A DNA stretch of 64,000 nt from an uncultured Candidatus Saccharibacteria bacterium (GTDB lineage: Bacteria; Patescibacteriota; Minisyncoccia; Phycocordibacterales; UBA5272), in assembly GCA_964512315.1 (NCBI GenBank), contig CAZEIK010000001.1:20408-84407 (forward strand), written 5' to 3'. Positions within the stretch are counted from its first letter, which is position 1. Each line of letters opens with the position of its first letter. Positions 1 to 64,000 of the stretch are shown here, one piece after another. The translations under genes and the position numbers were made by a program. The notes beneath the pieces are model-generated. The model was given only the letters and a program-made list of their open reading frames with translations. It searched no databases and had not been told where the DNA came from.

Positions 1-238
1 GTCAAAAGTAAAAATGGATATGAATCCAGGTAAGAAAGACAACAAAGAGTATACATATTCGTATCACAGACCACTGCAGCATTATTTCAAAGCGTTTTCT
101 AACGCTGGATTCGCCGTCACTCGCCTCGAAGAGTGGATTAGTCACAAAGAGTCAGAACAAGGTCCAAGAAAAGAAGCCGAAGACAGAGCCCGCCACGAAT
201 TCCCAATGTTTATGTGTATCGAGTTGACAAGTCTCTAG
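1..238 (+). CDS. 3' end of a gene that begins upstream of the window (C-terminal fragment, function unclear; ends ...EFPMFMCIELTSL)
   Basis: ORF runs to the window edge with no start inside a plausible gene context; stop at 238. Confidence 0.3.
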   Translation, partial: SKVKMDMNPGKKDNKEYTYSYHRPLQHYFKAFSNAGFAVTRLEEWISHKESEQGPRKEAEDRARHEFPMFMCIELTSL

Positions 239-268
239 CTTGTTGTTAGTTTTAAAACAGTAGTTTTT

Positions 269-646
269 TTGGAGAAAAAAGTGAAAGCAATTCAAGCTTT
301 CTTTGGCAAAATGGTCCATGTTACCGGCAACTTGGAAGAGGGTAATGAGCAGACGGCAAGACGCCCCGGTGGAAGAGGAAGGGTGATATCTGTGGACCAG
401 TGTCGCCTAGATTTAACTTTTTCTGTAACTGGGTTGGATGACATACAGCTCTCGGTTTGGGTCAGTAATGAGATCAAATCTAACGCTCTCGCTGCTATCA
501 ATCGTTTACCAACCAACTGGTTCCGTTTGTCTCGCATTACGAACGTTTGTGACACCTTCAGAATCTTCAAAGAAAGTCACCCTCAAGAAATGTTCAGACT
601 TTACCCAGTATTGCGTGTAGAATCAAAAATAATTATCCCAAAATGA
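269..646 (+). CDS. hypothetical protein, uncertain; locally GC-rich ORF with TTG/ATG start ambiguity
   Basis: 125 aa ORF ending directly at a strong hairpin+T-tract terminator; no recognisable motifs; composition differs from surroundings. Confidence 0.3.
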   Translation: MEKKVKAIQAFFGKMVHVTGNLEEGNEQTARRPGGRGRVISVDQCRLDLTFSVTGLDDIQLSVWVSNEIKSNALAAINRLPTNWFRLSRITNVCDTFRIFKESHPQEMFRLYPVLRVESKIIIPK

Positions 647-650
647 AAAT

Positions 651-691
651 GGGAGCGACCACTTCAGTGGTCGCTCCCATTTCTTTTTTTT
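651..691. terminator. bidirectional rho-independent terminator (GGGAGCGACC-loop-GGTCGCTCCC flanked by A-run and T-run)
   Basis: perfect 10 bp inverted repeat followed by ATTTCTTTTTTTT; sits between convergent genes. Confidence 0.7.
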
Positions 692-1253
692 ATTTAGCTT
701 TTTTATAAGCGAAGTAGGAGATAAGTAGTACTGTTAGTCCGACAATGACAGACATGAGCGGCATAGTCACAAATCCAAAACTGACAACTTTTGCAGACTC
801 ACAACTTGCAACGAGTGGGTTAGGTGAGCATGGCATTGTAAGTGCGCTTTCACCCATTACATATTTGCGAAAGTGGAATGAGTAGTGATAAGTCGCCACA
901 AGAGTGGTCAGTGCTGCGAATATACTGATGAAGTGATGTGCAGCTCTTGTCTTTTTAAAGACTTCCACAATTGCAATCAGCAACATGCCGTATATGGTCA
1001 CACGCTGATACCAGCAGAACATACAAGGCGGGTCATTGTATACATATTCATACATATTTGCACCCACAACACCGAAGGCCACAATTGCTATTATTGCAGT
1101 CATCCAAGATTGATAAGAGATTTTTGAGACTAGGTTTTTAAATTTGTTATTTGTAAAATATAAAACCAAAACAATAATGTCTAGTGCAAGCAATGCCGCA
1201 ACTCCGACTGAGTTCAGGTCCGAGAACTGTTGAAAAGAAAGTATTTGATCCAT
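690..1253 (-). CDS. DsbB/BdbC-family disulfide bond formation membrane protein (4-5 TM, CMFC and C-x9-C loop cysteine pairs)
   Basis: CxxC in first extracytoplasmic loop plus second Cys pair ~60 aa later, hydrophobic TM pattern. Confidence 0.5.
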   Translation of the reverse strand: MDQILSFQQFSDLNSVGVAALLALDIIVLVLYFTNNKFKNLVSKISYQSWMTAIIAIVAFGVVGANMYEYVYNDPPCMFCWYQRVTIYGMLLIAIVEVFKKTRAAHHFISIFAALTTLVATYHYSFHFRKYVMGESALTMPCSPNPLVASCESAKVVSFGFVTMPLMSVIVGLTVLLISYFAYKKAK

Positions 1254-1427
1254 ATTATATTATTATATCAATAAGTAAGAGTATCGCTGCGATTATGATC
1301 CCATATGTTCCAAGTGCTGCCATTGCTAGGTCCATGAAGCTGCCCGACGGGAAGGTGATAATGTGTGAGGCGACTATTGAGATTATCGATAGCGCGAATA
1401 TTATAAAAGCAACTTTCTTAAGCATAT

Positions 1428-3194
1428 TTATTTTTTATTTTTTAATTCCTCTCCTAGTCTAGTCACTAACTCATCAATAGTAATGCTGACCTTTTCGCCA
1501 CCTCTTGACTCGAGGGTTACAGTTTTACCTTCAACTTCTGCATCACCAATCACAATCCAATACGGCACCTTCATGTCTTTGGCGGCACGCACTTTTTTAC
1601 CTAGACCATTTTTATCATCGTCTAACTCTGACTGGATACCAATATTTTTAAGTTGATTGTGTACCTCTGTTGCATACGCTAAATGCTTATCATTGTTGAT
1701 AGGGATAATAGACACAGCTGTTGGTGCGAGCCAAAGAGGGAAGTCTCCAGCAGAATGCTCGAGATATACTGACATGAATCTCTCTAGTGATCCAGCGATG
1801 GCGCAGTGTATCATCACAGGCATCTCGCGCTTACCTTCTTCATTAACGTACTCGAGACCAAAGTTAGTCGGCTGAACAAAGTCCACCTGTATAGTCCCCA
1901 CCTGATGAGTGCGACCGATCGCGTCTTTGGCCATGAAGTCAACTTTAGGGCCATAGAATGCGGCCTCGCCTTCGCCATCTATCCATTTGCCAGCAGCTCT
2001 TTCGTCCAGTAATGACTTGATTGCTGACTCTGCCTTTTCCCATAACTCTGGATTACCTTTGAATTTGGGATCGTTGTCACGTCTTGAGAAACGGGGAGTG
2101 AGAGTGGTAAATCCAAAAGTCGAATAGAATCTTTCGATAAGATTCCATATATTGTTCATCTCTTCTTTTAATTGTGACTCACGGCAGAATACGTGAGCGT
2201 CATCTTGAGTGATAGACAGTACACGTGTTAGACCGTTTAGTTCACCTGATTGCTCATCGCGATACACCATAGTTGTCTCCGAGTAACGAATAGGGAGTTC
2301 TTTGTAGCTGCGCAGACTGCTGGCATATATCTGTGCATGATGAGGACAATTCATTGGCTTCATACATAATGTATGCCCATCACGAGTTTCTATTTTGAAA
2401 AGGTCCTCGGCGTATTTATCCCAGTGACCAGACTTTTTGTACAAGTCGCTTTTTGTAACGTGAGGTATTGTAACTGGCGCATAATTGTACTCGCTGCGTA
2501 GTTCTTGTACATAATTATTAACCTTGTTTCTGATGTATGTTCCGCGTGGTGTCCAAAGTGGTAGTCCTGGTCCGACCAGGTCTGAGAATATGAATAGTCC
2601 AAGCTCGCGGCCAAGTACGCGATGATCACGCTTTTTGGCTTCTTCTATTTGCTTCTCGTAATTTTCTAATTCTTCTTTTGTATCGAATGCAAGACCGTAT
2701 ACACGAGTTAGCATTTTGTTTTTCTCGTCACCTCTCCAGTACGCTCCTGCTGCATGGGTTACTCTAAAGCTTCCGATTTCGATTTGATTTATATTCTCAA
2801 TATGTCCGCCACGGCACAAGTCGGTAAATTCTGACCCGTCAGCAAAATGTATAGTGTAAAAAGTAATCTTCTCGCCACGGGCGTTGATCTCTTCTATTAG
2901 CTCTTTCTTGTATTCATTGCCATCTACAATCTTTAAAGCCTCATCTAATGTAACCTCCTTGTGTGAAAAAGTTCCTCCTTTTTTGACTTTATTTTCTACT
3001 AGCTTTGTTATCTCTTCAAAATCTCCTGGGGTGGCAGGCCTGTCTCCATTTGAGAAGTCTATGTCATAATAAAAACCATTATCTATCGCAGGACCAAGGG
3101 TTAACTTGGCTCCAGGGTACTTTTCTATTATTACACTAGCCGTTAGGTGTGCCAGTGTATGCCTTGCCGCAGCGAGATCTACTTTTTCTTGCAT
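1428..3194 (-). CDS. thrS: threonyl-tRNA synthetase; starts at the editing-domain HxxxH motif, no N-terminal TGS domain
   Basis: class II aaRS motifs, editing domain HTLAHL, anticodon-binding C-terminus; internal Met at 3194 chosen because the longer ORF would overlap htpX. Confidence 0.9.
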   Translation of the reverse strand: MQEKVDLAAARHTLAHLTASVIIEKYPGAKLTLGPAIDNGFYYDIDFSNGDRPATPGDFEEITKLVENKVKKGGTFSHKEVTLDEALKIVDGNEYKKELIEEINARGEKITFYTIHFADGSEFTDLCRGGHIENINQIEIGSFRVTHAAGAYWRGDEKNKMLTRVYGLAFDTKEELENYEKQIEEAKKRDHRVLGRELGLFIFSDLVGPGLPLWTPRGTYIRNKVNNYVQELRSEYNYAPVTIPHVTKSDLYKKSGHWDKYAEDLFKIETRDGHTLCMKPMNCPHHAQIYASSLRSYKELPIRYSETTMVYRDEQSGELNGLTRVLSITQDDAHVFCRESQLKEEMNNIWNLIERFYSTFGFTTLTPRFSRRDNDPKFKGNPELWEKAESAIKSLLDERAAGKWIDGEGEAAFYGPKVDFMAKDAIGRTHQVGTIQVDFVQPTNFGLEYVNEEGKREMPVMIHCAIAGSLERFMSVYLEHSAGDFPLWLAPTAVSIIPINNDKHLAYATEVHNQLKNIGIQSELDDDKNGLGKKVRAAKDMKVPYWIVIGDAEVEGKTVTLESRGGEKVSITIDELVTRLGEELKNKK

Positions 3195-3287
3195 GAGATA
3201 ATAATAACACAATAATCTTAGTCTGTATAAGGCTATAAATGGTTTTCTATTGACAATTTCGGTGGGTGCTCTATAGTATTTAGACAC

Positions 3288-4181
3288 ATGAATAAAAACC
3301 ATCTTTTAGAACAAAGGTCAACTAATAATATTAAGACTTTTATTTTATTAGCAGGCATAACTGGAGCGATACTAGCTCTCGGGTACCTGGTTTCTATCGC
3401 CACAGGTAATACTAATTATCTCTGGATGGCCTTTATTATTGCTTTGGTGCAGAATGTCGCTAGTTACTTTTTTTCTGATCGTATTGCTCTGTCTATGAGT
3501 GGGGCGGTGCCAGCCGACGAGCAGAAGTACGCCGACCTACATGAAATAGTCGCAACTCTTGCAAGTAAGTATGACTTACCAAAGCCATCTGTCTACGTTA
3601 TCAACGATCCAGCACCTAATGCTTTTGCTACTGGTCGTAACGCTGAGCATTCAGCGGTGGCTGCAACCACGGGCTTACTCGCTATGCTTAATCGTGGAGA
3701 GTTGGAGGGTGTTATGGCTCACGAGCTGAGCCACATTAAGAATAAAGACATATTGATAATGTCTGTAGTTGTGGTTATGGCTAGCGTCTTGTCTACTCTT
3801 GCCAACTTTGCCATGCATGCATCATTTGTTGGAGGTAAAGATAGGAACAATAACGCACTCGTTACAATTATAGGAGTGGTTGCGAGTCTAATTATCCCAA
3901 TAGCTGCAGTAATAATACAATCATCAATATCAAGGAAGCGTGAGTTCATGGCAGACGCGGGAGGAGCGTTACTTACTGGATACCCAGAGGGACTAGCGAG
4001 CGCTTTAGTAAAGATTTCTAATTTTAAGCAGCCAATGCAGAACGCTAATCCAGCAACTGCACACCTTTATATATCTTGCCCATTAGGCGGAACTGAGCAT
4101 CAGACATTTTTCCAGAAGCTGTTCATGACTCATCCTCCAGTTGCTGAGCGCGTTGCTGCTCTTCGTGGTGAGACAAATTAG
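3288..4181 (+). CDS. htpX: HtpX-like M48 membrane zinc protease
   Basis: HELSHIKNKD zinc motif (HExxH), N-terminal TM helices. Confidence 0.85.
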   Translation: MNKNHLLEQRSTNNIKTFILLAGITGAILALGYLVSIATGNTNYLWMAFIIALVQNVASYFFSDRIALSMSGAVPADEQKYADLHEIVATLASKYDLPKPSVYVINDPAPNAFATGRNAEHSAVAATTGLLAMLNRGELEGVMAHELSHIKNKDILIMSVVVVMASVLSTLANFAMHASFVGGKDRNNNALVTIIGVVASLIIPIAAVIIQSSISRKREFMADAGGALLTGYPEGLASALVKISNFKQPMQNANPATAHLYISCPLGGTEHQTFFQKLFMTHPPVAERVAALRGETN

Positions 4182-4787
4182 GTGTATACTAACAATATGA
4201 AAAATAAAGGTTTACTTATTTTAGGTGGATTGGTAGTTTTGTTATTAATACTAGGGAGCTTTAGTTATAATAATTTTGTAAAGCTTGGCGAGGATACTAA
4301 TGCTAAATGGGCGCAAGTTACTACTCAGTATCAACGTCGTTATGATCTTATTCCTAATCTTGTGGCAACTGTTCAAGGTGTTGCCAAGCAAGAGAAAGAT
4401 GTATTTGTTGGTATCGCTGAGGCTCGTGCTAAGGTTGGTCAGGTTACTCTTTCTAAGGAGGCATTGTCTGATCCGCAAGCACTTAAGAATTTTAATGATG
4501 CACAAGGCCAGCTTGGGGTTATGGTTTCTAGATTGCTTTCTGTTGCTGAGCAATACCCACAATTAAAATCTAATGAGAACTTTTCATCTCTACAAAAAGA
4601 AATAGAAGGTACAGAGAATAGAATCGCTGTGGCCAGGAAAGACTTCAACGATGTTGTTCAGACTTACAACACAAAAGTAAAAACTTTCCCAGGAGTGTTA
4701 TTCGCTAAAATATTCGGTTTCGACGTTCGCCCATATTTTGAGTTACAACAAAATGGTGCTGAAGTTGCTCCTACAGTTAAGTTCTAA
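4182..4787 (+). CDS. lemA: LemA family membrane protein
   Basis: N-terminal TM anchor, conserved LemA core, adjacent to TPM-domain gene as is typical. Confidence 0.75.
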   Translation: MYTNNMKNKGLLILGGLVVLLLILGSFSYNNFVKLGEDTNAKWAQVTTQYQRRYDLIPNLVATVQGVAKQEKDVFVGIAEARAKVGQVTLSKEALSDPQALKNFNDAQGQLGVMVSRLLSVAEQYPQLKSNENFSSLQKEIEGTENRIAVARKDFNDVVQTYNTKVKTFPGVLFAKIFGFDVRPYFELQQNGAEVAPTVKF

Positions 4788-4795
4788 TATTTAAT

Positions 4796-5689
4796 ATGAA
4801 AAAGGCACTTGTATTATCATTTTTTATAGGTGCCTTTTTCATTTCTAATGTATTCGCTTTTGATATTCCTTATAAAGCGTCTGGATTCGTTAATGACTTT
4901 GCTAATGTTTTGTCGAGTGACAAAAAAGAAGAATTAGAGCAAGAGCTGTCCAACTTTAGAGCAAGCACTACAAATGAAATAGTAGTAGTCATAATCCCAA
5001 ATATGTCGGGGAGGTATATTGAGGAGTATGCGACTCAAATGTTCCGTGAGTGGGGAGTTGGTTCAAAACAGAATAACAATGGAGTTTTACTTTTAATTTC
5101 CCTAGAAGAAAGAAAAGACAGGATAGAAGTTGGATATGGCCTCGAGGGTGCGCTCACAGACCTGCAAAGTGATCAAATTTTAAAAACAGTTAATACATAT
5201 TTGAAAGAGGGCGACTATGACTCAGCTGTTCAGGTTGGGGCAAGCAGTATAATGTCTGCCGTGCAGGGCGAGTACAAAGCTGAAGACAACTCGGCGCCCA
5301 CAGCTTTTCTTTCTAGCTTGAGTCCTGATGTATTCATGGGGGCGATATTCTTTTTCTTCTTTTTCGTTATACCTTGGACTGCTGCGATATTAGGCAGGAC
5401 TAAGAGCTGGTGGTTAGGTGGTGTTGTGGGTTTCGTTTTGGCTGCTTTGTTGTTCGTATTTCTGATCAAAACATTATTCGTGTTCCTGTTAACATTAATT
5501 GGTTTACTCTTTGACTATGTAGTTTCTAAGAATTACGGCAAAGCCAAGTCGTCAGGCTCGGATCCTTCTTGGTGGGCGGGAGGCAGGCATATGGGTGGCG
5601 GATTCGGAGGGTTCAACTCCTCATCGGGAGGCTTCGGCGGATTCGGCGGTGGGTCATCAGGCGGAGGCGGCTCAAGTAGCAGCTGGTAG
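4796..5689 (+). CDS. TPM-domain (YgcG-like) membrane protein with Gly/Ser-rich C-terminal tail
   Basis: signal peptide, TPM phosphatase-like domain, TM segments, GGFGGF low-complexity tail. Confidence 0.7.
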   Translation: MKKALVLSFFIGAFFISNVFAFDIPYKASGFVNDFANVLSSDKKEELEQELSNFRASTTNEIVVVIIPNMSGRYIEEYATQMFREWGVGSKQNNNGVLLLISLEERKDRIEVGYGLEGALTDLQSDQILKTVNTYLKEGDYDSAVQVGASSIMSAVQGEYKAEDNSAPTAFLSSLSPDVFMGAIFFFFFFVIPWTAAILGRTKSWWLGGVVGFVLAALLFVFLIKTLFVFLLTLIGLLFDYVVSKNYGKAKSSGSDPSWWAGGRHMGGGFGGFNSSSGGFGGFGGGSSGGGGSSSSW

Positions 5690-5720
5690 TTGACTTTTTA
5701 TTAGTTTGTTGTAGTATATT

Positions 5721-6179
5721 GTGCACATGAAAAGAAAGGGTTTAATATTTTTGGATGGCGCAACGCATATTTTGAATGCTTTGGTTGAGAGGGGTGAAGG
5801 GTTGAAGCTAAATACTTTTACTTTTGGATTTTCTTTTTTCTTTGGGCTACTGATCACATCTTTTGCGTTACTTTGGAGTGGGCCATTATCTTTTATAGGT
5901 ATCACAATTTTAATCCCCTTTTTAATAGTTTCTTTTACAAGTTTTTTTATAACACCAATAGTAATGTCTGGTATTGCAAACGCTTACATGCTTCAGAATA
6001 GAGTTAAGAAGATATCAGTTAAGAACTTTATTTTGGGTGTTGCATTTTGTGTTTCGTTTTGGGTTATACCATATGTAGGGCTTTGTTTGTGGTTCATTTT
6101 GTTCTTATATTGTTTCGGCGTATTGTGTGAGTATATAAGGAATGCTTACTTTTATTGGAAATATAGTGTAGCAGCTTAG
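5721..6179 (+). CDS. hypothetical polytopic membrane protein
   Basis: 4 hydrophobic helices, no recognisable motif. Confidence 0.4.
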   Translation: MHMKRKGLIFLDGATHILNALVERGEGLKLNTFTFGFSFFFGLLITSFALLWSGPLSFIGITILIPFLIVSFTSFFITPIVMSGIANAYMLQNRVKKISVKNFILGVAFCVSFWVIPYVGLCLWFILFLYCFGVLCEYIRNAYFYWKYSVAA

Positions 6180-6216
6180 TGTATCTTTAACTTTTATCTG
6201 TGCTACACTTTGATAT

Positions 6217-6756
6217 ATGACAAAGTTTGGGTATTTGGTCCTCGTGCTTATTATCTCTACTATTTCTCTGGGCGGTTATGGAGTTTATTATTTGAGTCAC
6301 AAAATTTCTAATGTTGAGCCTGTTCAGACTGCGTCAGAGGTTAGCTCTTCATCTACTGTGGAGGCAGTTGTGGCTACTACAACTGAAGTTGCAACCGGTA
6401 GTATCGTATATATTAATGAGGACTTTGGATTCAAATTAACACTGCCTAGCACGTGGGCTGGTTACAAAGTATCAACAGGAACTGTCGACAGAGGTCAGTC
6501 TGTAACAATCACACCCGCCTGGTCCACTAATGATAAAAATAGAGAATTTGTCCCGGTTCTAATATATCCAAAAGATGTGTGGGTAGCTTGGGAGAAGAAT
6601 AATTTTGAAGATTATAAGACAGCTGCACCAATTGGTCCAACTGAAAGAGGAAGAAATTCTGACTTTGTTTTTGCTACTGCCCCTAGGTATAATTTCTCAT
6701 TTGGCACAGGTACCGAGGAAGTGGAGGGCATAGTTAAAAGTATTAAGTCCTTCTAG
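6217..6756 (+). CDS. hypothetical membrane-anchored extracytoplasmic protein
   Basis: N-terminal TM anchor followed by Ser/Thr-rich linker and beta-rich domain. Confidence 0.4.
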   Translation: MTKFGYLVLVLIISTISLGGYGVYYLSHKISNVEPVQTASEVSSSSTVEAVVATTTEVATGSIVYINEDFGFKLTLPSTWAGYKVSTGTVDRGQSVTITPAWSTNDKNREFVPVLIYPKDVWVAWEKNNFEDYKTAAPIGPTERGRNSDFVFATAPRYNFSFGTGTEEVEGIVKSIKSF

Positions 6757-6795
6757 TTTACTATTGAAGGTATTCGTGATATTATAGAGGAGTAC

Positions 6796-7059
6796 ATGAA
6801 AAAGTTATTCGTAGGCGGTATACCATTTAAATATGGTGACCAAGACCTTGCAGCGTTGTTTACCCCTTTTGGGCAAGTAATATCAGCAAAGGTGATTATT
6901 GATAGAGCAATGAATCGCTCAAAAGGATTCGGTTTCGTTGAAATGAATGCAGCGGATGCCGACAAAGCGGTCGCAGCCTTAGATGGTAGCGATCTAGAGG
7001 GACGCAGTCTTGTTGTAAACGAGGCTCGCCCAATGGTTCCACGCGACAACCGCAACTAA
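6796..7059 (+). CDS. RRM-type RNA-binding protein
   Basis: RNP-2 (LFVGGIPF) and RNP-1 (KGFGFVEM) motifs. Confidence 0.8.
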   Translation: MKKLFVGGIPFKYGDQDLAALFTPFGQVISAKVIIDRAMNRSKGFGFVEMNAADADKAVAALDGSDLEGRSLVVNEARPMVPRDNRN

Positions 7060-7116
7060 ATTTATTTAGAAAATACAAAAATCCCGCTCACGCGGGATTT
7101 TTGTTATAATGCCATT

Positions 7117-9087
7117 ATGAAATACACACAATTAGACAGTAATGATTTTGCTTGGGTGAAGATGCAAGAAAAAGAAATACTCTCTTTCCCGGCTAAAGCA
7201 AATGCAAAGATAGTTAGCACATTAGCTGATATTAAAAATATTAAAAAAGAAGATAGGACATTCGCTAACACTGTGGCGGCCTATGAGAATGCCAACGACG
7301 CAGAGAGCAAAACTTTCCACCAGATTAACTTGTTAGGAATGGTCAGCGATAAAAAGAATATTCGTGAAGCGGCACGCAAGGCTGAGGTTGAGTTCTCCAA
7401 ATACGCAGTCGACATTGCTTATGACGAAGGTATATACAAAGCAGTAAAGGAATATTATTCATACAACTACAAAAAAGAAAAAAAGAACCTAGACAGTGAG
7501 GATGATAAGTTAATCAAAGACATGATGTTAGGCTTCAAGAGATTAGGGTTCGACTTGCCTAATAGTGACAGAGAGAAGCTAAAGAAAATAGACAAAAAGT
7601 GTAGCGAGCTTGCTAATGAGTATGATGCGCGTATCAATGAAAATGCTGATTATATATTATGTAGCAAGGATGAGTTAGATGGCATACCAGAACAAATTAT
7701 AAACTCTTTTGCGATGGAATCGGGTAAGTACAAGGTCACATTGCAATACCCAGAGTATGGACCATTTATGCGTTATGCTAAGAATAGAAAAAAGAGAGAG
7801 GAGTTATATAAGCTATTCAACAATGTGGGAGGACAGAGGAATGTGTCTATTTTAAAAGAGCTGGTGAAGTTGCGTGTACAGAGAGCTAAGATATTAGGAT
7901 ATGACAATCATGCTGAATTCAAGCTTGAGGTTCGTATGGCCAAAAATAGTAAGAATGTTTATAAGATGAAGTATGATCTTTTGAAAAATCTTTCCTCTCA
8001 ATTTAAAAAAGATTATGAGTTGATTAAGGGTGAAGCTAAATCTCTTGGGTACAAAGATGTGAAAACTTCCGACACAGGATTTATTATGAATGCCATAAGA
8101 CAGAGAGATTATGCATTAGATGAGCAAGAGGTTAGGCAATATTTCGAGTCGGGCAGTGTGATGGATTTTATGTTTGAATTCTTCGGTAATCTTTTTGGAT
8201 TCAAAGTCATAGAGTCTAAGATAAAAGTCTGGCACAAAGATGTGAAGCTATTCGAGATACAAGACAAAAAGTCCAAGTCGACTGTTGCCTACCTCGCTGC
8301 AGACCTCTACCCTCGAGAAGGCAAGTTCAGTCATGCGTGTATGATGCCAATGATAGAAGGGCAGAGACTAGATAAGAATTTATATCGCACACCTTTTGCT
8401 GTTCTAATTTGCAATTTTTCAAAGCCGAACAAGTCTGTGCCATCATTATTAACTACAGGTGAAGTGGAGACTCTTTTCCATGAATTCGGTCACGGTCTTC
8501 ACAGTCTTCTGACTGAGGCCAAATATGCAACACACTCTGGTACTAATGTCGTATGGGACTTCGTAGAGATGCCGAGCCAAATAATGGAGCAGTGGGTAAC
8601 CGAACCACAAATACTCAAGAGTCTAGGCAAGCATTACAAGACAGGCGCACCTATGCCAAGCGAGCTGATTAACAAAATAGTAAATGCTAACAAATTGTTC
8701 CAGTCCGTCTTCTATACTAAGCAGTCCATACAAGCGCTATTAGACCTAGACCTCTACACAGGAGTTACCACTGACCCGGTCAAACATTTTCATTCACTCA
8801 TGAGTCAGTACATGTTGCCCGAGTCCAAAGGTGTACTGTTTGCCTCTAGATTCTCACACATTGTTGGCGGCTATGACGCGGGCTACTATTCATATCTCTG
8901 GGCAGAAAGATTGGCTCATGACGCTTTTAGTATTTTTAAAGAGGGCGGGCTCAGCAACAAGACTATAGGCGCAAGATATAGAAAAGAAATACTTTCTCGT
9001 GGTGGTAGCCGTGAGGAAAAAGAAAGCATAGAAAAGTTCCTCGGCCGAAAGCCATCCAACAAGGCTTTCCTAAATAAGCTGAAGTAG
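7117..9087 (+). CDS. pepF: M3-family oligoendopeptidase F
   Basis: HEFGHGLH zinc motif, length and conserved C-terminal region typical of M3B. Confidence 0.8.
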   Translation: MKYTQLDSNDFAWVKMQEKEILSFPAKANAKIVSTLADIKNIKKEDRTFANTVAAYENANDAESKTFHQINLLGMVSDKKNIREAARKAEVEFSKYAVDIAYDEGIYKAVKEYYSYNYKKEKKNLDSEDDKLIKDMMLGFKRLGFDLPNSDREKLKKIDKKCSELANEYDARINENADYILCSKDELDGIPEQIINSFAMESGKYKVTLQYPEYGPFMRYAKNRKKREELYKLFNNVGGQRNVSILKELVKLRVQRAKILGYDNHAEFKLEVRMAKNSKNVYKMKYDLLKNLSSQFKKDYELIKGEAKSLGYKDVKTSDTGFIMNAIRQRDYALDEQEVRQYFESGSVMDFMFEFFGNLFGFKVIESKIKVWHKDVKLFEIQDKKSKSTVAYLAADLYPREGKFSHACMMPMIEGQRLDKNLYRTPFAVLICNFSKPNKSVPSLLTTGEVETLFHEFGHGLHSLLTEAKYATHSGTNVVWDFVEMPSQIMEQWVTEPQILKSLGKHYKTGAPMPSELINKIVNANKLFQSVFYTKQSIQALLDLDLYTGVTTDPVKHFHSLMSQYMLPESKGVLFASRFSHIVGGYDAGYYSYLWAERLAHDAFSIFKEGGLSNKTIGARYRKEILSRGGSREEKESIEKFLGRKPSNKAFLNKLK

Positions 9088-9159
9088 TTTTTAGTTGACA
9101 GGCTGGTAATTAATGTTGTTTTCTGATATAATTGCGGAACATTTTAGATTTTATTATAT

Positions 9160-10956
9160 ATGCAACAAGAAATTAGAAACATCGCCATCATTGCTCACGT
9201 AGACCACGGTAAGACAACTCTTACTGATGCGCTAATGAAGCAATGTGGCACAGGAGAAGAAGGATACACAATGGACTCGAATGCACTAGAGCAGGAGCGT
9301 GGTATTACTATTTATGCCAAGAACACATCAGTTGAATACAAGGGTGTGAAGATAAATATATTGGACACACCGGGTCACGCGGACTTTGGTTCTGAGGTGG
9401 AGCGTGTGCTCCGTTCAATTGACTCGGTACTTCTTCTTGTTGATGCTCAAGAAGGTCCAATGCCACAAACAAGATTCGTGCTTAAGAAGTCTCTTGAGTT
9501 AGGTCTTAAGCCTATTGTTGTAATAAATAAAATTGATAAGCCAGCGGGAGATCCAAAGCGTGTACATGATGAGGTATTTGAGCTATTTATGGAGCTTGGG
9601 GCTAATGACGAACAGCTAGACTTCACAACTGTGTATGCTATTGGTCGCCAAGGAGTTGCGATGAAGAATGTTGATGATGAGAAAGTTAATCTCGATCCGT
9701 TGCTAGACACAATCCTAGAAAAAGTTCCAAAGGCAACAGGAGATCAGAATAACAAATTCCGCGCACAGGTATTCAACTTGGCTTATGATAACTTCCTCGG
9801 TCGTATGGCAACAGCACGTATATATGACGGTAAGGTTAAGACAGGAGAGACTATAACAGTATTGAAGTCAACAGGTGAGTCTCGTACCGGCAAAGTCTCA
9901 AAGATGTTTGCGTTTCGTGGTGTGCAACGTGTAGAGGTTGAGGAGGGTATAGCCGGAGACATTGTGATGATAGCTGGATTCCCAGACATTTTCATTGGGG
10001 AGACATTCGCAGAAGATGCCACAGTCGAGCCAGTGAAGGCTATTAACATTGATGAGCCGACTATCGCGCTTTACTTCCTAGTTAATGATTCGCCATTCGC
10101 TGGTAAGGAGGGTAAGTTCGTAACCACAAGACAGATCAGAGACAGACTTGAAAAGGAGCTTGAGGTTAACGTTGGTATGCGTGTTAATTTTGACGGTGAC
10201 AGATATGAAGTGTTCGGTCGCGGTGAGATGCATATCTCGGTACTTTTGGAGACTATGCGTCGCGAAGGTTTTGAATTACAAGTGTCACAACCTAAAGTTA
10301 TTATTCATACATTAGCTGATGGGTCTAAAGAGGAGCCATATGAGGAGCTAGTTATCGATGTTCCAACTGAGCACAGTGGTATTGTTATGGAGAAGCTCGG
10401 TAAACGTAAAGGCATGATTACTGACATGCAAGAGAAAGATGGTATCACTCGTGTGAAGGCTGAGATACCAACTCGTGGGCTACTTGGTTATCGTGGTGAA
10501 TTTATAGTAGATACTAAAGGTCTTGGAATATTGTCATCACGCTTCATCAAGTTCGGCCCTTATGCAGGCAAGATTGATCGTCGTGACGTAGGCTCGATGA
10601 CAAGTATGGAGACAGGTAAGGCGCTAGGATTCTCACTTTGGAATCTTCAAGACAGAGGTGTGCTATATATTGGTCCAGCTACTGAGGTGTATGAAGGTAT
10701 GATCATTGGTAACACAAGTAAAGGCGAGGAGATGATTGTTAATCCAACTAAGGGTAAACAGTTAACTAATATGCGTGCCAGTGGGTCAGACGAAGCTATT
10801 ACTCTTGTGCCTCCATTTGAGATTACAATTGAGCGTGGTCTTGAGATCATGAATGACGATGAGTATCTCGAGATTACTCCTAAGTCAGTTAGATTGCGCA
10901 AGCAGCTATTAACTGAGAGTGAGCGTGCCAAAGCTAATCGTAAGAAAGAAGACTAA
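9160..10956 (+). CDS. typA: translational GTPase TypA/BipA
   Basis: AHVDHGKTT G1, DTPGH, NKIDK motifs; EF-G-like domains. Confidence 0.9.
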   Translation: MQQEIRNIAIIAHVDHGKTTLTDALMKQCGTGEEGYTMDSNALEQERGITIYAKNTSVEYKGVKINILDTPGHADFGSEVERVLRSIDSVLLLVDAQEGPMPQTRFVLKKSLELGLKPIVVINKIDKPAGDPKRVHDEVFELFMELGANDEQLDFTTVYAIGRQGVAMKNVDDEKVNLDPLLDTILEKVPKATGDQNNKFRAQVFNLAYDNFLGRMATARIYDGKVKTGETITVLKSTGESRTGKVSKMFAFRGVQRVEVEEGIAGDIVMIAGFPDIFIGETFAEDATVEPVKAINIDEPTIALYFLVNDSPFAGKEGKFVTTRQIRDRLEKELEVNVGMRVNFDGDRYEVFGRGEMHISVLLETMRREGFELQVSQPKVIIHTLADGSKEEPYEELVIDVPTEHSGIVMEKLGKRKGMITDMQEKDGITRVKAEIPTRGLLGYRGEFIVDTKGLGILSSRFIKFGPYAGKIDRRDVGSMTSMETGKALGFSLWNLQDRGVLYIGPATEVYEGMIIGNTSKGEEMIVNPTKGKQLTNMRASGSDEAITLVPPFEITIERGLEIMNDDEYLEITPKSVRLRKQLLTESERAKANRKKED

Positions 10957-10966
10957 CTAAAACAAT

Positions 10967-11005
10967 AAAAGCGCCCAGGCTTTGCCTGGGCGCTTTTATT
11001 GTTTT
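10967..11005 (+). terminator. rho-independent terminator after typA (GCGCCCAGGC-loop-GCCTGGGCGC + T-run)
   Basis: 10 bp GC-rich inverted repeat followed by TTTTATTGTTTT. Confidence 0.75.
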
Positions 11006-11028
11006 AGTTGTATAATGTCTAATACTTT

Positions 11029-12789
11029 ATGCAAAAATATTTCTCTATTACATTGCGCCTTTGGAAGCTTCTAAAGCCATTCCATAGAGACTTCTATATA
11101 CAACTAGTGTCCATAGTCTTGGCTCAAGCCGCTTCTATTTTTTACATATACATGGCTGCCAAGATGTTAGATAGCATAATTTCCAAAAACTTTAACCTAG
11201 CGATTCAGGTTTTTATTTTATTTTTTGCGGTAAAAATATTAGACACAATTATTGCTTACTTTTTTGAGAAGCACTCTTTTTCAACAATTGAAACTAAAAT
11301 TCAACAATATTTGCAAGAGTATTCTTTCAGAAAAATTTTCAAGCTAAATCCTTCTCAGTACAACGAAGACCACAGCGCCATAAAAATACAAGTTGTAAGC
11401 AGAGGCGAAGGTTCGGCAGACGAGATAGTGAGCAGGTTGGTTTTGGAGATATTGCCAGTATTTACTCAGATAACTTTCTCTGTGCTGATGATATTAACTT
11501 TTTCTAAAAGTATATTCTTGATTTGCTGTATTACTTTACTTATATCTATTTTTTGGTCTTATAAGTTTACAAATTATCACAGACCTTTTGTAAAACAAAA
11601 TATGGACAACTGGGATAAGTTTCAAAAAGTTAGAACAGAGTCTTTCCAGCATTTATATCTAATAAAAATAATGTCTCAATCAGAAAAGTATATAAACAAA
11701 TACTTATCTAGCAGGGAGCAAAATATAGAGTATCATCTGTTCACTTGGTTTAAGAATATTAAGCATGCTCTTAGGAGAAGGCTATTTTTTGTTGTTAGTA
11801 GAAATATGTCTACCGCTGTTCTGGTTTATATTGCTTATTTGGGGCAGATTACAGCTGGTGGCATATATGCTGTATGGCAATATATTAATAACGTCTACGA
11901 TCAGGTCCAAGTCATAGTCCGCGCTATGCGTCAGCTGCCTTTACGTTTCGTTGAGCTGGAGAAGTATTTGGATATCATTGATAAGCAGCCTGAGTTTAGC
12001 GAGACAGGCAAACATAAGTTCTTAGATGGTGATATTATTTTTGATAATTTTTCTTTTAAGTACCCAAAGGGTGAGTCTAATGTTGTCGACAATCTGAGTC
12101 TCACTATACCGCAAGGCAATAAGGTAGCGTTCGTAGGCCACTCAGGTAGTGGCAAGAGTACAATAACCAAGTTACTTTTGCGTGCTTATGCGTATACAGA
12201 TGGCAGTATAAAGATAGGTAACTTTGAGCTTAAAGACATTAACGCAGACTCGTTAAGGCAAGGCATAGGTTATGTCGAGCAACATGTAGACCTTTTTGAC
12301 GATACCATTAAGAATAATATTTTATTTGGTGTTGATGAAAAAGTTTTAAATAAGTGGACCAAGTCAAAAGAAGTTGACGGTAAATTAGAAGAAGTTGCTA
12401 AGCTCGCCAGAATAGATGAGTTCTATAATAGGCTAGGTGAAAAGAAATTTGAAACAGAAATAGGCGAGAGAGGTATCAAGCTAAGTGGCGGTGAGCGTCA
12501 GCGTATAGGAATAGCAAGAGCTATTATAAAAGACCCTAGCATTCTTGTCTTCGATGAGGCGACATCAGCTCTCGATACAGTCAACGAGCAGTATATAAAA
12601 GAAGCCATAGACAATGTAAGTCGTGGCCGCACTACGATCATTATTGCGCATCGCTTGTCTACTATTCGTGGCGCAGATAAGATATTTGTTTTAGATCACG
12701 GACAACTAGTTGGAGAGGGTAAACATGAAGAGCTGATGCAGACTTGCTCTATATATAGAGACTTGGTAGAGCATCAAGAGTTGATGTAA
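11029..12789 (+). CDS. ABC exporter, fused permease (6 TM) + ATPase
   Basis: GHSGSGKST Walker A, LSGGERQR signature, FDEATSALD Walker B. Confidence 0.85.
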   Translation: MQKYFSITLRLWKLLKPFHRDFYIQLVSIVLAQAASIFYIYMAAKMLDSIISKNFNLAIQVFILFFAVKILDTIIAYFFEKHSFSTIETKIQQYLQEYSFRKIFKLNPSQYNEDHSAIKIQVVSRGEGSADEIVSRLVLEILPVFTQITFSVLMILTFSKSIFLICCITLLISIFWSYKFTNYHRPFVKQNMDNWDKFQKVRTESFQHLYLIKIMSQSEKYINKYLSSREQNIEYHLFTWFKNIKHALRRRLFFVVSRNMSTAVLVYIAYLGQITAGGIYAVWQYINNVYDQVQVIVRAMRQLPLRFVELEKYLDIIDKQPEFSETGKHKFLDGDIIFDNFSFKYPKGESNVVDNLSLTIPQGNKVAFVGHSGSGKSTITKLLLRAYAYTDGSIKIGNFELKDINADSLRQGIGYVEQHVDLFDDTIKNNILFGVDEKVLNKWTKSKEVDGKLEEVAKLARIDEFYNRLGEKKFETEIGERGIKLSGGERQRIGIARAIIKDPSILVFDEATSALDTVNEQYIKEAIDNVSRGRTTIIIAHRLSTIRGADKIFVLDHGQLVGEGKHEELMQTCSIYRDLVEHQELM

Positions 12790-12803
12790 AAGGTGTGACG
12801 TAT

Positions 12804-13169
12804 TTAGTAAGGTATTTTACACTCTTCAAAGCAGTGTGCATCGCGGTTAAGTTTGTATATACGATTTCTTCCAATGGTTTGGCTTTCCACCGCGTCGACA
12901 GACTGGAGAACTTGTAAGTGATGTGTGATTGTTGGTTGTTGCAAATTCATTTGTTCTGTTATTTCTCCAACAGTCATTCCTTCTTTTGTTTTGCCGAGCA
13001 TACAGACTAGGTTGTATCTACTGCGTTCCCCGACAACTTTGAAGCAGTCAGGGCAGAGCTCTTTTTCACTCGATACTTTTTTAGGAACCCATTCTGGAAC
13101 AGGGTATGTTTTTTGTTTTTCAGTATTTTTTGGTTTTTTTGGGCTTATCCCCAGCTGTTTTCTATTCAT
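12804..13169 (-). CDS. ArsR/SmtB-family HTH transcriptional regulator with extra Cys pairs
   Basis: LQQPTITHHLQVL recognition-helix motif; divergent from nrdD. Confidence 0.55.
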   Translation of the reverse strand: MNRKQLGISPKKPKNTEKQKTYPVPEWVPKKVSSEKELCPDCFKVVGERSRYNLVCMLGKTKEGMTVGEITEQMNLQQPTITHHLQVLQSVDAVESQTIGRNRIYKLNRDAHCFEECKIPY

Positions 13170-13230
13170 AGACGGTCATCTATATTATAATAAAAACTAT
13201 AGATACTTATCAATATAACATAAATATAAA

Positions 13231-15426
13231 ATGAAAACACATATACCTGTTAACATCGCTCCGAGCTTTAAAAAGATAATTAAACGTGACAGGTCACAAG
13301 TCTTGTTTGATAAGAATAAAATAGTGTTAGCAATAGCCAAAGCTGGGCATGCAACAAAAGAATTTGATTCTAATATGGCGGAATTGCTGGCAGATAAAGT
13401 TGTCACTTATCTAAACGGCATAGTTCAGGGTGATATTGTTCAAATAGAACAAGTTCAAGATGCTGTAGAGCACGTCCTGATGGTATCTCGTTTTAAAGCC
13501 ACAGCAAAAGCTTACATTTTATACAGAGAGCAACACGCAGAAATGAGAAGTTTTGCTACAATGTCATCACTCGGACTGGTTGATAATTATTTAGATAAGT
13601 TAGATTGGCAAGTAAAAGAGAATAGCAATATGGGTTATTCTCTACAAGGTTTGAACAATTACATCTTTTCAGAAGTTAGCAAAACATATTGGCTAAATAA
13701 AATATATCCAAAAGAAATACGTGACGCATACGAGGCCGGAGATATACATATACATGACTTGGGTACATTATCGATATATTGCGTTGGGTGGGACTTGATG
13801 GACTTGTTAATTACAGGCTTCAAAGGTGTTAGTGACAAGATAGAGTCAGCCCCAGCAAAGCATTTCCGTACTGCTTTGGGTCAAGTTGTGAACTTTATGT
13901 ATACGCTTCAAGGTGAAGCTGCTGGTGCGATAGCTTTTTCGAATTTCGATACATTGTTAGCACCTTTTATCCGTTATGACAACCTTAGTCAAAAAGATGT
14001 AAAGCAAGCTCTTCAAGAATTCGTCTTCAACATGAATGTTCCTACTCGTGTCGGTTTCCAGACCCCATTTTCTAATATAACTTTAGATTTGAACCCCTCT
14101 GTAAATTTCAAAGACACACCTGTAATAATAGGTGGTAAGGCACAAAAAGAAACTTATAGTGAATTTCAAAAAGAAATGGACATGTTCAACGAGGCTTTTT
14201 TTGAAGTCATGATGGAAGGCGACTCCGCAGGGAGAGTCTTTTCTTTCCCTATACCAACCGTAAACATAACAAAAGACTTTCAGTGGGATAATCCAAAATT
14301 AAAAGGATTGTGGGAGATAACTGCAAAATACGGTGTACCTTATTTTAGTAACTTTGTTAGCTCAGATATGAAGCCAGAAGACACCCGTTCTATGTGTTGT
14401 AGATTGCGTTTAGATTTAGAAGAGTTAGACAGAAGAGGCGGCGGGTTATTTGGAGCCAATGCACTTACAGGATCTGTTGGCGTGGTTACTGTTAACTTGC
14501 CTAGACTAGCTCATATTGCGAAGTCTAAAAACAAAGACTCTTTGGAGTTAGCAAAGAGAGACTTTTTCGCAAAACTCGATGAGCAGATGGATATTGCAAA
14601 AGAAAGCTTAGAAATAAAAAGAAAGTTATTAGAAAAGCTTACCGATGCTAACCTTTACCCATATACAAAGTTTTATCTTAGGAATATAAAAAGTGGTTTT
14701 GGTCAGTATTGGAAAAATCATTTCTCAACAATAGGTCTTATTGGCATGAATGAAGTATCTCTGAATCTTTTTGGAGAAAATATTGGTACACAGTCTGGTA
14801 GAGATTTTGCAGGAGAAGTTTTGGATCATATGAGGACAAGACTGGTCAAATATCAAAAAGAGACCGGGAATCTTTATAACTTAGAAGCGACTCCAGCCGA
14901 AGGAACATCCTTTCGTCTTGCTCTTAAGGATAAAAAAATGTATCCAGATATAGTTGTGGCAAATGAAAGTCTTTATAAAAAAGGAGCTAAACCTTTCTAT
15001 ACAAATTCTTCACATTTACCAGTTAATTATACAAATGACATTATTGAAACATTAAATATTCAAGATGGATTACAAACCAAGTACACAGGAGGTACAGTTA
15101 TACATTTATTTTTAGGAGAAAAGCTGACCGACTATCAATCTGTACCAAATCTTGTTAAGAAAATATGTGAGAATTATAAGTTGCCATATTTTACTATTAC
15201 GCCCACCTTCAGTGTGTGTCCTCAGCATGGCTATATATCAGGAGAATGTTTTAGCTGTGGTATGTGTGGGAACGTTTGTGAGGTCTATTCACGTATAGTT
15301 GGGTATCTCAGACCTGTTAGTCAGTGGAACGAAGGTAAACAAGCCGAGTACGATATAAGAGAAACTTATATAACAGAGCCCGTTCTTACTATTAATAGCA
15401 AAGACTTAACACAATTAGCTGCATAA
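13231..15426 (+). CDS. nrdD: anaerobic (class III) ribonucleoside-triphosphate reductase with N-terminal ATP-cone
   Basis: ATP-cone N-term, C-terminal Cys4 zinc ribbon and glycyl-radical motif RIVGY. Confidence 0.9.
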   Translation: MKTHIPVNIAPSFKKIIKRDRSQVLFDKNKIVLAIAKAGHATKEFDSNMAELLADKVVTYLNGIVQGDIVQIEQVQDAVEHVLMVSRFKATAKAYILYREQHAEMRSFATMSSLGLVDNYLDKLDWQVKENSNMGYSLQGLNNYIFSEVSKTYWLNKIYPKEIRDAYEAGDIHIHDLGTLSIYCVGWDLMDLLITGFKGVSDKIESAPAKHFRTALGQVVNFMYTLQGEAAGAIAFSNFDTLLAPFIRYDNLSQKDVKQALQEFVFNMNVPTRVGFQTPFSNITLDLNPSVNFKDTPVIIGGKAQKETYSEFQKEMDMFNEAFFEVMMEGDSAGRVFSFPIPTVNITKDFQWDNPKLKGLWEITAKYGVPYFSNFVSSDMKPEDTRSMCCRLRLDLEELDRRGGGLFGANALTGSVGVVTVNLPRLAHIAKSKNKDSLELAKRDFFAKLDEQMDIAKESLEIKRKLLEKLTDANLYPYTKFYLRNIKSGFGQYWKNHFSTIGLIGMNEVSLNLFGENIGTQSGRDFAGEVLDHMRTRLVKYQKETGNLYNLEATPAEGTSFRLALKDKKMYPDIVVANESLYKKGAKPFYTNSSHLPVNYTNDIIETLNIQDGLQTKYTGGTVIHLFLGEKLTDYQSVPNLVKKICENYKLPYFTITPTFSVCPQHGYISGECFSCGMCGNVCEVYSRIVGYLRPVSQWNEGKQAEYDIRETYITEPVLTINSKDLTQLAA

Positions 15427-15427
15427 T

Positions 15428-16117
15428 ATGTTATTTGGTGGTTTTGAAAAGTTCACTTTGATAGATTACCCAGGGAAAACTGCTTGTATGGTTTATACAG
15501 TAGGCTGCCCATTTCGTTGTCCATATTGTCACAACCCAGAGCTGGTAAGCCAGGTTTGCGAAACAAAGATTGACGAAGAAAAAGTTATAGATTTTTTAAG
15601 GTCTAGAGTTGGGCTATTGGATGGCGTCGTTATTACCGGCGGAGAGCCAAGTATGCACGGAGACAATTTGATAAATTTTATGAGAAGAGTTAAGCTGCTT
15701 AACTTTTCAATAAAGCTTGATTCCAATGGTGTCGATCCCAGCTTTTTACAAAAAGTTATTAAAGAAAATCTAGTTGATTATATAGCTATGGACATAAAGT
15801 CGCCGATGGTGAAATATATGCAAACAGTAAATAGGTCTGTGGATGTAGAAGCTATTCGCAAAAGTATAGAGTTAATTAAAAGTAGCGGTAAGGATTATGA
15901 GTTTAGGACGACCGTTCTCGATTCTTTATTATCATTTGATGATATAGATAAAATAGGTACAGAAATTTCTGGTGCCAAGAGATACTTTTTACAAAAGTTT
16001 GTATCAACAAAAACTCTTAATCCAAAGTTTGCTAAAAAGTCTACATACAAAGATGAAGATTTTATAAAAATGAAAACACTTATGGAAAGGTACGTAGACT
16101 TTTGTGGAATAAGATAA
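15428..16117 (+). CDS. nrdG: anaerobic RNR activating radical-SAM protein
   Basis: CPFRCPYCHN radical SAM CxxxCxxC motif; start 2 nt after nrdD stop. Confidence 0.85.
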   Translation: MLFGGFEKFTLIDYPGKTACMVYTVGCPFRCPYCHNPELVSQVCETKIDEEKVIDFLRSRVGLLDGVVITGGEPSMHGDNLINFMRRVKLLNFSIKLDSNGVDPSFLQKVIKENLVDYIAMDIKSPMVKYMQTVNRSVDVEAIRKSIELIKSSGKDYEFRTTVLDSLLSFDDIDKIGTEISGAKRYFLQKFVSTKTLNPKFAKKSTYKDEDFIKMKTLMERYVDFCGIR

Positions 16118-16120
16118 TTT

Positions 16121-16819
16121 ATGCTAGAAAACACAATTCAGTACATCGTTGTAAGAGTAGAAAAAGAAACGCATGATGTTTTTAGGTTAGGCCTGGCTCC
16201 AGAGGGCGGACTACTTAGTTATGTGGCAGGACAAGTTATTACAATATATTATCCAGAAGTTTCTAAAAATAAAGGCAAGGAATACAGTATCTCTAGTGCC
16301 CCAAGTGAGAATTGTTTTGAAATAACTGTAAAAAGAGTGGGAGTGTTTTCTGAGATGATTACTAGTAAAAAACCAGGGGATATTATTATCGGGTCCCTGC
16401 CTTATGGGTATTTTTATACAGAGTCAGAAGTTTCTGATTTGGTATTTTTAGCTGGAGGTATTGGAGTCGTGCCGTTCATGAGTATTATAGTAGAAACCTT
16501 GAAACTTAATCCAACTAGGAAGATTAGTCTTTTTTATTCTAATAAAAATCTCAAAGATATTGTGTTTAAAAGTAAGTTAGATAACTTGGTCAAGTTACAC
16601 AAAAGTAACTTTCATGTTTTTTATTATTTAACAAAGGAAGTATCGTGTGAGGCTGACACAAAGAGTGGCAGAATATCAGTCCAAGACGTTCTGCAATATT
16701 GTAACAACGAGACAGAGCTCTTTCTCTGTGGATCAAGCGGTTTTGTGTCTAGTTACTACAGGGCTCTTGTTCAAAATAACACATCAGAGCAAAACATTTT
16801 CACCGAAGAGTTTTCCTAG
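16121..16819 (+). CDS. FNR-family FAD/NAD(P)-binding oxidoreductase (Fpr-like ferredoxin/flavodoxin reductase module)
   Basis: R-x-Y-S FAD motif, GGIGVVP NAD(P) motif; positioned to follow nrdG. Confidence 0.6.
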   Translation: MLENTIQYIVVRVEKETHDVFRLGLAPEGGLLSYVAGQVITIYYPEVSKNKGKEYSISSAPSENCFEITVKRVGVFSEMITSKKPGDIIIGSLPYGYFYTESEVSDLVFLAGGIGVVPFMSIIVETLKLNPTRKISLFYSNKNLKDIVFKSKLDNLVKLHKSNFHVFYYLTKEVSCEADTKSGRISVQDVLQYCNNETELFLCGSSGFVSSYYRALVQNNTSEQNIFTEEFS

Positions 16820-16866
16820 GTGGTGTTATACTTTTATTAAGTTACCTTTATCTTTAAATTTAAAAC

Positions 16867-18111
16867 ATGTATTCATATATTATATTTGAAATATTATCTT
16901 GGTTGTCTGGTCTTGTGGCTGCGATAGTTTTTTTGGAGCATTTATTAAAAAGAAAGTCTATTAGAGATTTTTTTAAAAGAAAGTGGGTATATATACCAAT
17001 TATAGTTTTGGTGTTGTCATATTTTGGTGGCGTTTTATCAGATAGAACTTATTCTCCTGGGTTTGCTATGCCTATGTTCATGCACACAATGGCTCCAGGC
17101 GGGGTAGCGCCGAATTTACCTTTCGCTAATGTGATTAACTTTTTTAAAAGCCAATCTAATTTTGAAAAGGTTTCAGATATAGGAAGAGATCCTAATGATG
17201 TGCCATCAGCCTTAAGTAGAGATACATCACAAGAAGTTAAGATAAATATAAATGTTAAAGAAGTTATAAGTGAGGTATCGCCAGGAATTTATTTTAATTA
17301 TTGGACATTTGATAATGCTGTACCTGGTCCAATGTATAGAGTAAGAGAAGGGGATACTATTATCATGTCTATAACCAACGACAAGACAAGTTTACATCAT
17401 CACAACATAGATCTTCATGCCGTGACAGGTCAAGGCGGAGGAGCCTCACTTACCGACGTTATGCCAGGAGAAACCAAAACATTTAAATGGAAAGCTCTCA
17501 ATCCTGGACTTTTTATTTATCATTGTGCCATGCCAAATGTGAGTACTCATAATTCGCATGGTCAATATGGCTTGATACTTGTTGAACCGAAAGAAGGGTT
17601 AGCAAAAGTAGACAAAGAGTTTTATGTGGTTCAGGGTGAACTTTATACAATGGGGGAAATAGGTAAAAAGGGGCTAACTATTTTTGATTCACAAGCCCTT
17701 GTTGATGGGCATCCGAATTATGTTACATTCAACGGTAAGATAGAAAGCTCGCCACGTATGCACGCAAAAGTCGGAGATAAAATACGTATTTATTTTGGTA
17801 ATGGTGGTGTTAACTTAATATCTTCATTCCATGTTATTGGTGAGATATTTGACAAAGTTTATCCAGAAGGCGCAATAGGTGAAGGTGGTGCGGTTTTAAA
17901 AAATGTTCAGACAACAGCTGTGTTGCCTGGTGGGTCTACAATCGTAGAGTTTAAGGTAGATGTTCCAGGTAAATATTTGTTAGTGGATCATGCTCTAGCT
18001 AGGATGAACAAGGGAGCCTGGGCGGTGTTAGAGGTCACAGGGTCTAGTACTCCAGAAATATATTCTCCAGTATATCAAGAGGGAGAGGATATGGAAGACA
18101 TGCAGCATTAG
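16867..18111 (+). CDS. nirK: copper-containing nitrite reductase (two-cupredoxin NirK) with N-terminal 2-TM anchor
   Basis: HHHNIDLHAVTGQGG (type 1/type 2 Cu His ligands) and YHCA...H...M type 1 Cu site; N-terminal hydrophobic helices. Confidence 0.75.
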   Translation: MYSYIIFEILSWLSGLVAAIVFLEHLLKRKSIRDFFKRKWVYIPIIVLVLSYFGGVLSDRTYSPGFAMPMFMHTMAPGGVAPNLPFANVINFFKSQSNFEKVSDIGRDPNDVPSALSRDTSQEVKININVKEVISEVSPGIYFNYWTFDNAVPGPMYRVREGDTIIMSITNDKTSLHHHNIDLHAVTGQGGGASLTDVMPGETKTFKWKALNPGLFIYHCAMPNVSTHNSHGQYGLILVEPKEGLAKVDKEFYVVQGELYTMGEIGKKGLTIFDSQALVDGHPNYVTFNGKIESSPRMHAKVGDKIRIYFGNGGVNLISSFHVIGEIFDKVYPEGAIGEGGAVLKNVQTTAVLPGGSTIVEFKVDVPGKYLLVDHALARMNKGAWAVLEVTGSSTPEIYSPVYQEGEDMEDMQH

Positions 18112-18126
18112 TTAAAATAAAGTGTT

Positions 18127-18155
18127 TAAAACAGGCGCGGTTAGCGCCTGTTTTT
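18127..18155 (+). terminator. rho-independent terminator after nirK
   Basis: AAAACAGGCGCGG-TTA-GCGCCTGTTTTT. Confidence 0.75.
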
Positions 18156-18360
18156 GCGAAAGTTGTTCAGGTTGTAGGGGAGCGATGTAACCTTCCTTTG
18201 GCGAAGGTATGCAACCAGCATGCACGCCGACAACTCACTGGGGCACCTGATGAAAATAGCTTTTTTGGGTCCAAGCATTGCGACAACGTGTACGACTTTC
18301 GGTAGTGTCTTAGCGATATGTCTGAGCACTTCGCTGGAGGGAATGTAATGGTCTAACATT

Positions 18361-18699
18361 TTGCACCTGTTTCTGTCTGTGGAGCTAGTATTAAGTGTAG
18401 CATGTTATTATTTGTATATGAAAAATATCGCACTTAAGACCAAGATATGGCAATGGCCAGGCGATACGCCTTGGCATTTTGTAACAATAAGCAAAGCTGA
18501 CACCCAGAAGTTGCGAGCAGCATTCCCGCGTGCAGCAATGGTCAAGGTGGAGGCCAAAATAGAGGGTGTTGAGTGGCTAACTTCACTTTTTTACAGCAGG
18601 GAGGGTCAGGCCTATATAATGCCTATTAAGAAGGGTGTACGCCAAAAGCTAGGCCTATTCCATAGTGAGGAGGTAGAGGTGAACATAAAAGTACTGTAA
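18361..18699 (+). CDS. hypothetical protein (DUF1905-like), start uncertain
   Basis: small conserved-looking ORF; upstream 200 bp is GC-richer than surroundings. Confidence 0.4.
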   Translation: MHLFLSVELVLSVACYYLYMKNIALKTKIWQWPGDTPWHFVTISKADTQKLRAAFPRAAMVKVEAKIEGVEWLTSLFYSREGQAYIMPIKKGVRQKLGLFHSEEVEVNIKVL

Positions 18700-18738
18700 A
18701 AATAAAAACAAACCTCACCTTCGGGCAGGAATTATTTT

Positions 18739-19311
18739 TTATTCTTGTAAAGCTTCTTTTAACAGTTCTGGGAATTCTCTTGTATTCATATCTTCCAAAC
18801 AAAAGTGCCCGTAGTTTTCAAAGTTAACCAATTTAATATTTTGAATAGATTCGGTTATTTTCTCGATGCTATCTTTAACTGTCTGGTCGTCGTTAGATGA
18901 TGCAAAAATAGTAATACCTGAAGTTTTTAAAGTTAAGTTACCATCTAAGTGCAGATTATTAAACATCTCAATCTCTTCTTCGCCTTTTGAATTTATCCAA
19001 GGCGCAACAAGAACAACTTTTCCTACTTTTATATTATTTTCTGAGAGAAATTTAACAATAAATCCAGCGCCACAAGAATGTCCTACAAGAATAGTGTCTT
19101 CATTAATTTCAAACCGCTCAAAAACAGACAGCCACTTTTCATAGTTTGGGTTGTAGGATTCAGGCATTTCTGGTGCATATGAAGGTGTTCCATTTATTTC
19201 CAAATGCTCTTTTAACCAGGGTAGCCAGTGGGACCCAGATTCGCTATTTAGGTTAGGGTCCAAATATTCTTTTTTATCAGACATTCCATGAATTATTATC
19301 GCAGTTTTCAT
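18739..19311 (-). CDS. alpha/beta-fold serine hydrolase (YdeN/RBBP9-like)
   Basis: GHSCG nucleophile elbow, ~190 aa. Confidence 0.6.
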   Translation of the reverse strand: MKTAIIIHGMSDKKEYLDPNLNSESGSHWLPWLKEHLEINGTPSYAPEMPESYNPNYEKWLSVFERFEINEDTILVGHSCGAGFIVKFLSENNIKVGKVVLVAPWINSKGEEEIEMFNNLHLDGNLTLKTSGITIFASSNDDQTVKDSIEKITESIQNIKLVNFENYGHFCLEDMNTREFPELLKEALQE

Positions 19312-19318
19312 GTAAAAT

Positions 19319-19393
19319 TGGTGACCTTACGGGGAATCGAACCCCGATTTGAGCCGTGAGAGGGCTCTGTCCTAACCGTTAGACGATAAGGCC
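19319..19393 (-). tRNA. tRNA-Glu (anticodon CTC), CCA encoded
   Basis: cloverleaf: acceptor GGCCTTA/TAAGGTC, T-arm GGTTCGATTCC, anticodon loop CTCTCAC. Confidence 0.8.
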
Positions 19394-19479
19394 AATTTAT
19401 AGATAATAACATATATATAGAGAATTAGCAAAAACCCTTATAAGATAAGGCTTTTCTAGATAGTTTGACCCTAAAAGAC

Positions 19480-19508
19480 TTGACAAAAGTATATGAGTAT
19501 GCTACAAT
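19480..19508 (+). promoter_or_regulatory. sigma70 consensus promoter TTGACA-17-TACAAT, followed by a second TTGACA and a 10 bp imperfect inverted repeat
   Basis: exact consensus hexamers with 17 bp spacer ~90 nt upstream of the 19599 gene. Confidence 0.6.
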
Positions 19509-19598
19509 GCTTGACAGCTGGGATATCAATTTGTTAGTATATCCAGCATTCGTTCCTAAAATCAGTTCAGAAGTTGGTAGAGCTCATACTACTGCATC

Positions 19599-20129
19599 AT
19601 GCTAAAAAATATACAAAAATTCGGTGCCGTATTTGCCTTCGTTCCATTATTCGCAATACCAGCTACCGAACTAAATATTGCTCCTAATACAAGCCTTGTC
19701 GCTAACGACGTAGGCGCCAGTGTTGAGGAGATACGTGAGGAAAGGGCTGCTAAGATAGAGAAATATTTCTCGGATCGTAGTATGCCACTACAGGACAATG
19801 CTATGAAATTCGTTCTCGAGTCAGAGAAGTACGGACTAGACTGGAGACTGTTACCTGCGATCTCAGTACGTGAGTCGTCAGGTGGTAAGAATGCTTGTTA
19901 TAACAACCCATTCGGTTGGGGATCTTGTAAGATTAAATTCAGTAACTATGACGAAGCCATCGAGGCACTTGCGAAAAATCTTGGTGGTGCCAACAAGAAG
20001 ACAGCCTATTACTATGCAGGTAAGTCTGTAGAGGAAAAACTTTATTACTATAACGGTACTGTGGTTCCAACATATCCAAAAGAAGTGATGGCGATCATGG
20101 ACAAGTTAGATAAAGTTGAGTTAGATTAA
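19599..20129 (+). CDS. hypothetical secreted protein
   Basis: N-terminal signal-like segment; no confident domain. Confidence 0.4.
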   Translation: MLKNIQKFGAVFAFVPLFAIPATELNIAPNTSLVANDVGASVEEIREERAAKIEKYFSDRSMPLQDNAMKFVLESEKYGLDWRLLPAISVRESSGGKNACYNNPFGWGSCKIKFSNYDEAIEALAKNLGGANKKTAYYYAGKSVEEKLYYYNGTVVPTYPKEVMAIMDKLDKVELD

Positions 20130-20141
20130 AATGGAAATTAG

Positions 20142-20178
20142 AAAACGCGCGACCCTCAAGAGGGTCGCGCGTTTCGCG
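20142..20178. terminator. bidirectional terminator hairpin (ACGCGCGACCCT-loop-AGGGTCGCGCGT)
   Basis: 12 bp GC-rich inverted repeat between convergent genes. Confidence 0.65.
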
Positions 20179-20179
20179 T

Positions 20180-20428
20180 TCACTCGCCGTGCCACCGTTC
20201 ACCATCTTCATCATGAATGATGTTTTTCATTATCACCCAGAAGAAGTTGATTGCTTCGAGTGTCTGCTTTGCGGCCATCTTGTAGCCGTGGCAAGCGACA
20301 GCAATGTCGCGTTCGGCAGAGTTCTTGATGGCGAACTCTTTGTCCAAGTAGTGACACAGAAACACTCCTAAGTAAAAGACTAGAGCTACGGCTACAAGAA
20401 AGCAGCCAAACACTTCCATCATTTCCAT
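20180..20428 (-). CDS. small hypothetical membrane protein
   Basis: 82 aa ORF with one TM helix; weak. Confidence 0.3.
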   Translation of the reverse strand: MEMMEVFGCFLVAVALVFYLGVFLCHYLDKEFAIKNSAERDIAVACHGYKMAAKQTLEAINFFWVIMKNIIHDEDGERWHGE

Positions 20429-20467
20429 TTTGTACCTCCTGGATGCAATCTACAACTATATTTGAAT

Positions 20468-23400
20468 TTATGCAAGAGGCTTGATTTCGTCTAACACCAT
20501 TGTCTTGTCGCCGTTGCGACTTGCTGCTTTGCCTTTGATTATGACAGTTGTATCTTTTTTAATCTTGTCTTTGAATTTCTCATAACTTTCTGGGAATACC
20601 GCTATTTCAAAATTAGAAGAATAGTCACGCACTCCAACTAGAGCCATACGAGCACCTTTTTTTGTTTTGGTTATTTTGACACTTTCTATTAATACAGCGA
20701 GTGTGATCTCGGTGTTATCTTTGATCGCATCTTGTACTGTTCTTATGTCTATACCGCGAGCTTGTATGCGATCTTTCCAAGGATCAAGAGGGAATCCTGA
20801 TACATACAGTCCAAGCAATTCCTTTTCCCATTCTAGCTTTTGTAGGTGAGGTGTAGGTTCAGCCTTTTTTAATTTGAAGCTCGGAGCTTCGATAATGCCG
20901 AACAGTGAGTCCTGCCCACCGCTATCTTTTACTGTCTGCTTGTGATACTCGAGTATCTCGTCCATGTTGTGTATTATTTCGTTGCGCTCAGCGAATTGAT
21001 CGAGTGCTCCACACATAGCCAAAGCCTCAAGAGACTTCTTGTTTAGATTTTTGTGCTTAACGCGAGAGATGAAGTCTTCAAAAGTTTTGTAAGGGCCGTT
21101 GTCTAGTCTTTCTTTTATTATTGCGTCAGATATATCAACGCCAAGATTTTTAATTGTATAAAGTCCAAAGCGTATCTCTTCTTCATCTCTCTCATTTTTT
21201 ACAATTTCAAATCCGCCTAGCGAGTGATTAACATCAGGAGGCAGAACATTAATACCCATGCGTTTACATTCTGAGACAATTTCGGATATTTTATCTATGT
21301 CACCAGACTCATGTGTAAGTATGGCTGTCATGTAAGCGTAAGGGTAATTAGCCTTCATATAGCTGGTCTGATACGCCACACGACCGTAACTCGCTGCGTG
21401 GGCTTTGTTGAATCCATACGCCGCGAACGGCTCGATACGAGACCACAGCTCGTCAGATTTTGCTTTTGAGAGTCCGTGCTCGAGGAATCCTTTCATTAGC
21501 TTTTCTTTTTGCTCGGCCATTTCAGCTGGGATTTTCTTTCCCATAGCTTTACGTAACTTGTCAGCCTCAAGCCAAGAGTAACCTGCCAAGTGTATCGCGA
21601 TTAACATCACGTCATCTTGATATACGATTACACCGAATGATTGATCTAGTATTTGTTCGAGGCGAGGGTCTAGGAACTCTATTAACTCAGGATTGTGCTT
21701 ACGCTTGATATATTCCGGTATCATCTCGAGAGGCCCAGGGCGATACAGTGCCACCATAGCGTTAATATCGAATATAGTAGAAGGACGAAGCTCTTTTAAG
21801 AATCTTGTCATACCACTACCGTTAAGTTGGAATAGGCCTTCAGTCTCGCCACGAGCTAGCATGTCGAAAGTCTTCTTGTCGTCGAGTGGTATCTCTTCAA
21901 TGTCTATTACTTTATTATATTTTTTTTCTACTATTTCCAGAGCGGTCGCTAGTATTGAAAGGTTACGAATACCAAGGAAGTCGAATTTGAGTAATCCAGC
22001 ATCTTCAATAGTGTACATGTCGTATTGAGTGATTAGTTTGCCTTCACCTTTAGGGTCGTATTGTATAGGTGAGAACTCCCAAATCGGGGCAGGGGATATA
22101 ACAGTACCTGCCGCATGCACTGACACATGCCTCACACAACCTTCTACCTTTTTGGCCATATCTAGGATTATGGCTGCATCACGATCACCTTCATACATTT
22201 CTTTTAGCTCAGGCACTTCTTGTATTGCGCTATCAATAAAAACTGGGAAGCCTTGCTTGGGTGGTGGTATCATTCTTGATATTTTGTCACCAACAACATA
22301 AGGGAACTTCATGGCGCGCGCAACGTCACGTACTGCACCGCGTGCCATCATAGTACCAAATGTACCGATCTGGGCTACGTGGTCTGCACCGTATTTGCGT
22401 CTCGCATAGTCGAGAACGTCGTCACGGCGGTCGTCGGCATAGTCCATATCGATGTCCGGTGCCGAAGGGCGCTCAGGATTAAGGAATCTTTCAAAAGGTA
22501 ATTTGTATTCGAAGGGGTTACATTTTGTAATACGAAGTAGATATGTAACTAAGGATCCCGCCACTGATCCACGAATGTTAGTTAGGACTTTGTTCTCACG
22601 TGCGAAGCGTAACAGGTCATACACAACCAAGAAGTAAGGCGAGTAACCTTTGTCCTTGATTACTTTTAGTTCATAGTCTAATCTTTTTATAACTTCTTCA
22701 GTTGGCTCTAGCTTTCTGTCTGTTAGGCCTTTATAAGCAAGCTCGCGCAAGTCCTCGTCATAACTTTTATTGAATTCAATAGCGGGGAACACCCAGGCCC
22801 CTAGTGGTATTTCAAAATTAATCTCATCAGCAATCTTTACTGTGTTCTCTACGGCCTCAGGTACATCTTGGAACTTTTCTTTTATTTCGGCTTGTGACAA
22901 ATAAGAGAAGTCCGCAAGGGCAAAGTTAACTTTGTAGTATTCTGATGCATCTATGTCATTGTGAACACTTATAAGTGTTTTGTGTGCTGACTTATCACTT
23001 GGTGAGAGATAGTGAGTGTTAATGGTGGCTACCATCGGTATATTATTCTCCTTGGCAAAGTTAATTACATTGGCACGCATCTGGGCCCCATAATCCATAA
23101 ATGTGTGTGGCGTTACCTCCAAATATATATCTTCAAAATATTCTTTGTATGTGTCGTATATTGATCGAGCTTTTACTGTGTCATTTGTTTTTAATGCATC
23201 TGCAATCTCGCCCCAAGGGCCACCGTCTAACATTATGATGCCGCTCGATACGCCTGGCAGGTCTGACAATTCTAAATACGGCTCCTTGATATCTATACTT
23301 TTAAGATGAGCAACGGACACGAGACGCATCAAGTTCTTGTACCCATCTAATGTCTTAGCAAGCAAGACTACGGTGTACAGTCTCTCGGACTTTTTTATTT

Positions 23401-23602
23401 TTAATTCAGATCCGATTATTGGCTTTATATTCTTTTTCTTACACTCTTTGTAGAATTCAATCGCTCCATACATATTGTCATAATCAGTGAGAGCGAGTGC
23501 GGTGTATCCGTGAGATATTGTCTTCTTAACAAGGGCGTCAACTTTTGGTAGTGCGCGCAGTAAGGAATAGTGGGAGTGATTGCGTAGCGATACGAAGCTC
23601 AT
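20468..23602 (-). CDS. dnaE: DNA polymerase III alpha subunit
   Basis: N-terminal PHP domain, polymerase core, C-terminal OB fold; 1044 aa. Confidence 0.9.
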   Translation of the reverse strand: MSFVSLRNHSHYSLLRALPKVDALVKKTISHGYTALALTDYDNMYGAIEFYKECKKKNIKPIIGSELKIKKSERLYTVVLLAKTLDGYKNLMRLVSVAHLKSIDIKEPYLELSDLPGVSSGIIMLDGGPWGEIADALKTNDTVKARSIYDTYKEYFEDIYLEVTPHTFMDYGAQMRANVINFAKENNIPMVATINTHYLSPSDKSAHKTLISVHNDIDASEYYKVNFALADFSYLSQAEIKEKFQDVPEAVENTVKIADEINFEIPLGAWVFPAIEFNKSYDEDLRELAYKGLTDRKLEPTEEVIKRLDYELKVIKDKGYSPYFLVVYDLLRFARENKVLTNIRGSVAGSLVTYLLRITKCNPFEYKLPFERFLNPERPSAPDIDMDYADDRRDDVLDYARRKYGADHVAQIGTFGTMMARGAVRDVARAMKFPYVVGDKISRMIPPPKQGFPVFIDSAIQEVPELKEMYEGDRDAAIILDMAKKVEGCVRHVSVHAAGTVISPAPIWEFSPIQYDPKGEGKLITQYDMYTIEDAGLLKFDFLGIRNLSILATALEIVEKKYNKVIDIEEIPLDDKKTFDMLARGETEGLFQLNGSGMTRFLKELRPSTIFDINAMVALYRPGPLEMIPEYIKRKHNPELIEFLDPRLEQILDQSFGVIVYQDDVMLIAIHLAGYSWLEADKLRKAMGKKIPAEMAEQKEKLMKGFLEHGLSKAKSDELWSRIEPFAAYGFNKAHAASYGRVAYQTSYMKANYPYAYMTAILTHESGDIDKISEIVSECKRMGINVLPPDVNHSLGGFEIVKNERDEEEIRFGLYTIKNLGVDISDAIIKERLDNGPYKTFEDFISRVKHKNLNKKSLEALAMCGALDQFAERNEIIHNMDEILEYHKQTVKDSGGQDSLFGIIEAPSFKLKKAEPTPHLQKLEWEKELLGLYVSGFPLDPWKDRIQARGIDIRTVQDAIKDNTEITLAVLIESVKITKTKKGARMALVGVRDYSSNFEIAVFPESYEKFKDKIKKDTTVIIKGKAASRNGDKTMVLDEIKPLA

Positions 23603-23616
23603 GCTATGATTATACC

Positions 23617-24195
23617 ATGCTCGGAATAGATGAGGTTGGCAGGGGTCCGCTCGCAGGACCGGTTACAATTTGCCTATTTTACGCCCCCAAAAGTCTAGAC
23701 CTTTTAAGTCTTTTCGAAGACAGAAAGTTAAAAGATTCCAAAAAGTTGTCGAAGAAAAAGAGAGAAGAAATATACAGAAGCCTGCAAGAATTAAGACAGA
23801 AAAATAAAGTAGACTGGGTTGTTCTCAGCAGGTCAGCCAAAGATATAGATAAGTTTGGAATTAGCAAATGTATATATAAGAGCATACAAAAAGGGTTGAA
23901 TAACTTTCCTAATGTAAAGAAGAAGGATATTAAGTTAGATGGAGCTTTGCCAAAAGAGTTCGGTGAGATAATTATAAAAGGAGATGAGAAGGTGCCAGTT
24001 ATTGCTCTCGCTAGCATAGTCGCCAAGGTCACAAGGGATAGATATATGAAGTCTCTCGACAAGAAAGTGCCTGGTTATGGGTTCGCGCAACATGCAGGAT
24101 ATGGCTCGGCCGCGCATCGCGCGGCCGTCAGGTCCCTCGGCCCCAGCAAATACCACAGAATTACATATCTCGGCCGCACATTGCAAAAAAGCTAG
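23617..24195 (+). CDS. rnhB: ribonuclease HII
   Basis: GIDEVGRGPLAGPV active-site motif; internal start chosen to avoid overlap with dnaE. Confidence 0.8.
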   Translation: MLGIDEVGRGPLAGPVTICLFYAPKSLDLLSLFEDRKLKDSKKLSKKKREEIYRSLQELRQKNKVDWVVLSRSAKDIDKFGISKCIYKSIQKGLNNFPNVKKKDIKLDGALPKEFGEIIIKGDEKVPVIALASIVAKVTRDRYMKSLDKKVPGYGFAQHAGYGSAAHRAAVRSLGPSKYHRITYLGRTLQKS

Positions 24196-24212
24196 ATTTG
24201 TAGTATAATATT

Positions 24213-24401
24213 GTGACTATGGTAGTAAGAATGAGACACACAAGAGCACACACAGGCAATCGCCGTGCTCATCATGCATTGAAATCTTTGAATCTCGCAG
24301 CATGTCCTAATTGTAATGCGGTAATACGCCCACATCGTGTTTGCGACGCTTGTGGATTTTATAAAGGTAAACAAGTAATAACAGTTAAAAAAACCTCTTA
24401 A
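24213..24401 (+). CDS. rpmF: 50S ribosomal protein L32 (zinc-ribbon form)
   Basis: basic N-terminus, CPNC...CDAC zinc ribbon. Confidence 0.8.
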   Translation: MTMVVRMRHTRAHTGNRRAHHALKSLNLAACPNCNAVIRPHRVCDACGFYKGKQVITVKKTS

Positions 24402-24433
24402 CAAACTAATCAGTTCTTTCTAAACTAAATATT

Positions 24434-25315
24434 ATGAGTGCGAGACACACAGGAAGGGTAATAGCGATGCAGACAATGTATGAGCTGGACATTAACGAAA
24501 GCCTTGGAGTCTCTCATGCGGAGGCTAAGAATGTGTTGCGTCATAATATAGAAGAGTTTGGAAGTGCTTTGCGTGAGACTGAATTTGTAGAGAAGTTATT
24601 ATTGGATACATTATCGAGAATTACTACTCTCGATGAGATTATACAAAAGGCAGCTCCTGAGTGGCCAATGGATAAGATAAGCATAGTAGACAGAAATGTC
24701 TTACGTGTTGGTCTTTGTGAGTTACTTTTTGGAGATAGGGATCATGTTCCTCCAAAAGTAGCTATCGACGAGGCTATTGAGATTGCAAAGGAGTACGGTG
24801 GTGAGTCTAGCGGTAGATTTGTTAATGGTGTACTTGGCGCTGTGTACAAGGAGATGGGTGAGCCTGGCAAAAAGGAATCTTCTCAGAAGCCTATAACAGT
24901 CGAAGAGTTAGTTGGAGTGATAGTCACTAGCACTTATGGTGATAAGAAATATGTTGGTATGGTGCATGACATATTTGGACATTGGACTTTGTGCAAGTCA
25001 CACAAAGCAGAAGGCGAGTCTATAGATGAAGCTGTTGCTCGTGTTGTCAAAAAGGAGTTCGGCTTAAGTGGAGCAACTGTTGTCGAGAAGATAGGTCAGA
25101 ATGCCTATGTAGCTCATCATCCTGAGAAGGGTAAGGTGCGCAAGCAAGTTGAGTATTACTTGGCTAGGACTAATCACGAGGCTCCAAAAGTCGAAGACAG
25201 TAAAGGTCTAGACGATGCAAAGTGGTGGAGGTTGGACGAGGTAAGCATCTTGCCAGTGTATGAAGATATGAGGCCAATCATTTTAAAGGCAGTAGATATA
25301 GTAGCAAATGAATAG
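24434..25315 (+). CDS. nusB: NusB antitermination factor fused to a C-terminal Nudix-like domain
   Basis: NusB fold in first ~140 aa; C-terminal GESIDEAVARVVKKEFGL approximates the Nudix box. Confidence 0.65.
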   Translation: MSARHTGRVIAMQTMYELDINESLGVSHAEAKNVLRHNIEEFGSALRETEFVEKLLLDTLSRITTLDEIIQKAAPEWPMDKISIVDRNVLRVGLCELLFGDRDHVPPKVAIDEAIEIAKEYGGESSGRFVNGVLGAVYKEMGEPGKKESSQKPITVEELVGVIVTSTYGDKKYVGMVHDIFGHWTLCKSHKAEGESIDEAVARVVKKEFGLSGATVVEKIGQNAYVAHHPEKGKVRKQVEYYLARTNHEAPKVEDSKGLDDAKWWRLDEVSILPVYEDMRPIILKAVDIVANE

Positions 25316-26003
25316 TTTAGAAATAATTTTAAATAAAAATAATATAACTCCTAAAAAAATAGAGTTGTATGAGCAAGCTTTTGTACACAGGAGCTTTATC
25401 AACGAGAATCCAAAATTCAAATTAGGGCACAACGAAAGATTAGAATTCTTGGGTGACTCGGTCCTCGAGTTGATTGTGACTGACGCGTTGTATTTCAAAT
25501 ATCCGGACCATTCAGAAGGCGACCTTACTTCTTATCGTGCCGCATTAGTTAACACTACCTCGATCGGTGAGACGGCTTATAATTTGGGATTCAATGACTT
25601 ATTAAAATTATCCAAAGGCGAGCAGAAGGATACTGGCAAGGCGAGACTATCTATCTTGGCTGACACTTATGAGGCCTTTTTGGGAGCTCTTTATTTGGAT
25701 CTCGGATATGACAGATGCGTATCTTGGGTAAAGGAGACACTGCTAATCAACACAGACAATATTGTTCGTGGGGGATTGTTCAAAGACCCTAAGTCATTAG
25801 TTCAAGAGAAGGCTCAAGAGAAGTTACAAGTCACACCTAGTTATAAGACTATATCTGAGACAGGTCCTGATCATGATAAGTTGTTTGTGGTTGGTATATA
25901 TTTTGGTAATGACATGGTCTCGGATGGAAGCGGTAAAAGCAAACAAGAAGCCGAAGTCTCTGCTGCAAAAGCAGCTTTAGCTAAATACAAATGGACAAGT
26001 TAA
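25308..26003 (+). CDS. rnc: ribonuclease III
   Basis: ERLEFLGDSVLE catalytic signature, C-terminal dsRBD. Confidence 0.85.
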   Translation: MNSLEIILNKNNITPKKIELYEQAFVHRSFINENPKFKLGHNERLEFLGDSVLELIVTDALYFKYPDHSEGDLTSYRAALVNTTSIGETAYNLGFNDLLKLSKGEQKDTGKARLSILADTYEAFLGALYLDLGYDRCVSWVKETLLINTDNIVRGGLFKDPKSLVQEKAQEKLQVTPSYKTISETGPDHDKLFVVGIYFGNDMVSDGSGKSKQEAEVSAAKAALAKYKWTS

Positions 26004-26713
26004 GATTGGATGTTTTTCTTGTGGAGAGTGGTCTGTGCAAGTCCAGGACATCAGCCAAAGTTTTGATAGAAGATGGTAAGGTTTCGGTTAATAATTTGAT
26101 TGAGAATCAGCCTAGCAAAAAAGTTTCAAAAGAAGATAATGTGGTATTGCTCGAGCAGCAGAAGTTCGTATCTCGTGGAGGAGAGAAGTTAGAGGGGGCG
26201 TTAAACTTTTTTGGAATTAATCCAGAAGGGAAAACTGCAATTGATGTCGGCTCATCAACTGGAGGCTTTACCGATTGCTTGCTACAACATGGAGCAGTCC
26301 ATGTCACAGCTGTTGATGTTGGACGAGATCAATTTGACCAAACTCTTTTAAATAAAAACAAAGACAAAATAAGTCTTTTTGAAGGGATGGATATTAGAGA
26401 TTTTAATATGGGAACAAGTTATGACTTGTTAGTCTGTGACTTATCATTTATTTCTATTCGTAATGTAGTTGAAAGTTTTTATAAACTTTTAAAAGTTGGT
26501 GGCGTTGGAGTAATACTTGTGAAGCCACAATTTGAAGTTGGTAAAGGCAATACAAAAAAGGGTATAGTGCGCGAATTAGAATTGCGTGAGCAGGCTCTCG
26601 CTGATGTGGTATCAGAGTTAGAAAAGCACAACTTCAAAATACTCGGTACTTGTGACTCGCCAATACAAGGTGGTGATGGCAATCACGAGTATTTCGTCTG
26701 TATACAAAAGTAA
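25991..26713 (+). CDS. tlyA: TlyA-family rRNA 2'-O-methyltransferase (S4 + FtsJ-like)
   Basis: N-terminal S4 domain, SAM-binding VDVGSSTGGFT motif. Confidence 0.8.
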   Translation: MDKLRLDVFLVESGLCKSRTSAKVLIEDGKVSVNNLIENQPSKKVSKEDNVVLLEQQKFVSRGGEKLEGALNFFGINPEGKTAIDVGSSTGGFTDCLLQHGAVHVTAVDVGRDQFDQTLLNKNKDKISLFEGMDIRDFNMGTSYDLLVCDLSFISIRNVVESFYKLLKVGGVGVILVKPQFEVGKGNTKKGIVRELELREQALADVVSELEKHNFKILGTCDSPIQGGDGNHEYFVCIQK

Positions 26714-26715
26714 TA

Positions 26716-28203
26716 TTATTTAACCCCAGAGATTTTGCCTAGATCCAATGTCTTGTTGATGCCAACTTGGCGAACGAAGTCGTTAACGTGAGATACAAGT
26801 ATCAGAACTCCTTGATAATTCTTGAGTGCTTCAGCGATAACTGGTATGTGCAAGAAGTTAACGTGATTAGTTGGTTCATCAATTATAAGTATTCCTGGCT
26901 CATACATAGTTATATATGCCCACATCAGCAATGCCTTCTGTCCCTCAGACAGTGACCCGATTTTTGTCGCCAACTCCTTACCGCCAATTAGGAACCCTGC
27001 CGCAACCGAGCGCAGATGTTGATCGTCGAGACGCTTGAATATTTTTGCTAGCTCCTCATATGCTGTCTTGTTGAAGTCTAGAGTAGAGAAGTCTTGTCTG
27101 TAATAACCGATCTTGATGTCATCTTTTATTTTGATACCTTGTGCATTAGGCTTGCCTATAAGGTTGAAGAAAGTTGTCTTACCGATTCCATTAGGGCCAA
27201 CTATTTGTAGTTTGTCACCTTTGCGCAAGTCTATTTCAACATCAAAATCTTTCTTTTGTCCTTCGACTAATAACTCGATACTTCTAATCTCAACAATGTT
27301 ACCTGACAACTCGTCAGAATTTTTAATATTGAATTTCTTGATTACGCGATCGTCTTTTCTTTCGTCCACCTTACTATCCTCCATCTCTTCTATTTCGTCA
27401 CGCAGCTTACTAGCAAGCTTTCTCATCTTTCCTCCTTTTAGTGCGAAGTAGTTAACTTTGTCTTTGTTCTCTTGTATCTCTTTGGCTAGCTGAGCGTTAG
27501 CTTTTCTTTCGGCCTCTTTTTTGCGTTCTATTTCTTCTAATGCTTTGAAATAGTTACCAACATATTGCTCAATCTTTTTGAATTGAGTGTTCACATACAC
27601 GATACCGTGAGTAAAGTCATTTAGGAATTTCTCATCGTGAGAGATAACTAGGGCAGTGCCTTCATAATCTTTCATGAACTCGGTCAGGTCCTTGATTCCA
27701 TTTTTATCTAGGTTGTTAGTCGGCTCGTCCATAAGCACAATGTCAGGATTAGCAACCAATGACTTTGCGATTAGTAGGCGGCCTTTCTGGCCACCGGACA
27801 GGTCCTTAATATGTTTGTCGAGTGGTATATTCCATTTCAACTTTTCAAATATTTTTTTAGAGCGTGGCTCGATGTCATACACCTTCTCGCTAAATGCCTT
27901 TTGCATATACTCCAATCCTGTCATGTGCCACTCTTCGTGGGGTATGTATTGCTCAGCGATAGAAATGTTTAGCTTGTTCTCCTCGACCACACGACCTTCA
28001 ACTGGCTTCAGTGTCCCCAAGACCATTTTGAATATTGTAGACTTGCCTGCACCATTTGGTCCCATCAGTGTTAATTTTGCTCCACGACGCAGAACAAAAG
28101 ACGACTCCTCGAGCAACATTTTGTTCTCCTCATATCCAAAAGACACATCTTCGAATCGAAGTAATACTTCTCCATGCTCTGGTACTGCTTTTTCTACTGC
28201 CAT
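26716..28203 (-). CDS. ABC-F family ATPase (two NBDs, no TMD)
   Basis: two Walker A sites (GPNGAGKST, GPNGIGKTT), two LSGGQ signatures, linker between. Confidence 0.8.
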   Translation of the reverse strand: MAVEKAVPEHGEVLLRFEDVSFGYEENKMLLEESSFVLRRGAKLTLMGPNGAGKSTIFKMVLGTLKPVEGRVVEENKLNISIAEQYIPHEEWHMTGLEYMQKAFSEKVYDIEPRSKKIFEKLKWNIPLDKHIKDLSGGQKGRLLIAKSLVANPDIVLMDEPTNNLDKNGIKDLTEFMKDYEGTALVISHDEKFLNDFTHGIVYVNTQFKKIEQYVGNYFKALEEIERKKEAERKANAQLAKEIQENKDKVNYFALKGGKMRKLASKLRDEIEEMEDSKVDERKDDRVIKKFNIKNSDELSGNIVEIRSIELLVEGQKKDFDVEIDLRKGDKLQIVGPNGIGKTTFFNLIGKPNAQGIKIKDDIKIGYYRQDFSTLDFNKTAYEELAKIFKRLDDQHLRSVAAGFLIGGKELATKIGSLSEGQKALLMWAYITMYEPGILIIDEPTNHVNFLHIPVIAEALKNYQGVLILVSHVNDFVRQVGINKTLDLGKISGVK

Positions 28204-28307
28204 CTTTGTTTTGTCTTAAAATTTCTCGCAAATTATAACACATTTTTACTAATTTGAAAAGAAAAATAAAAACGCACATCAAATATGTGCGCCTCTACTT
28301 TTTCTAA

Positions 28308-28616
28308 CTATTCAGCCTTTTTGTCTATTTTGTTTAGTGGAGACTTCACAAAAACAAAATACACAACAGCGAGTACTGCACAGAAGTCTATAAGACTTGA
28401 GATGAATGCGCCGTACTTGAATGTGATGGTTGTAAGTGGGACAGTGTAGGCCATTTCGTTCAGGTTACCAGCTGAACCAGTTACGAATCCAATAACAGGG
28501 TTAAGTAAATTCTCTACAATGCTAGTAACAAACTTTGTCACAGCACCACCCATGATAATACCAACAGCGAGACCGAGTACACCTTTCTCGCGGATAAAAT
28601 GAATAAATTCTTTCAT
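28308..28616 (-). CDS. mscL: large-conductance mechanosensitive channel
   Basis: conserved N-terminal helix and GAVTKFV-like TM1 region, 102 aa. Confidence 0.8.
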   Translation of the reverse strand: MKEFIHFIREKGVLGLAVGIIMGGAVTKFVTSIVENLLNPVIGFVTGSAGNLNEMAYTVPLTTITFKYGAFISSLIDFCAVLAVVYFVFVKSPLNKIDKKAE

Positions 28617-28699
28617 GTTTTTAAATTATTTTAAACCCATACTATGCAATATTATGAGTGTTATCAGTATAGCAGATTTGTGATATAATGTTCGTCATC

Positions 28700-28789
28700 G
28701 GAAACGTGGCTGAGCTGGTCTAAGGCACCTCACTGCTAACGAGGCGACCCCTTAAAGGTCCGTGGGTTCGAATCCCACCGTTTCCGCCA
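28700..28789 (+). tRNA. tRNA-Ser (anticodon GCT), long variable arm, CCA encoded
   Basis: 90 nt; acceptor GGAAACG/CGTTTCC, T-arm GGTTCGAATCC, anticodon loop CTGCTAA. Confidence 0.85.
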
Positions 28790-28814
28790 AGAGAATTTAT
28801 CACCAGATATTTAT

Positions 28815-29234
28815 ATGAATAAAATAACAGTTAAAACGGTTGTTAATTGTGACCTAGAAAAAACTTGGGAATATTTTACTAATCCAATACATATTAATAA
28901 TTGGTGCCACGCTTCGTCTGACTGGGCTGCAAAAGATGCCGAGAATGACTTGCGTATTGGTGGCAGATTCAAAACTACAATGTATGCAATTGACGGTAGT
29001 GCAAGTTTTGACTTTGGTGGGGTGTATGATGGGGTGGATTTAAAAAAGTCTTATTCTTATACAATGGATGGAGATGACAAAAGACAGGTGTCAGTGATGT
29101 TTAGCTCTATTAATGAGGCAACAACTGAAGTCGTTGAAACTTTTGACCCAGAGAATATTAACAACGAAGAGAGGCAGCAACAAGGATGGCAGGCTATATT
29201 AGATAACTTTAAATCCTATACAGAGAGTAATTAA
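28815..29234 (+). CDS. SRPBCC/AHSA1-like small protein
   Basis: length and pattern typical of Aha1-domain proteins; weak. Confidence 0.45.
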   Translation: MNKITVKTVVNCDLEKTWEYFTNPIHINNWCHASSDWAAKDAENDLRIGGRFKTTMYAIDGSASFDFGGVYDGVDLKKSYSYTMDGDDKRQVSVMFSSINEATTEVVETFDPENINNEERQQQGWQAILDNFKSYTESN

Positions 29235-29249
29235 TATCTTTTTATTTAA

Positions 29250-29561
29250 TTAATTTTTAAGATCTGTGAAATTTTGTCCCCACTGCCAGCGTGGTGTTTC
29301 GCCTTTCCAGTAGCATATTATTATTAGAATAATCAGAGCAAAGAAAGTTTGTATGACAAATGGTCTTATGGTGTCACTGTTTGAATGTGACACAGAGTCT
29401 AGTCTGAGAAAATTCCAAAACTCGAAAACTACAAAAGCTAGAATTACTAGCCATCCTTGCCAAGAGACAGGTATCCATCCCCAGCCATAGAGTTTTCTTT
29501 TAAACCAGAGATTTTTAGGATTGTCATTAATATATTCCCAATATTGTTTCAACATATACAC
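29250..29561 (-). CDS. small hypothetical membrane protein
   Basis: 2 TM helices, Trp-rich. Confidence 0.35.
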   Translation of the reverse strand: MYMLKQYWEYINDNPKNLWFKRKLYGWGWIPVSWQGWLVILAFVVFEFWNFLRLDSVSHSNSDTIRPFVIQTFFALIILIIICYWKGETPRWQWGQNFTDLKN

Positions 29562-29652
29562 AAGTCTATTCCGTTTGTTATTAAATTACAATTAATATTT
29601 TACTTAATCACAGGTTGGTTGATGCGAGTGATGCTATAATCAAAATAGCATT

Positions 29653-31980
29653 ATGAAAGAAGAAAAAGCTTTTGAGAAGTACGTAAGAGCGGCTAATTAT
29701 TTGTCAGCAGCTCAGATTTTCTTGCAGGATAATTTTCTTCTGAAGAGGCCGCTGAAGTTCTCGGACATTAAGCCGAGACTGCTCGGTCACTGGGGTACTG
29801 CGCCAGGTGTGAATCTGGTATATGCGCATTTAAATAGGCTAGTAAGAGATAATGACCAGGAGATGATTTTTGTACTTGGCCCAGGGCATGGCTTTGCAGC
29901 ACTGCAGGCTAATCTTTTTATGGAGGGGACATTAAGTAAGTATTATCCAGAGTATCCAAGGGATGTGGATGGTATGAGCAAGATGATAAAGATGTTCAGC
30001 TGGCCTTACGGATTCCCAAGCCATACTAATCCTGGTACGCCTGGGGCAATATTAGAAGGAGGAGAGCTGGGCTACTCATTGTCTACCGCTTATGGGGCAG
30101 TACTAGATAATCCTAACTTAATAGCAGCGGTGTTAGTTGGTGATGGCGAAGCAGAGACAGGACCACTAGCTACTTCGTGGCATATTAACAAATTCATAGA
30201 CCCAAAGACATGTGGCACGGTGCTACCTATATTGCATAGGAATGGATATAAGATCTCGGGGCCAACTATTTTTGGTAGAATGAGTGAAGAAGAATTGGAG
30301 GCACTGTTTACTGGTTATGGATATCATCCTTATTTTGTTTCGGGAGGTAAAAATGTTCATCGTGACCTGTCTGCGACACTGGATAAATGTTACAAAGAGA
30401 TACAAAAAATAAAGTCACAAGATGGGGATTTTGTTCCACGCTTCCCAATGATTATATTAACTACTGAAAAGGGTGAAGGTGGTGTAAAAGAGTTAAACGG
30501 AAGAAAAGTAGAAGGCAATTTTGCTTCGCATCAAGTGGTATTAACTGATGCTAACAATAGCAAAGAGCAGTTAGTGATGTTAGAAGAGTGGCTGAAGAGT
30601 TATAAATTTGAGGAGCTGTTCGACGAGGAGGTTGGCTTCTGCGAGGAGATAGAGTCACTAATACCCAAGTCAGAAAGAAGAATAGGTAATAATAGGCAAT
30701 GCTTCGGCGGTGAAGCGGTGTGTAAGGACTTATTCTTGCCTGATATAACGCCAGATGCAGTACAAGTTGTAGCTCCAGGCGATAACTCGTCTAGTAACAT
30801 GCGTGCAGCAGGAGCTTATCTAAAGCGTGTAATTGAGATGAATGAAGTATCTAAAAATTTTAGAGTATTTTCTCCAGATGAGACTTATTCCAATAAGCTT
30901 GATGCTATTTTCCAGAAGACCACTAGGCAATTCTTATGGCCAATCAAAAAGCAAGACGAAGACATGTCTAGGAGCGGTAGGGTCATAGAGATGTTGAGCG
31001 AGCATTCACTGCAAGGCATGATGCAAGGTTATATATTAACGGGCAGGCATGCAGTGTTCCCATCTTATGAGGCATTTGTTCAGATCGTTAGTAGTATGGC
31101 TGATCAATACGCCAAGTTCATTAGAGTCGCAAGAGAGATACCGTGGCGTGGGCATGTGGCCTCTCTTAATTATATTCTAACTAGCCCAGGCTGGGCTCAG
31201 GAGCATAATGGCTTCTCACATCAGAATCCTGGCTTCATAGATACTGTATTACAAAAACACGGCTCATTTGTTCATGTCTATTTCCCGACAGACAGAAATA
31301 GTACATTAGTAGTACTTGAAAAGTGTCTCGCTTCCAAGGAAGGCATTAACTTAATTGTCTCAGGTAAGGCCGATACCCCTGAGTGGCTCAATTTGGACCA
31401 AGCTAGAAAAATGGGAGATATGGGTCTAGCCATATGGGACTTTGCTAGCGATCAGAATCCAGATATTGTCTTTGCGGCAGTGGGTGACTATTTAACCAGG
31501 GAGTGCTTGGCAGCTATAATGATTTTGAAAGAAGATGTAGAGGGTATTCGTTTGAGGTTTGTAAATATTTTAGAACTGACTGCACTATTGCCTCAGAATG
31601 GTAAAAGATTTGAAAGTTTTAATAATTATTTTACTGAAGATAAGCCAGTTATAATAAATTTTCATGGTTATCCAGAGACTATAAAACAAATACTTTTTGA
31701 TATGGGTAGTGCGGCGGGCCGTATGTATATACATGGATACTTAGAGAGCGGGTCAACGACTACGGCTTTTGATATGCAAGTTCGTAATGAGACAAGTCGT
31801 TATCACCTAGCAATGCAGACCTTAGATATTTTGTATAAAAAGGGAGAGCTAAGCTCAGACTTGTATCAGAATCTTAAAAATAAATATAAACTTATACTCG
31901 AGGAACACCGTAAATATATTATTGAAAATGGTGAAGACCCAGAATTTATATCAAAATGGAAATGGAGAAAAATATATTAG
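29653..31980 (+). CDS. xfp: xylulose-5-phosphate/fructose-6-phosphate phosphoketolase
   Basis: 775 aa, TPP-binding GDGE motif region, conserved XFP N-terminus (LLGHWGT). Confidence 0.9.
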   Translation: MKEEKAFEKYVRAANYLSAAQIFLQDNFLLKRPLKFSDIKPRLLGHWGTAPGVNLVYAHLNRLVRDNDQEMIFVLGPGHGFAALQANLFMEGTLSKYYPEYPRDVDGMSKMIKMFSWPYGFPSHTNPGTPGAILEGGELGYSLSTAYGAVLDNPNLIAAVLVGDGEAETGPLATSWHINKFIDPKTCGTVLPILHRNGYKISGPTIFGRMSEEELEALFTGYGYHPYFVSGGKNVHRDLSATLDKCYKEIQKIKSQDGDFVPRFPMIILTTEKGEGGVKELNGRKVEGNFASHQVVLTDANNSKEQLVMLEEWLKSYKFEELFDEEVGFCEEIESLIPKSERRIGNNRQCFGGEAVCKDLFLPDITPDAVQVVAPGDNSSSNMRAAGAYLKRVIEMNEVSKNFRVFSPDETYSNKLDAIFQKTTRQFLWPIKKQDEDMSRSGRVIEMLSEHSLQGMMQGYILTGRHAVFPSYEAFVQIVSSMADQYAKFIRVAREIPWRGHVASLNYILTSPGWAQEHNGFSHQNPGFIDTVLQKHGSFVHVYFPTDRNSTLVVLEKCLASKEGINLIVSGKADTPEWLNLDQARKMGDMGLAIWDFASDQNPDIVFAAVGDYLTRECLAAIMILKEDVEGIRLRFVNILELTALLPQNGKRFESFNNYFTEDKPVIINFHGYPETIKQILFDMGSAAGRMYIHGYLESGSTTTAFDMQVRNETSRYHLAMQTLDILYKKGELSSDLYQNLKNKYKLILEEHRKYIIENGEDPEFISKWKWRKIY

Positions 31981-33113
31981 TTCTAAATATCGGTAGCTCA
32001 TCTAAAAAGTATTCGCTCTTTAGTGGCGACAAGCATTTGTATTCTGCACATTTTGAAAAAGTTGGTGATGGGTATGTAGTTAAGTATGGTATAGAAAATG
32101 AAGTCGCTTCTAATGCTTTTGAATACGGCGAGGCCGTTGAGTGTTTCTATAAAAAGGTTAATGGATTGGGGTTTGTAAAAGATAGACTTGATGTTGACCT
32201 TGTCGCCATTCGTGTCGTTGCTCCTGGGACAAAATTCCAACAAAATTGTCTAGTTGATGACGTGTACATATCGTCACTGGGAGAGGTTGCTGCTGATGGT
32301 TACTTGCATGCACAAATAGTTCAAGAGGAGATAGTGAAAGTTAGAAAGTTTTTAAATGAAGTTAAGATTGTTGCAGTCTCAGACAGTGCATTCCATTCTA
32401 ATCTGCCTCGAGTCTCTCGAAATTATGCATTACCAAAAAATATTATAGAAGAAAATGACTTGTATCGTTTCGGTTATCATGGGCTATCTGTAGCAGCTGC
32501 GGCTAGATTTTTAAAAAGTGTTAACAGATTAGAAAGTAGAGCTATAGTGTGCCACCTCGGTAGTGGTGCAAGTGTGACAGCATTGATTAATGGTCGTAGT
32601 GTAGACACTAGTATGGGATATGCTCCATTCGACGGGTTAATCATGAGCTCGAGGTCCGGTAATGTTGATCCTGGTGCAGTGTTAAAGTTATCTAAAAAGT
32701 ATAGCCCAAATGAAATAGAAAATATTTTGTATAAAGATAGCGGACTCTTGGCTATAAGTAACATATCCAAAGATATGAGGGACCTCCTGGCTCTGGAGCA
32801 GAAGGGAGACAAGAATGCTGAGCTTGCAATTAACTCTTTTGTTTATTCTGTTAAGAAGTATATTGGTGCCTATGCTGCAGCTATGGGTGGAGTAGATGCG
32901 ATAGTATTCTCAGGCACAATGGGTATAAGGTCGGAGCCAATCAGGAGACGCATTTGCTCTAGTATGAAGTTTTTAAATATTGAATTAGATCAAGACAAAA
33001 ACAAAGAAGGTCAATTCAATAAAAACACCTCTACAGAAAAGTCCGTTCCAGTTTATCTTGTAGAAACAGATGAAGCCAAAGAGATGGCGTTAGTTGCTCT
33101 TTCCTTTTTGTAG
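31956..33113 (+). CDS. ackA: acetate kinase
   Basis: ILVLNIGSSS N-terminal ATPase motif; overlaps xfp stop (translational coupling). Confidence 0.85.
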   Translation: MEMEKNILVLNIGSSSKKYSLFSGDKHLYSAHFEKVGDGYVVKYGIENEVASNAFEYGEAVECFYKKVNGLGFVKDRLDVDLVAIRVVAPGTKFQQNCLVDDVYISSLGEVAADGYLHAQIVQEEIVKVRKFLNEVKIVAVSDSAFHSNLPRVSRNYALPKNIIEENDLYRFGYHGLSVAAAARFLKSVNRLESRAIVCHLGSGASVTALINGRSVDTSMGYAPFDGLIMSSRSGNVDPGAVLKLSKKYSPNEIENILYKDSGLLAISNISKDMRDLLALEQKGDKNAELAINSFVYSVKKYIGAYAAAMGGVDAIVFSGTMGIRSEPIRRRICSSMKFLNIELDQDKNKEGQFNKNTSTEKSVPVYLVETDEAKEMALVALSFL

Positions 33114-33130
33114 AACTATACTTATAAATT

Positions 33131-33838
33131 ATGGAAGCAAGAAAAGAGAATCAAGAGTTCGAGTTACTTTGCGCGCAATTAAATGACCCGAAAGTTCTTG
33201 AAGATTATAAACATTGTGATGATAATTATCGTCCAGCATTAGTGCCTAGGATGCTGGGCAAATTACTTGTAACCGCTGGTAACATTGTATATGGTTACAA
33301 GTCATCGTATTTAAAATTTAGAGCAGTGGAGGTTATTGCTCGCGTTCCTTATCATTCTTGGGACTCGGCAATGTTCACACTTCAGACAATGTTCTACTCT
33401 AATGAGAACAAGGCAATGCAATTATCTAAAATAGCCGAGTTCTCAAGAGTGGCAGCAGAGAATGAGACCATGCATGTAATAGTTATATCTAGCATTGCCA
33501 AAAAGGAGCACAAACGTGCTGGTATATTGAGGCACACTGTTATACCGATGTTATTCGCATTCTTCTATTTCTGGATGTCATATTTCTTATATATGATAAA
33601 GCCTAGATATTCATATGAGCTTAATTATCTTTTTGAACAACACGCATTCGACTCTTACAGTGAATTCTTAGAGCTTGATGGAGAGTCTTTAAAAAAGAAA
33701 ACAGTAGATAGTGAATTCTTGAGATGGTACGGACGCAATCCGATAAGTCAGTATGACTTTTTCTTGTCGGTTCGTAACGATGAGATAATACACAGAAATA
33801 CTTCTATAAGAGAGATTGAAAGAGTGGAGAGTATCTAA
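33131..33838 (+). CDS. alternative oxidase (AOX/PTOX-like membrane diiron carboxylate oxidase)
   Basis: four AOX signature boxes in order: VEVIARVP (LETVA), ENETMHV (NERMHL), EQHAFDSYSEFL (LEEEAxHSYTEFL), RNDEIIHR (RADEAHHR), with a hydrophobic interfacial segment between boxes 2 and 3. Confidence 0.7.
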   Translation: MEARKENQEFELLCAQLNDPKVLEDYKHCDDNYRPALVPRMLGKLLVTAGNIVYGYKSSYLKFRAVEVIARVPYHSWDSAMFTLQTMFYSNENKAMQLSKIAEFSRVAAENETMHVIVISSIAKKEHKRAGILRHTVIPMLFAFFYFWMSYFLYMIKPRYSYELNYLFEQHAFDSYSEFLELDGESLKKKTVDSEFLRWYGRNPISQYDFFLSVRNDEIIHRNTSIREIERVESI

Positions 33839-33842
33839 ATAC

Positions 33843-33874
33843 AAAAAGTCGCCCGCGGAGCGGGCGACTTTTTG
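33843..33874. terminator. bidirectional terminator (AAAAAGTCGCCCGC-GGAG-CGGGCGACTTTTT)
   Basis: perfect 12 bp inverted repeat with flanking A/T runs. Confidence 0.8.
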
Positions 33875-33881
33875 TATTTTA

Positions 33882-34376
33882 TTATTTATAATGATCGCGT
33901 ATCTCGAACAATATATAGAAACCAATAAGAGCACTAACAAAAGTTCCTACAAATCCACCAAACATCAAAACCATACTGACGACACCACTTATTACACTAA
34001 GTATCTCACTGTAAAAAGCATAATCCCAACCTTTCTTTGTTCTGGCTGCCAGTCCCTTGTAAGCCATCAATAAGAATATTGCAGAAGCAAGAGATATTAA
34101 CAGAACTACAAGTAATGGTAAGCTGGCTCCCAGACTTAACACTGTTAATCCTGCTGTTAAGATCCCTCCTGTAGCAAGACCGATAACACCCAATATTCCA
34201 AACACTAGAGCGACGTAAGGAGAAACATCTACTAAGAATTTTCTTCCACCCTCGGGTAAGTGTGGAAAGTTTTTAAAGAAGTCCGCAAGAACAGACTCTA
34301 ATTTGCTAGCATGAGAGTGCACCTTGTGATGCATGTTCTCATGTGAAGCATGTTCATGATTTGTTGTATTTTCCAT
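33882..34376 (-). CDS. hypothetical 4-TM membrane protein with His-rich N-terminus (HEHASHENMHHKVHSH)
   Basis: hydrophobic helices; metal-binding-like His cluster. Confidence 0.4.
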   Translation of the reverse strand: MENTTNHEHASHENMHHKVHSHASKLESVLADFFKNFPHLPEGGRKFLVDVSPYVALVFGILGVIGLATGGILTAGLTVLSLGASLPLLVVLLISLASAIFLLMAYKGLAARTKKGWDYAFYSEILSVISGVVSMVLMFGGFVGTFVSALIGFYILFEIRDHYK

Positions 34377-34400
34377 AATATTTAAAGTATACTACAATTC

Positions 34401-35108
34401 ATGGAACAAGTACTTCTACCTTTACACTTACTAAGTTTATTATATTGTATCGTTACAATAATACGTTCTGACCTGTTGGGGTCTAAATGGTTACGCGGCA
34501 AAATAGATACGATAAATAAAGACAAATTACAAAGCCTACACAAGCAAGCTTGGATAGGATTAATATTAATGATAGCCACAGGCTCGGTATTGTTCTATCA
34601 AAGTATGGACGTGTTACTTGCTTCAGCACCATTCTATGTCAAAATGGCGTGTGTTCTGGCATTAGTAATAAATGCTTTTGCAATAGGCAGGCTAATGAAA
34701 GTTGCTACAGAAAAGAAGTTCTCAGAAGTAAGTAAGGAGGTAAAGGTTAAATTATTTGTATCAGGGTTTGTTTCTATATTTTGTTGGATAATGGCAGCCA
34801 CAGCCGCATTCTTTATCTTGCCTGAAGGTGAAGATGCTGTACTTCCTATAATAGACAATCAATCAACAACAAAAACTTTTACACTAGCTGAAGTTGCTAC
34901 ACACGGAGGAGAGGACAGTTGTTATACAGCGATCAATGGTAATGTATACGACATAACAAAATACATATCATTGCATCCGGGAGGCAAGACTGCAATTATG
35001 AGAGTTTGTGGTAATGATGGAACTGCAACATTTACTCGTAAGCATGGTGACGATGAGAAGCCAAATTTGATTTTACGCAGCATGCAAGTAGGGGTGCTTA
35101 CTCAATAA
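34401..35108 (+). CDS. membrane protein with C-terminal cytochrome b5-like heme-binding domain
   Basis: 4 N-terminal TM helices; C-terminal YDITKYISLHPGG...GNDGTATF...KHG matches the cyt b5 HPGG fold signature with the second His. Confidence 0.6.
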   Translation: MEQVLLPLHLLSLLYCIVTIIRSDLLGSKWLRGKIDTINKDKLQSLHKQAWIGLILMIATGSVLFYQSMDVLLASAPFYVKMACVLALVINAFAIGRLMKVATEKKFSEVSKEVKVKLFVSGFVSIFCWIMAATAAFFILPEGEDAVLPIIDNQSTTKTFTLAEVATHGGEDSCYTAINGNVYDITKYISLHPGGKTAIMRVCGNDGTATFTRKHGDDEKPNLILRSMQVGVLTQ

Positions 35109-35110
35109 AT

Positions 35111-35497
35111 ATGAAAGCTGTAGTTAACTTTTTCGACAAATTAGAAGATCATGTAAGAGGAGGACTCTCTAAATATCCACTTATATACTCTTTCTTTGGG
35201 GGCACTGGTGTTATCTTGTTTTGGAGAGGGCTTTGGCATAGCGCAGACTGGTTAGAAAGTAACACATTGTATGGCGAAGTGCTTTTTTCTAATGTTGGGT
35301 CAATGCTTTTGGGTATAGTTCTATTGCTTATTACTGGCTTATTCGTGTCTGTTTTTATTGGAGACAGCATAATCATGACAGGCGTTAAGCATGAAAAGAA
35401 ATTGACCGAAAAAACAGAAGACGAAATAGAAGAGGAAAAATTAGAGCTACTACATCTTCACAAAGACTTAGAGGACATAAAAGATAAGTTGAATTAA
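35111..35497 (+). CDS. small 2-TM protein with acidic coiled-coil tail
   Basis: ORF immediately follows the cyt b5 gene (3 nt gap). Confidence 0.35.
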   Translation: MKAVVNFFDKLEDHVRGGLSKYPLIYSFFGGTGVILFWRGLWHSADWLESNTLYGEVLFSNVGSMLLGIVLLLITGLFVSVFIGDSIIMTGVKHEKKLTEKTEDEIEEEKLELLHLHKDLEDIKDKLN

Positions 35498-36144
35498 TGA
35501 GCAACTGTAAAAGCTATCACACTTTTTACACCGCTTGGAATCAATAACTTTCTTATTTCGTAAAGAGTAACACCGGTTGTGGTTATGTCATCAATGATTA
35601 TTACGTCTTTATTTTTAATTTCTTCTAAAAATTGATCGTTAACAGTAAAAGAGTTTTCTATTTCTATTTTCCTTTCGTCTATATTTTGAGTTTTGAAAAG
35701 CTTGTTGGTATTTTTGGTTCTAGTTAATGCATCGCAAATCTTAAAATTATTGTTCCCATTCGCTAGGCCGCCTGCTACAGACAGCGCCTGGTTATAACCT
35801 CTTTCTGAGAGTCTTGATTTTGATATTGGGACGGGGATGAGTAAGAATTGTCCATCTTTTACTTTTTGTTTTAAGTGGTCACGTGAGTATTGTCCTAAAA
35901 TATATCCAAGTTCCTCAACGTGATCATACTTTAACTTGAAAAGAAGTTTCCTTACGTCACTGTCTTCGTAGGAGTATTTGCTATGTATCCAGTCTGGTAG
36001 TGTTCGATGGTTTAGCTTAAGTCTGGACTCACACTCTTCACATAATAGATAATTATATTTGTCACACAAAATACAAAATTTTGGGAATAATAATTTACTT
36101 AAAATGCTTAGAAGTTTTGTTAAGCTCACAATAAAAGTATACAA
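35494..36144 (-). CDS. comFC: ComF-family phosphoribosyltransferase-domain protein
   Basis: N-terminal CxxC...CxxC zinc finger, C-terminal PRTase motif VIIIDDITTTG. Confidence 0.6.
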   Translation of the reverse strand: MYTFIVSLTKLLSILSKLLFPKFCILCDKYNYLLCEECESRLKLNHRTLPDWIHSKYSYEDSDVRKLLFKLKYDHVEELGYILGQYSRDHLKQKVKDGQFLLIPVPISKSRLSERGYNQALSVAGGLANGNNNFKICDALTRTKNTNKLFKTQNIDERKIEIENSFTVNDQFLEEIKNKDVIIIDDITTTGVTLYEIRKLLIPSGVKSVIAFTVAH

Positions 36145-36191
36145 GAAAAGCCTTATTTAAATAAGTTTTTCAGCTTTAATTCGAGTGCTTT

Positions 36192-38654
36192 TTGTGGTAT
36201 AATCTTCGAATGTCATTAATTTCTAAAATATTCCCTAGCGAAGACTCACGCACCATAAAAAAGCTTGAGCCAACAGTGAAAAAAATCCTGGATCTAGAAG
36301 AAGAGCTCAAGGCTCTATCTGATGAGGAGCTTAAGCAGAAGTCTCTAAGCTTGCGTGACAAGATACGCGCAGCTGAGCACAAGTCTAAAGAGTTAGACGA
36401 TAATATACATATTGCTTTTGCTCTATGTCGTGAAGCAGCGAGACGTACGCTCGGCATGATGCATTATCGTGTACAGTTAATAGGAGGACTATTAATTCAC
36501 AAAGGACACATAGCGGAGATGCGTACAGGAGAGGGTAAGACATTAGTAGCCACACTTCCAGCTTATGCGAATGCGCTGGTAGGTGAGGGTGTACATGTTG
36601 TAACTGTGAATGATTATTTGTCACGTCGCGACGCAGTATGGATGGGTCAAGTGTACGCCGCACTTGGAGTTAGTGTTGGTATTATCAATCACGAGAAGAG
36701 TTACCTCTATACAGAAGTAATGAACAAAGAGGAGGATCGTGTTCGTGATGAGGCCGGTGGATACAAGGTTGAGTATGACTATCTTAAGACTGTAGACAGA
36801 AAAGATGCCTACAATGCAGATGTGACTTATGGAACCAATAATGAGTTTGGGTTCGACTACTTGCGCGATAATTTAGTGTATACAATGGAGGAGACTTCTC
36901 AGCGTGGACATTACTTTGCAATTGTTGACGAGGTGGACTCTATCTTGATCGACGAGTCTCGTACGCCGCTTATTATTTCTAATGCGGCTCGCGACAGTGA
37001 AGACTTATACAAGACTTTTGCAAACATCGCAGAGGGGTTAGTTAAAGATGTCGACTACACAGTAGACGAAAAGCAGAATGCAATTGCTATGACGGAGTCG
37101 GGTATTGCAAAGGCCGAGGCAAAATTAAGAGTACCGAGTCTTTATACCGCAGAAAATATGAAGCTGGTGCATCACTTAGAGACTGCGGTTAAAGCTAAGG
37201 CTTTATATATAAGAGAGAAGCAATATGTTGTGCGCGACAATGAAGTGATAATTGTAGATGAGTTCACTGGTCGTATGCAGCCAGGACGTCGCTGGTCAGA
37301 CGGGTTACACCAAGCGGTGGAGGCAAAGGAAAATGTAGAAGTTCAGAAAGAGTCTAGAACTGTTGCCTCTATTACTTTCCAGAATTATTTTAGATTCTAT
37401 AAGAAGCTTTCTGGTATGACAGGTACAGCTAAGACTAGTGCCGAAGAGTTCTACAAAGTATACGGTCTCGTGGTTACTACTGTCCCAACACATAACCCAA
37501 TCAAGCGTATCGACCACAGCGATCTTATTTATCAGACAGAAAAAGGTAAATTCAAAGCACTAGCTAAAAAAGTAAAAGAGTTAAACGACAAAGGTCAACC
37601 AGTTCTAATTGGTACTATTTCAATTGAGAACAATGAGATACTTTCTAAATATCTAGAGCGCGAAGGCATAACTCACTCAGTACTTAATGCTAAGAATCAC
37701 GAGAGAGAGGGGGAGATTATTGCTGATGCTGGTAAGCGTGGTGCAGTGACTATTGCAACTAACATGGCTGGTCGTGGAGTGGACATCAAGTTAGGTGGTG
37801 CCAATGCTACAAAAGATCAACATGATGAAGTAGAGGGCTTGGGCGGACTGTTTGTAATCGGTACAGAGCGTCATGAGGCACGTCGTATTGATAATCAGTT
37901 GCGTGGTCGCGCTGGTCGCCAAGGAGACAGAGGTGAGACACAATTCTATGTATCATTAGAAGACGATCTTATGCGTGTGTTCGGCTCTGACAGGATTAAG
38001 AGCATGATGGGCAAGTTCGGCATACCAGAAGATGAGGCAATATCTAACAAAATGGTATCGCGCGCTCTCGAGACAGCTCAAGAGAAGATAGAAGGTTATC
38101 ATTTTGATGCACGTAAGCACACATTGCAGTACGATGATGTGCTCAATCAGCAACGTACTAGTGTATACGACAGACGTCGTAAGGCTCTAGAGAATAATGT
38201 TAACTATATAGAAGAGGTCCTGAGTGATCTTTCTAAAGATGAGAAGGTTGCAACTATTATCAACGAAAAGCGTATCAAGTATCCAGCTGAGTTCAATTCT
38301 CTTGTTCGTGCTGTGTTACTTCAAATATATGACGTAGTGTGGATGGACCACCTGGAGCACATGGACAATCTTCGCCAGACTGTTAACCTGCGTGCATATG
38401 GTCAGCGTGACCCATTGGTAGAATACAAACGCGAAGGACTCTCAATGTACAAGCATTTAGACTCTAGAGTTAAGTCAGACCTGGCGGCGTTTATTACTCA
38501 CATGGACTCGGTTGTTATGCAAATGCGTATGGCTGAAGTATCTAAGACAAAAGATGCAGTTGGTGACCTGGGACGTAATGATCCATGCCCATGTGGTAGC
38601 GGTAAGAAGTTAAAGAAATGTGATTGTAAGGAGTACGCACATCTTAGAAATTAG
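36192..38654 (+). CDS. secA: preprotein translocase ATPase SecA
   Basis: DEAD-like motor motifs, C-terminal CPCGSGKK zinc finger. Confidence 0.9.
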   Translation: MWYNLRMSLISKIFPSEDSRTIKKLEPTVKKILDLEEELKALSDEELKQKSLSLRDKIRAAEHKSKELDDNIHIAFALCREAARRTLGMMHYRVQLIGGLLIHKGHIAEMRTGEGKTLVATLPAYANALVGEGVHVVTVNDYLSRRDAVWMGQVYAALGVSVGIINHEKSYLYTEVMNKEEDRVRDEAGGYKVEYDYLKTVDRKDAYNADVTYGTNNEFGFDYLRDNLVYTMEETSQRGHYFAIVDEVDSILIDESRTPLIISNAARDSEDLYKTFANIAEGLVKDVDYTVDEKQNAIAMTESGIAKAEAKLRVPSLYTAENMKLVHHLETAVKAKALYIREKQYVVRDNEVIIVDEFTGRMQPGRRWSDGLHQAVEAKENVEVQKESRTVASITFQNYFRFYKKLSGMTGTAKTSAEEFYKVYGLVVTTVPTHNPIKRIDHSDLIYQTEKGKFKALAKKVKELNDKGQPVLIGTISIENNEILSKYLEREGITHSVLNAKNHEREGEIIADAGKRGAVTIATNMAGRGVDIKLGGANATKDQHDEVEGLGGLFVIGTERHEARRIDNQLRGRAGRQGDRGETQFYVSLEDDLMRVFGSDRIKSMMGKFGIPEDEAISNKMVSRALETAQEKIEGYHFDARKHTLQYDDVLNQQRTSVYDRRRKALENNVNYIEEVLSDLSKDEKVATIINEKRIKYPAEFNSLVRAVLLQIYDVVWMDHLEHMDNLRQTVNLRAYGQRDPLVEYKREGLSMYKHLDSRVKSDLAAFITHMDSVVMQMRMAEVSKTKDAVGDLGRNDPCPCGSGKKLKKCDCKEYAHLRN

Positions 38655-38667
38655 TTAAAATATAAAC

Positions 38668-39942
38668 ATGAAAGAGCTCGTTAAATACATCATAGTTACC
38701 ATAATCACCCAAGAGGCCAAGTTAATTCTAAAAAAACATAAGCCATTTGTAATAGGTGTTACTGGTAATCTTGGTAAAACGAGCACAAAAGACAGCATTG
38801 TTGCGGCGTTATCTAGTCTCTCAGTGAGAGGAACAGAAAAGTCTCTTAACAGTGAATTCGGTGTGCCTCTTACGATAATTGGCGAGAAAAGTGGTTGGAA
38901 TAATTTGTTCAAGTGGCTGAGGATTATATATCGCGGGCTTGTAGTTTATTTTTCTAAAAACTATCCTAAATACTTAGTCTTAGAAATTGGTGCTGACCAC
39001 AAAGGTGACATAGAGTCAGTTACAAAGTGGCTCAAAACTGACGTAACAGTTTTGACTCAATTCTCAGAGATACCTGTACATGTCGAGAACTTTGCCTCCA
39101 GAGAGGAGCTGGTAAGAGAGAAGCAATTCTTGGCAGAAGCGGTAAAAGAGGGCGGGCTATTTATCTACAATCAAGACTGTCACGACAGTGTCGGGATAGC
39201 AGCAAAGATTAAAAGGAATAAAATTTCTTTTGGTGTACACAGTGGTGACTGGGTAGCCAGAAATATATCCAACTCTCTAGCTAATACTGGCTCAGTATCA
39301 GCTGAGATATTTAACAAAGACAAACATTTAACAGATATATCTTGCGCTGGAGTATTAGGTGAGAGTCCTATATTGTGCGCATTACCAGCCCTTATTGTTG
39401 CGGACTATTTGGAAGTGAATGTGAATGACGCAGCTAAGGGGGTAAGTAATATGAAGCGCGCGGCAGGCAGGATGAGAGTCTTAGAAGGCAAGATGAATTC
39501 AATCCTTATCGACGATACTTATAATGCTTCACCGCTTGCGACTATGCACGGGCTACATACATTAGGTAACTTGGATGGCAAGAGAAAAATTGCGGTCCTG
39601 GGCGACATGTTAGAGCTAGGCGAATACACCAAAGAGGCTCATACAAAAGTTGGCGCCTTAGCTGCTAAGACCGCTCACTTAATATTCACAGTTGGCAATC
39701 GTGCTCGCACCACAGCAGAAGCAGCGCTTGATAATGGCGCAGCGGGTGAGTCTGTTATACAGTGTGAGAATTCTCGTGATGTAGGCAGGGAAGTTTTGAA
39801 GATATTGCAGCCTGGTGACATAGTCTATTTAAAAGGCTCGCAGGGTATACGTATGGAAAGAGCGGTTAAGATGCTCCTTGCTGACCACCTGGACCCATCT
39901 ATCAACCTTGTTCGCCAAGACGAAGAGTGGCTCAAGAGATAA
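38668..39942 (+). CDS. murF: Mur ligase family protein (MurF-like)
   Basis: GNLGKTSTK P-loop, DDTYNASP motif. Confidence 0.65.
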   Translation: MKELVKYIIVTIITQEAKLILKKHKPFVIGVTGNLGKTSTKDSIVAALSSLSVRGTEKSLNSEFGVPLTIIGEKSGWNNLFKWLRIIYRGLVVYFSKNYPKYLVLEIGADHKGDIESVTKWLKTDVTVLTQFSEIPVHVENFASREELVREKQFLAEAVKEGGLFIYNQDCHDSVGIAAKIKRNKISFGVHSGDWVARNISNSLANTGSVSAEIFNKDKHLTDISCAGVLGESPILCALPALIVADYLEVNVNDAAKGVSNMKRAAGRMRVLEGKMNSILIDDTYNASPLATMHGLHTLGNLDGKRKIAVLGDMLELGEYTKEAHTKVGALAAKTAHLIFTVGNRARTTAEAALDNGAAGESVIQCENSRDVGREVLKILQPGDIVYLKGSQGIRMERAVKMLLADHLDPSINLVRQDEEWLKR

Positions 39943-39967
39943 CGCATCTGATGTATAATATATTTAT

Positions 39968-40465
39968 ATGAAAATATTATTCTGGTTATTTTTAATAACC
40001 GTTGTTTATATAATTTATAAAAAGCATTTTGTAAATTATGAAGATAAGATCACAAGCGATAAAGATATACCTATAGAAAAAAGACCTTTTGTATTTGATA
40101 TACAGTCAGAATTAGTGCTCTATAAGGTATTATTAGAAACATTTTCCGATAAGTATTTTGTAATGCCACAAATTGGTTACGAGAGATTGATAAAAGTAAA
40201 AGCAGGAGAAGATCGATACTTTAGAAATTTTTTTGATAAAAAAAGAGCTGATTTTGTATTGTGTGATATAGAGAGAGGCGTGGCTAAGCTTGTTATAGAG
40301 CTAGATGGACCAAGTCATGGTTCACAACAAAAAATTGATAGAGATGAAAAGGTTGATCAAATGATGGAAGCCATAAAGCTTCCTATACTTCATTTAACAA
40401 CAAATAACTTCGATAAAGAATACTTAAGACAAGAGGTTAATAAAAAAATATCTGAATATTTATAA
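39968..40465 (+). CDS. DUF2726/NERD-like domain protein with N-terminal TM anchor
   Basis: restriction-endonuclease-like core pattern (D...E.D...K); weak. Confidence 0.35.
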   Translation: MKILFWLFLITVVYIIYKKHFVNYEDKITSDKDIPIEKRPFVFDIQSELVLYKVLLETFSDKYFVMPQIGYERLIKVKAGEDRYFRNFFDKKRADFVLCDIERGVAKLVIELDGPSHGSQQKIDRDEKVDQMMEAIKLPILHLTTNNFDKEYLRQEVNKKISEYL

Positions 40466-40467
40466 TT

Positions 40468-41088
40468 TTATTTATTATTTATATTTATCATTAGATACAC
40501 CAACAAAGTAACTGCTAGGGTAGTTGTAAGCCAGACTACATTTCTATACAACGAGTCGCTGCCGTAAGTAAATATAAATGCAAAAGGGGTTATACCGATC
40601 AGCGTGGTTGCAGCATTCATTTTGTGCGTTACTTGTTTCGAGAATAATGCTAGTCCATATGACAGTACATCAACTGGGAATGTCATGCGTAAGAGTATTA
40701 ATTTCCAGAATACATTACCGCTACTTATCATCCGGTCTATATATAGATAATTCTTAAAAGAAGGGAATTTGGTTAGTAGTAGCTCGCTATAATGCCTACC
40801 AATAGCGAATGACCCCACAGACCCGATCCACCATCCGAGTATACACAGCACAGCTGCCCAGAATGGTCCGAATACAGCAGTACCAAGCGGTATGAACATC
40901 ATGTTTGTAAAAGATGGGAACACTACCGCAAGCGCCGCCAGCATTACAAACACCACACTTCCCATCGTGTGATGATTGATAACGTATCCGAGTACTTCAT
41001 CTTTTAAGTAGTAAGACAAAAGTAAACCAATACCAAAAATTAAAACACTTACTACAACTGGCTTAACAATAACTGAGCTCCACTTCAT
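40468..41088 (-). CDS. TVP38/TMEM64 (DedA-like) family membrane protein
   Basis: polytopic, conserved G-x-x-x-G/F-x-x-A-x-x-x-R pattern. Confidence 0.55.
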   Translation of the reverse strand: MKWSSVIVKPVVVSVLIFGIGLLLSYYLKDEVLGYVINHHTMGSVVFVMLAALAVVFPSFTNMMFIPLGTAVFGPFWAAVLCILGWWIGSVGSFAIGRHYSELLLTKFPSFKNYLYIDRMISSGNVFWKLILLRMTFPVDVLSYGLALFSKQVTHKMNAATTLIGITPFAFIFTYGSDSLYRNVVWLTTTLAVTLLVYLMININNK

Positions 41089-41121
41089 GTCTAGAGTATA
41101 CCCTAATAAAACTTTATTTTG

Positions 41122-41193
41122 TGATCCCAGGGGGAGTCGAACCCCCGTTAACGGATTGAAAACCCGTTGTCCTAACCATTAGACGATGGGACC
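41122..41193 (-). tRNA. tRNA-Glu (anticodon TTC)
   Basis: 72 nt; acceptor GGTCCCA/TGGGATC, T-arm GGTTCGACTCC, anticodon loop TTTTCAA. Confidence 0.8.
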
Positions 41194-41260
41194 TGAATAG
41201 GGTATATATTAACACATTTTATGTCTTTTGAAAATAGAAGCATTATAATTAAAATGGGAA

Positions 41261-42088
41261 CTAGTTCTCGATTTTGTTAAGGTAAGAGTTGATGTTAGAT
41301 AGGACTTTTTGAGTGTCGTTTATCTTGTTTACAATTGTCTGGGCGCTGGTAAAGAGGTCGCCAGTCCAAGAGAAAATAGCTAAGACACTACCGAGGCCTA
41401 TTCTGCCACGAAGGAATAGCGAGACGGCTATTATGAGTGATAAGTAACGGGTGAAGATTATCAATAGCTCGCGCCTGTGCCCGTGGGTAAGTCCGTAGCT
41501 GAGGGTTAGGGTGTGATATTTTAAGAAGTTAAGGCTTCGATGTTTCCAATTCTCTTCGTTCTTCTCTGCCATGTTGTTGTGTAGTGTTGCGAACTTTTTG
41601 ATCCAGAGTATTAATATGGCTATCTTTATCATACACAAGACTGCGATAAAAGGTGAGTAGTAGGATATAGCTAAGACAATAAGCGTTAGGTATGAGAGGC
41701 TGGGTAATATGTAGTTAAAGTAATTAGTCACCAGTAGGTTGATGCCTTGCTCACCTTTTAACTTGATAGTATCACTCGAGTCTAGATTCTTCTCTGAGAA
41801 GTTCTCCAAAAAAGTGTGTAGCTTAACTTCTAATTTCTTGAGGCTGTGAAGCTTCTGGAAAAGTTCAGCACGATTAAGTATAAGTGAGACTATAGGATAA
41901 GTGAGTAGCCACAAAACAACCATGTTAACGTCCTTGATGTATAGATTATTAATTATCTCAGAGAGGAGTAGGGTGAGTAGTATCTTAGATATTTGTATAC
42001 AAAAGTTAACCAAGAATTGAACATAGAAGTCCTTATGGAAGGGCTTGAGCATTCTCCAAATCTTATATATAAAAAACTTCTCTTTCAT
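41261..42088 (-). CDS. ABC exporter transmembrane domain only (NBD-less paralog of the 11029-12789 gene; possible pseudogene remnant)
   Basis: N-terminal 50 aa nearly colinear with the 11029 gene product (W-x-LKPFH-x-DFY-x-Q); ORF stops where the NBD would begin; no NBD remnant before tRNA-Glu. Confidence 0.5.
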   Translation of the reverse strand: MKEKFFIYKIWRMLKPFHKDFYVQFLVNFCIQISKILLTLLLSEIINNLYIKDVNMVVLWLLTYPIVSLILNRAELFQKLHSLKKLEVKLHTFLENFSEKNLDSSDTIKLKGEQGINLLVTNYFNYILPSLSYLTLIVLAISYYSPFIAVLCMIKIAILILWIKKFATLHNNMAEKNEENWKHRSLNFLKYHTLTLSYGLTHGHRRELLIIFTRYLSLIIAVSLFLRGRIGLGSVLAIFSWTGDLFTSAQTIVNKINDTQKVLSNINSYLNKIEN

Positions 42089-42146
42089 AAGTTGAGTTAA
42101 TTATAACAAAAACATATCATTTTGAATGATAGTTTTTGACAGGTGC

Positions 42147-43064
42147 CTATTTAGTACGAAGGTGTACGTATATATCCTCGATAGCACGCACAGCGTCACC
42201 TGAGGCTATATTGTTCTGATGATACAAAATATTAGTACAATCCCCAGCAGCCCAAACATTGTCTCCCGCTTGTTGTGTCCAAGGGTCTATTTTGACTCTG
42301 TTGCTGTCGTCGAGTGTGACTATGTCTTTACACCAGGCAGTGGCTGGTATCTGTCCAACCTCTACAAATATTCCAGATACTTCTAATTTGTTTACTTGCC
42401 CGTCAGAATCTCTGTAGCTGAGTGCGTTTACGAATTTGTCACCGTGTACTTCGGTTGGGACTGCATTTTCAATTAATTTGAATTTAGGATTTGATTTTAA
42501 TTTTTCAATTGTTATGGCGTCCGCTCTTGCGGCGCTCCTCGAGAGCAAGGTTACTGATTTACAATATGCAAGCAGTTGGGCAGCAGACTCGAATCCAGCA
42601 TTACCACCACCGACCACAACCACATCCATACCAGAGAAGAATGGCCCGTCACAACTAGCGCAATAAGTGAGGCCTTTGTGTTCGAATACATCCGCATTAA
42701 CGGCATCCAATTTTCTTCTCTGTGATCCGGTTGTTATAAGTAGGGCAGAAGAGGTGTATTCAGATCCATCTTCTAGTTTTATTTTGACTTGATTATTATC
42801 GCGAGATGCAGACGATACATATGAGCCATCTTTTATGTCGAGGAATTCACCTTTGTATTCCATTACGTGTTGCTTCAAGCTCTCGGCTAATTTTGCGCCA
42901 CTGATGTGCGGTGTACCTATCCAGTTTTGTATATCTTCTGAGACAGTACTTTGCCCGCCCCATTCCTTGAGAATGAGCAGTGTGCGTAGCTGCTTCCTGG
43001 CAGCATAAACAGCAGCAGATGTTCCTGCTGGCCCACCTCCAACAATAATTAAGTCATATGTCAT
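42147..43064 (-). CDS. trxB: thioredoxin reductase
   Basis: GGGPAG FAD motif, CASCDG redox-active disulfide, GGGNAG NADPH motif. Confidence 0.85.
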   Translation of the reverse strand: MTYDLIIVGGGPAGTSAAVYAARKQLRTLLILKEWGGQSTVSEDIQNWIGTPHISGAKLAESLKQHVMEYKGEFLDIKDGSYVSSASRDNNQVKIKLEDGSEYTSSALLITTGSQRRKLDAVNADVFEHKGLTYCASCDGPFFSGMDVVVVGGGNAGFESAAQLLAYCKSVTLLSRSAARADAITIEKLKSNPKFKLIENAVPTEVHGDKFVNALSYRDSDGQVNKLEVSGIFVEVGQIPATAWCKDIVTLDDSNRVKIDPWTQQAGDNVWAAGDCTNILYHQNNIASGDAVRAIEDIYVHLRTK

Positions 43065-43094
43065 AATTATATGATTATAACATATTAATATTTC

Positions 43095-43245
43095 TTATCC
43101 CCTTCCTATATATATATACATATATATACTGTATAAGATGAGATCGCCTGTTCGTGGATTCACTTTATTAGAGCTAATAGTAGTCATAGCTATTATAGGA
43201 GTATTGTCAGTAATAATAATACCGAGTTTTAGGACGGCGCTGGAT
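43095..43245 (+). repeat. copy 1 of a duplicated ~150-200 bp pilin promoter + 5' CDS cassette (TTATCCCCTTCC box, interrupted TA tract, first ~35 codons)
   Basis: ~85% nucleotide identity to 54880-55030. Confidence 0.7.
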
Positions 43246-43932
43246 AGGGCTAATGATACAAAGTTGAAACAGTTTGCTATCACATTAGATAAGAAGAATG
43301 ACATTATAAATAAATATGATTTTGAAGAGGGTTCAGGATTGTTGTCAAAAGATAGCAATGTATATCAACGAAACAATTTAACCCTCCCAGGTTCTGGTGT
43401 TACATTTAGTCAAAATACATATTCTAGTTCCTCGGCTTACTCTTTACTATTTGATGGTACTAGTTTTGTTACTTCTCAAAATAACCTACCCGTTATTGAT
43501 GGCAAGTCATTTTCGGTGTCGGTTTGGGTTAAAAAAACTCAATCTGACCCATTGAAGAAAACCTTATTTGGTAAATATTCTGGCCTTAATGGATTAGTAT
43601 TTGTTTTTAATAATAATATATTTGCAGTTGAGCGAGCAGGTTTTGTGTCTTGTTCATTGCCATATTCCAGTGATACAAATTGGCATCATTATGTTTTTTC
43701 TTTTAACTCTAATTCAAACATGGGGGTTATTTATGTTGATTCAAAAAAAGAAAATCAATGTAATATGGGAGGGGTGTATGTTGGTAACGATACTCAGCCA
43801 ATAATTTTGGGTCCTGCTATTAATGCTACTTATATGGATGATTTAAGGTTCTTTGATAAGGATATACTTTCCAGTGAAGTGCAGAAGTTATATGCCGAAG
43901 GGCTCAGTAGTGGCAAGTTTGCGAACAGGTAA
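43138..43932 (+). CDS. type IV pilin-like protein (prepilin cleavage/methylation N-terminus) fused to a LamG/concanavalin-like domain
   Basis: MRSPVRG|FTLLELIVVIAIIGVLS class III leader with Glu+5; C-terminal jelly-roll-like region shared with the 54926 paralog. Confidence 0.7.
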   Translation: MRSPVRGFTLLELIVVIAIIGVLSVIIIPSFRTALDRANDTKLKQFAITLDKKNDIINKYDFEEGSGLLSKDSNVYQRNNLTLPGSGVTFSQNTYSSSSAYSLLFDGTSFVTSQNNLPVIDGKSFSVSVWVKKTQSDPLKKTLFGKYSGLNGLVFVFNNNIFAVERAGFVSCSLPYSSDTNWHHYVFSFNSNSNMGVIYVDSKKENQCNMGGVYVGNDTQPIILGPAINATYMDDLRFFDKDILSSEVQKLYAEGLSSGKFANR

Positions 43933-43935
43933 AAT

Positions 43936-43972
43936 TAAAGTGCGGCCACGTAGTGACCCCGCACTTTAATTT
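43936..43972. terminator. bidirectional terminator between pilin gene and ftsZ
   Basis: AAAGTGCGG-loop-CCGCACTTT hairpin with flanking A/T runs. Confidence 0.6.
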
Positions 43973-43976
43973 CACC

Positions 43977-45215
43977 CTATTTCTTTCTTCTTTGTAAGAA
44001 TGGAGGCAGCGATCCCCAGTCATCATCTTCATCCTCATCAACATTAACCATTGGTTTGGTTTTTTTGTCTTCTGAGAATTTTTCAACTTTGCTCTCTTTC
44101 TCTTGTGTGTCACTTTCAGTCACTGAGTTGTCGATTCTATTCTCTGTATCTTTTTTAGAGATTGCATCACGAAGAGTTACCTCCTTCTCTAGTTTTGGTT
44201 CCGGTTTAGGAGTCTCCCTGTTGTAAAAAGTTTCTCTGTCTTCTGAGTGTTTGCGAGAAGTAGGGAAGCCAGTAGCTATTACAGTTACTTTTATCTCATC
44301 TTTTTTCAAAGTCTCATCATTGTAAATACCGTATATAATCTTGGCATCATTAGAAACAGATTCAGTAACAATACGAGAAGCGTCAGCAGTTTCGAGTAAT
44401 GTTAAGTCATCTGAGCCGAATATTACATATAGCAGTCCTGTTGCATTGTTGATTGATATATCCAAAAGCGGATTAGATATAGCGGCTGTGGCTGCGTCTG
44501 CTGCGCGACTCTCTCCAGCGGCACGCCCCATACCGAATAATGCTGTGCCAGAATCCTTGAGAATGCGTCTAATATCATTGAAGTCCAGATTCATGCGGCC
44601 CGATAGGCGTATAATCTCCGAGATGCCTTCTACGGCTTGTTTTAATATCTCGTCACACATCGCGAAGGCTTGTGTCACAGTAGTGTTCTTGTCTACAACA
44701 GATAATATTCTGTCATTCGGAATTGTGATGAGTGCATCAACCTCTTTCTCCAAATCCTCCAAACCTTTCTCAGCTAGACGCATACGTTGTGCACCTTCGA
44801 AGAAGAATGGCTTAGTAGCAACAGCAACAGTTAATATACCTTCATTTTTACAAATACTAGCAACAACAGGAGCGGCACCAGTGAATGTTCCTCCTCCGCA
44901 ACCTCCAGCAATGAATACCATGTCGGCACCCTTGATAGCCTCCATTATCTCCTCGCGAGTCTCTTCTGCTGATCTCTTGCCAACTTCTGGATCCATACCA
45001 GCCCCGAGGCCTCGTGTTAAGTTCTTGCCGATGTGAATTTTCTTCTCAGCTAGACAATTGTGAAGATCTTGAGTGTCTGTGTTTATAGCGATGAACTCAA
45101 CTCCTTTTATTTTTGAGTTAACCATGTGATTCAGTGCGTTCTTGCCTGATCCTCCTATGCCGATAACTTTTATATTTGCTGCTGTTTCTATTGTTGTACC
45201 TGTGATTTTAGCCAT
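43977..45215 (-). CDS. ftsZ: cell division GTPase FtsZ with long acidic C-terminal extension
   Basis: GGGTFTGAAP tubulin signature, T7 loop. Confidence 0.9.
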   Translation of the reverse strand: MAKITGTTIETAANIKVIGIGGSGKNALNHMVNSKIKGVEFIAINTDTQDLHNCLAEKKIHIGKNLTRGLGAGMDPEVGKRSAEETREEIMEAIKGADMVFIAGGCGGGTFTGAAPVVASICKNEGILTVAVATKPFFFEGAQRMRLAEKGLEDLEKEVDALITIPNDRILSVVDKNTTVTQAFAMCDEILKQAVEGISEIIRLSGRMNLDFNDIRRILKDSGTALFGMGRAAGESRAADAATAAISNPLLDISINNATGLLYVIFGSDDLTLLETADASRIVTESVSNDAKIIYGIYNDETLKKDEIKVTVIATGFPTSRKHSEDRETFYNRETPKPEPKLEKEVTLRDAISKKDTENRIDNSVTESDTQEKESKVEKFSEDKKTKPMVNVDEDEDDDWGSLPPFLQRRKK

Positions 45216-45287
45216 ACTTTTTAATGTGAGTAATGGGTTAAGTATAGCAAAGAAATATTTGTATAGCTAAGTTGACAAAGGTGTCTT

Positions 45288-46472
45288 TTATGGTAGAAAT
45301 CTCTTTATAAAATTAGATGTTTTTGCGAATCCTCTTTTAAGCAATGACATATATAGACCTCCCTCGGATATAGATTCAGCGAAAAATGTTAGGCCGTACA
45401 CACGGGCATATTTTATATCGTCTATGTAGAATCTCTCACTTGCGCGCAAGTTGCGTAGCGCATTACCAATAGGTAGCCTCAGGTCGAATCTAAAGTAGTG
45501 CTCAATCTTATTTAGAAGTGAGGTGCCTCCCAATAATACAACTCCAGCAGGCAATAATTCAGCGCGCATTATTCTCGCTAGTTCATCTGTGATTTTCATT
45601 GCCATGTCACTGACTCTGGCTTCTACTATTTCTTCATATCTTCTCTTTGAATATTCAGTGTCATTGTTACCGTGCTTGATCTCTTCCGCTATGTCTACTG
45701 GTACGCGTAGCCCTAATGCTATGTCACTAGTAATCTGTTCGCCGCCAGCTTTTATTATTGAGATTAATAGTGGCACACTGTTCTCATATACGCATATCGA
45801 TGTTGTGTCTGCACCTAGGTTAATGCTAGCCGAGCCTATTCTTTTTTCTCTTTTAGAAAGTGATACATATGCATCAGCAAGTGGGGCAGAGACGAGCATG
45901 TCTATGTCCAATCCTATTGAGTCGAATACTTCGTTAACTATTTGCTCTTGCTTGGAGTCGTCTGAGATTATTAGTATTTTACTTTCTATTTTAGAGCCGC
46001 GTAAACCTTCTGGGCTACCAACAACTTCTACACCATCTATCCAGTTTTTAATTGGTATAGCGTGTAATACGGTTTTGTTCTTGGCATTGTCGCATTTTTC
46101 TTTGGCTAGGTCTGTGAGCTTTTCTATATCTAAAAATGTAATCATGCCGTCTGCACGAGATACAAAAGTGTTAACTGTGGTAGTGCCAGAGCGCTGACCT
46201 ATTCCGCCGAGACCAACTATTGTCTGGCCCGGAATCTTTTTGTAATTCTTAGTAACTTTCTTACTTAGCTTTTGTAGTGAGTCTTTGAATAGATCTGGCT
46301 CTACAATGACTCCGCAAGATACACCAGCCGAAGGCTCCTCATAAGCATCCAATAGCAAGCCGTCATGTGTTGTAACTGCAGCACGCAAGAATGATGAACC
46401 AATATCAATACCGAGCCTCAAGTTCTCAGTAGACAATTCTTTTTTATTTGTAGAATTTTTTGGTAAGTTCAT
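45288..46472 (-). CDS. ftsA: FtsA-like actin-fold cell division protein
   Basis: LGIDIGSS phosphate-1 motif, located upstream of ftsZ. Confidence 0.7.
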   Translation of the reverse strand: MNLPKNSTNKKELSTENLRLGIDIGSSFLRAAVTTHDGLLLDAYEEPSAGVSCGVIVEPDLFKDSLQKLSKKVTKNYKKIPGQTIVGLGGIGQRSGTTTVNTFVSRADGMITFLDIEKLTDLAKEKCDNAKNKTVLHAIPIKNWIDGVEVVGSPEGLRGSKIESKILIISDDSKQEQIVNEVFDSIGLDIDMLVSAPLADAYVSLSKREKRIGSASINLGADTTSICVYENSVPLLISIIKAGGEQITSDIALGLRVPVDIAEEIKHGNNDTEYSKRRYEEIVEARVSDMAMKITDELARIMRAELLPAGVVLLGGTSLLNKIEHYFRFDLRLPIGNALRNLRASERFYIDDIKYARVYGLTFFAESISEGGLYMSLLKRGFAKTSNFIKRFLP

Positions 46473-46833
46473 CTTCTAGTTCTTCCATTCTACTACTATG
46501 ATCGTGTCCTTTCAAATGCAATATCCCGTGTACGACTAATAACGTGAGATATTTTTCATAATTCATATCAAAATCTTTGTATTGTTTTCTGGCTACACTT
46601 CTGCAAATATATATTTCGCCATTATTCTCATCTAGAGGGAAAGTTAATATGTTAGGAATATAATCTTTTTGTCTGTATGTTTTGTTCAGGTGCAGAGCTT
46701 TCTTTGGTCCTATAAAAATTAAGTTAAGGTTGAACTTTTTTCCTAAAATGTACTCTTTAATTTGCAAAACAGGCACATTTGGAATTGTGCCTGTTTCTGA
46801 AACTATTTCTACGTTGTGTAGAGACTTTCTCAT
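46444..46833 (-). CDS. ybeY: rRNA maturation endoribonuclease YbeY
   Basis: HGILHLKGHDH zinc motif. Confidence 0.8.
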   Translation of the reverse strand: MRKSLHNVEIVSETGTIPNVPVLQIKEYILGKKFNLNLIFIGPKKALHLNKTYRQKDYIPNILTFPLDENNGEIYICRSVARKQYKDFDMNYEKYLTLLVVHGILHLKGHDHSSRMEELEDELTKKFYK

Positions 46834-46835
46834 TC

Positions 46836-47072
46836 TTATTTCTTTTTCTTATCTAGAGACACTCCAAGTCTTTTTAGTTTTGCGTATTTTGCTGCTCCAG
46901 CTAATTTTTTCAATTTAGCGCGTTTAACTTTCAGTCCTGATATTTCACGCTCACTGTATCTTATGCTGCGAACACGAGGAAGAACTCCAGATTCTTGAAC
47001 CTTCTTCTGAAATCTGCGAAGCAGGCTTGCAGCTGGCTCTGTCTTGTTTTTATCTACTTTAACATTAATCAT
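46836..47072 (-). CDS. rpsU: 30S ribosomal protein S21
   Basis: LRRFQKKVQESGVL and basic C-terminus. Confidence 0.7.
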   Translation of the reverse strand: MINVKVDKNKTEPAASLLRRFQKKVQESGVLPRVRSIRYSEREISGLKVKRAKLKKLAGAAKYAKLKRLGVSLDKKKK

Positions 47073-47162
47073 TGTCATGCAGGGCATCATATCACATTTT
47101 AGAGGAATCGTAAAGCGCCGCCCCTCCGAGGCGGCGCTTTACGAAGTCACAAATATCGCCTT

Positions 47163-48467
47163 TTATTTAAGATTTTTGATGTACTCACAAAGCTTTTCTA
47201 TTTTAACTGTGTCTTGGCTGTGAGTTTTCATATTGCGAACTATGACAGTGTTATCCATCGCTTCTTTTTGGCCGAATATAACACAATAAGGTATATTCAT
47301 TTTTTCTGCTACAGCTAATTGTTGAGACAGGGAGTCCTTGGACAGTGACTGGTGTATTGGTATATGAGCCTTGCGAAGTATTTCTATTATTTTTAGAGAT
47401 TTGAGTTTAGCTTCGAATCCTAGTTGAATAAAGTACACTTTAGCTGGCTTCATTATACGAGGCATTAGCTTAGCGCATTCAGGGAATAGCATTATGCGAT
47501 CGAAACCAAGAGCTGTACCAACAGCGGGGACATCTTTTTTACTGCCTAGGTCTTTGGCTAAGTAATCATAGCGTCCCCCACCAGTTATAGTGATTTCTTT
47601 TTCATTACCTTTTTCGTCTACTTCTGTTTTGATTACTTCGAATACTGTGCGACTGTAATAGCTAAGACCACGCACTAGTCCTGGGTTAATACGATAAGGT
47701 ATATTCATCTCCTCGAGATATTGCAGAACCTCTTTGAAATGCTTGCGTGCATCAGAAGAGAGGAAAGATATAGATTGAGGTGCATTTTCTTTGTATGGCT
47801 GACATTCTTCTTTTTTACAGTCGAGCATACGTAGAGGGTTGGTCTTGATTCTCTCCTTACAATCGTCACACATATTAGATACGTTCTTCTTGTAATAATT
47901 AGTTAGCTCACGCAAATATTGTGGGCGTGTCTCTTTGTCACCCATAGAATTAATATCTATAGTTAAATCCTTGAATCCAAATTCTTCTAATATGTCATAC
48001 AAAGTTCTTATGACTAACGCATCAGCTACTGACTTCTGTGTACCTATTATCTCTATGTCGAATTGTCTAAATTCGCGAAGGCGTCCACGTTGAGGATTCT
48101 CATGGCGGAAAAGTGGGCCATATGAGTAGAGCAGTACTGGTTGAGGGAGGTTCTGCATACCATTCTCCATGTATGCACGCATAATGCTTGCGGTGTATTC
48201 TGGGCGCATTGCTACTTTGTCGCTACCTTTAACTGAGAATGAGTACATCTCCTTGTCTACAACGTCAGTTCCTTCTCCTATAGCTGAAGTAAAAGTGTCT
48301 AGTCGCTCTAGTGTTGGTGTCTCTATGGGGGTGAATCCATAATAAACAGCAACCTCTTGAGCTTTCTCAAACATTCCTTGGTATTGATAATAAACATCTC
48401 CTATCAAATCCTGTGTACCTTTTAATTTTATCGGGGCTTCTTTTTTGTTTTGCGTTTCTTTGCTCAT
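47163..48467 (-). CDS. hisS: histidyl-tRNA synthetase
   Basis: class II motifs, HisRS-specific boxes, anticodon-binding domain. Confidence 0.9.
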   Translation of the reverse strand: MSKETQNKKEAPIKLKGTQDLIGDVYYQYQGMFEKAQEVAVYYGFTPIETPTLERLDTFTSAIGEGTDVVDKEMYSFSVKGSDKVAMRPEYTASIMRAYMENGMQNLPQPVLLYSYGPLFRHENPQRGRLREFRQFDIEIIGTQKSVADALVIRTLYDILEEFGFKDLTIDINSMGDKETRPQYLRELTNYYKKNVSNMCDDCKERIKTNPLRMLDCKKEECQPYKENAPQSISFLSSDARKHFKEVLQYLEEMNIPYRINPGLVRGLSYYSRTVFEVIKTEVDEKGNEKEITITGGGRYDYLAKDLGSKKDVPAVGTALGFDRIMLFPECAKLMPRIMKPAKVYFIQLGFEAKLKSLKIIEILRKAHIPIHQSLSKDSLSQQLAVAEKMNIPYCVIFGQKEAMDNTVIVRNMKTHSQDTVKIEKLCEYIKNLK

Positions 48468-48487
48468 AATTAATTGATTTTCAGATT

Positions 48488-49183
48488 TTATTTTTCACTA
48501 GTATACGATATTTTTCCTGGCATTACATCAAGCACCGGGAATAGTTCCAAAATTACCTTTCCTGCTATTTGGTGACTGTGTACAGCACCCCAACTTCTCG
48601 AGTCATAACTACCATCTCTGTTATCTCCCATCACGAAGTATTCGTCGGGTAGTAATTGCTTTGATATATACTGATCAACTTTTTGATATTTGACGAATGA
48701 CTCATCTGGGTGAAGTGTTCCGTCAGGTGTGATTATTGTTGTGCTGGTGCCATCCACAATAATAGTGTCACCAGGAAGGCCTATTAGTCTTTTTATAAAG
48801 TATTTGCCATCTAAGTCGCTACCTTCTTTTTCAAACTTGAACACAACAACATCGCCACGATGTGGAGTACCTATTTTGTAAGACAGCTTATCTACTATAA
48901 GTAGATTGTTATTATAAAAAGTTGGTAGCATTGATGACCCGTCAACCAGGAATGGTTGTATGACGAAGACTTGTATAACTCGCACTATTAGTATTAGCCC
49001 AACTATCCAGCCTAGGAACTCTTTTGGGTCCTCGTCTGCATCTAGCAGTCTAATTAGTCTTAAAGCTTTTCTCCAACCTTCGCTCCATATTGATATTATT
49101 AAGCTGAGTATTAGCGCTCCTATTAAAAATATAAAAAATAGTGCCAAGGGGTTATCGGGTAGCTCAAAGAATTGTGAAAGCAT
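48488..49183 (-). CDS. lepB: signal peptidase I
   Basis: GSSMLPT Ser box, GDNR box, N-terminal TM. Confidence 0.8.
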   Translation of the reverse strand: MLSQFFELPDNPLALFFIFLIGALILSLIISIWSEGWRKALRLIRLLDADEDPKEFLGWIVGLILIVRVIQVFVIQPFLVDGSSMLPTFYNNNLLIVDKLSYKIGTPHRGDVVVFKFEKEGSDLDGKYFIKRLIGLPGDTIIVDGTSTTIITPDGTLHPDESFVKYQKVDQYISKQLLPDEYFVMGDNRDGSYDSRSWGAVHSHQIAGKVILELFPVLDVMPGKISYTSEK

Positions 49184-49209
49184 AATAGTATGAGTATACT
49201 ATACACAAG

Positions 49210-49707
49210 ATGAAATACACCATATTCCCATTAGGCAACCCAGGTAGTGAATATGAATACACTAGACATAATGCAGCGAGGATTGCTTTTAGGAATGCTA
49301 ACTTAGAAGACACTGGTGCAGAATTAGTAACGCCTGATTGTTATATGAATGAGTCTGGAAGATTTGTTAAGTCTTATCTTAAATATCGCAATAATTGTAT
49401 ACCGGTGATTGTATACGACGACATAGACTTGCCGCTAGCCAAGATTAAGATAAGCTTTGGTCGTAGTGCAGGAGGGCATAATGGTGTGCAGAATGTTATA
49501 GATGAGCTAGGCACTGAGGACTTTGTGCGTATACGAATCGGCATTGGTGGCAAGCCACACAAAGAGATGCTCTTGCAGGATTATGTAATATCAAAGTTAT
49601 CCAAAGAAGAAGTGGAGATTCTAAAGGCCTTAGGTAAAAGCTTATCTGATATTGTCGCAACAATAGTAAAAAGTGGAGTGGACAAAGCAATGGAGAAGTA
49701 TAACTAA
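49210..49707 (+). CDS. pth: peptidyl-tRNA hydrolase
   Basis: GNPGSEYEYTRHN motif. Confidence 0.85.
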   Translation: MKYTIFPLGNPGSEYEYTRHNAARIAFRNANLEDTGAELVTPDCYMNESGRFVKSYLKYRNNCIPVIVYDDIDLPLAKIKISFGRSAGGHNGVQNVIDELGTEDFVRIRIGIGGKPHKEMLLQDYVISKLSKEEVEILKALGKSLSDIVATIVKSGVDKAMEKYN

Positions 49708-49718
49708 GATAGAATAAC

Positions 49719-49748
49719 AAAAGGCCGCGCGAAGCGCGGCCTTTTGTT
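49719..49748. terminator. bidirectional terminator (AAAAGGCCGCGC-GAA-GCGCGGCCTTTT)
   Basis: perfect inverted repeat between convergent pth and rpsA. Confidence 0.8.
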
Positions 49749-49753
49749 ATTAT

Positions 49754-50833
49754 TTACTTAGACTCTTTTAATACCAATGTCATCTTCTGCTCAGACGCAT
49801 CGAATAGTGAGATTTCGAATTTGTACATCTTACCAAGAGAAACCTTCTCTCTCATTTTCTCTTCAGATCCAAAGTCAGAAATATGCATAAGACCAGCTAC
49901 ACCTTCTTCAACAGACACAAGGGCTCCGTGTTTGTTGAACTTGATAACAAGCCCAGAAACAACATCACCTTTTTTGTATTTGTTAGTAGCCTCTTTCCAA
50001 GGGTTCTCGCGCATAGTCTTAATAGAAAGTGAAACTTTACCAGCCTTAACTTCTATTACTTTAGCTTTGATAGTGTCACCAACCTTTGCATGATTGTGTG
50101 TATCTTCTACTAGACCCCAGTCGATCTCTGACTTGTGCACTAGTCCTTCTGATCCGTCTTTTAATTTGACGAATATACCGAATTCAACAACACCAGTCAC
50201 AACACCTTCTACAACATCACCAACCTCATACTTAGCGTTAGTCTCATTAACAACCTCATCAAGATCTATCTTTTCGTTACCATCAACACCTTTTTGGCTG
50301 AATATAAGCTTGCCTTCTTTTGGTTGAGCTGAGATGATATTCATCGATAAACGTTTGCCGATAAGCTTCTTAAGAGCAATCATAATCTTATCCTTGTCTC
50401 CATCTTCTACACGAGGATAGTTCTTCTCATCAAGTTGTGAAGCAGGCAAGAATCCTTGTATGCTTTGCCATTCAACGATAAGACCACCTTTGTTAGCATC
50501 CTTAACAACAATATCAAGTACACGCTTGTCTCTGATTGCGGCTTCTGCCTCACTCCAGATAATAGCTTGTCTTGCCTCCTTTAGAGATAGCTCAACATAA
50601 CCATCCTCATTCTCAGTTAAGATTACTTTAGCACTAATAACATCACCGATGTTGATGCGTTTGATAATCTCACGAGCGTTGATGTACTCACTACCGTATA
50701 TAATACCTGTTCCTAGTGGTCCAAGGTCAACATATACAGCTGAGCGGTCAATTGTTATAACTGTACCCTCAACAACATCTTCGTAGTTAAGTGTTTTTGA
50801 ATTTTCTAATAATTTTTCAGCAATAGTTTGCAT
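49754..50833 (-). CDS. rpsA: 30S ribosomal protein S1 (multiple S1 domains)
   Basis: repeated S1 OB-fold units; internal Met chosen as start. Confidence 0.8.
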   Translation of the reverse strand: MQTIAEKLLENSKTLNYEDVVEGTVITIDRSAVYVDLGPLGTGIIYGSEYINAREIIKRINIGDVISAKVILTENEDGYVELSLKEARQAIIWSEAEAAIRDKRVLDIVVKDANKGGLIVEWQSIQGFLPASQLDEKNYPRVEDGDKDKIMIALKKLIGKRLSMNIISAQPKEGKLIFSQKGVDGNEKIDLDEVVNETNAKYEVGDVVEGVVTGVVEFGIFVKLKDGSEGLVHKSEIDWGLVEDTHNHAKVGDTIKAKVIEVKAGKVSLSIKTMRENPWKEATNKYKKGDVVSGLVIKFNKHGALVSVEEGVAGLMHISDFGSEEKMREKVSLGKMYKFEISLFDASEQKMTLVLKESK

Positions 50834-50975
50834 ATAAAATAAAAATTTTCCGCACGCGAACGGAAAAGTGTAATGCGTGCTCGTGGCCGGTCTAGTTTTT
50901 CCATTTCTGAATACTTCTAGGGTTATCGATCTCGAGTTGGTTATTAAAAATAACTTAAATACAATAATACCACAC

Positions 50976-51004
50976 TTGACTAGTATTTTCAATGGGTGTA
51001 AAAT
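50976..51004 (+). promoter_or_regulatory. sigma70-like promoter TTGACT-17-TAAAAT
   Basis: near-consensus hexamers, 17 bp spacer, lies in the rpsA/MBL intergenic region. Confidence 0.5.
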
Positions 51005-51010
51005 ATTGTC

Positions 51011-51098
51011 ACTGCGGTTCGAGAGGAGGTGATCTTAAGAGCGCAGTACCCCCGAGGTGGCCAACGACGTGAGTCGTAAGCCACCTCATTTTATTTTA
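51011..51098 (+). ncRNA. candidate ~90 nt small RNA or 5' leader with its own promoter and intrinsic terminator
   Basis: 5' hairpin ACTGCG...CGCAGT enclosing GGAGGTGATC (a perfect anti-16S-tail sequence) and a palindromic TCTTAAGA; 3' hairpin GAGGTGGC-[CGAC GUGA GUCG]-GCCACCTC + AUUUUAUUUUAU. Confidence 0.35.
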
Positions 51099-51116
51099 TG
51101 ATATAATATTCTCACT

Positions 51117-51740
51117 ATGATTATTACTTATCACGGCAAAGGTCATGTTAAATTGGTAACAGGTGACACAACTATTGCCCTAGGACCAGTATCCAAAGAT
51201 TCAAAGAAAAGACAGACAAAGTATGGTGCAGATCTAGCGATGATACCTATTAATCATGTTGATTATAATGGAGCTGATAATGTAACACATGGTAACAAGG
51301 AGCCATTTGTAATTAAGAGTGCTGGTGAGTTCGAGGTGTCGGGAATATTTATTAATGGATTTGCCGAGAAGGTTACGCGTGAGGGTAAGGAGTATATGAC
51401 TAACAGTTATGTGTTTAATTTTGACGGTATACGTGTTGTGTACTTGGGTCAGATACAAGATCAATTAAAGCCAGAACACAAAGAGATAATTGACGAGGTG
51501 GATGTACTGTTCGTCCCGGTTGGTGGAGATGGAGAATCTCTTAATGCGTACGATGCAGCAAAGCTTGCGACAGCTTTGGAGCCAAAAATTATTATTCCAA
51601 TTGACCACAATGAGAAGACTTTACCAGTATTTATGAAAGAAATGGGTGCAGAAGGAACTCAAGCTGTAGACAAGTTAACAATAAAGAAAAAAGACATAAT
51701 GGAGAAGCAGGGTGAGGTGGTATTAATTGAAGAGATGTAA
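51117..51740 (+). CDS. MBL-fold metallo-hydrolase (UPF0173-like)
   Basis: MIITYHGKGHVKL N-terminus typical of small MBL-fold hydrolases; no SD and start only ~20 nt after the upstream terminator. Confidence 0.5.
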   Translation: MIITYHGKGHVKLVTGDTTIALGPVSKDSKKRQTKYGADLAMIPINHVDYNGADNVTHGNKEPFVIKSAGEFEVSGIFINGFAEKVTREGKEYMTNSYVFNFDGIRVVYLGQIQDQLKPEHKEIIDEVDVLFVPVGGDGESLNAYDAAKLATALEPKIIIPIDHNEKTLPVFMKEMGAEGTQAVDKLTIKKKDIMEKQGEVVLIEEM

Positions 51741-51741
51741 T

Positions 51742-52134
51742 ATGGCAATCTTACGCAAGTATTTAGAATATCTGAAGCGTGAGAGAAAAGAAATACAAAA
51801 AGTTCATGCTGTTTTTGTTGCAGCAATAATGACGGCATTTTTTACGGGTATTTACTTATATGTTCTGTACGACATAACTCCACCAAAGCCAGAGATTAGT
51901 TTCAATCAAAGTCATATCTATGTAAGAGATCCTAATTCTGATTTTATTAATAACAATACTATAAATGACATTCAGGTAGACAACAGTGAATATTATGCGA
52001 AGCAGAATGAGAACAAGTTAACTGGAATATTAGATAGGTTTGCAAATGCTTTTGTTGGCTTCCAAGCGGAGATAGAAAATTTGAAGCAAGTATTGCAATC
52101 AGAGAAGACTTATAAAGCGGAAACAGTGGAATAA
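51742..52134 (+). CDS. hypothetical single-TM protein
   Basis: ORF with one TM helix and coiled-coil C-terminus. Confidence 0.35.
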   Translation: MAILRKYLEYLKRERKEIQKVHAVFVAAIMTAFFTGIYLYVLYDITPPKPEISFNQSHIYVRDPNSDFINNNTINDIQVDNSEYYAKQNENKLTGILDRFANAFVGFQAEIENLKQVLQSEKTYKAETVE

Positions 52135-52170
52135 TTAGCGCTTTTTGTGTTATAATGTATAGACAAAAAT

Positions 52171-54642
52171 ATGGCAAAAACTAGAGAAGAGCAAGGTCAA
52201 AATGAAGACGAAAACAAGCCAATAACAGGTATAATAAATGCTCCTATAGTTGAGGAGATGCGCAAGAGCTATCTTGATTATGCGATGAGCGTTATTACAA
52301 GCCGCGCCTTGCCTGATGCGAGAGACGGTCTCAAGCCAGTACATCGTCGCATATTGTACAGTATGTATAAGAATGGACTTTCTCCATCTGCTAAGTTCAA
52401 GAAGTCAGCTACAGTAGTAGGAGATGTACTAGGAGCATATCACCCTCATGGTGATGCGTCTGTGTATGATGCTATGGTGCAACTTGCTCAAGATTTCAAG
52501 TCAAGATATCCTCTCGTGCTCGGTCAAGGTAACTTCGGATCAATAGATGGTGACGGTGCTGCTGCCTACAGGTATACAGAGGCTAAGATGAGTAAGGTTG
52601 CAGCTGAGATGATGCAAGACATAGAGAAGGAGACTGTAGACATGAGGCCTAACTATGACGGTAGCAAACGCGAGCCAGTGGTACTTCCAACAACAGTGCC
52701 AGGGTTACTACTTAATGGAACTTTGGGTATTGCTGTAGGTATGGCTACCAACATCCCGCCACATAACCTGGGTGAAGTAATAGACGCAGCCACACATTTG
52801 ATAGATAACAAAGATGCAACTATTGATGATCTGGCTTCTTTTATAAAGGGTCCGGACTTCCCAACTGGAGGATTAGTGTTCGGCGAGTCAGATATTAAGC
52901 ATGCTTATGCGACAGGACGTGGCGGAATGCTCTGTCGTGGTGAAGCGGAAATAGTTGAGACCAAGAATGGAATGTTCCAAATTGTTATCACTTCTATTCC
53001 ATTTCGTGTTGTTAAGGCGAACCTTCTAGAGAGAATAGGAGAGTTGGTGGGTGAGAAGAAAATAGAAGGTATCAAAGATATACGTGACGAGTCTACTACA
53101 GACATACGTATTGTTATAGACCTAAAGAGCAATTCTCAACCAGAGAAGATTTTGAATTATCTATACAAGCATACCGATCTTGAGACAACTTTCCACATGA
53201 ACATGGTAGCTCTTGTTAAGGGTGTACCACAGACTCTTTCTATTAAGGGTGCTTTGTCAGAATTCTTGGACCATAGAAAAGAAGTCGTTCGTCGCAGATG
53301 CGAGTTCGATTTGAAGCGTGCTCTTGAGCGTGAGCATATATTGTTAGGACTTAAGAAGGCTCTCGATCATATAGACGAGATAATACAGACTATTAAAAAG
53401 TCCAAAGATACCCCTGATGCACACGCGCAGTTGATGAAGAAGTTCGGCTTTTCTCCAATTCAGGCTACAGCTATTCTTGAAATGAAATTGCAGCGTCTAG
53501 CTGGACTTGAGCGCAAGAAAATAGAGGATGAGCTCAAGGCTGTACAAGAGCTGATCGAGGAGTTGCGTGCAATACTTGCTAGCGAGAAGAAAATGCTCAA
53601 GATCATTAAGGATGAGTTGGTTGAGGTTAAGAAGTTATATGGCGACGAGAGACGTACCAAGGTAGTTAAGCACAAAGCCAAAGACTTTAACCCAGAAGAC
53701 CTGATCGCTGAGAAGGAGGCCGTGCTAGTTTATACCAAGGGTGGTTATATTAAGCGTACTGATCCAGAGGAGTTCAGAACACAGAAGCGTGGAGGAGTTG
53801 GTGTGGTTGATCTCGATACAAAAGAGGAGGACTTCGTTTCTATATCGCTCACCGCTTCGACTCATGCCGACATGTTATTCTTCACCGACAAAGGTAAGGC
53901 TTATCAGATCAAGATGTATGAATTACCAGAAGGTAAGCGTGCCACAAGAGGTAAGAGCATAATGAATTTCTTACAACTAACAGAAGGTGAGAAGGTTACA
54001 AGTATATTAGAAGTCGACAAAGACAAAGACTATTCAGCGCTAAGTATTATGATGGTGACTAAGAATGGTGTTGCCAAGAAATGCGCAGCTGAAAGCTTTA
54101 AAGATGTACGCAGAAGTGGAATCATCGCTATTCGTCTCGAGGATGCTGACGAGTTGGTTACTACAATACTAACAGGTGAAGGTGATAGCGTGATACTGAC
54201 TTCTCAAGACGGTCAATCGATCAGATTCGCCGAGAGCGATGTGCGTGAGATGGGTCGTACTGCAGGAGGAGTAACAGCAATGAAGCTAGACAAGGGTGAC
54301 GTGATAGTTAGCGCTCAAGTAATAGATGCTAGCAACAAAAAAGCCAAGCTTCTTATATTAACTGCTAATGGTTACGGCAAGATGACTGAGATAACTGAGT
54401 ACAAGATACAAAAGCGCGCTGGTAGCGGTATCAAGACTGTAAAAGTAACAGACAAAACTGGTAAGTTGGTAGTAGCTAGAATTGTAGGTGAAGGTACAGA
54501 AGAGATATTAGCTATTTCTAAAGCTTCTCAAGTTATCAAGACTGAACTTGCGACTATCCCGACACTAGGACGCGATACACAAGGCGTGCGTGTTATGAAG
54601 TTACGCGAAGGCGACTCAATTGCTGGGTTAAATCTTCTTTAA
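52171..54642 (+). CDS. gyrA: DNA gyrase subunit A
   Basis: AAMRYTE active-site Tyr region, QRDR motif, C-terminal beta-pinwheel repeats. Confidence 0.9.
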
Positions 54643-54851
54643 TTCACGCTTACTATTTTGTGGGGGTGGAGGTGGCCGCTGACTATTTTGATATTGGAGT
54701 TAGGGTGATGCTCACGAAGAATTTCTAATAGTCTCTGATTGGCGAGTCCGCGCTCCGCAGGAGCGCGGACTGATATCTCATACAACTCACTATTTATAAC
54801 TTTAAAAGAGTCATCTTTTGCGTCCGGTCGTAGATGTATCTTTATATACAT
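54639..54851 (-). CDS. DUF167 (YggU-like) small protein
   Basis: 70 aa, conserved IVSG-x-L-x-P-x-KIV motif typical of UPF0235/DUF167. Confidence 0.45.
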
Positions 54852-54879
54852 GTGTATACTTTATCATAAAATAATTTCC

Positions 54880-55030
54880 CTCTTATCCCCTTCCATATAT
54901 ATATATATATATATATACTCAAAACATGAGACATCATGTTCGAGGTTTTACTTTACTAGAGTTAATAGTAGTAATAGCTATAATAGGTGTATTGTCAGTA
55001 ATAATAATACCTTCATTCAAAACAGCATTA
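54880..55030 (+). repeat. copy 2 of the duplicated pilin promoter + 5' CDS cassette
   Basis: ~85% identity to 43095-43245 including the TTATCCCCTTCC box and first ~35 codons. Confidence 0.7.
54895..54917 (+). repeat. (AT)11 dinucleotide microsatellite in the pilin promoter, 8 nt upstream of the ATG
   Basis: uninterrupted ATATAT... 23 nt; the paralogous copy at 43107-43128 is interrupted by C. Confidence 0.9.
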
Positions 55031-55699
55031 AGTAGAGCTAATGATACAAAGTTAAAACAAAATATTACCAACATAATAAAAAGGTATGATGTAATTGCAA
55101 AATGGGAGTTAGAAGAAGGGTTCGGTAATATTGCCAAAGACACATCTATCAATCAAATAGATAATACAATACAGAATAATGCCACGATACCAGGCTCAGG
55201 AGTGACTTGGTCTACAGACACATATGCTAGCTCTTCACAGTATTCACTCGCATTTAATGGTACTAACTATTTAACTACAGTTAATAATACTTATCCAAAA
55301 TTAGATGGTTCGTCATTCTCTTTTTCGCTTTGGTTCAAGAGAACTGGAGGATTTGGTGTGGGAGACAGAATGCTTTTAGCTAAGGGCACCCATGGGACAA
55401 GGCAGTGTCTTGCTGTTGGATTTAGAGATGATGAGTTGATGATAGGTCCATGGGGTCCTGAGTATATGACAGGATTGCGTATTACGGATCAGAATTGGCA
55501 TAATCTTATGTTTAGTTTTGACGCTAGCACAAACATTGTGACCGCCTATGTAGACAACAGATTAATTGGACGAGGTAACTGGGGAGGGTCACTAGCAAAC
55601 ACAGATTCATATCCGCTAAGGATTGGTACTTATGGTGGTGGTAACTTTATAGGTAACATCGACGATGTTTATTATTTTAAAGATCTTATCGTTAAGTAA
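54926..55699 (+). CDS. type IV pilin-like protein with LamG/concanavalin-like domain (paralog of 43138-43932)
   Basis: identical MR..VRGFTLLELIVVIAIIGVLSVIIIPSF N-terminus; shared downstream blocks (GSGVT-S-TY-SSS, DG-SFS-S-W-K-T, NWH, YVD, DD-FFD). Confidence 0.7.
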   Translation: MRHHVRGFTLLELIVVIAIIGVLSVIIIPSFKTALSRANDTKLKQNITNIIKRYDVIAKWELEEGFGNIAKDTSINQIDNTIQNNATIPGSGVTWSTDTYASSSQYSLAFNGTNYLTTVNNTYPKLDGSSFSFSLWFKRTGGFGVGDRMLLAKGTHGTRQCLAVGFRDDELMIGPWGPEYMTGLRITDQNWHNLMFSFDASTNIVTAYVDNRLIGRGNWGGSLANTDSYPLRIGTYGGGNFIGNIDDVYYFKDLIVK

Positions 55700-55754
55700 A
55701 ATCTTGTGAACATATAAGTTTTACTGTTTTGTTTTGATGGTATAATTTTGTTAT

Positions 55755-56273
55755 ATGGCATTTCTGTCCCCAAGACAAATGGTTGACTTGTTAGACATAA
55801 CACCAGGGTCTACGGTGGTGGATTTGGGGTCTGGATCTGGAGCTTATGTGTATGAAGTTTGCAAAGTTAATGGCCCGCATGGAAGAGTAATAGCAGTAGA
55901 TATAGACAGAGATAAGTTACAAATGGTTGATTCCGCAGCTAAGATAGGCGGCTACAAAATAGATACATTACTAGCTGACCTAGATAAAAGCATTATTTTG
56001 CCTGATTATTTTGCTGATTACATTATCCTCGCTAACACTTTACACTTGGTTGATAACAAGCTTGGACTACTGCGTGAGTGCGCAAGAATGCTTTCTCCTA
56101 CTGGTTACATGTTGTTGGTTGACTGGAGTTCTGATTCTAATTTGGGACCAAAGAGTGATAAACTAGACAAGACGTCCCTTGTGGCATCTCTGGCTGCGGC
56201 CAAGTTACGTGTGAGACGCGAACTACCAGCCGGGGATCATCATTTTGGATTTATAATAGAACCGCTAAAATAA
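55755..56273 (+). CDS. class I SAM-dependent methyltransferase
   Basis: VVDLGSGSG motif I, acidic motif II (VDID), 172 aa. Confidence 0.6.
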   Translation: MAFLSPRQMVDLLDITPGSTVVDLGSGSGAYVYEVCKVNGPHGRVIAVDIDRDKLQMVDSAAKIGGYKIDTLLADLDKSIILPDYFADYIILANTLHLVDNKLGLLRECARMLSPTGYMLLVDWSSDSNLGPKSDKLDKTSLVASLAAAKLRVRRELPAGDHHFGFIIEPLK

Positions 56274-56274
56274 A

Positions 56275-57627
56275 ATGGACAAACCAAATATATTTAAAAT
56301 AGTAACAGTAGGAATAGGATTATTCATAGGAATATTTGCTATATTAGTTTTTAGTGGCAAGATACCAGGGTTAAGTAACTCCTCAACGGCTAATGCTAAT
56401 AAGCCAACGATAAATGTTTGGGGCACTATACCTGAGGACGCCTTTACTTCTGCTGCTTCAGAGATGTCTATTAGGACTGGTAAGCAGACATCTATTGCTT
56501 ATACATATATACCAGCTGAGCAATTCGCAGACAAGCTTTCTCGCGCTGTTGCGGTTAATTCTGCACCGGACCTAGTGCTAGCTCAGCATGACATATTGCT
56601 ATCAGTTAATAGCTTGCTGTACCCAATGTCTTATACTTACATGTCAGAATTGGAGTACAAAGACACTTTTGTAGACGCGACTCATGCATTTGCTTTGCCA
56701 TTCGGTGCCGTATTTTATCCAGTCTTAATCGACCCAGTAATCACTTTTTACAATCGTGGCATGTTAAGTCAAAAAGGTTTTACAACACCAGTTAAGACTT
56801 GGAATGATTTGGCAAAGTATCAAAAAGAGTTAACTGAGTACGATGTGAGTGGCAAGCCGAAACAGAGCGCTTTTGCAATAGGTGCTTACTTGAATGTTGC
56901 ATACGCCAAAGATATCTTAATGGCTATGATTATGCAGTTGGGCCATATTCCAGTTACTGCTATTTTCTACACAGATGCTAGTAACAAAATTGTCGGTAAT
57001 ATTAATACTGACGTCGGACTGGGTACAACAGGTGACGATACTGTTCCGGACTTGGTTAAGTTGCTCCGCTTCCAATCAGCCTTTAGCGACCCACAGAAGA
57101 CAACATTTACTTGGAGTGAGTCAGGTGACAGAGATATAAGCATGTTCTCAAGAGGACAATTGGCATTCTATTTTGGAAGAGCTAGTGACATGAATAAAGT
57201 TAGAGGTGTAAATAAAAACATAGATATAGGTATTACTTACTTCCCGCAATTCTCTGGCTCTAGTTTGGTTGTTACAAGTGGTTCAATATATGGAGCCGCT
57301 CCTGTTAAGACAACGTCTGATCCCGTTTATGCAATCTCAGTTGCTAGAAAGTTCTCAGATAATGTATTCTCGTCCGTGCTCTCTAGTGTGTTAGGTATGT
57401 CTTCAGCGAGACGTGACGTTCTGGCTGGTACTGATGGATCCGAGAGGGCAGAAGTCGTCGGTAGAAGTGCCCTAATTATGAAGAGTTTCTATGATCCTAA
57501 TCCTATCAACTCTAGCGCTCTGGTTAGAGGTCTGTATGACAATATATTATCGGGGCGCAAGTCAATATCAGAAGCGGTGGATGCATTTGATAGAGACTGG
57601 TCAAAATTATATACTAGTAACAAATAA
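56275..57627 (+). CDS. N-terminally anchored extracytoplasmic solute-binding-protein-like protein (SBP family 1-like)
   Basis: TM/signal anchor, then alpha/beta pattern resembling ABC substrate-binding proteins; no cognate permease or ATPase adjacent. Confidence 0.45.
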   Translation: MDKPNIFKIVTVGIGLFIGIFAILVFSGKIPGLSNSSTANANKPTINVWGTIPEDAFTSAASEMSIRTGKQTSIAYTYIPAEQFADKLSRAVAVNSAPDLVLAQHDILLSVNSLLYPMSYTYMSELEYKDTFVDATHAFALPFGAVFYPVLIDPVITFYNRGMLSQKGFTTPVKTWNDLAKYQKELTEYDVSGKPKQSAFAIGAYLNVAYAKDILMAMIMQLGHIPVTAIFYTDASNKIVGNINTDVGLGTTGDDTVPDLVKLLRFQSAFSDPQKTTFTWSESGDRDISMFSRGQLAFYFGRASDMNKVRGVNKNIDIGITYFPQFSGSSLVVTSGSIYGAAPVKTTSDPVYAISVARKFSDNVFSSVLSSVLGMSSARRDVLAGTDGSERAEVVGRSALIMKSFYDPNPINSSALVRGLYDNILSGRKSISEAVDAFDRDWSKLYTSNK

Positions 57628-57632
57628 AAATT

Positions 57633-58316
57633 ATGCCAGCTGATACAATAGACGGAAACACAACTAAGCTAGTAACTTGCGGTAATGTAGATCAGAAAGT
57701 TTGTCAGTTGTCGGATTTGTTTTCTGTGGCTAATTTGTTCGCAGAATATGTAATCAAGTTTTTCTTACCAACACTTTTCTTCGTCGGACTGTTCTTAACT
57801 TTTTGGCCTATAATTAAGAATCCGAGTTCAGCTGAAGCCTTAGCCGAAGCAAAAGGTAGATTCATTAAGCTATTAATAGGAACAGTCGTAGTGGTGGGGG
57901 CGTATCTTATTGTTAGGGTGGTTCTTCTGAGTATTGGAGTAGACAGCGGATCAGGTGTACTTCAAAAAGCTGTAGGCGGCAAGCCTTCTCTTAACGTTCC
58001 ATTTATAGAAAGAGTTTATGCAGCAGAAGACACTGAGAATACTGGTAAGTTCAATAATCCACTAGACTCTGTGTCTATTCAAACAGTAGTAGCCGGTATT
58101 GCGAACATTGTAGTTTATCTTGGTACTATTGGCGTTATTTATCTCTATATAAGAGGTGCTATGTATTTGGTTATGAGTCAAGAAAGGCCCGAGAATCTTT
58201 CCAAAGGTAAAAAGTATATATTTTGGGCTACGGTAATAGGGCTATGTATTTTTGGTGCTGAGATGATATATACTACTCTTGTAGATACAACCAATTCAAT
58301 TTTTAAAACTAAGTAA
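57633..58316 (+). CDS. tandem double 2-TM hairpin membrane protein (first and largest member of the hairpin family)
   Basis: two consecutive TM-loop-TM units; the second (GKKYIFWATVIGLCIFGAEMIYTTL) matches the family core. Confidence 0.4.
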   Translation: MPADTIDGNTTKLVTCGNVDQKVCQLSDLFSVANLFAEYVIKFFLPTLFFVGLFLTFWPIIKNPSSAEALAEAKGRFIKLLIGTVVVVGAYLIVRVVLLSIGVDSGSGVLQKAVGGKPSLNVPFIERVYAAEDTENTGKFNNPLDSVSIQTVVAGIANIVVYLGTIGVIYLYIRGAMYLVMSQERPENLSKGKKYIFWATVIGLCIFGAEMIYTTLVDTTNSIFKTK

Positions 58317-58319
58317 CAT

Positions 58320-58733
58320 ATGCTGAAAAACATTACAGATCTATTCGACGGACTTAACAAATTAATAGGTGGAGGAGTCACTACATTTTTAATGGGGCTA
58401 GCTTTTGTAGCCTTCCTCTTATCTATTATTAATTTTATTTGGAAGAGAAGGTCAGGAGATGGTGACGGTGTGCAAGATGCCAAGAACATGTTGGGCTGGA
58501 GTATTGTGGCGCTGTTTGTGATGACGGCGGTGTGGGGGTTGGTTACTTTTATAAGTTCTGCTCTGGGCGTGGACGGTCAGACAAGTATCAAACGCCCTCA
58601 GACAGTATTCACAAGCAGCTCGACTAACACAACAGGTAAAAAAGCAGCAGGTGAGACTTGTACAAACAACTCTGATTGTCAGAGTAATAGTTGTTACTTA
58701 GAAAAAACTTTAAGCAAGTACACTTGCCAATAA
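58320..58733 (+). CDS. 2-TM hairpin mini-protein, family member with Cys4 C-terminal tail
   Basis: TM1, loop KRRSGDGDGVQDAKNMLGW, TM2 SIVALFVMTAVWGLVTFIS; tail CTNNSDCQSNSC...KYTCQ. Confidence 0.5.
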   Translation: MLKNITDLFDGLNKLIGGGVTTFLMGLAFVAFLLSIINFIWKRRSGDGDGVQDAKNMLGWSIVALFVMTAVWGLVTFISSALGVDGQTSIKRPQTVFTSSSTNTTGKKAAGETCTNNSDCQSNSCYLEKTLSKYTCQ

Positions 58734-58746
58734 TTAATAAAATTCT

Positions 58747-59241
58747 ATGAAAAAAATAATTACAACTTTATCAATATTATCACTAGTTCAAGTAGTAGCG
58801 GCTCAGCAAGTTCTGAATAATGTCGAGACCATAGTCACAAAGTCATCCGGCATTATCGGTAGTGGAGTAACAGGCCTATTAATGGGTGTTACTTTTGTGG
58901 TGTTCCTAATATCTATCATTACATTCTTATTAAAGAGAAGATCTGGAGACGACAAGGGTCTACAAGATGCCAAGAATATGTTGGGCTGGAGCGTGATTGC
59001 TATGTTCGTTATGGTTGCTGTGTGGGGCTTGGTTACATTTATTTCTCAGACTTTTAATATAGGGCTCGGCGGGCAAGTTGCCAGACCTTCTGCTATCCCT
59101 ATAGAGAAAAATTCTAATCAACCTGGCGATACCCCAGGTTCTGGGTTAGGAGCTGTTGGTTCTGTTTGTAGTCAGCCCTCAGATTGTTTGAGTGGTAAGT
59201 GTACTGCAGCAGCTAATTCTTCTATAAAGACCTGTGATTAG
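58747..59241 (+). CDS. 2-TM hairpin mini-protein with signal peptide and Cys4 C-terminal tail
   Basis: signal peptide ...VVAAQQ; core KRRSGDDKGLQDAKNMLGWSVIAMFVMVAVWGLVTFIS; tail CSQPSDCLSGKC...KTCD. Confidence 0.5.
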   Translation: MKKIITTLSILSLVQVVAAQQVLNNVETIVTKSSGIIGSGVTGLLMGVTFVVFLISIITFLLKRRSGDDKGLQDAKNMLGWSVIAMFVMVAVWGLVTFISQTFNIGLGGQVARPSAIPIEKNSNQPGDTPGSGLGAVGSVCSQPSDCLSGKCTAAANSSIKTCD

Positions 59242-59243
59242 TT

Positions 59244-59555
59244 ATGACCACTTTAAAAGATTCTGTTAACTCAATAAGTGACTTCGTAGGTAACACTATT
59301 ACCAGCTTGCTTCTAACTGTTGCTGTTGCGGCATTCTTTTGGTCAGTAGTGATGTTTCTCTTCAATAGATCAAGAGGTAACACTGACGCGATGCAGGATG
59401 CTAAGAATAAGTTGCTGTGGAGTATTATCGGGCTATTTGTAATGTTTTCTATTTGGGGCATTATTACCTTTTTCCAAGAAGGTTTTGGAATAAAAGATAA
59501 AAACACTGTAAAAGTACCAAGTATTGAGGCTAGTTCTAACTCAGAGAGTAATTAA
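59244..59555 (+). CDS. 2-TM hairpin mini-protein, Ser-rich tail
   Basis: core NRSRGNTDAMQDAKNKLLWSIIGLFVMFSIWGIITFF. Confidence 0.5.
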   Translation: MTTLKDSVNSISDFVGNTITSLLLTVAVAAFFWSVVMFLFNRSRGNTDAMQDAKNKLLWSIIGLFVMFSIWGIITFFQEGFGIKDKNTVKVPSIEASSNSESN

Positions 59556-59642
59556 TACTTTAAGGGTTAAAGTGGACAAGCTATTGCTTATTAAAATTAA
59601 TATAGATACACTTAAGACTATACATATAGTATTTGTAAAATT

Positions 59643-60059
59643 ATGAAAAAAATTATTTCTTCTGTTACCGCTCTTGCTACTGTTGCAGTTGCTTCAGCTC
59701 AAACACAGCTTAATCTTCCTCAGGTTCCTCCTTCTGCTAACGGCGGATCACAAAGTAGTATTGGGCAAACTTTAATTAATATCGTTCTTCAATTCAAACA
59801 GATTTCAACCTTAGTTTACTCATCTCTGTTTGTTGTTGCTTTGATTTTATTCTTCTTCGGTATTTTCCAATACTTAGCACCAGGTAAAAGTGGTGAAGAC
59901 AGAAAGAAAGGTTATGAGTATATGGGCTTCGGTATCTTGGCTCTATTTGTGATGGTTGCTATCTGGGGACTTGTAACATTCATCTCTCAGACTCTTGGGG
60001 TAGGTATCGGTGGAGACATTATGACTCCTGGTGTACCAGTTAACGTTCGTACATATTAA
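59643..60059 (+). CDS. 2-TM hairpin mini-protein with signal peptide
   Basis: signal peptide ...VASAQTQ; core GKSGEDRKKGYEYMGFGILALFVMVAIWGLVTFIS. Confidence 0.5.
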   Translation: MKKIISSVTALATVAVASAQTQLNLPQVPPSANGGSQSSIGQTLINIVLQFKQISTLVYSSLFVVALILFFFGIFQYLAPGKSGEDRKKGYEYMGFGILALFVMVAIWGLVTFISQTLGVGIGGDIMTPGVPVNVRTY

Positions 60060-60071
60060 TTTACTCTAATC

Positions 60072-60407
60072 GTGCTCTCTTCTTTTATACAAGTCGTACA
60101 CGCTCAGGACGACTCAGGTGAGCCTATAGACGGCTTTACCGGTAACTCTGGAGTGGATACAATTTTATCTAAAATATTAACTGATGTAATCAGTCCACTT
60201 CTTGGTCTTGCAACTGTGCTCATGCTCGCATGGTTCATGTATGGAGTAGTCAGATTCATATTACTTAAAGATAAAAGTCCTGAAGAAGCAGATAGGGGCA
60301 AGAAACATTTAGTCTGGGGTGCTATAGGGTTATTTATAGCTACATCACTCTGGGGTATAATGGGATTCTTGGCTGACGTAACAGACTCAAATGTTTGGTT
60401 CAGATAA
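60072..60407 (+). CDS. 2-TM hairpin mini-protein, GTG start, truncated leader
   Basis: core KSPEEADRGKKHLVWGAIGLFIATSLWGIMGFL; reading frame continuous with the stop codon of the previous gene. Confidence 0.4.
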   Translation: MLSSFIQVVHAQDDSGEPIDGFTGNSGVDTILSKILTDVISPLLGLATVLMLAWFMYGVVRFILLKDKSPEEADRGKKHLVWGAIGLFIATSLWGIMGFLADVTDSNVWFR

Positions 60408-60413
60408 ATACTA

Positions 60414-60448
60414 AAAGGCGCCCAAGGCTTTGCCTTGGGCGCCTTTTA
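60414..60448 (+). terminator. rho-independent terminator closing the hairpin-protein array
   Basis: AAAAGGCGCCCAAGGC-TTT-GCCTTGGGCGCCTTTT. Confidence 0.8.
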
Positions 60449-60476
60449 GTATTTTGTGTTATTATATTTTCTATCT

Positions 60477-61916
60477 ATGGCACAAAATAAACAAGTAAAT
60501 ATGGAGGATATTGTATCGCTTTGTAAGCGTCGCGGTTTCATTTTCTCTGGTTCTGAGATATATGGTGGCCTTGCTGGCACATTCGACTATGGTCCAATGG
60601 GAACTCTTCTAAAGAGAAATATTGAAAATGCTTGGTGGAAGCACTTTGTCGAGAATCGTGAAGATATGTATGGTATGGACGCGGATATTTTGATGAATCC
60701 AAAAGCTTGGGAAGCCTCTGGTCACGTCGCAGGATTCTCAGACCCGCTCATTGAGTGTAATAATTGTCATAAAAGATTTAGAACAGATCACATAATAAAT
60801 GAAACCGAGTATCAAACCTATTTTGATAACTTTAAAGATAACCCAGAAGCGCCATGGAAGTTAGAAAACAAATGGTTGGGTATTTTACCAACTACATTTT
60901 TAACACAAAGTAATTTTAAATGTAAAGAGTGTGGTGTTTGTAAGTGGGGTGAGTCTCGTCAATTTAACATGATGTTTAAGACACAGGTTGGTGCGATGGA
61001 GGATAGTAGCTCTACTGTATACTTGCGCCCCGAGACAGCTGGAGGAATGTTTGTAAACTACAAAAATGTTATGGATAGTATACATCCAAAGCTTCCATTT
61101 GGATTAGCCCAAATTGGTAAAGCTTTCCGTAACGAGATAACTCCGAGAGACTTTATATTTAGATTACGTGAACTGTCTCAGATGGAAATAGAGTATTTCG
61201 TAGATCCAAAAACATGGGAAGAAAACTTTGAAGAGTTACGCAAATCTTTCAAGGATTTTATGATTTCGATTGGCATAAGAGAAGAAGGCATACATGAAGT
61301 AGAAATAGGTGATGGCGACAGAGCTCATTATAGTAAACGCACAATTGATTTCGAATTTGATTTCCCTATAGGACAAAAAGAGTTAGCTGGACTCGCTTAT
61401 CGTGGAGACTTTGACCTTAGTTCACATGCTAGTATGAGCGGGGCTAAGCTAGATTATTTAGACGAGTCTACAGGAGAGAAATTCATACCACATGTTATTG
61501 AGCCATCTATTGGAGTTGAGCGCACAGTTCTTGCTGTTCTTGCTAGCGCTTATGAAGAGCAAGACCTGGATGAAGGTGACTCGCGTGTTGTGCTACATCT
61601 AAAACCAAGCATAGCCCCAGTTAAGGTGTGCGTTTCTCCATTGCTTAAGAATAAAGAACAACTTGTCGGCAAAGCTCGTGAAGTGTTTACAACTCTTAAA
61701 AAAGAATTTGGTGCTGTTGTGTATGATGACAATGGTAATATTGGTAAGAGGTACAGAAGACAGGATGAGATAGGCACACCATATTGTGTAGTGGTAGATT
61801 TTGACACAATTGAGACTGATGGATGCGTGGGCGTGCGTGATAGGGACACCATGGAGCAGGCAAGGGTGAAGATTGAAGATTTGAAGTCCTATCTTGCAGA
61901 GAGGCTCAAAATATAG
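60477..61916 (+). CDS. glyQS: glycyl-tRNA synthetase (dimeric alpha2 type)
   Basis: class II motifs, GlyRS-specific insertion with Cys cluster, anticodon-binding domain. Confidence 0.9.
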   Translation: MAQNKQVNMEDIVSLCKRRGFIFSGSEIYGGLAGTFDYGPMGTLLKRNIENAWWKHFVENREDMYGMDADILMNPKAWEASGHVAGFSDPLIECNNCHKRFRTDHIINETEYQTYFDNFKDNPEAPWKLENKWLGILPTTFLTQSNFKCKECGVCKWGESRQFNMMFKTQVGAMEDSSSTVYLRPETAGGMFVNYKNVMDSIHPKLPFGLAQIGKAFRNEITPRDFIFRLRELSQMEIEYFVDPKTWEENFEELRKSFKDFMISIGIREEGIHEVEIGDGDRAHYSKRTIDFEFDFPIGQKELAGLAYRGDFDLSSHASMSGAKLDYLDESTGEKFIPHVIEPSIGVERTVLAVLASAYEEQDLDEGDSRVVLHLKPSIAPVKVCVSPLLKNKEQLVGKAREVFTTLKKEFGAVVYDDNGNIGKRYRRQDEIGTPYCVVVDFDTIETDGCVGVRDRDTMEQARVKIEDLKSYLAERLKI

Positions 61917-61931
61917 TAATATACTAGAACT

Positions 61932-62087
61932 ATGTCACAAGACCGCCTAATCAAAATAACCAACAAAGAATCTGGTCAGGTTATTTACACCACAAAAAAT
62001 AAAAAGAAAGTAACTCGTAAGATTGAGCTTAAGAAATATTCTAAAACTCTTCGCAAGCACGTTGCCTTCAAGGAGTCTAAGAAATAA
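61932..62087 (+). CDS. rpmG: 50S ribosomal protein L33 (51 aa; below the ORF-track length cutoff)
   Basis: translated by eye: MSQDRLIKITNKESGQVIYTTKNKKKVTRKIELKKYSKTLRKHVAFKESKK. Confidence 0.7.
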   Translation: MSQDRLIKITNKESGQVIYTTKNKKKVTRKIELKKYSKTLRKHVAFKESKK

Positions 62088-62102
62088 AGATTTTATAATA
62101 AG

Positions 62103-62130
62103 AAAAACCTTGCGTTAGCAAGGTTTTTCT
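62103..62130 (+). terminator. rho-independent terminator after rpmG
   Basis: AAAAACCTTGC-GTTA-GCAAGGTTTTTCT. Confidence 0.75.
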
Positions 62131-62145
62131 TATCCACAACTAACC

Positions 62146-62174
62146 TTGACTTTTATATATAAAAGTGTTAAGAT
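62146..62174 (+). promoter_or_regulatory. sigma70-like promoter TTGACT-17-TAAGAT
   Basis: immediately upstream of the 62175 ORF. Confidence 0.45.
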
Positions 62175-62615
62175 ATGGATCAGTACAGACCTCAACCACG
62201 AAAGGAGCCGGTTATGGCAAAGCAATACACTGCCACCAAAGGCATTCTTGGGCGGGCAGAAAACAAAATCAAGAGAGTGTATCAGCAAGATTGCGGGTTT
62301 TTTGATTGGAGAGGCCGCGAGACCAGTAATTTGGGCTGCGCTGTTGAGTGCCTTGAATATCTAGTCAAAGCCTTCGAGTCAAAGCTCGCTGAGGGGCATT
62401 CTGAGGAAGATGCGCTTGAGCTTACTTTCTCAGCCTATAACCGAGATGCATTATCTAGGAATGTCTCGCAGAAAAATCGAGATTTGATGCGAGAGGCTAT
62501 GGAGATGGTGATTGCTGAGGCAAAAGAAATCAAAGAGGATTCTGCCTCAACTCGTCGCCACAGAGACACTCGTCCTTGGTGGTTGCAGCAAGAAGACGAT
62601 CGCGTTCCTGGATGA
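62175..62615 (+). CDS. hypothetical protein in a GC-rich block, followed by its own terminator
   Basis: composition contrasts with neighbours; no recognisable motif; lies just 5' of tRNA-Trp. Confidence 0.35.
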   Translation: MDQYRPQPRKEPVMAKQYTATKGILGRAENKIKRVYQQDCGFFDWRGRETSNLGCAVECLEYLVKAFESKLAEGHSEEDALELTFSAYNRDALSRNVSQKNRDLMREAMEMVIAEAKEIKEDSASTRRHRDTRPWWLQQEDDRVPG

Positions 62616-62629
62616 ATAGTGCGCTCATG

Positions 62630-62670
62630 GCGCCCTCTAGCCGAAAGGTTGAGGGCGCTTTCTTTTTCTG
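62630..62670 (+). terminator. rho-independent terminator (GCGCCCTC-loop-GAGGGCGC + T-run)
   Basis: hairpin followed by TTTCTTTTTCT. Confidence 0.7.
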
Positions 62671-62720
62671 TTCAACAACCTATTTTTTTGTTAGAATGCA
62701 ATGGTTAGTAATTCAAATAA

Positions 62721-62791
62721 GGGCCTATCGTACAGTGGTAGTATACCGGTCTCCAAAACCGTTGACCGAGGTTCGAATCCTCGTGGGCCCG
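62721..62791 (+). tRNA. tRNA-Trp (anticodon CCA)
   Basis: acceptor GGGCCTA/TGGGCCC, T-arm CGAGGTTCGAATCCTCG, anticodon loop CTCCAAA; followed by a terminator-like hairpin at 62795-62820. Confidence 0.8.
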
Positions 62792-62899
62792 CAAAAAAAG
62801 TGATAGAGATCACTTTTTGTGAGGATGAGAATATTGGGCCGAGGAGCAACATTTTTATTGAGTTCAAAGAACGAAAAGAAAAGTGTATGCGAGACTGGC

Positions 62900-62921
62900 C
62901 GAATCCTCGTGGGCCCGCAAA
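62900..62921 (+). repeat. exact 22 bp direct repeat of the tRNA-Trp 3' end (CGAATCCTCGTGGGCCCGCAAA), att-like
   Basis: identical to 62774-62795. Confidence 0.85.
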
Positions 62922-62947
62922 TAAGCAATAGAGGAATATGTTTCGTG

Positions 62948-62961
62948 ACCGAATCCTCGCC
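62948..62961 (+). repeat. third, degenerate copy of the tRNA-Trp T-arm/3' segment (GACCGAATCCTCGCC)
   Basis: 11 bp exact match CCGAATCCTCG plus flanking similarity. Confidence 0.6.
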
Positions 62962-63033
62962 GGTTTGTTGATTTAAATAAAGTTTAAGAACAACAAATTA
63001 TTAAAGAATTAATTTTTAAGTTAAAATAGTGAT

Positions 63034-63690
63034 ATGGAGCGTTCACCATCAAATACTACAATAGCTGAAAATAAGATTGAAAAAACTCCGATAAAGGAAG
63101 GGGTTGATTTTGTGTTCGACCAACATCCAGAATTAGCATCGATTGGCACCAAGGAGCAGTATTCTAAATATATTGGAACAATTTTTCCTGATAGCAAATT
63201 TAAGGAGATTGTATACCATAACTCCGACGCTGAATTTAAGAATGACACATTTAAGCCAATGAAGCCAAATTTTGAAACTCTTAACAGTATTGAAGGGGTA
63301 TATAATTTTAGCTCGAATCGTATGTTTATTAGACGTTATGGTGCAAATACTTACGCTGTTGTTTTGGATATTCATAATCCCATAGAAGATTCTTCTTCTG
63401 GAGAATATTCCGACGATATGGATAGGCCTTTGTCTGAAGCGTTGTTTAGAATTGGAAAACAAAAAGATCAAAATCTTTTGGCTCCGGAATACGACGAGAG
63501 CCTAAGAAATTCCGATGCAGTGGTCAATCGTATTTCAGGGGATGGTTATGTAGAAAAGCACCCAAGAACAGGAGAGGAGTGGGGTATTCCTAAGCAAGTA
63601 GTTGTAAGCGTATTTAATCATTATCAAATACACACCCTGGGTTCGTCATCCGACATGCAAAGATTTAAAGAATTTGTAGAAAGAGACTAG
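63034..63690 (+). CDS. hypothetical soluble protein
   Basis: 218 aa ORF immediately downstream of the tRNA-Trp att-like repeats. Confidence 0.4.
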   Translation: MERSPSNTTIAENKIEKTPIKEGVDFVFDQHPELASIGTKEQYSKYIGTIFPDSKFKEIVYHNSDAEFKNDTFKPMKPNFETLNSIEGVYNFSSNRMFIRRYGANTYAVVLDIHNPIEDSSSGEYSDDMDRPLSEALFRIGKQKDQNLLAPEYDESLRNSDAVVNRISGDGYVEKHPRTGEEWGIPKQVVVSVFNHYQIHTLGSSSDMQRFKEFVERD

Positions 63691-63736
63691 TTCGCTAATA
63701 AGTTTTTATTTTAAAATAATACTGTAAACTTAAATT

Positions 63737-64000
63737 ATGTTATATCCAATTATTTCAATAGTTAGCATAGTCTTCCTGGTTATATTTTTCGTTAGCTTTA
63801 TTCCAAAGTTCTTCAAAGAGAACTCTTTGGGTTTTAGATTTGTAATTGCTGTTGCACTCGGCGTTATGCTTGGTATCGCATCTCTACACTTATTGCCCGA
63901 GGTGTATTCTACTGGGGAGGAGGGCGGACTAGCGTTCCTGGGATCATTATTATTCTTTGTAGTATTGCTGTGGCTTACTCACTCGCATGAGCATGGTGAG
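63737..64000 (+). CDS. ZIP-family metal transporter, N-terminal part (continues past window end)
   Basis: TM helices and HSHEHGE metal-binding motif. Confidence 0.5.
   Translation, partial: MLYPIISIVSIVFLVIFFVSFIPKFFKENSLGFRFVIAVALGVMLGIASLHLLPEVYSTGEEGGLAFLGSLLFFVVLLWLTHSHEHGE

Follow-up and report, generated by a model that had tools for sequence, protein, structure and literature searches.

Conjugative pili have a pilin-phospholipid composition, and maturation of their pilins involves factors such as the N-acetylase TraX, the chaperone TraQ and the cyclase TraF. Extracytoplasmic binding proteins can also be functionally tied to type IV secretion or conjugation. [quoted passage not shown] In Patescibacteria, arrays of VirB2-like pilin genes are known (PMC12102498, PMC10633639, PMC7427843), and 441 of them have been surveyed (PMC12102498). 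Southlakia epibionticum has a comparable array of six genes within its T4SS cluster, and this array is essential, as is the T4SS machinery (PMC10633639). Nutrient uptake has been proposed as a role of the Patescibacteria T4SS (PMC12102498, PMC10633639, PMC11665869).

The described Patescibacteria arrays are tandems of 2-11 small two-helix proteins (PF18895/PF04956) that share little sequence identity with one another, some of them carrying signal peptides, and the genes are chromosomal with no relaxase nearby. All of this holds for the array described here, which we compared with S. epibionticum SEML1_0014-0019, the 'Sec-secreted array' of TM7x and the 441 arrays of PMC12102498. Whereas the described arrays have been analysed beside virB4/virB6, with several classes near dnaA, the present one belongs to an operon linked to gyrA, together with a solute-binding protein (SBP) and a methyltransferase (MTase). 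In the window, the whole 64-kb stretch of DNA that was analysed, nine + strand open reading frames (ORFs) span 54926-60407, with gaps of 55, 1, 5, 3, 13, 2, 87 and 12 nt from 5' to 3'. The features are as follows.

54895..54917, no strand: perfect (AT)11.5 simple repeat within the promoter region of the pilin-LamG gene
54926..55699, + strand: type IV pilin with LamG/ConA-like head (pilin-LamG), 257 aa; Pfam N_methyl 7e-8, Laminin_G_3 8e-11
55738..55746, + strand: extended -10 box TGGTATAAT, 8 nt 5' of the MTase ATG
55755..56273, + strand: small, cytoplasmic class I SAM-dependent MTase, 172 aa; Pfam Methyltransf_31/11/25, 1e-11 to 1e-13
56275..57627, + strand: N-terminally TM-anchored SBP of MalE/UgpB (SBP_bac_1/8) type, 450 aa; SBP_bac_8 43.5 bits (cutoff 27 bits)
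57633..58316, + strand: g4, tandem double VirB2-like hairpin, 227 aa, 4 TM; PF18895 at 1.6e-4, halves aligned
58320..58733, + strand: g5, VirB2-like hairpin, 137 aa, C-terminal Cys-knot tail (C-x5-C-x4-C-x10-C)
58747..59241, + strand: g6, VirB2-like hairpin, 164 aa, signal peptide (..VAAQ), Cys-knot tail
59244..59555, + strand: g7, VirB2-like hairpin, 103 aa; PF18895 at 5.4e-10, 39.6 bits
59556..59642, + strand: 87-nt spacer before g8 with promoter-like hexamers, TATAGT 12 nt 5' of the ATG
59643..60059, + strand: g8, VirB2-like hairpin, 138 aa, signal peptide
60072..60407, + strand: g9, VirB2-like hairpin, 111 aa, signal peptide; PF18895 at 5.7e-11, 42.8 bits
60409..60451, + strand: intrinsic terminator, perfect 20-bp stem (11 G-C pairs), 3-nt loop, T-run

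The ORF list and a sequence scan bear out the genes, gaps, (AT)n tract and terminator positions of the original prediction, and Pfam agrees with its domain calls for pilin-LamG, the MTase and the SBP-like protein. It had placed nine genes up to 59555; nine is the correct total, of which seven end by that position. Alignment of its two halves shows that the 227-aa double-hairpin protein is indeed a tandem, and the strong terminator said to close the block is the 20-bp-stem hairpin with T-run at 60409-60451, far above chance expectation. Near-matches to Rfam fall on this terminator hairpin only, and all are spurious hairpin matches.

With moderate confidence, we divide the region into two units, 54895-55699 (unit 1) and 55738-60451 (unit 2). 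Unit 1 has an even chance of being a free-standing type IV pilin-LamG gene, transcribed from its own leaderless promoter with the (TA)n tract, and a mere neighbour of unit 2. Our confidence is likewise middling that unit 2 is an ancient Patescibacteria operon, with its own -10 box at the start and the strong terminator at the end. Its products are a class I SAM methyltransferase of the cytoplasm, a membrane-anchored MalE/UgpB-type SBP and, in a set order, six diverged VirB2/TrbC-like two-helix membrane proteins that begin with a double hairpin.

In 20 of the 59 window genes, a -10 element ends 5-10 nt 5' of the start codon (6-9 nt in 18 of these), and only one of the 59 has a Shine-Dalgarno motif. 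The distance from TGGTATAAT to the MTase ATG fits this leaderless promoter pattern, and TGGTATAAT at 55738-55746 is likely the leaderless promoter of the conserved operon. Meanwhile, a -10-like TATACT at 54914-54919 lies 6 nt 5' of the pilin-LamG ATG. Given the -10-near-ATG pattern of the genome, the pilin-LamG gene and the MTase gene thus each open a unit. Equivalents of the MTase box are present in related loci L002, L003, L004, L012, L017, L020 and L021, that of L017 sitting 3' of a gyrA terminator. The start-codon scan of the window found this single promoter-type box 5' of the MTase and none 5' of the SBP or g4-g7; a generic promoter scan was not above chance (23 promoter-like matches, 19.3 expected). 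The spacer before g8 has counterparts of 73-133 nt at the equivalent position in L002, L003, L005 and L007.

We examined 15 distinct loci (the window, L002-L005, L007, L009-L012 and L017-L021), three of them seeded from the MTase instead of the SBP. They span Saccharibacteria to Paceibacteria-type genomes, and SBP identity goes from 81% down to 28%. All 15 keep the order MTase, anchored SBP and ordered VirB2-like array, and no gene is ever inserted inside this block. Extra genes lie between gyrA and the MTase in L005, L009, L011 and the window, and the downstream neighbour of the block varies among loci.

The original prediction took all nine genes, pilin-LamG included, as one operon driven by the (AT)n promoter and encoding one new surface appendage or adhesion system. 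All genes do lie on the same strand, and only 55 nt without a terminator separate pilin-LamG from the MTase, so read-through is possible. However, the MTase has its own conserved extended -10 box, TGGTATAAT, and the synteny of pilin-LamG contradicts a single operon. The gene is missing from L003, whose SBP is 72% identical; in L004 it is placed between gyrA and an opposite-strand DUF167 gene, which cuts it off from the MTase; every more distant locus lacks it. A 44%-identical paralog stands alone at 43138-43932, and the same CTTATCCCCTTCC-(TA)n-TATACT element precedes both genes. The synteny comparison thus upholds the MTase, SBP and hairpin array as a block (15/15 loci) and removes pilin-LamG, which is absent or relocated in close relatives and has its own -10 box. 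We consider the nine-gene operon very improbable. Pilin-LamG is a lineage-specific neighbour outside the conserved operon, and at least two such paralogs are scattered in the genome. Its class III signal (RG|FTLLE) and ConA/LamG domain resemble those of minor pilins or adhesins of type IV pili that bear a lectin-like head, but it is isolated, without PilB/C/D/M genes.

Conserved order may also arise among neighbours that share no machine. The SBP would then be the orphan receptor of a conventional ABC sugar importer whose genes lie elsewhere, and the MTase an unrelated housekeeping enzyme, a doubtful combination in our view. Equally doubtful is its companion premise, that both adjoin the array only because small Patescibacteria genomes seldom rearrange the gyrA region. 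Around the block, the housekeeping genes S1, Lactamase_B_3 and gyrA are syntenic across the same loci and phylogenetic range; rearrangements are generally few in the gyrA region, so that being adjacent says less by itself about a shared function. Long MTase-SBP gaps in L017 (128 nt) and L021 (265 nt) and the canonical SBP fold with the usual SBP_bac_1/8 motifs, which gives it an ordinary transporter look, also suit unrelated neighbours. Against this, the association persists in all 15 loci, including L007 and L011, where gyrA has moved away from the block. Insertions fall outside the block only, and most loci have overlapping or tightly spaced genes (the MTase and SBP coding regions share a 4-nt overlap in L012 and L018). 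The lone -10 box 5' of the MTase, the sequence-conserved SBP anchor and the lack of an importer permease in the window or at any locus argue in the same direction. So does S. epibionticum ML1: its pilin array lies inside the T4SS cluster, its annotation table holds no PF13416 or PF01547 SBP, and its sole PF08241 match is a 408-aa THUMP methylase, so that the SBP and the small MTase are jointly absent.

The AF2 model of the SBP (pLDDT 89), whose best Foldseek matches are oligosaccharide SBPs (E 1e-20), confirms the predicted fold. It shares the type II periplasmic-binding fold, SBP_bac_1/8 motifs and conserved aromatics of cluster-B/D carbohydrate SBPs (MalE, UgpB, Atu4361, MnBP1), and it is membrane-tethered as are monoderm ABC-importer SBPs. 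Unlike these, it forms a distinct subfamily and carries a sequence-conserved TM anchor in place of a lipobox. The subfamily is small, with only 1,850 matches at E<=1e-3 among 1.84 billion proteins and 516 clusters at E<=1e-30. The anchor region, with a conserved ..FSG(K/A)IP motif, is as conserved as the binding domain (0.54 vs 0.48). In contrast to MalE, UgpB, Atu4361 and MnBP1, no ABC permease or ATPase gene occurs within about 8 kb at any of the 15 loci. ABC genes among the scanned ORFs of the window are limited to one for a fused protein of exporter type and one for an ABC-F protein, in agreement with the earlier remark that no importer permease or ATPase accompanies the SBP.

All six hairpins match PF18895 (T4SS_pilin), g7 and g9 above its gathering cutoff of 26.6 bits, and all match NCBIfam NF045849 (pilin-like conjugal transfer protein) below cutoff. 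Array members of related loci pass the TrbC/VirB2 PF04956 cutoff of 27.9 bits (34.8 bits in L017, 28.4 bits in L021). By these profile matches, we assign the hairpins as VirB2/TrbC-like T4SS pilins. The AF2 model of g9 is a helical hairpin (H26-65 + H70-104); a hairpin query retrieved no solved conjugative pilin by Foldseek or by PDB profile search. Like VirB2/TrbC/TraA, the array proteins would have two hydrophobic helices joined by a short basic loop in the cytoplasm, with both termini outside, and be encoded with a modifying enzyme, here putative. In contrast to those systems, the organism is a monoderm, six distinct subunits replace one major pilin, no VirB5-like tip protein is present, and the accompanying enzyme is a SAM methyltransferase.

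Mutual identity among the six array genes is about 15-46%. The best-match table of the paralogs is diagonal in L002, L003, L005 and L007, where the g4 positional orthologs score 165-334 bits. A g4-type gene is always first in Saccharibacteria loci, and the array genes that come last in L009, L010, L012 and L018 match g9 best. Paceibacteria-type arrays likewise begin with a g4-like and end with a g9-like gene, and the ...TPGVP...Y tail of g8 is seen again in them. The paralog types show deep positional orthology. Published readings favour variant copies that would serve host range or antigenic variation, whereas here the types are old and their order fixed, which argues for a heteromeric assembly.

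No T4SS machinery gene was found in the 64-kb window, nor a recognisable VirB4-type or other machinery gene within about 8 kb at any of the 15 loci, so pilin homology is what links the block to a T4SS. An assembly independent of any T4SS is a rival reading. The 14 TM helices of g4-g9 could form a fixed heteromeric channel or scaffold, although we find this unlikely. Equally unlikely, to us, are its corollaries, that g4-g9 and the anchored SBP make a new binding-protein-dependent uptake or sensing device, and that the hairpins were recruited from VirB2 ancestry and make no pilus. The individually conserved paralog order, as in a fixed-stoichiometry complex, would agree with it, as would the conserved anchor, the missing ABC partner and the lack of T4SS genes nearby. 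However, an energising component is lacking. The six-gene S. epibionticum array, essential with the machinery in its T4SS cluster (PMC10633639), argues that such arrays serve a T4SS. Moreover, external Cys-knot or peptidoglycan-binding tails (one L009 hairpin is fused to two PG_binding_1 domains) are easier to reconcile with a structure that is extruded or spans the wall than with a compact channel.

We infer that unit 2 provides pilin subunits for a T4SS encoded elsewhere, and that its SBP acts as a receptor and its methyltransferase as a modifying enzyme; this two-unit explanation is our best, and it holds about half of our belief. The hairpins would enter the membrane with both ends outside, a topology suggested by the signal peptides, the disulfide-knot tails (DsbB is encoded in the window) and the peptidoglycan-binding tails in one relative. 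Machinery (VirB4/VirB3/VirB6-like) encoded elsewhere in the genome would recruit them into a heteromeric structure where the cell meets its host, either a pilus or a conduit across the envelope. The conserved anchor would keep the SBP at the membrane, where, at the base of this structure, it may bind or sense a carbohydrate-like ligand from the host. ChvE-VirA and PrgZ offer a precedent for an SBP sensing a partner-derived signal. The resemblance is one of analogy, not homology: ChvE and PrgZ belong to other SBP families and act via a sensor kinase or the Opp permease, whereas no transducer is encoded here.

The original prediction did not recognise this arrangement. The hairpin arrays were already known, but for the fixed link of SBP and MTase to pilin arrays away from T4SS machinery we found no mention in the searchable literature. 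The pairing may be a clue to the essential, unexplained T4SS of these epibiotic bacteria. The MTase may modify one component, either the pilin cytoplasmic loop or the lipid partner of the pilins. In profile and structure searches, no enzyme with a known substrate showed diagnostic similarity to it, the nearest solved structure being 3dh0, of unknown function. The ortholog alignment shows conserved DxGxGxG, E..R.L.P.G..L...W and C-terminal AG.(H/Y)H motifs.

The locus comprises nine ORFs, all on the + strand, within window positions 54880–60448, separated from g1 to g9 by gaps of 55, 1, 5, 3, 13, 2, 87 and 12 nt. Upstream lie gyrA and an opposite-strand DUF167 gene, and downstream the glycyl-tRNA synthetase (GlyRS) gene. 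An Rfam search of the locus returned no riboswitch or leader RNA, and its sole match was the terminator hairpin. The listed GTG start of GlyRS (60456) falls just 4 nt past this hairpin; translation probably begins at the ATG near 60477 (MAQNKQ...).

Features of the locus (window coordinates unless a related locus, L002 to L007, is named)
54926–55699, +, g1, type IV pilin with N_methyl and Laminin_G_3 domains (pilin-LamG; ORF and domain match)
55755–56273, +, g2, class I SAM methyltransferase (MTase; ORF and domain match)
56275–57627, +, g3, N-terminal TM helix followed by an SBP_bac_8 domain (solute-binding protein, SBP; ORF and domain match)
57633–60407, +, g4–g9, six small membrane proteins (hairpin genes; ORFs)
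54895–54917, perfect (AT)11.5 tract
60409–60451, terminator, hairpin with a 20-bp stem and a T-run
59556–59642, spacer before the g8-type gene; also L002 4572–4644, L003 13387–13462, L005 11768–11853, L007 11569–11701
43138–43932 (43090–43932 with upstream sequence), second pilin-LamG paralog, 264 aa, 44% identity to g1

The nine + strand genes (54926–60407), the (AT)n tract ((AT)11.5) and the strong terminator (20-bp stem) lie where the original prediction put them; it read the genes as a single surface system expressed from one promoter. We compared 15 distinct loci labelled as Saccharibacteria, Nomurabacteria, Wolfebacteria and Paceibacterota. Twelve were reached via the SBP (the window, L002–L005, L007, L009–L012, L017 and L018) and three independently via the MTase (L019–L021), with locus context gathered from exact-protein look-ups. 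A genome-collection scan returned three relatives, all of them close, and a narrower SBP alignment against metagenomes four short contigs; MAGs carrying the label Candidatus Saccharibacteria make up the close relatives. Across the loci, identity to the window SBP falls from 81% to 28%, and the order MTase, SBP, then five to nine PF18895-type genes is kept in 15 of 15. The MTase and SBP genes overlap by 4 nt at one extreme and lie 265 nt apart at the other, and the first hairpin gene follows the SBP after 2–131 nt. No gene is inserted inside this block in the 15 loci. Between gyrA and the MTase, extra genes occur in the window (DUF167 and pilin-LamG), L005 (a PemK toxin), L009 (TrmB and three genes) and L011 (four genes); the downstream neighbour is GlyRS in Saccharibacteria and different genes elsewhere.

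The pilin-LamG gene stands outside this synteny. Its product has a class III signal (RG|FTLLELIVV) and matches N_methyl (7e-8) and TIGR02532 (29 bits, cutoff 16.3). In L003 the gene is missing, and gyrA, DUF167 (−) and the MTase adjoin directly. L004 has it between gyrA and DUF167 (−), an opposite-strand gene that parts it from the MTase; none of the distant loci compared contains it. The window paralog at 43138–43932, whose first 45 residues are nearly identical to those of g1, is solitary, with trxB-like and ftsZ genes on either side. The same CTTATCCCCTTCC-(TA)n-TATACT element precedes both copies. Given this shared element and the different place or absence of g1 in relatives, the (AT)n promoter travels with the pilin-LamG gene, and g1 is a neighbour of the conserved block, not a member. 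The variable-length TA tracts over the −10 box could make pilin-LamG expression phase-variable.

A TATAAT-like box ends 5–10 nt before the start codon in 20 of 59 window genes (6–9 nt in 18), and a Shine-Dalgarno motif precedes 1 of 59. The first genes of transcription units in this genome therefore appear to be predominantly leaderless. The locus carries two promoter-type signals: g1 has a TATACT box 6 nt before its ATG, and the MTase has an extended −10 box, TGGTATAAT, 8 nt before its own. Our window scan found no such box near the start codons of the SBP, g4–g7 or g9; g8 has TATAGT 12 nt upstream, within the 87-nt spacer. A similar box precedes the MTase in L002, L003, L004, L012, L017, L020 and L021, and in L017 it lies downstream of an obvious gyrA terminator. 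From these signals, the conserved operon most likely begins at the MTase. Read-through from g1 into the MTase operon is possible, though not needed. The single nine-gene operon is thus hard to maintain on sequence grounds, since pilin-LamG is not syntenic and a second −10 box precedes the MTase. The synteny check divides the prediction: MTase, SBP and array hold together in 15/15 loci, and pilin-LamG is absent in L003 and displaced in L004.

In the array, PF18895 (T4SS_pilin) matches all six hairpin proteins. Those of g7 (39.6 bits) and g9 (42.8) pass the 26.6 cutoff, and g4, g5, g6 and g8 score 19.7–23.1 bits, under it. NCBIfam NF045849 (pilin-like conjugal transfer protein) also matches all six below its cutoff, and orthologous array members pass the PF04956 (TrbC/VirB2) gathering score of 27.9 (L017, 34.8; L021, 28.4). 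By tblastn, g5–g9 are mutual paralogs (g5–g8 against g7, about 1e-6 to 1e-36); for g4, whose aligned halves show a tandem duplication of the hairpin, the sole link to the family is its PF18895 match below threshold (1.6e-4). Pairwise identity among the six is 22–46% where tblastn detects it and 14–20% in the alignment, which displays two hydrophobic helices and a short basic loop. The AF2 model of g9 is a plain helical hairpin (helices 26–65 and 70–104). As expected from so simple a fold, PDB searches were uninformative: Foldseek of the g9 model gave generic helical hairpins alone, at E about 1, and a profile search with the hairpin alignment gave no meaningful match. A word-indexed homolog search with g9 returned five relatives, all close.

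Cleavable signal peptides occur in g6, g8 and g9, ending AAQ, SAQ and HAQ. A four-cysteine knot (C-x5-C-x4-C-x9-10-C) closes the C-terminus of g5 (window 58659–58733) and g6 (59167–59241), and middle array members of L003, L005 and L007 carry such knots too. In L009 (10328–11401), an array hairpin is followed by two PG_binding_1 (peptidoglycan-binding) domains. Such tails place the hairpin C-terminus outside the cell, like that of VirB2, and the outward tails are the variable, decorated portion of these proteins. Judged by profile matches and topology, the hairpin proteins are VirB2-like pilins. We also notice array hairpins fused to long extracellular regions in L009 and L018.

The paralogs keep their order. 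In L002, L003, L005 and L007, every hairpin gene best matches the window gene of the same position; for L005, these matches score 174 (g4), 121 (g5), 99 (g7), 137 (g8) and 89 bits (g9), against 25–94 bits for other window paralogs. In the Paceibacteria-type loci, the first array gene is most g4-like and the last most g9-like, and the g8-type C-terminal tail (...P...Y) is also found. Ordered ancient paralogs fit better with a heteromer of specialised subunits than with interchangeable variants. The spacer before g8 (73–133 nt) is conserved in position within the array, with promoter-like hexamers in the window copy, and could be an internal promoter or processing site.

The SBP matches PF13416 at 43.5 bits (cutoff 27). 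Its AF2 model, from a 28-sequence alignment (pLDDT 89, pTM 0.84), consists of an N-terminal helix (6–27), a disordered linker (31–41) and a two-lobe (type II) binding-protein fold. The top Foldseek matches are oligosaccharide SBPs (E ~1e-20 to 7e-20, TM 0.65–0.75, ~15% identity), among them Atu4361 with sucrose or maltotriose, MnBP1 and MalE. Residues W49, Y76, D99, N160, W176, W280, Y299 and Q325 are invariant, and several aromatics are typical of sugar clefts; the pattern is compatible with the predicted binding of a small ligand in the inter-lobe cleft. The subfamily is sharply delimited. Among 1.84 billion representative proteins, a cutoff of E<=1e-30 gives 516 matches, and relaxing it to E<=1e-3 raises the number to just 1,850; all members are 420–460 aa and align from the anchor onward. 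Conservation of the anchor (residues 1–31, window 56275–56370) equals or exceeds that of the domain (mean top-residue frequency 0.54 vs 0.48). The anchor is closed by (V/I)FSG(K/A)IP, lipobox-like with no cysteine, from Saccharibacteria to Paceibacteria-type homologs. A passive tether would not usually be conserved to this degree, which suggests that the anchor makes contact within the membrane.

An alternative is that the block is a mere conserved neighbourhood and g3 the orphan SBP of a transporter. The synteny of S1, Lactamase_B_3 and gyrA extends as widely as that of the block, which marks a rearrangement-poor region where adjacency alone is no proof of shared function; the sugar-binding type of fold would also suit a transporter. 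On the other side are the conserved anchor and the neighbourhood: as originally predicted, the SBP has no ABC permease or ATPase at its locus, and in none of the 15 loci do cognate genes occur within about 8 kb. Nor is a recognisable VirB4-type gene found within that distance in the 15 loci, and a re-scan of several unannotated neighbour genes gave no ABC or VirB4-type match. The scanned ORFs of the 64-kb window hold no VirB4/VirB6/VirD4, PilB/PilC or ABC importer permease; the only two ABC genes among them encode a fused protein of exporter type and an ABC-F protein. Apart from the second pilin-LamG gene, outside the nine-gene locus, the scanned ORFs with a family match belong to housekeeping or general metabolism.

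The MTase is a minimal cytoplasmic class I SAM-dependent enzyme (Methyltransf_31/11/25, 6e-13 to 2e-11). Motif I, DLGSGSG, is kept in all orthologs aligned, and the conserved motifs are an N-terminal F..P, DxGxGxG, motif III with a terminal W and a C-terminal AG.(H/Y)H. The closest solved structure, 3dh0, is of a protein without an assigned function, and no NCBIfam equivalog model comes near its cutoff to assign a substrate. ArsM, UbiE and phosphoethanolamine N-MTase were rejected as generic NCBIfam/PDB matches, far below cutoffs.

Much of bacterial diversity lies within the Patescibacteria, which are host-dependent. [quoted passage not shown] Tandem VirB2-like arrays have been catalogued there, 441 in 383 assemblies, in a survey centred on the virB4 neighbourhood that mentions no SBP or associated methyltransferase (PMC12102498). 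The six tandem, low-identity genes of the window fit its array definition of 2–11 tandem pilin genes with a mean identity of about 25% (PMC12102498). The arrays of S. epibionticum (six genes, essential, inside the T4SS cluster at the origin; PMC10633639) and TM7x (flanked by T4SS; PMC7427843) lie in or by a T4SS, whereas the scanned ORFs of the 64-kb window include no such machinery near this array. The S. epibionticum annotation table lists no PF13416 or PF01547 protein; its sole PF08241 match is a 408-aa THUMP methylase, and other genes follow its gyrA. The SBP and MTase therefore appear jointly absent from this single genome. Our literature search found no description of the MTase–SBP–array block. 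Of the arrangement that had seemed unfamiliar, the VirB2-like arrays were already known, and their constant pairing with SBP and methyltransferase genes appears undescribed. We set aside the pertussis-toxin analogy made for the TM7x array (PMC7427843), since the proteins are VirB2-like, and the CPR Pam pilus (10.64898/2026.03.03.709456), whose pilins are Ig-like with donor-strand exchange and whose paper has no VirB2, SBP or MTase.

Over the window ORFs scanned and about 8 kb in the 15 loci, the block and its ordered paralogs lie apart from T4SS machinery and ABC importer genes. We propose that the hairpins would be pilin or conduit subunits for a T4SS encoded elsewhere, that the anchored SBP may act there as receptor for a host-derived carbohydrate-like ligand, and that the methyltransferase may modify a component of the structure. 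A less likely rival reading is a hairpin–SBP complex independent of T4SS. It would agree with the lack of VirB4, VirB3 or VirB6 beside the array (scanned window ORFs; ~8 kb in the 15 loci). Published surveys, confined to the surroundings of virB4, reported that ~40% of genomes with both VirB4 and VirB2-like pilins have their pilin genes elsewhere; the gyrA-linked operon may explain some of these. On the role of the T4SS, the operon offers three handles: the soluble SBP ectodomain, whose ligand can be screened; the MTase, with a product open to mass spectrometry; and six defined subunits that suit structure prediction and cryo-EM.

In a bolder and, in our estimate, improbable version, the operon encodes the part of a T4SS-derived import device that receives the substrate. 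The SBP would load a host compound into a six-subunit VirB2-like conduit, and the methyltransferase would process the cargo or a pilin-bound lipid. The cargo might be an oligosaccharide or a glycerophospho head group, since SBPs of this class typically bind either. If true, this would explain why T4SS is essential in auxotrophic epibionts and would be the first binding-protein-dependent T4SS.

Several minor observations accompany these results. The PemK-family toxin gene between gyrA and the MTase operon belongs to one Saccharibacteria lineage (L005 6875–7273; L006, a further related locus, 4654–5052). The window holds redox and oxygen-related genes at 16867–18111, 33131–33838, 34401–35108 and 13231–16819, listed as multicopper-oxidase-domain, alternative-oxidase-like and cytochrome b5-domain proteins and NrdD/NrdG with an FAD/NAD reductase. 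In L018 (3764–7405), gyrA contains an intein (Intein_splicing domain), giving a product of 1,213 aa.
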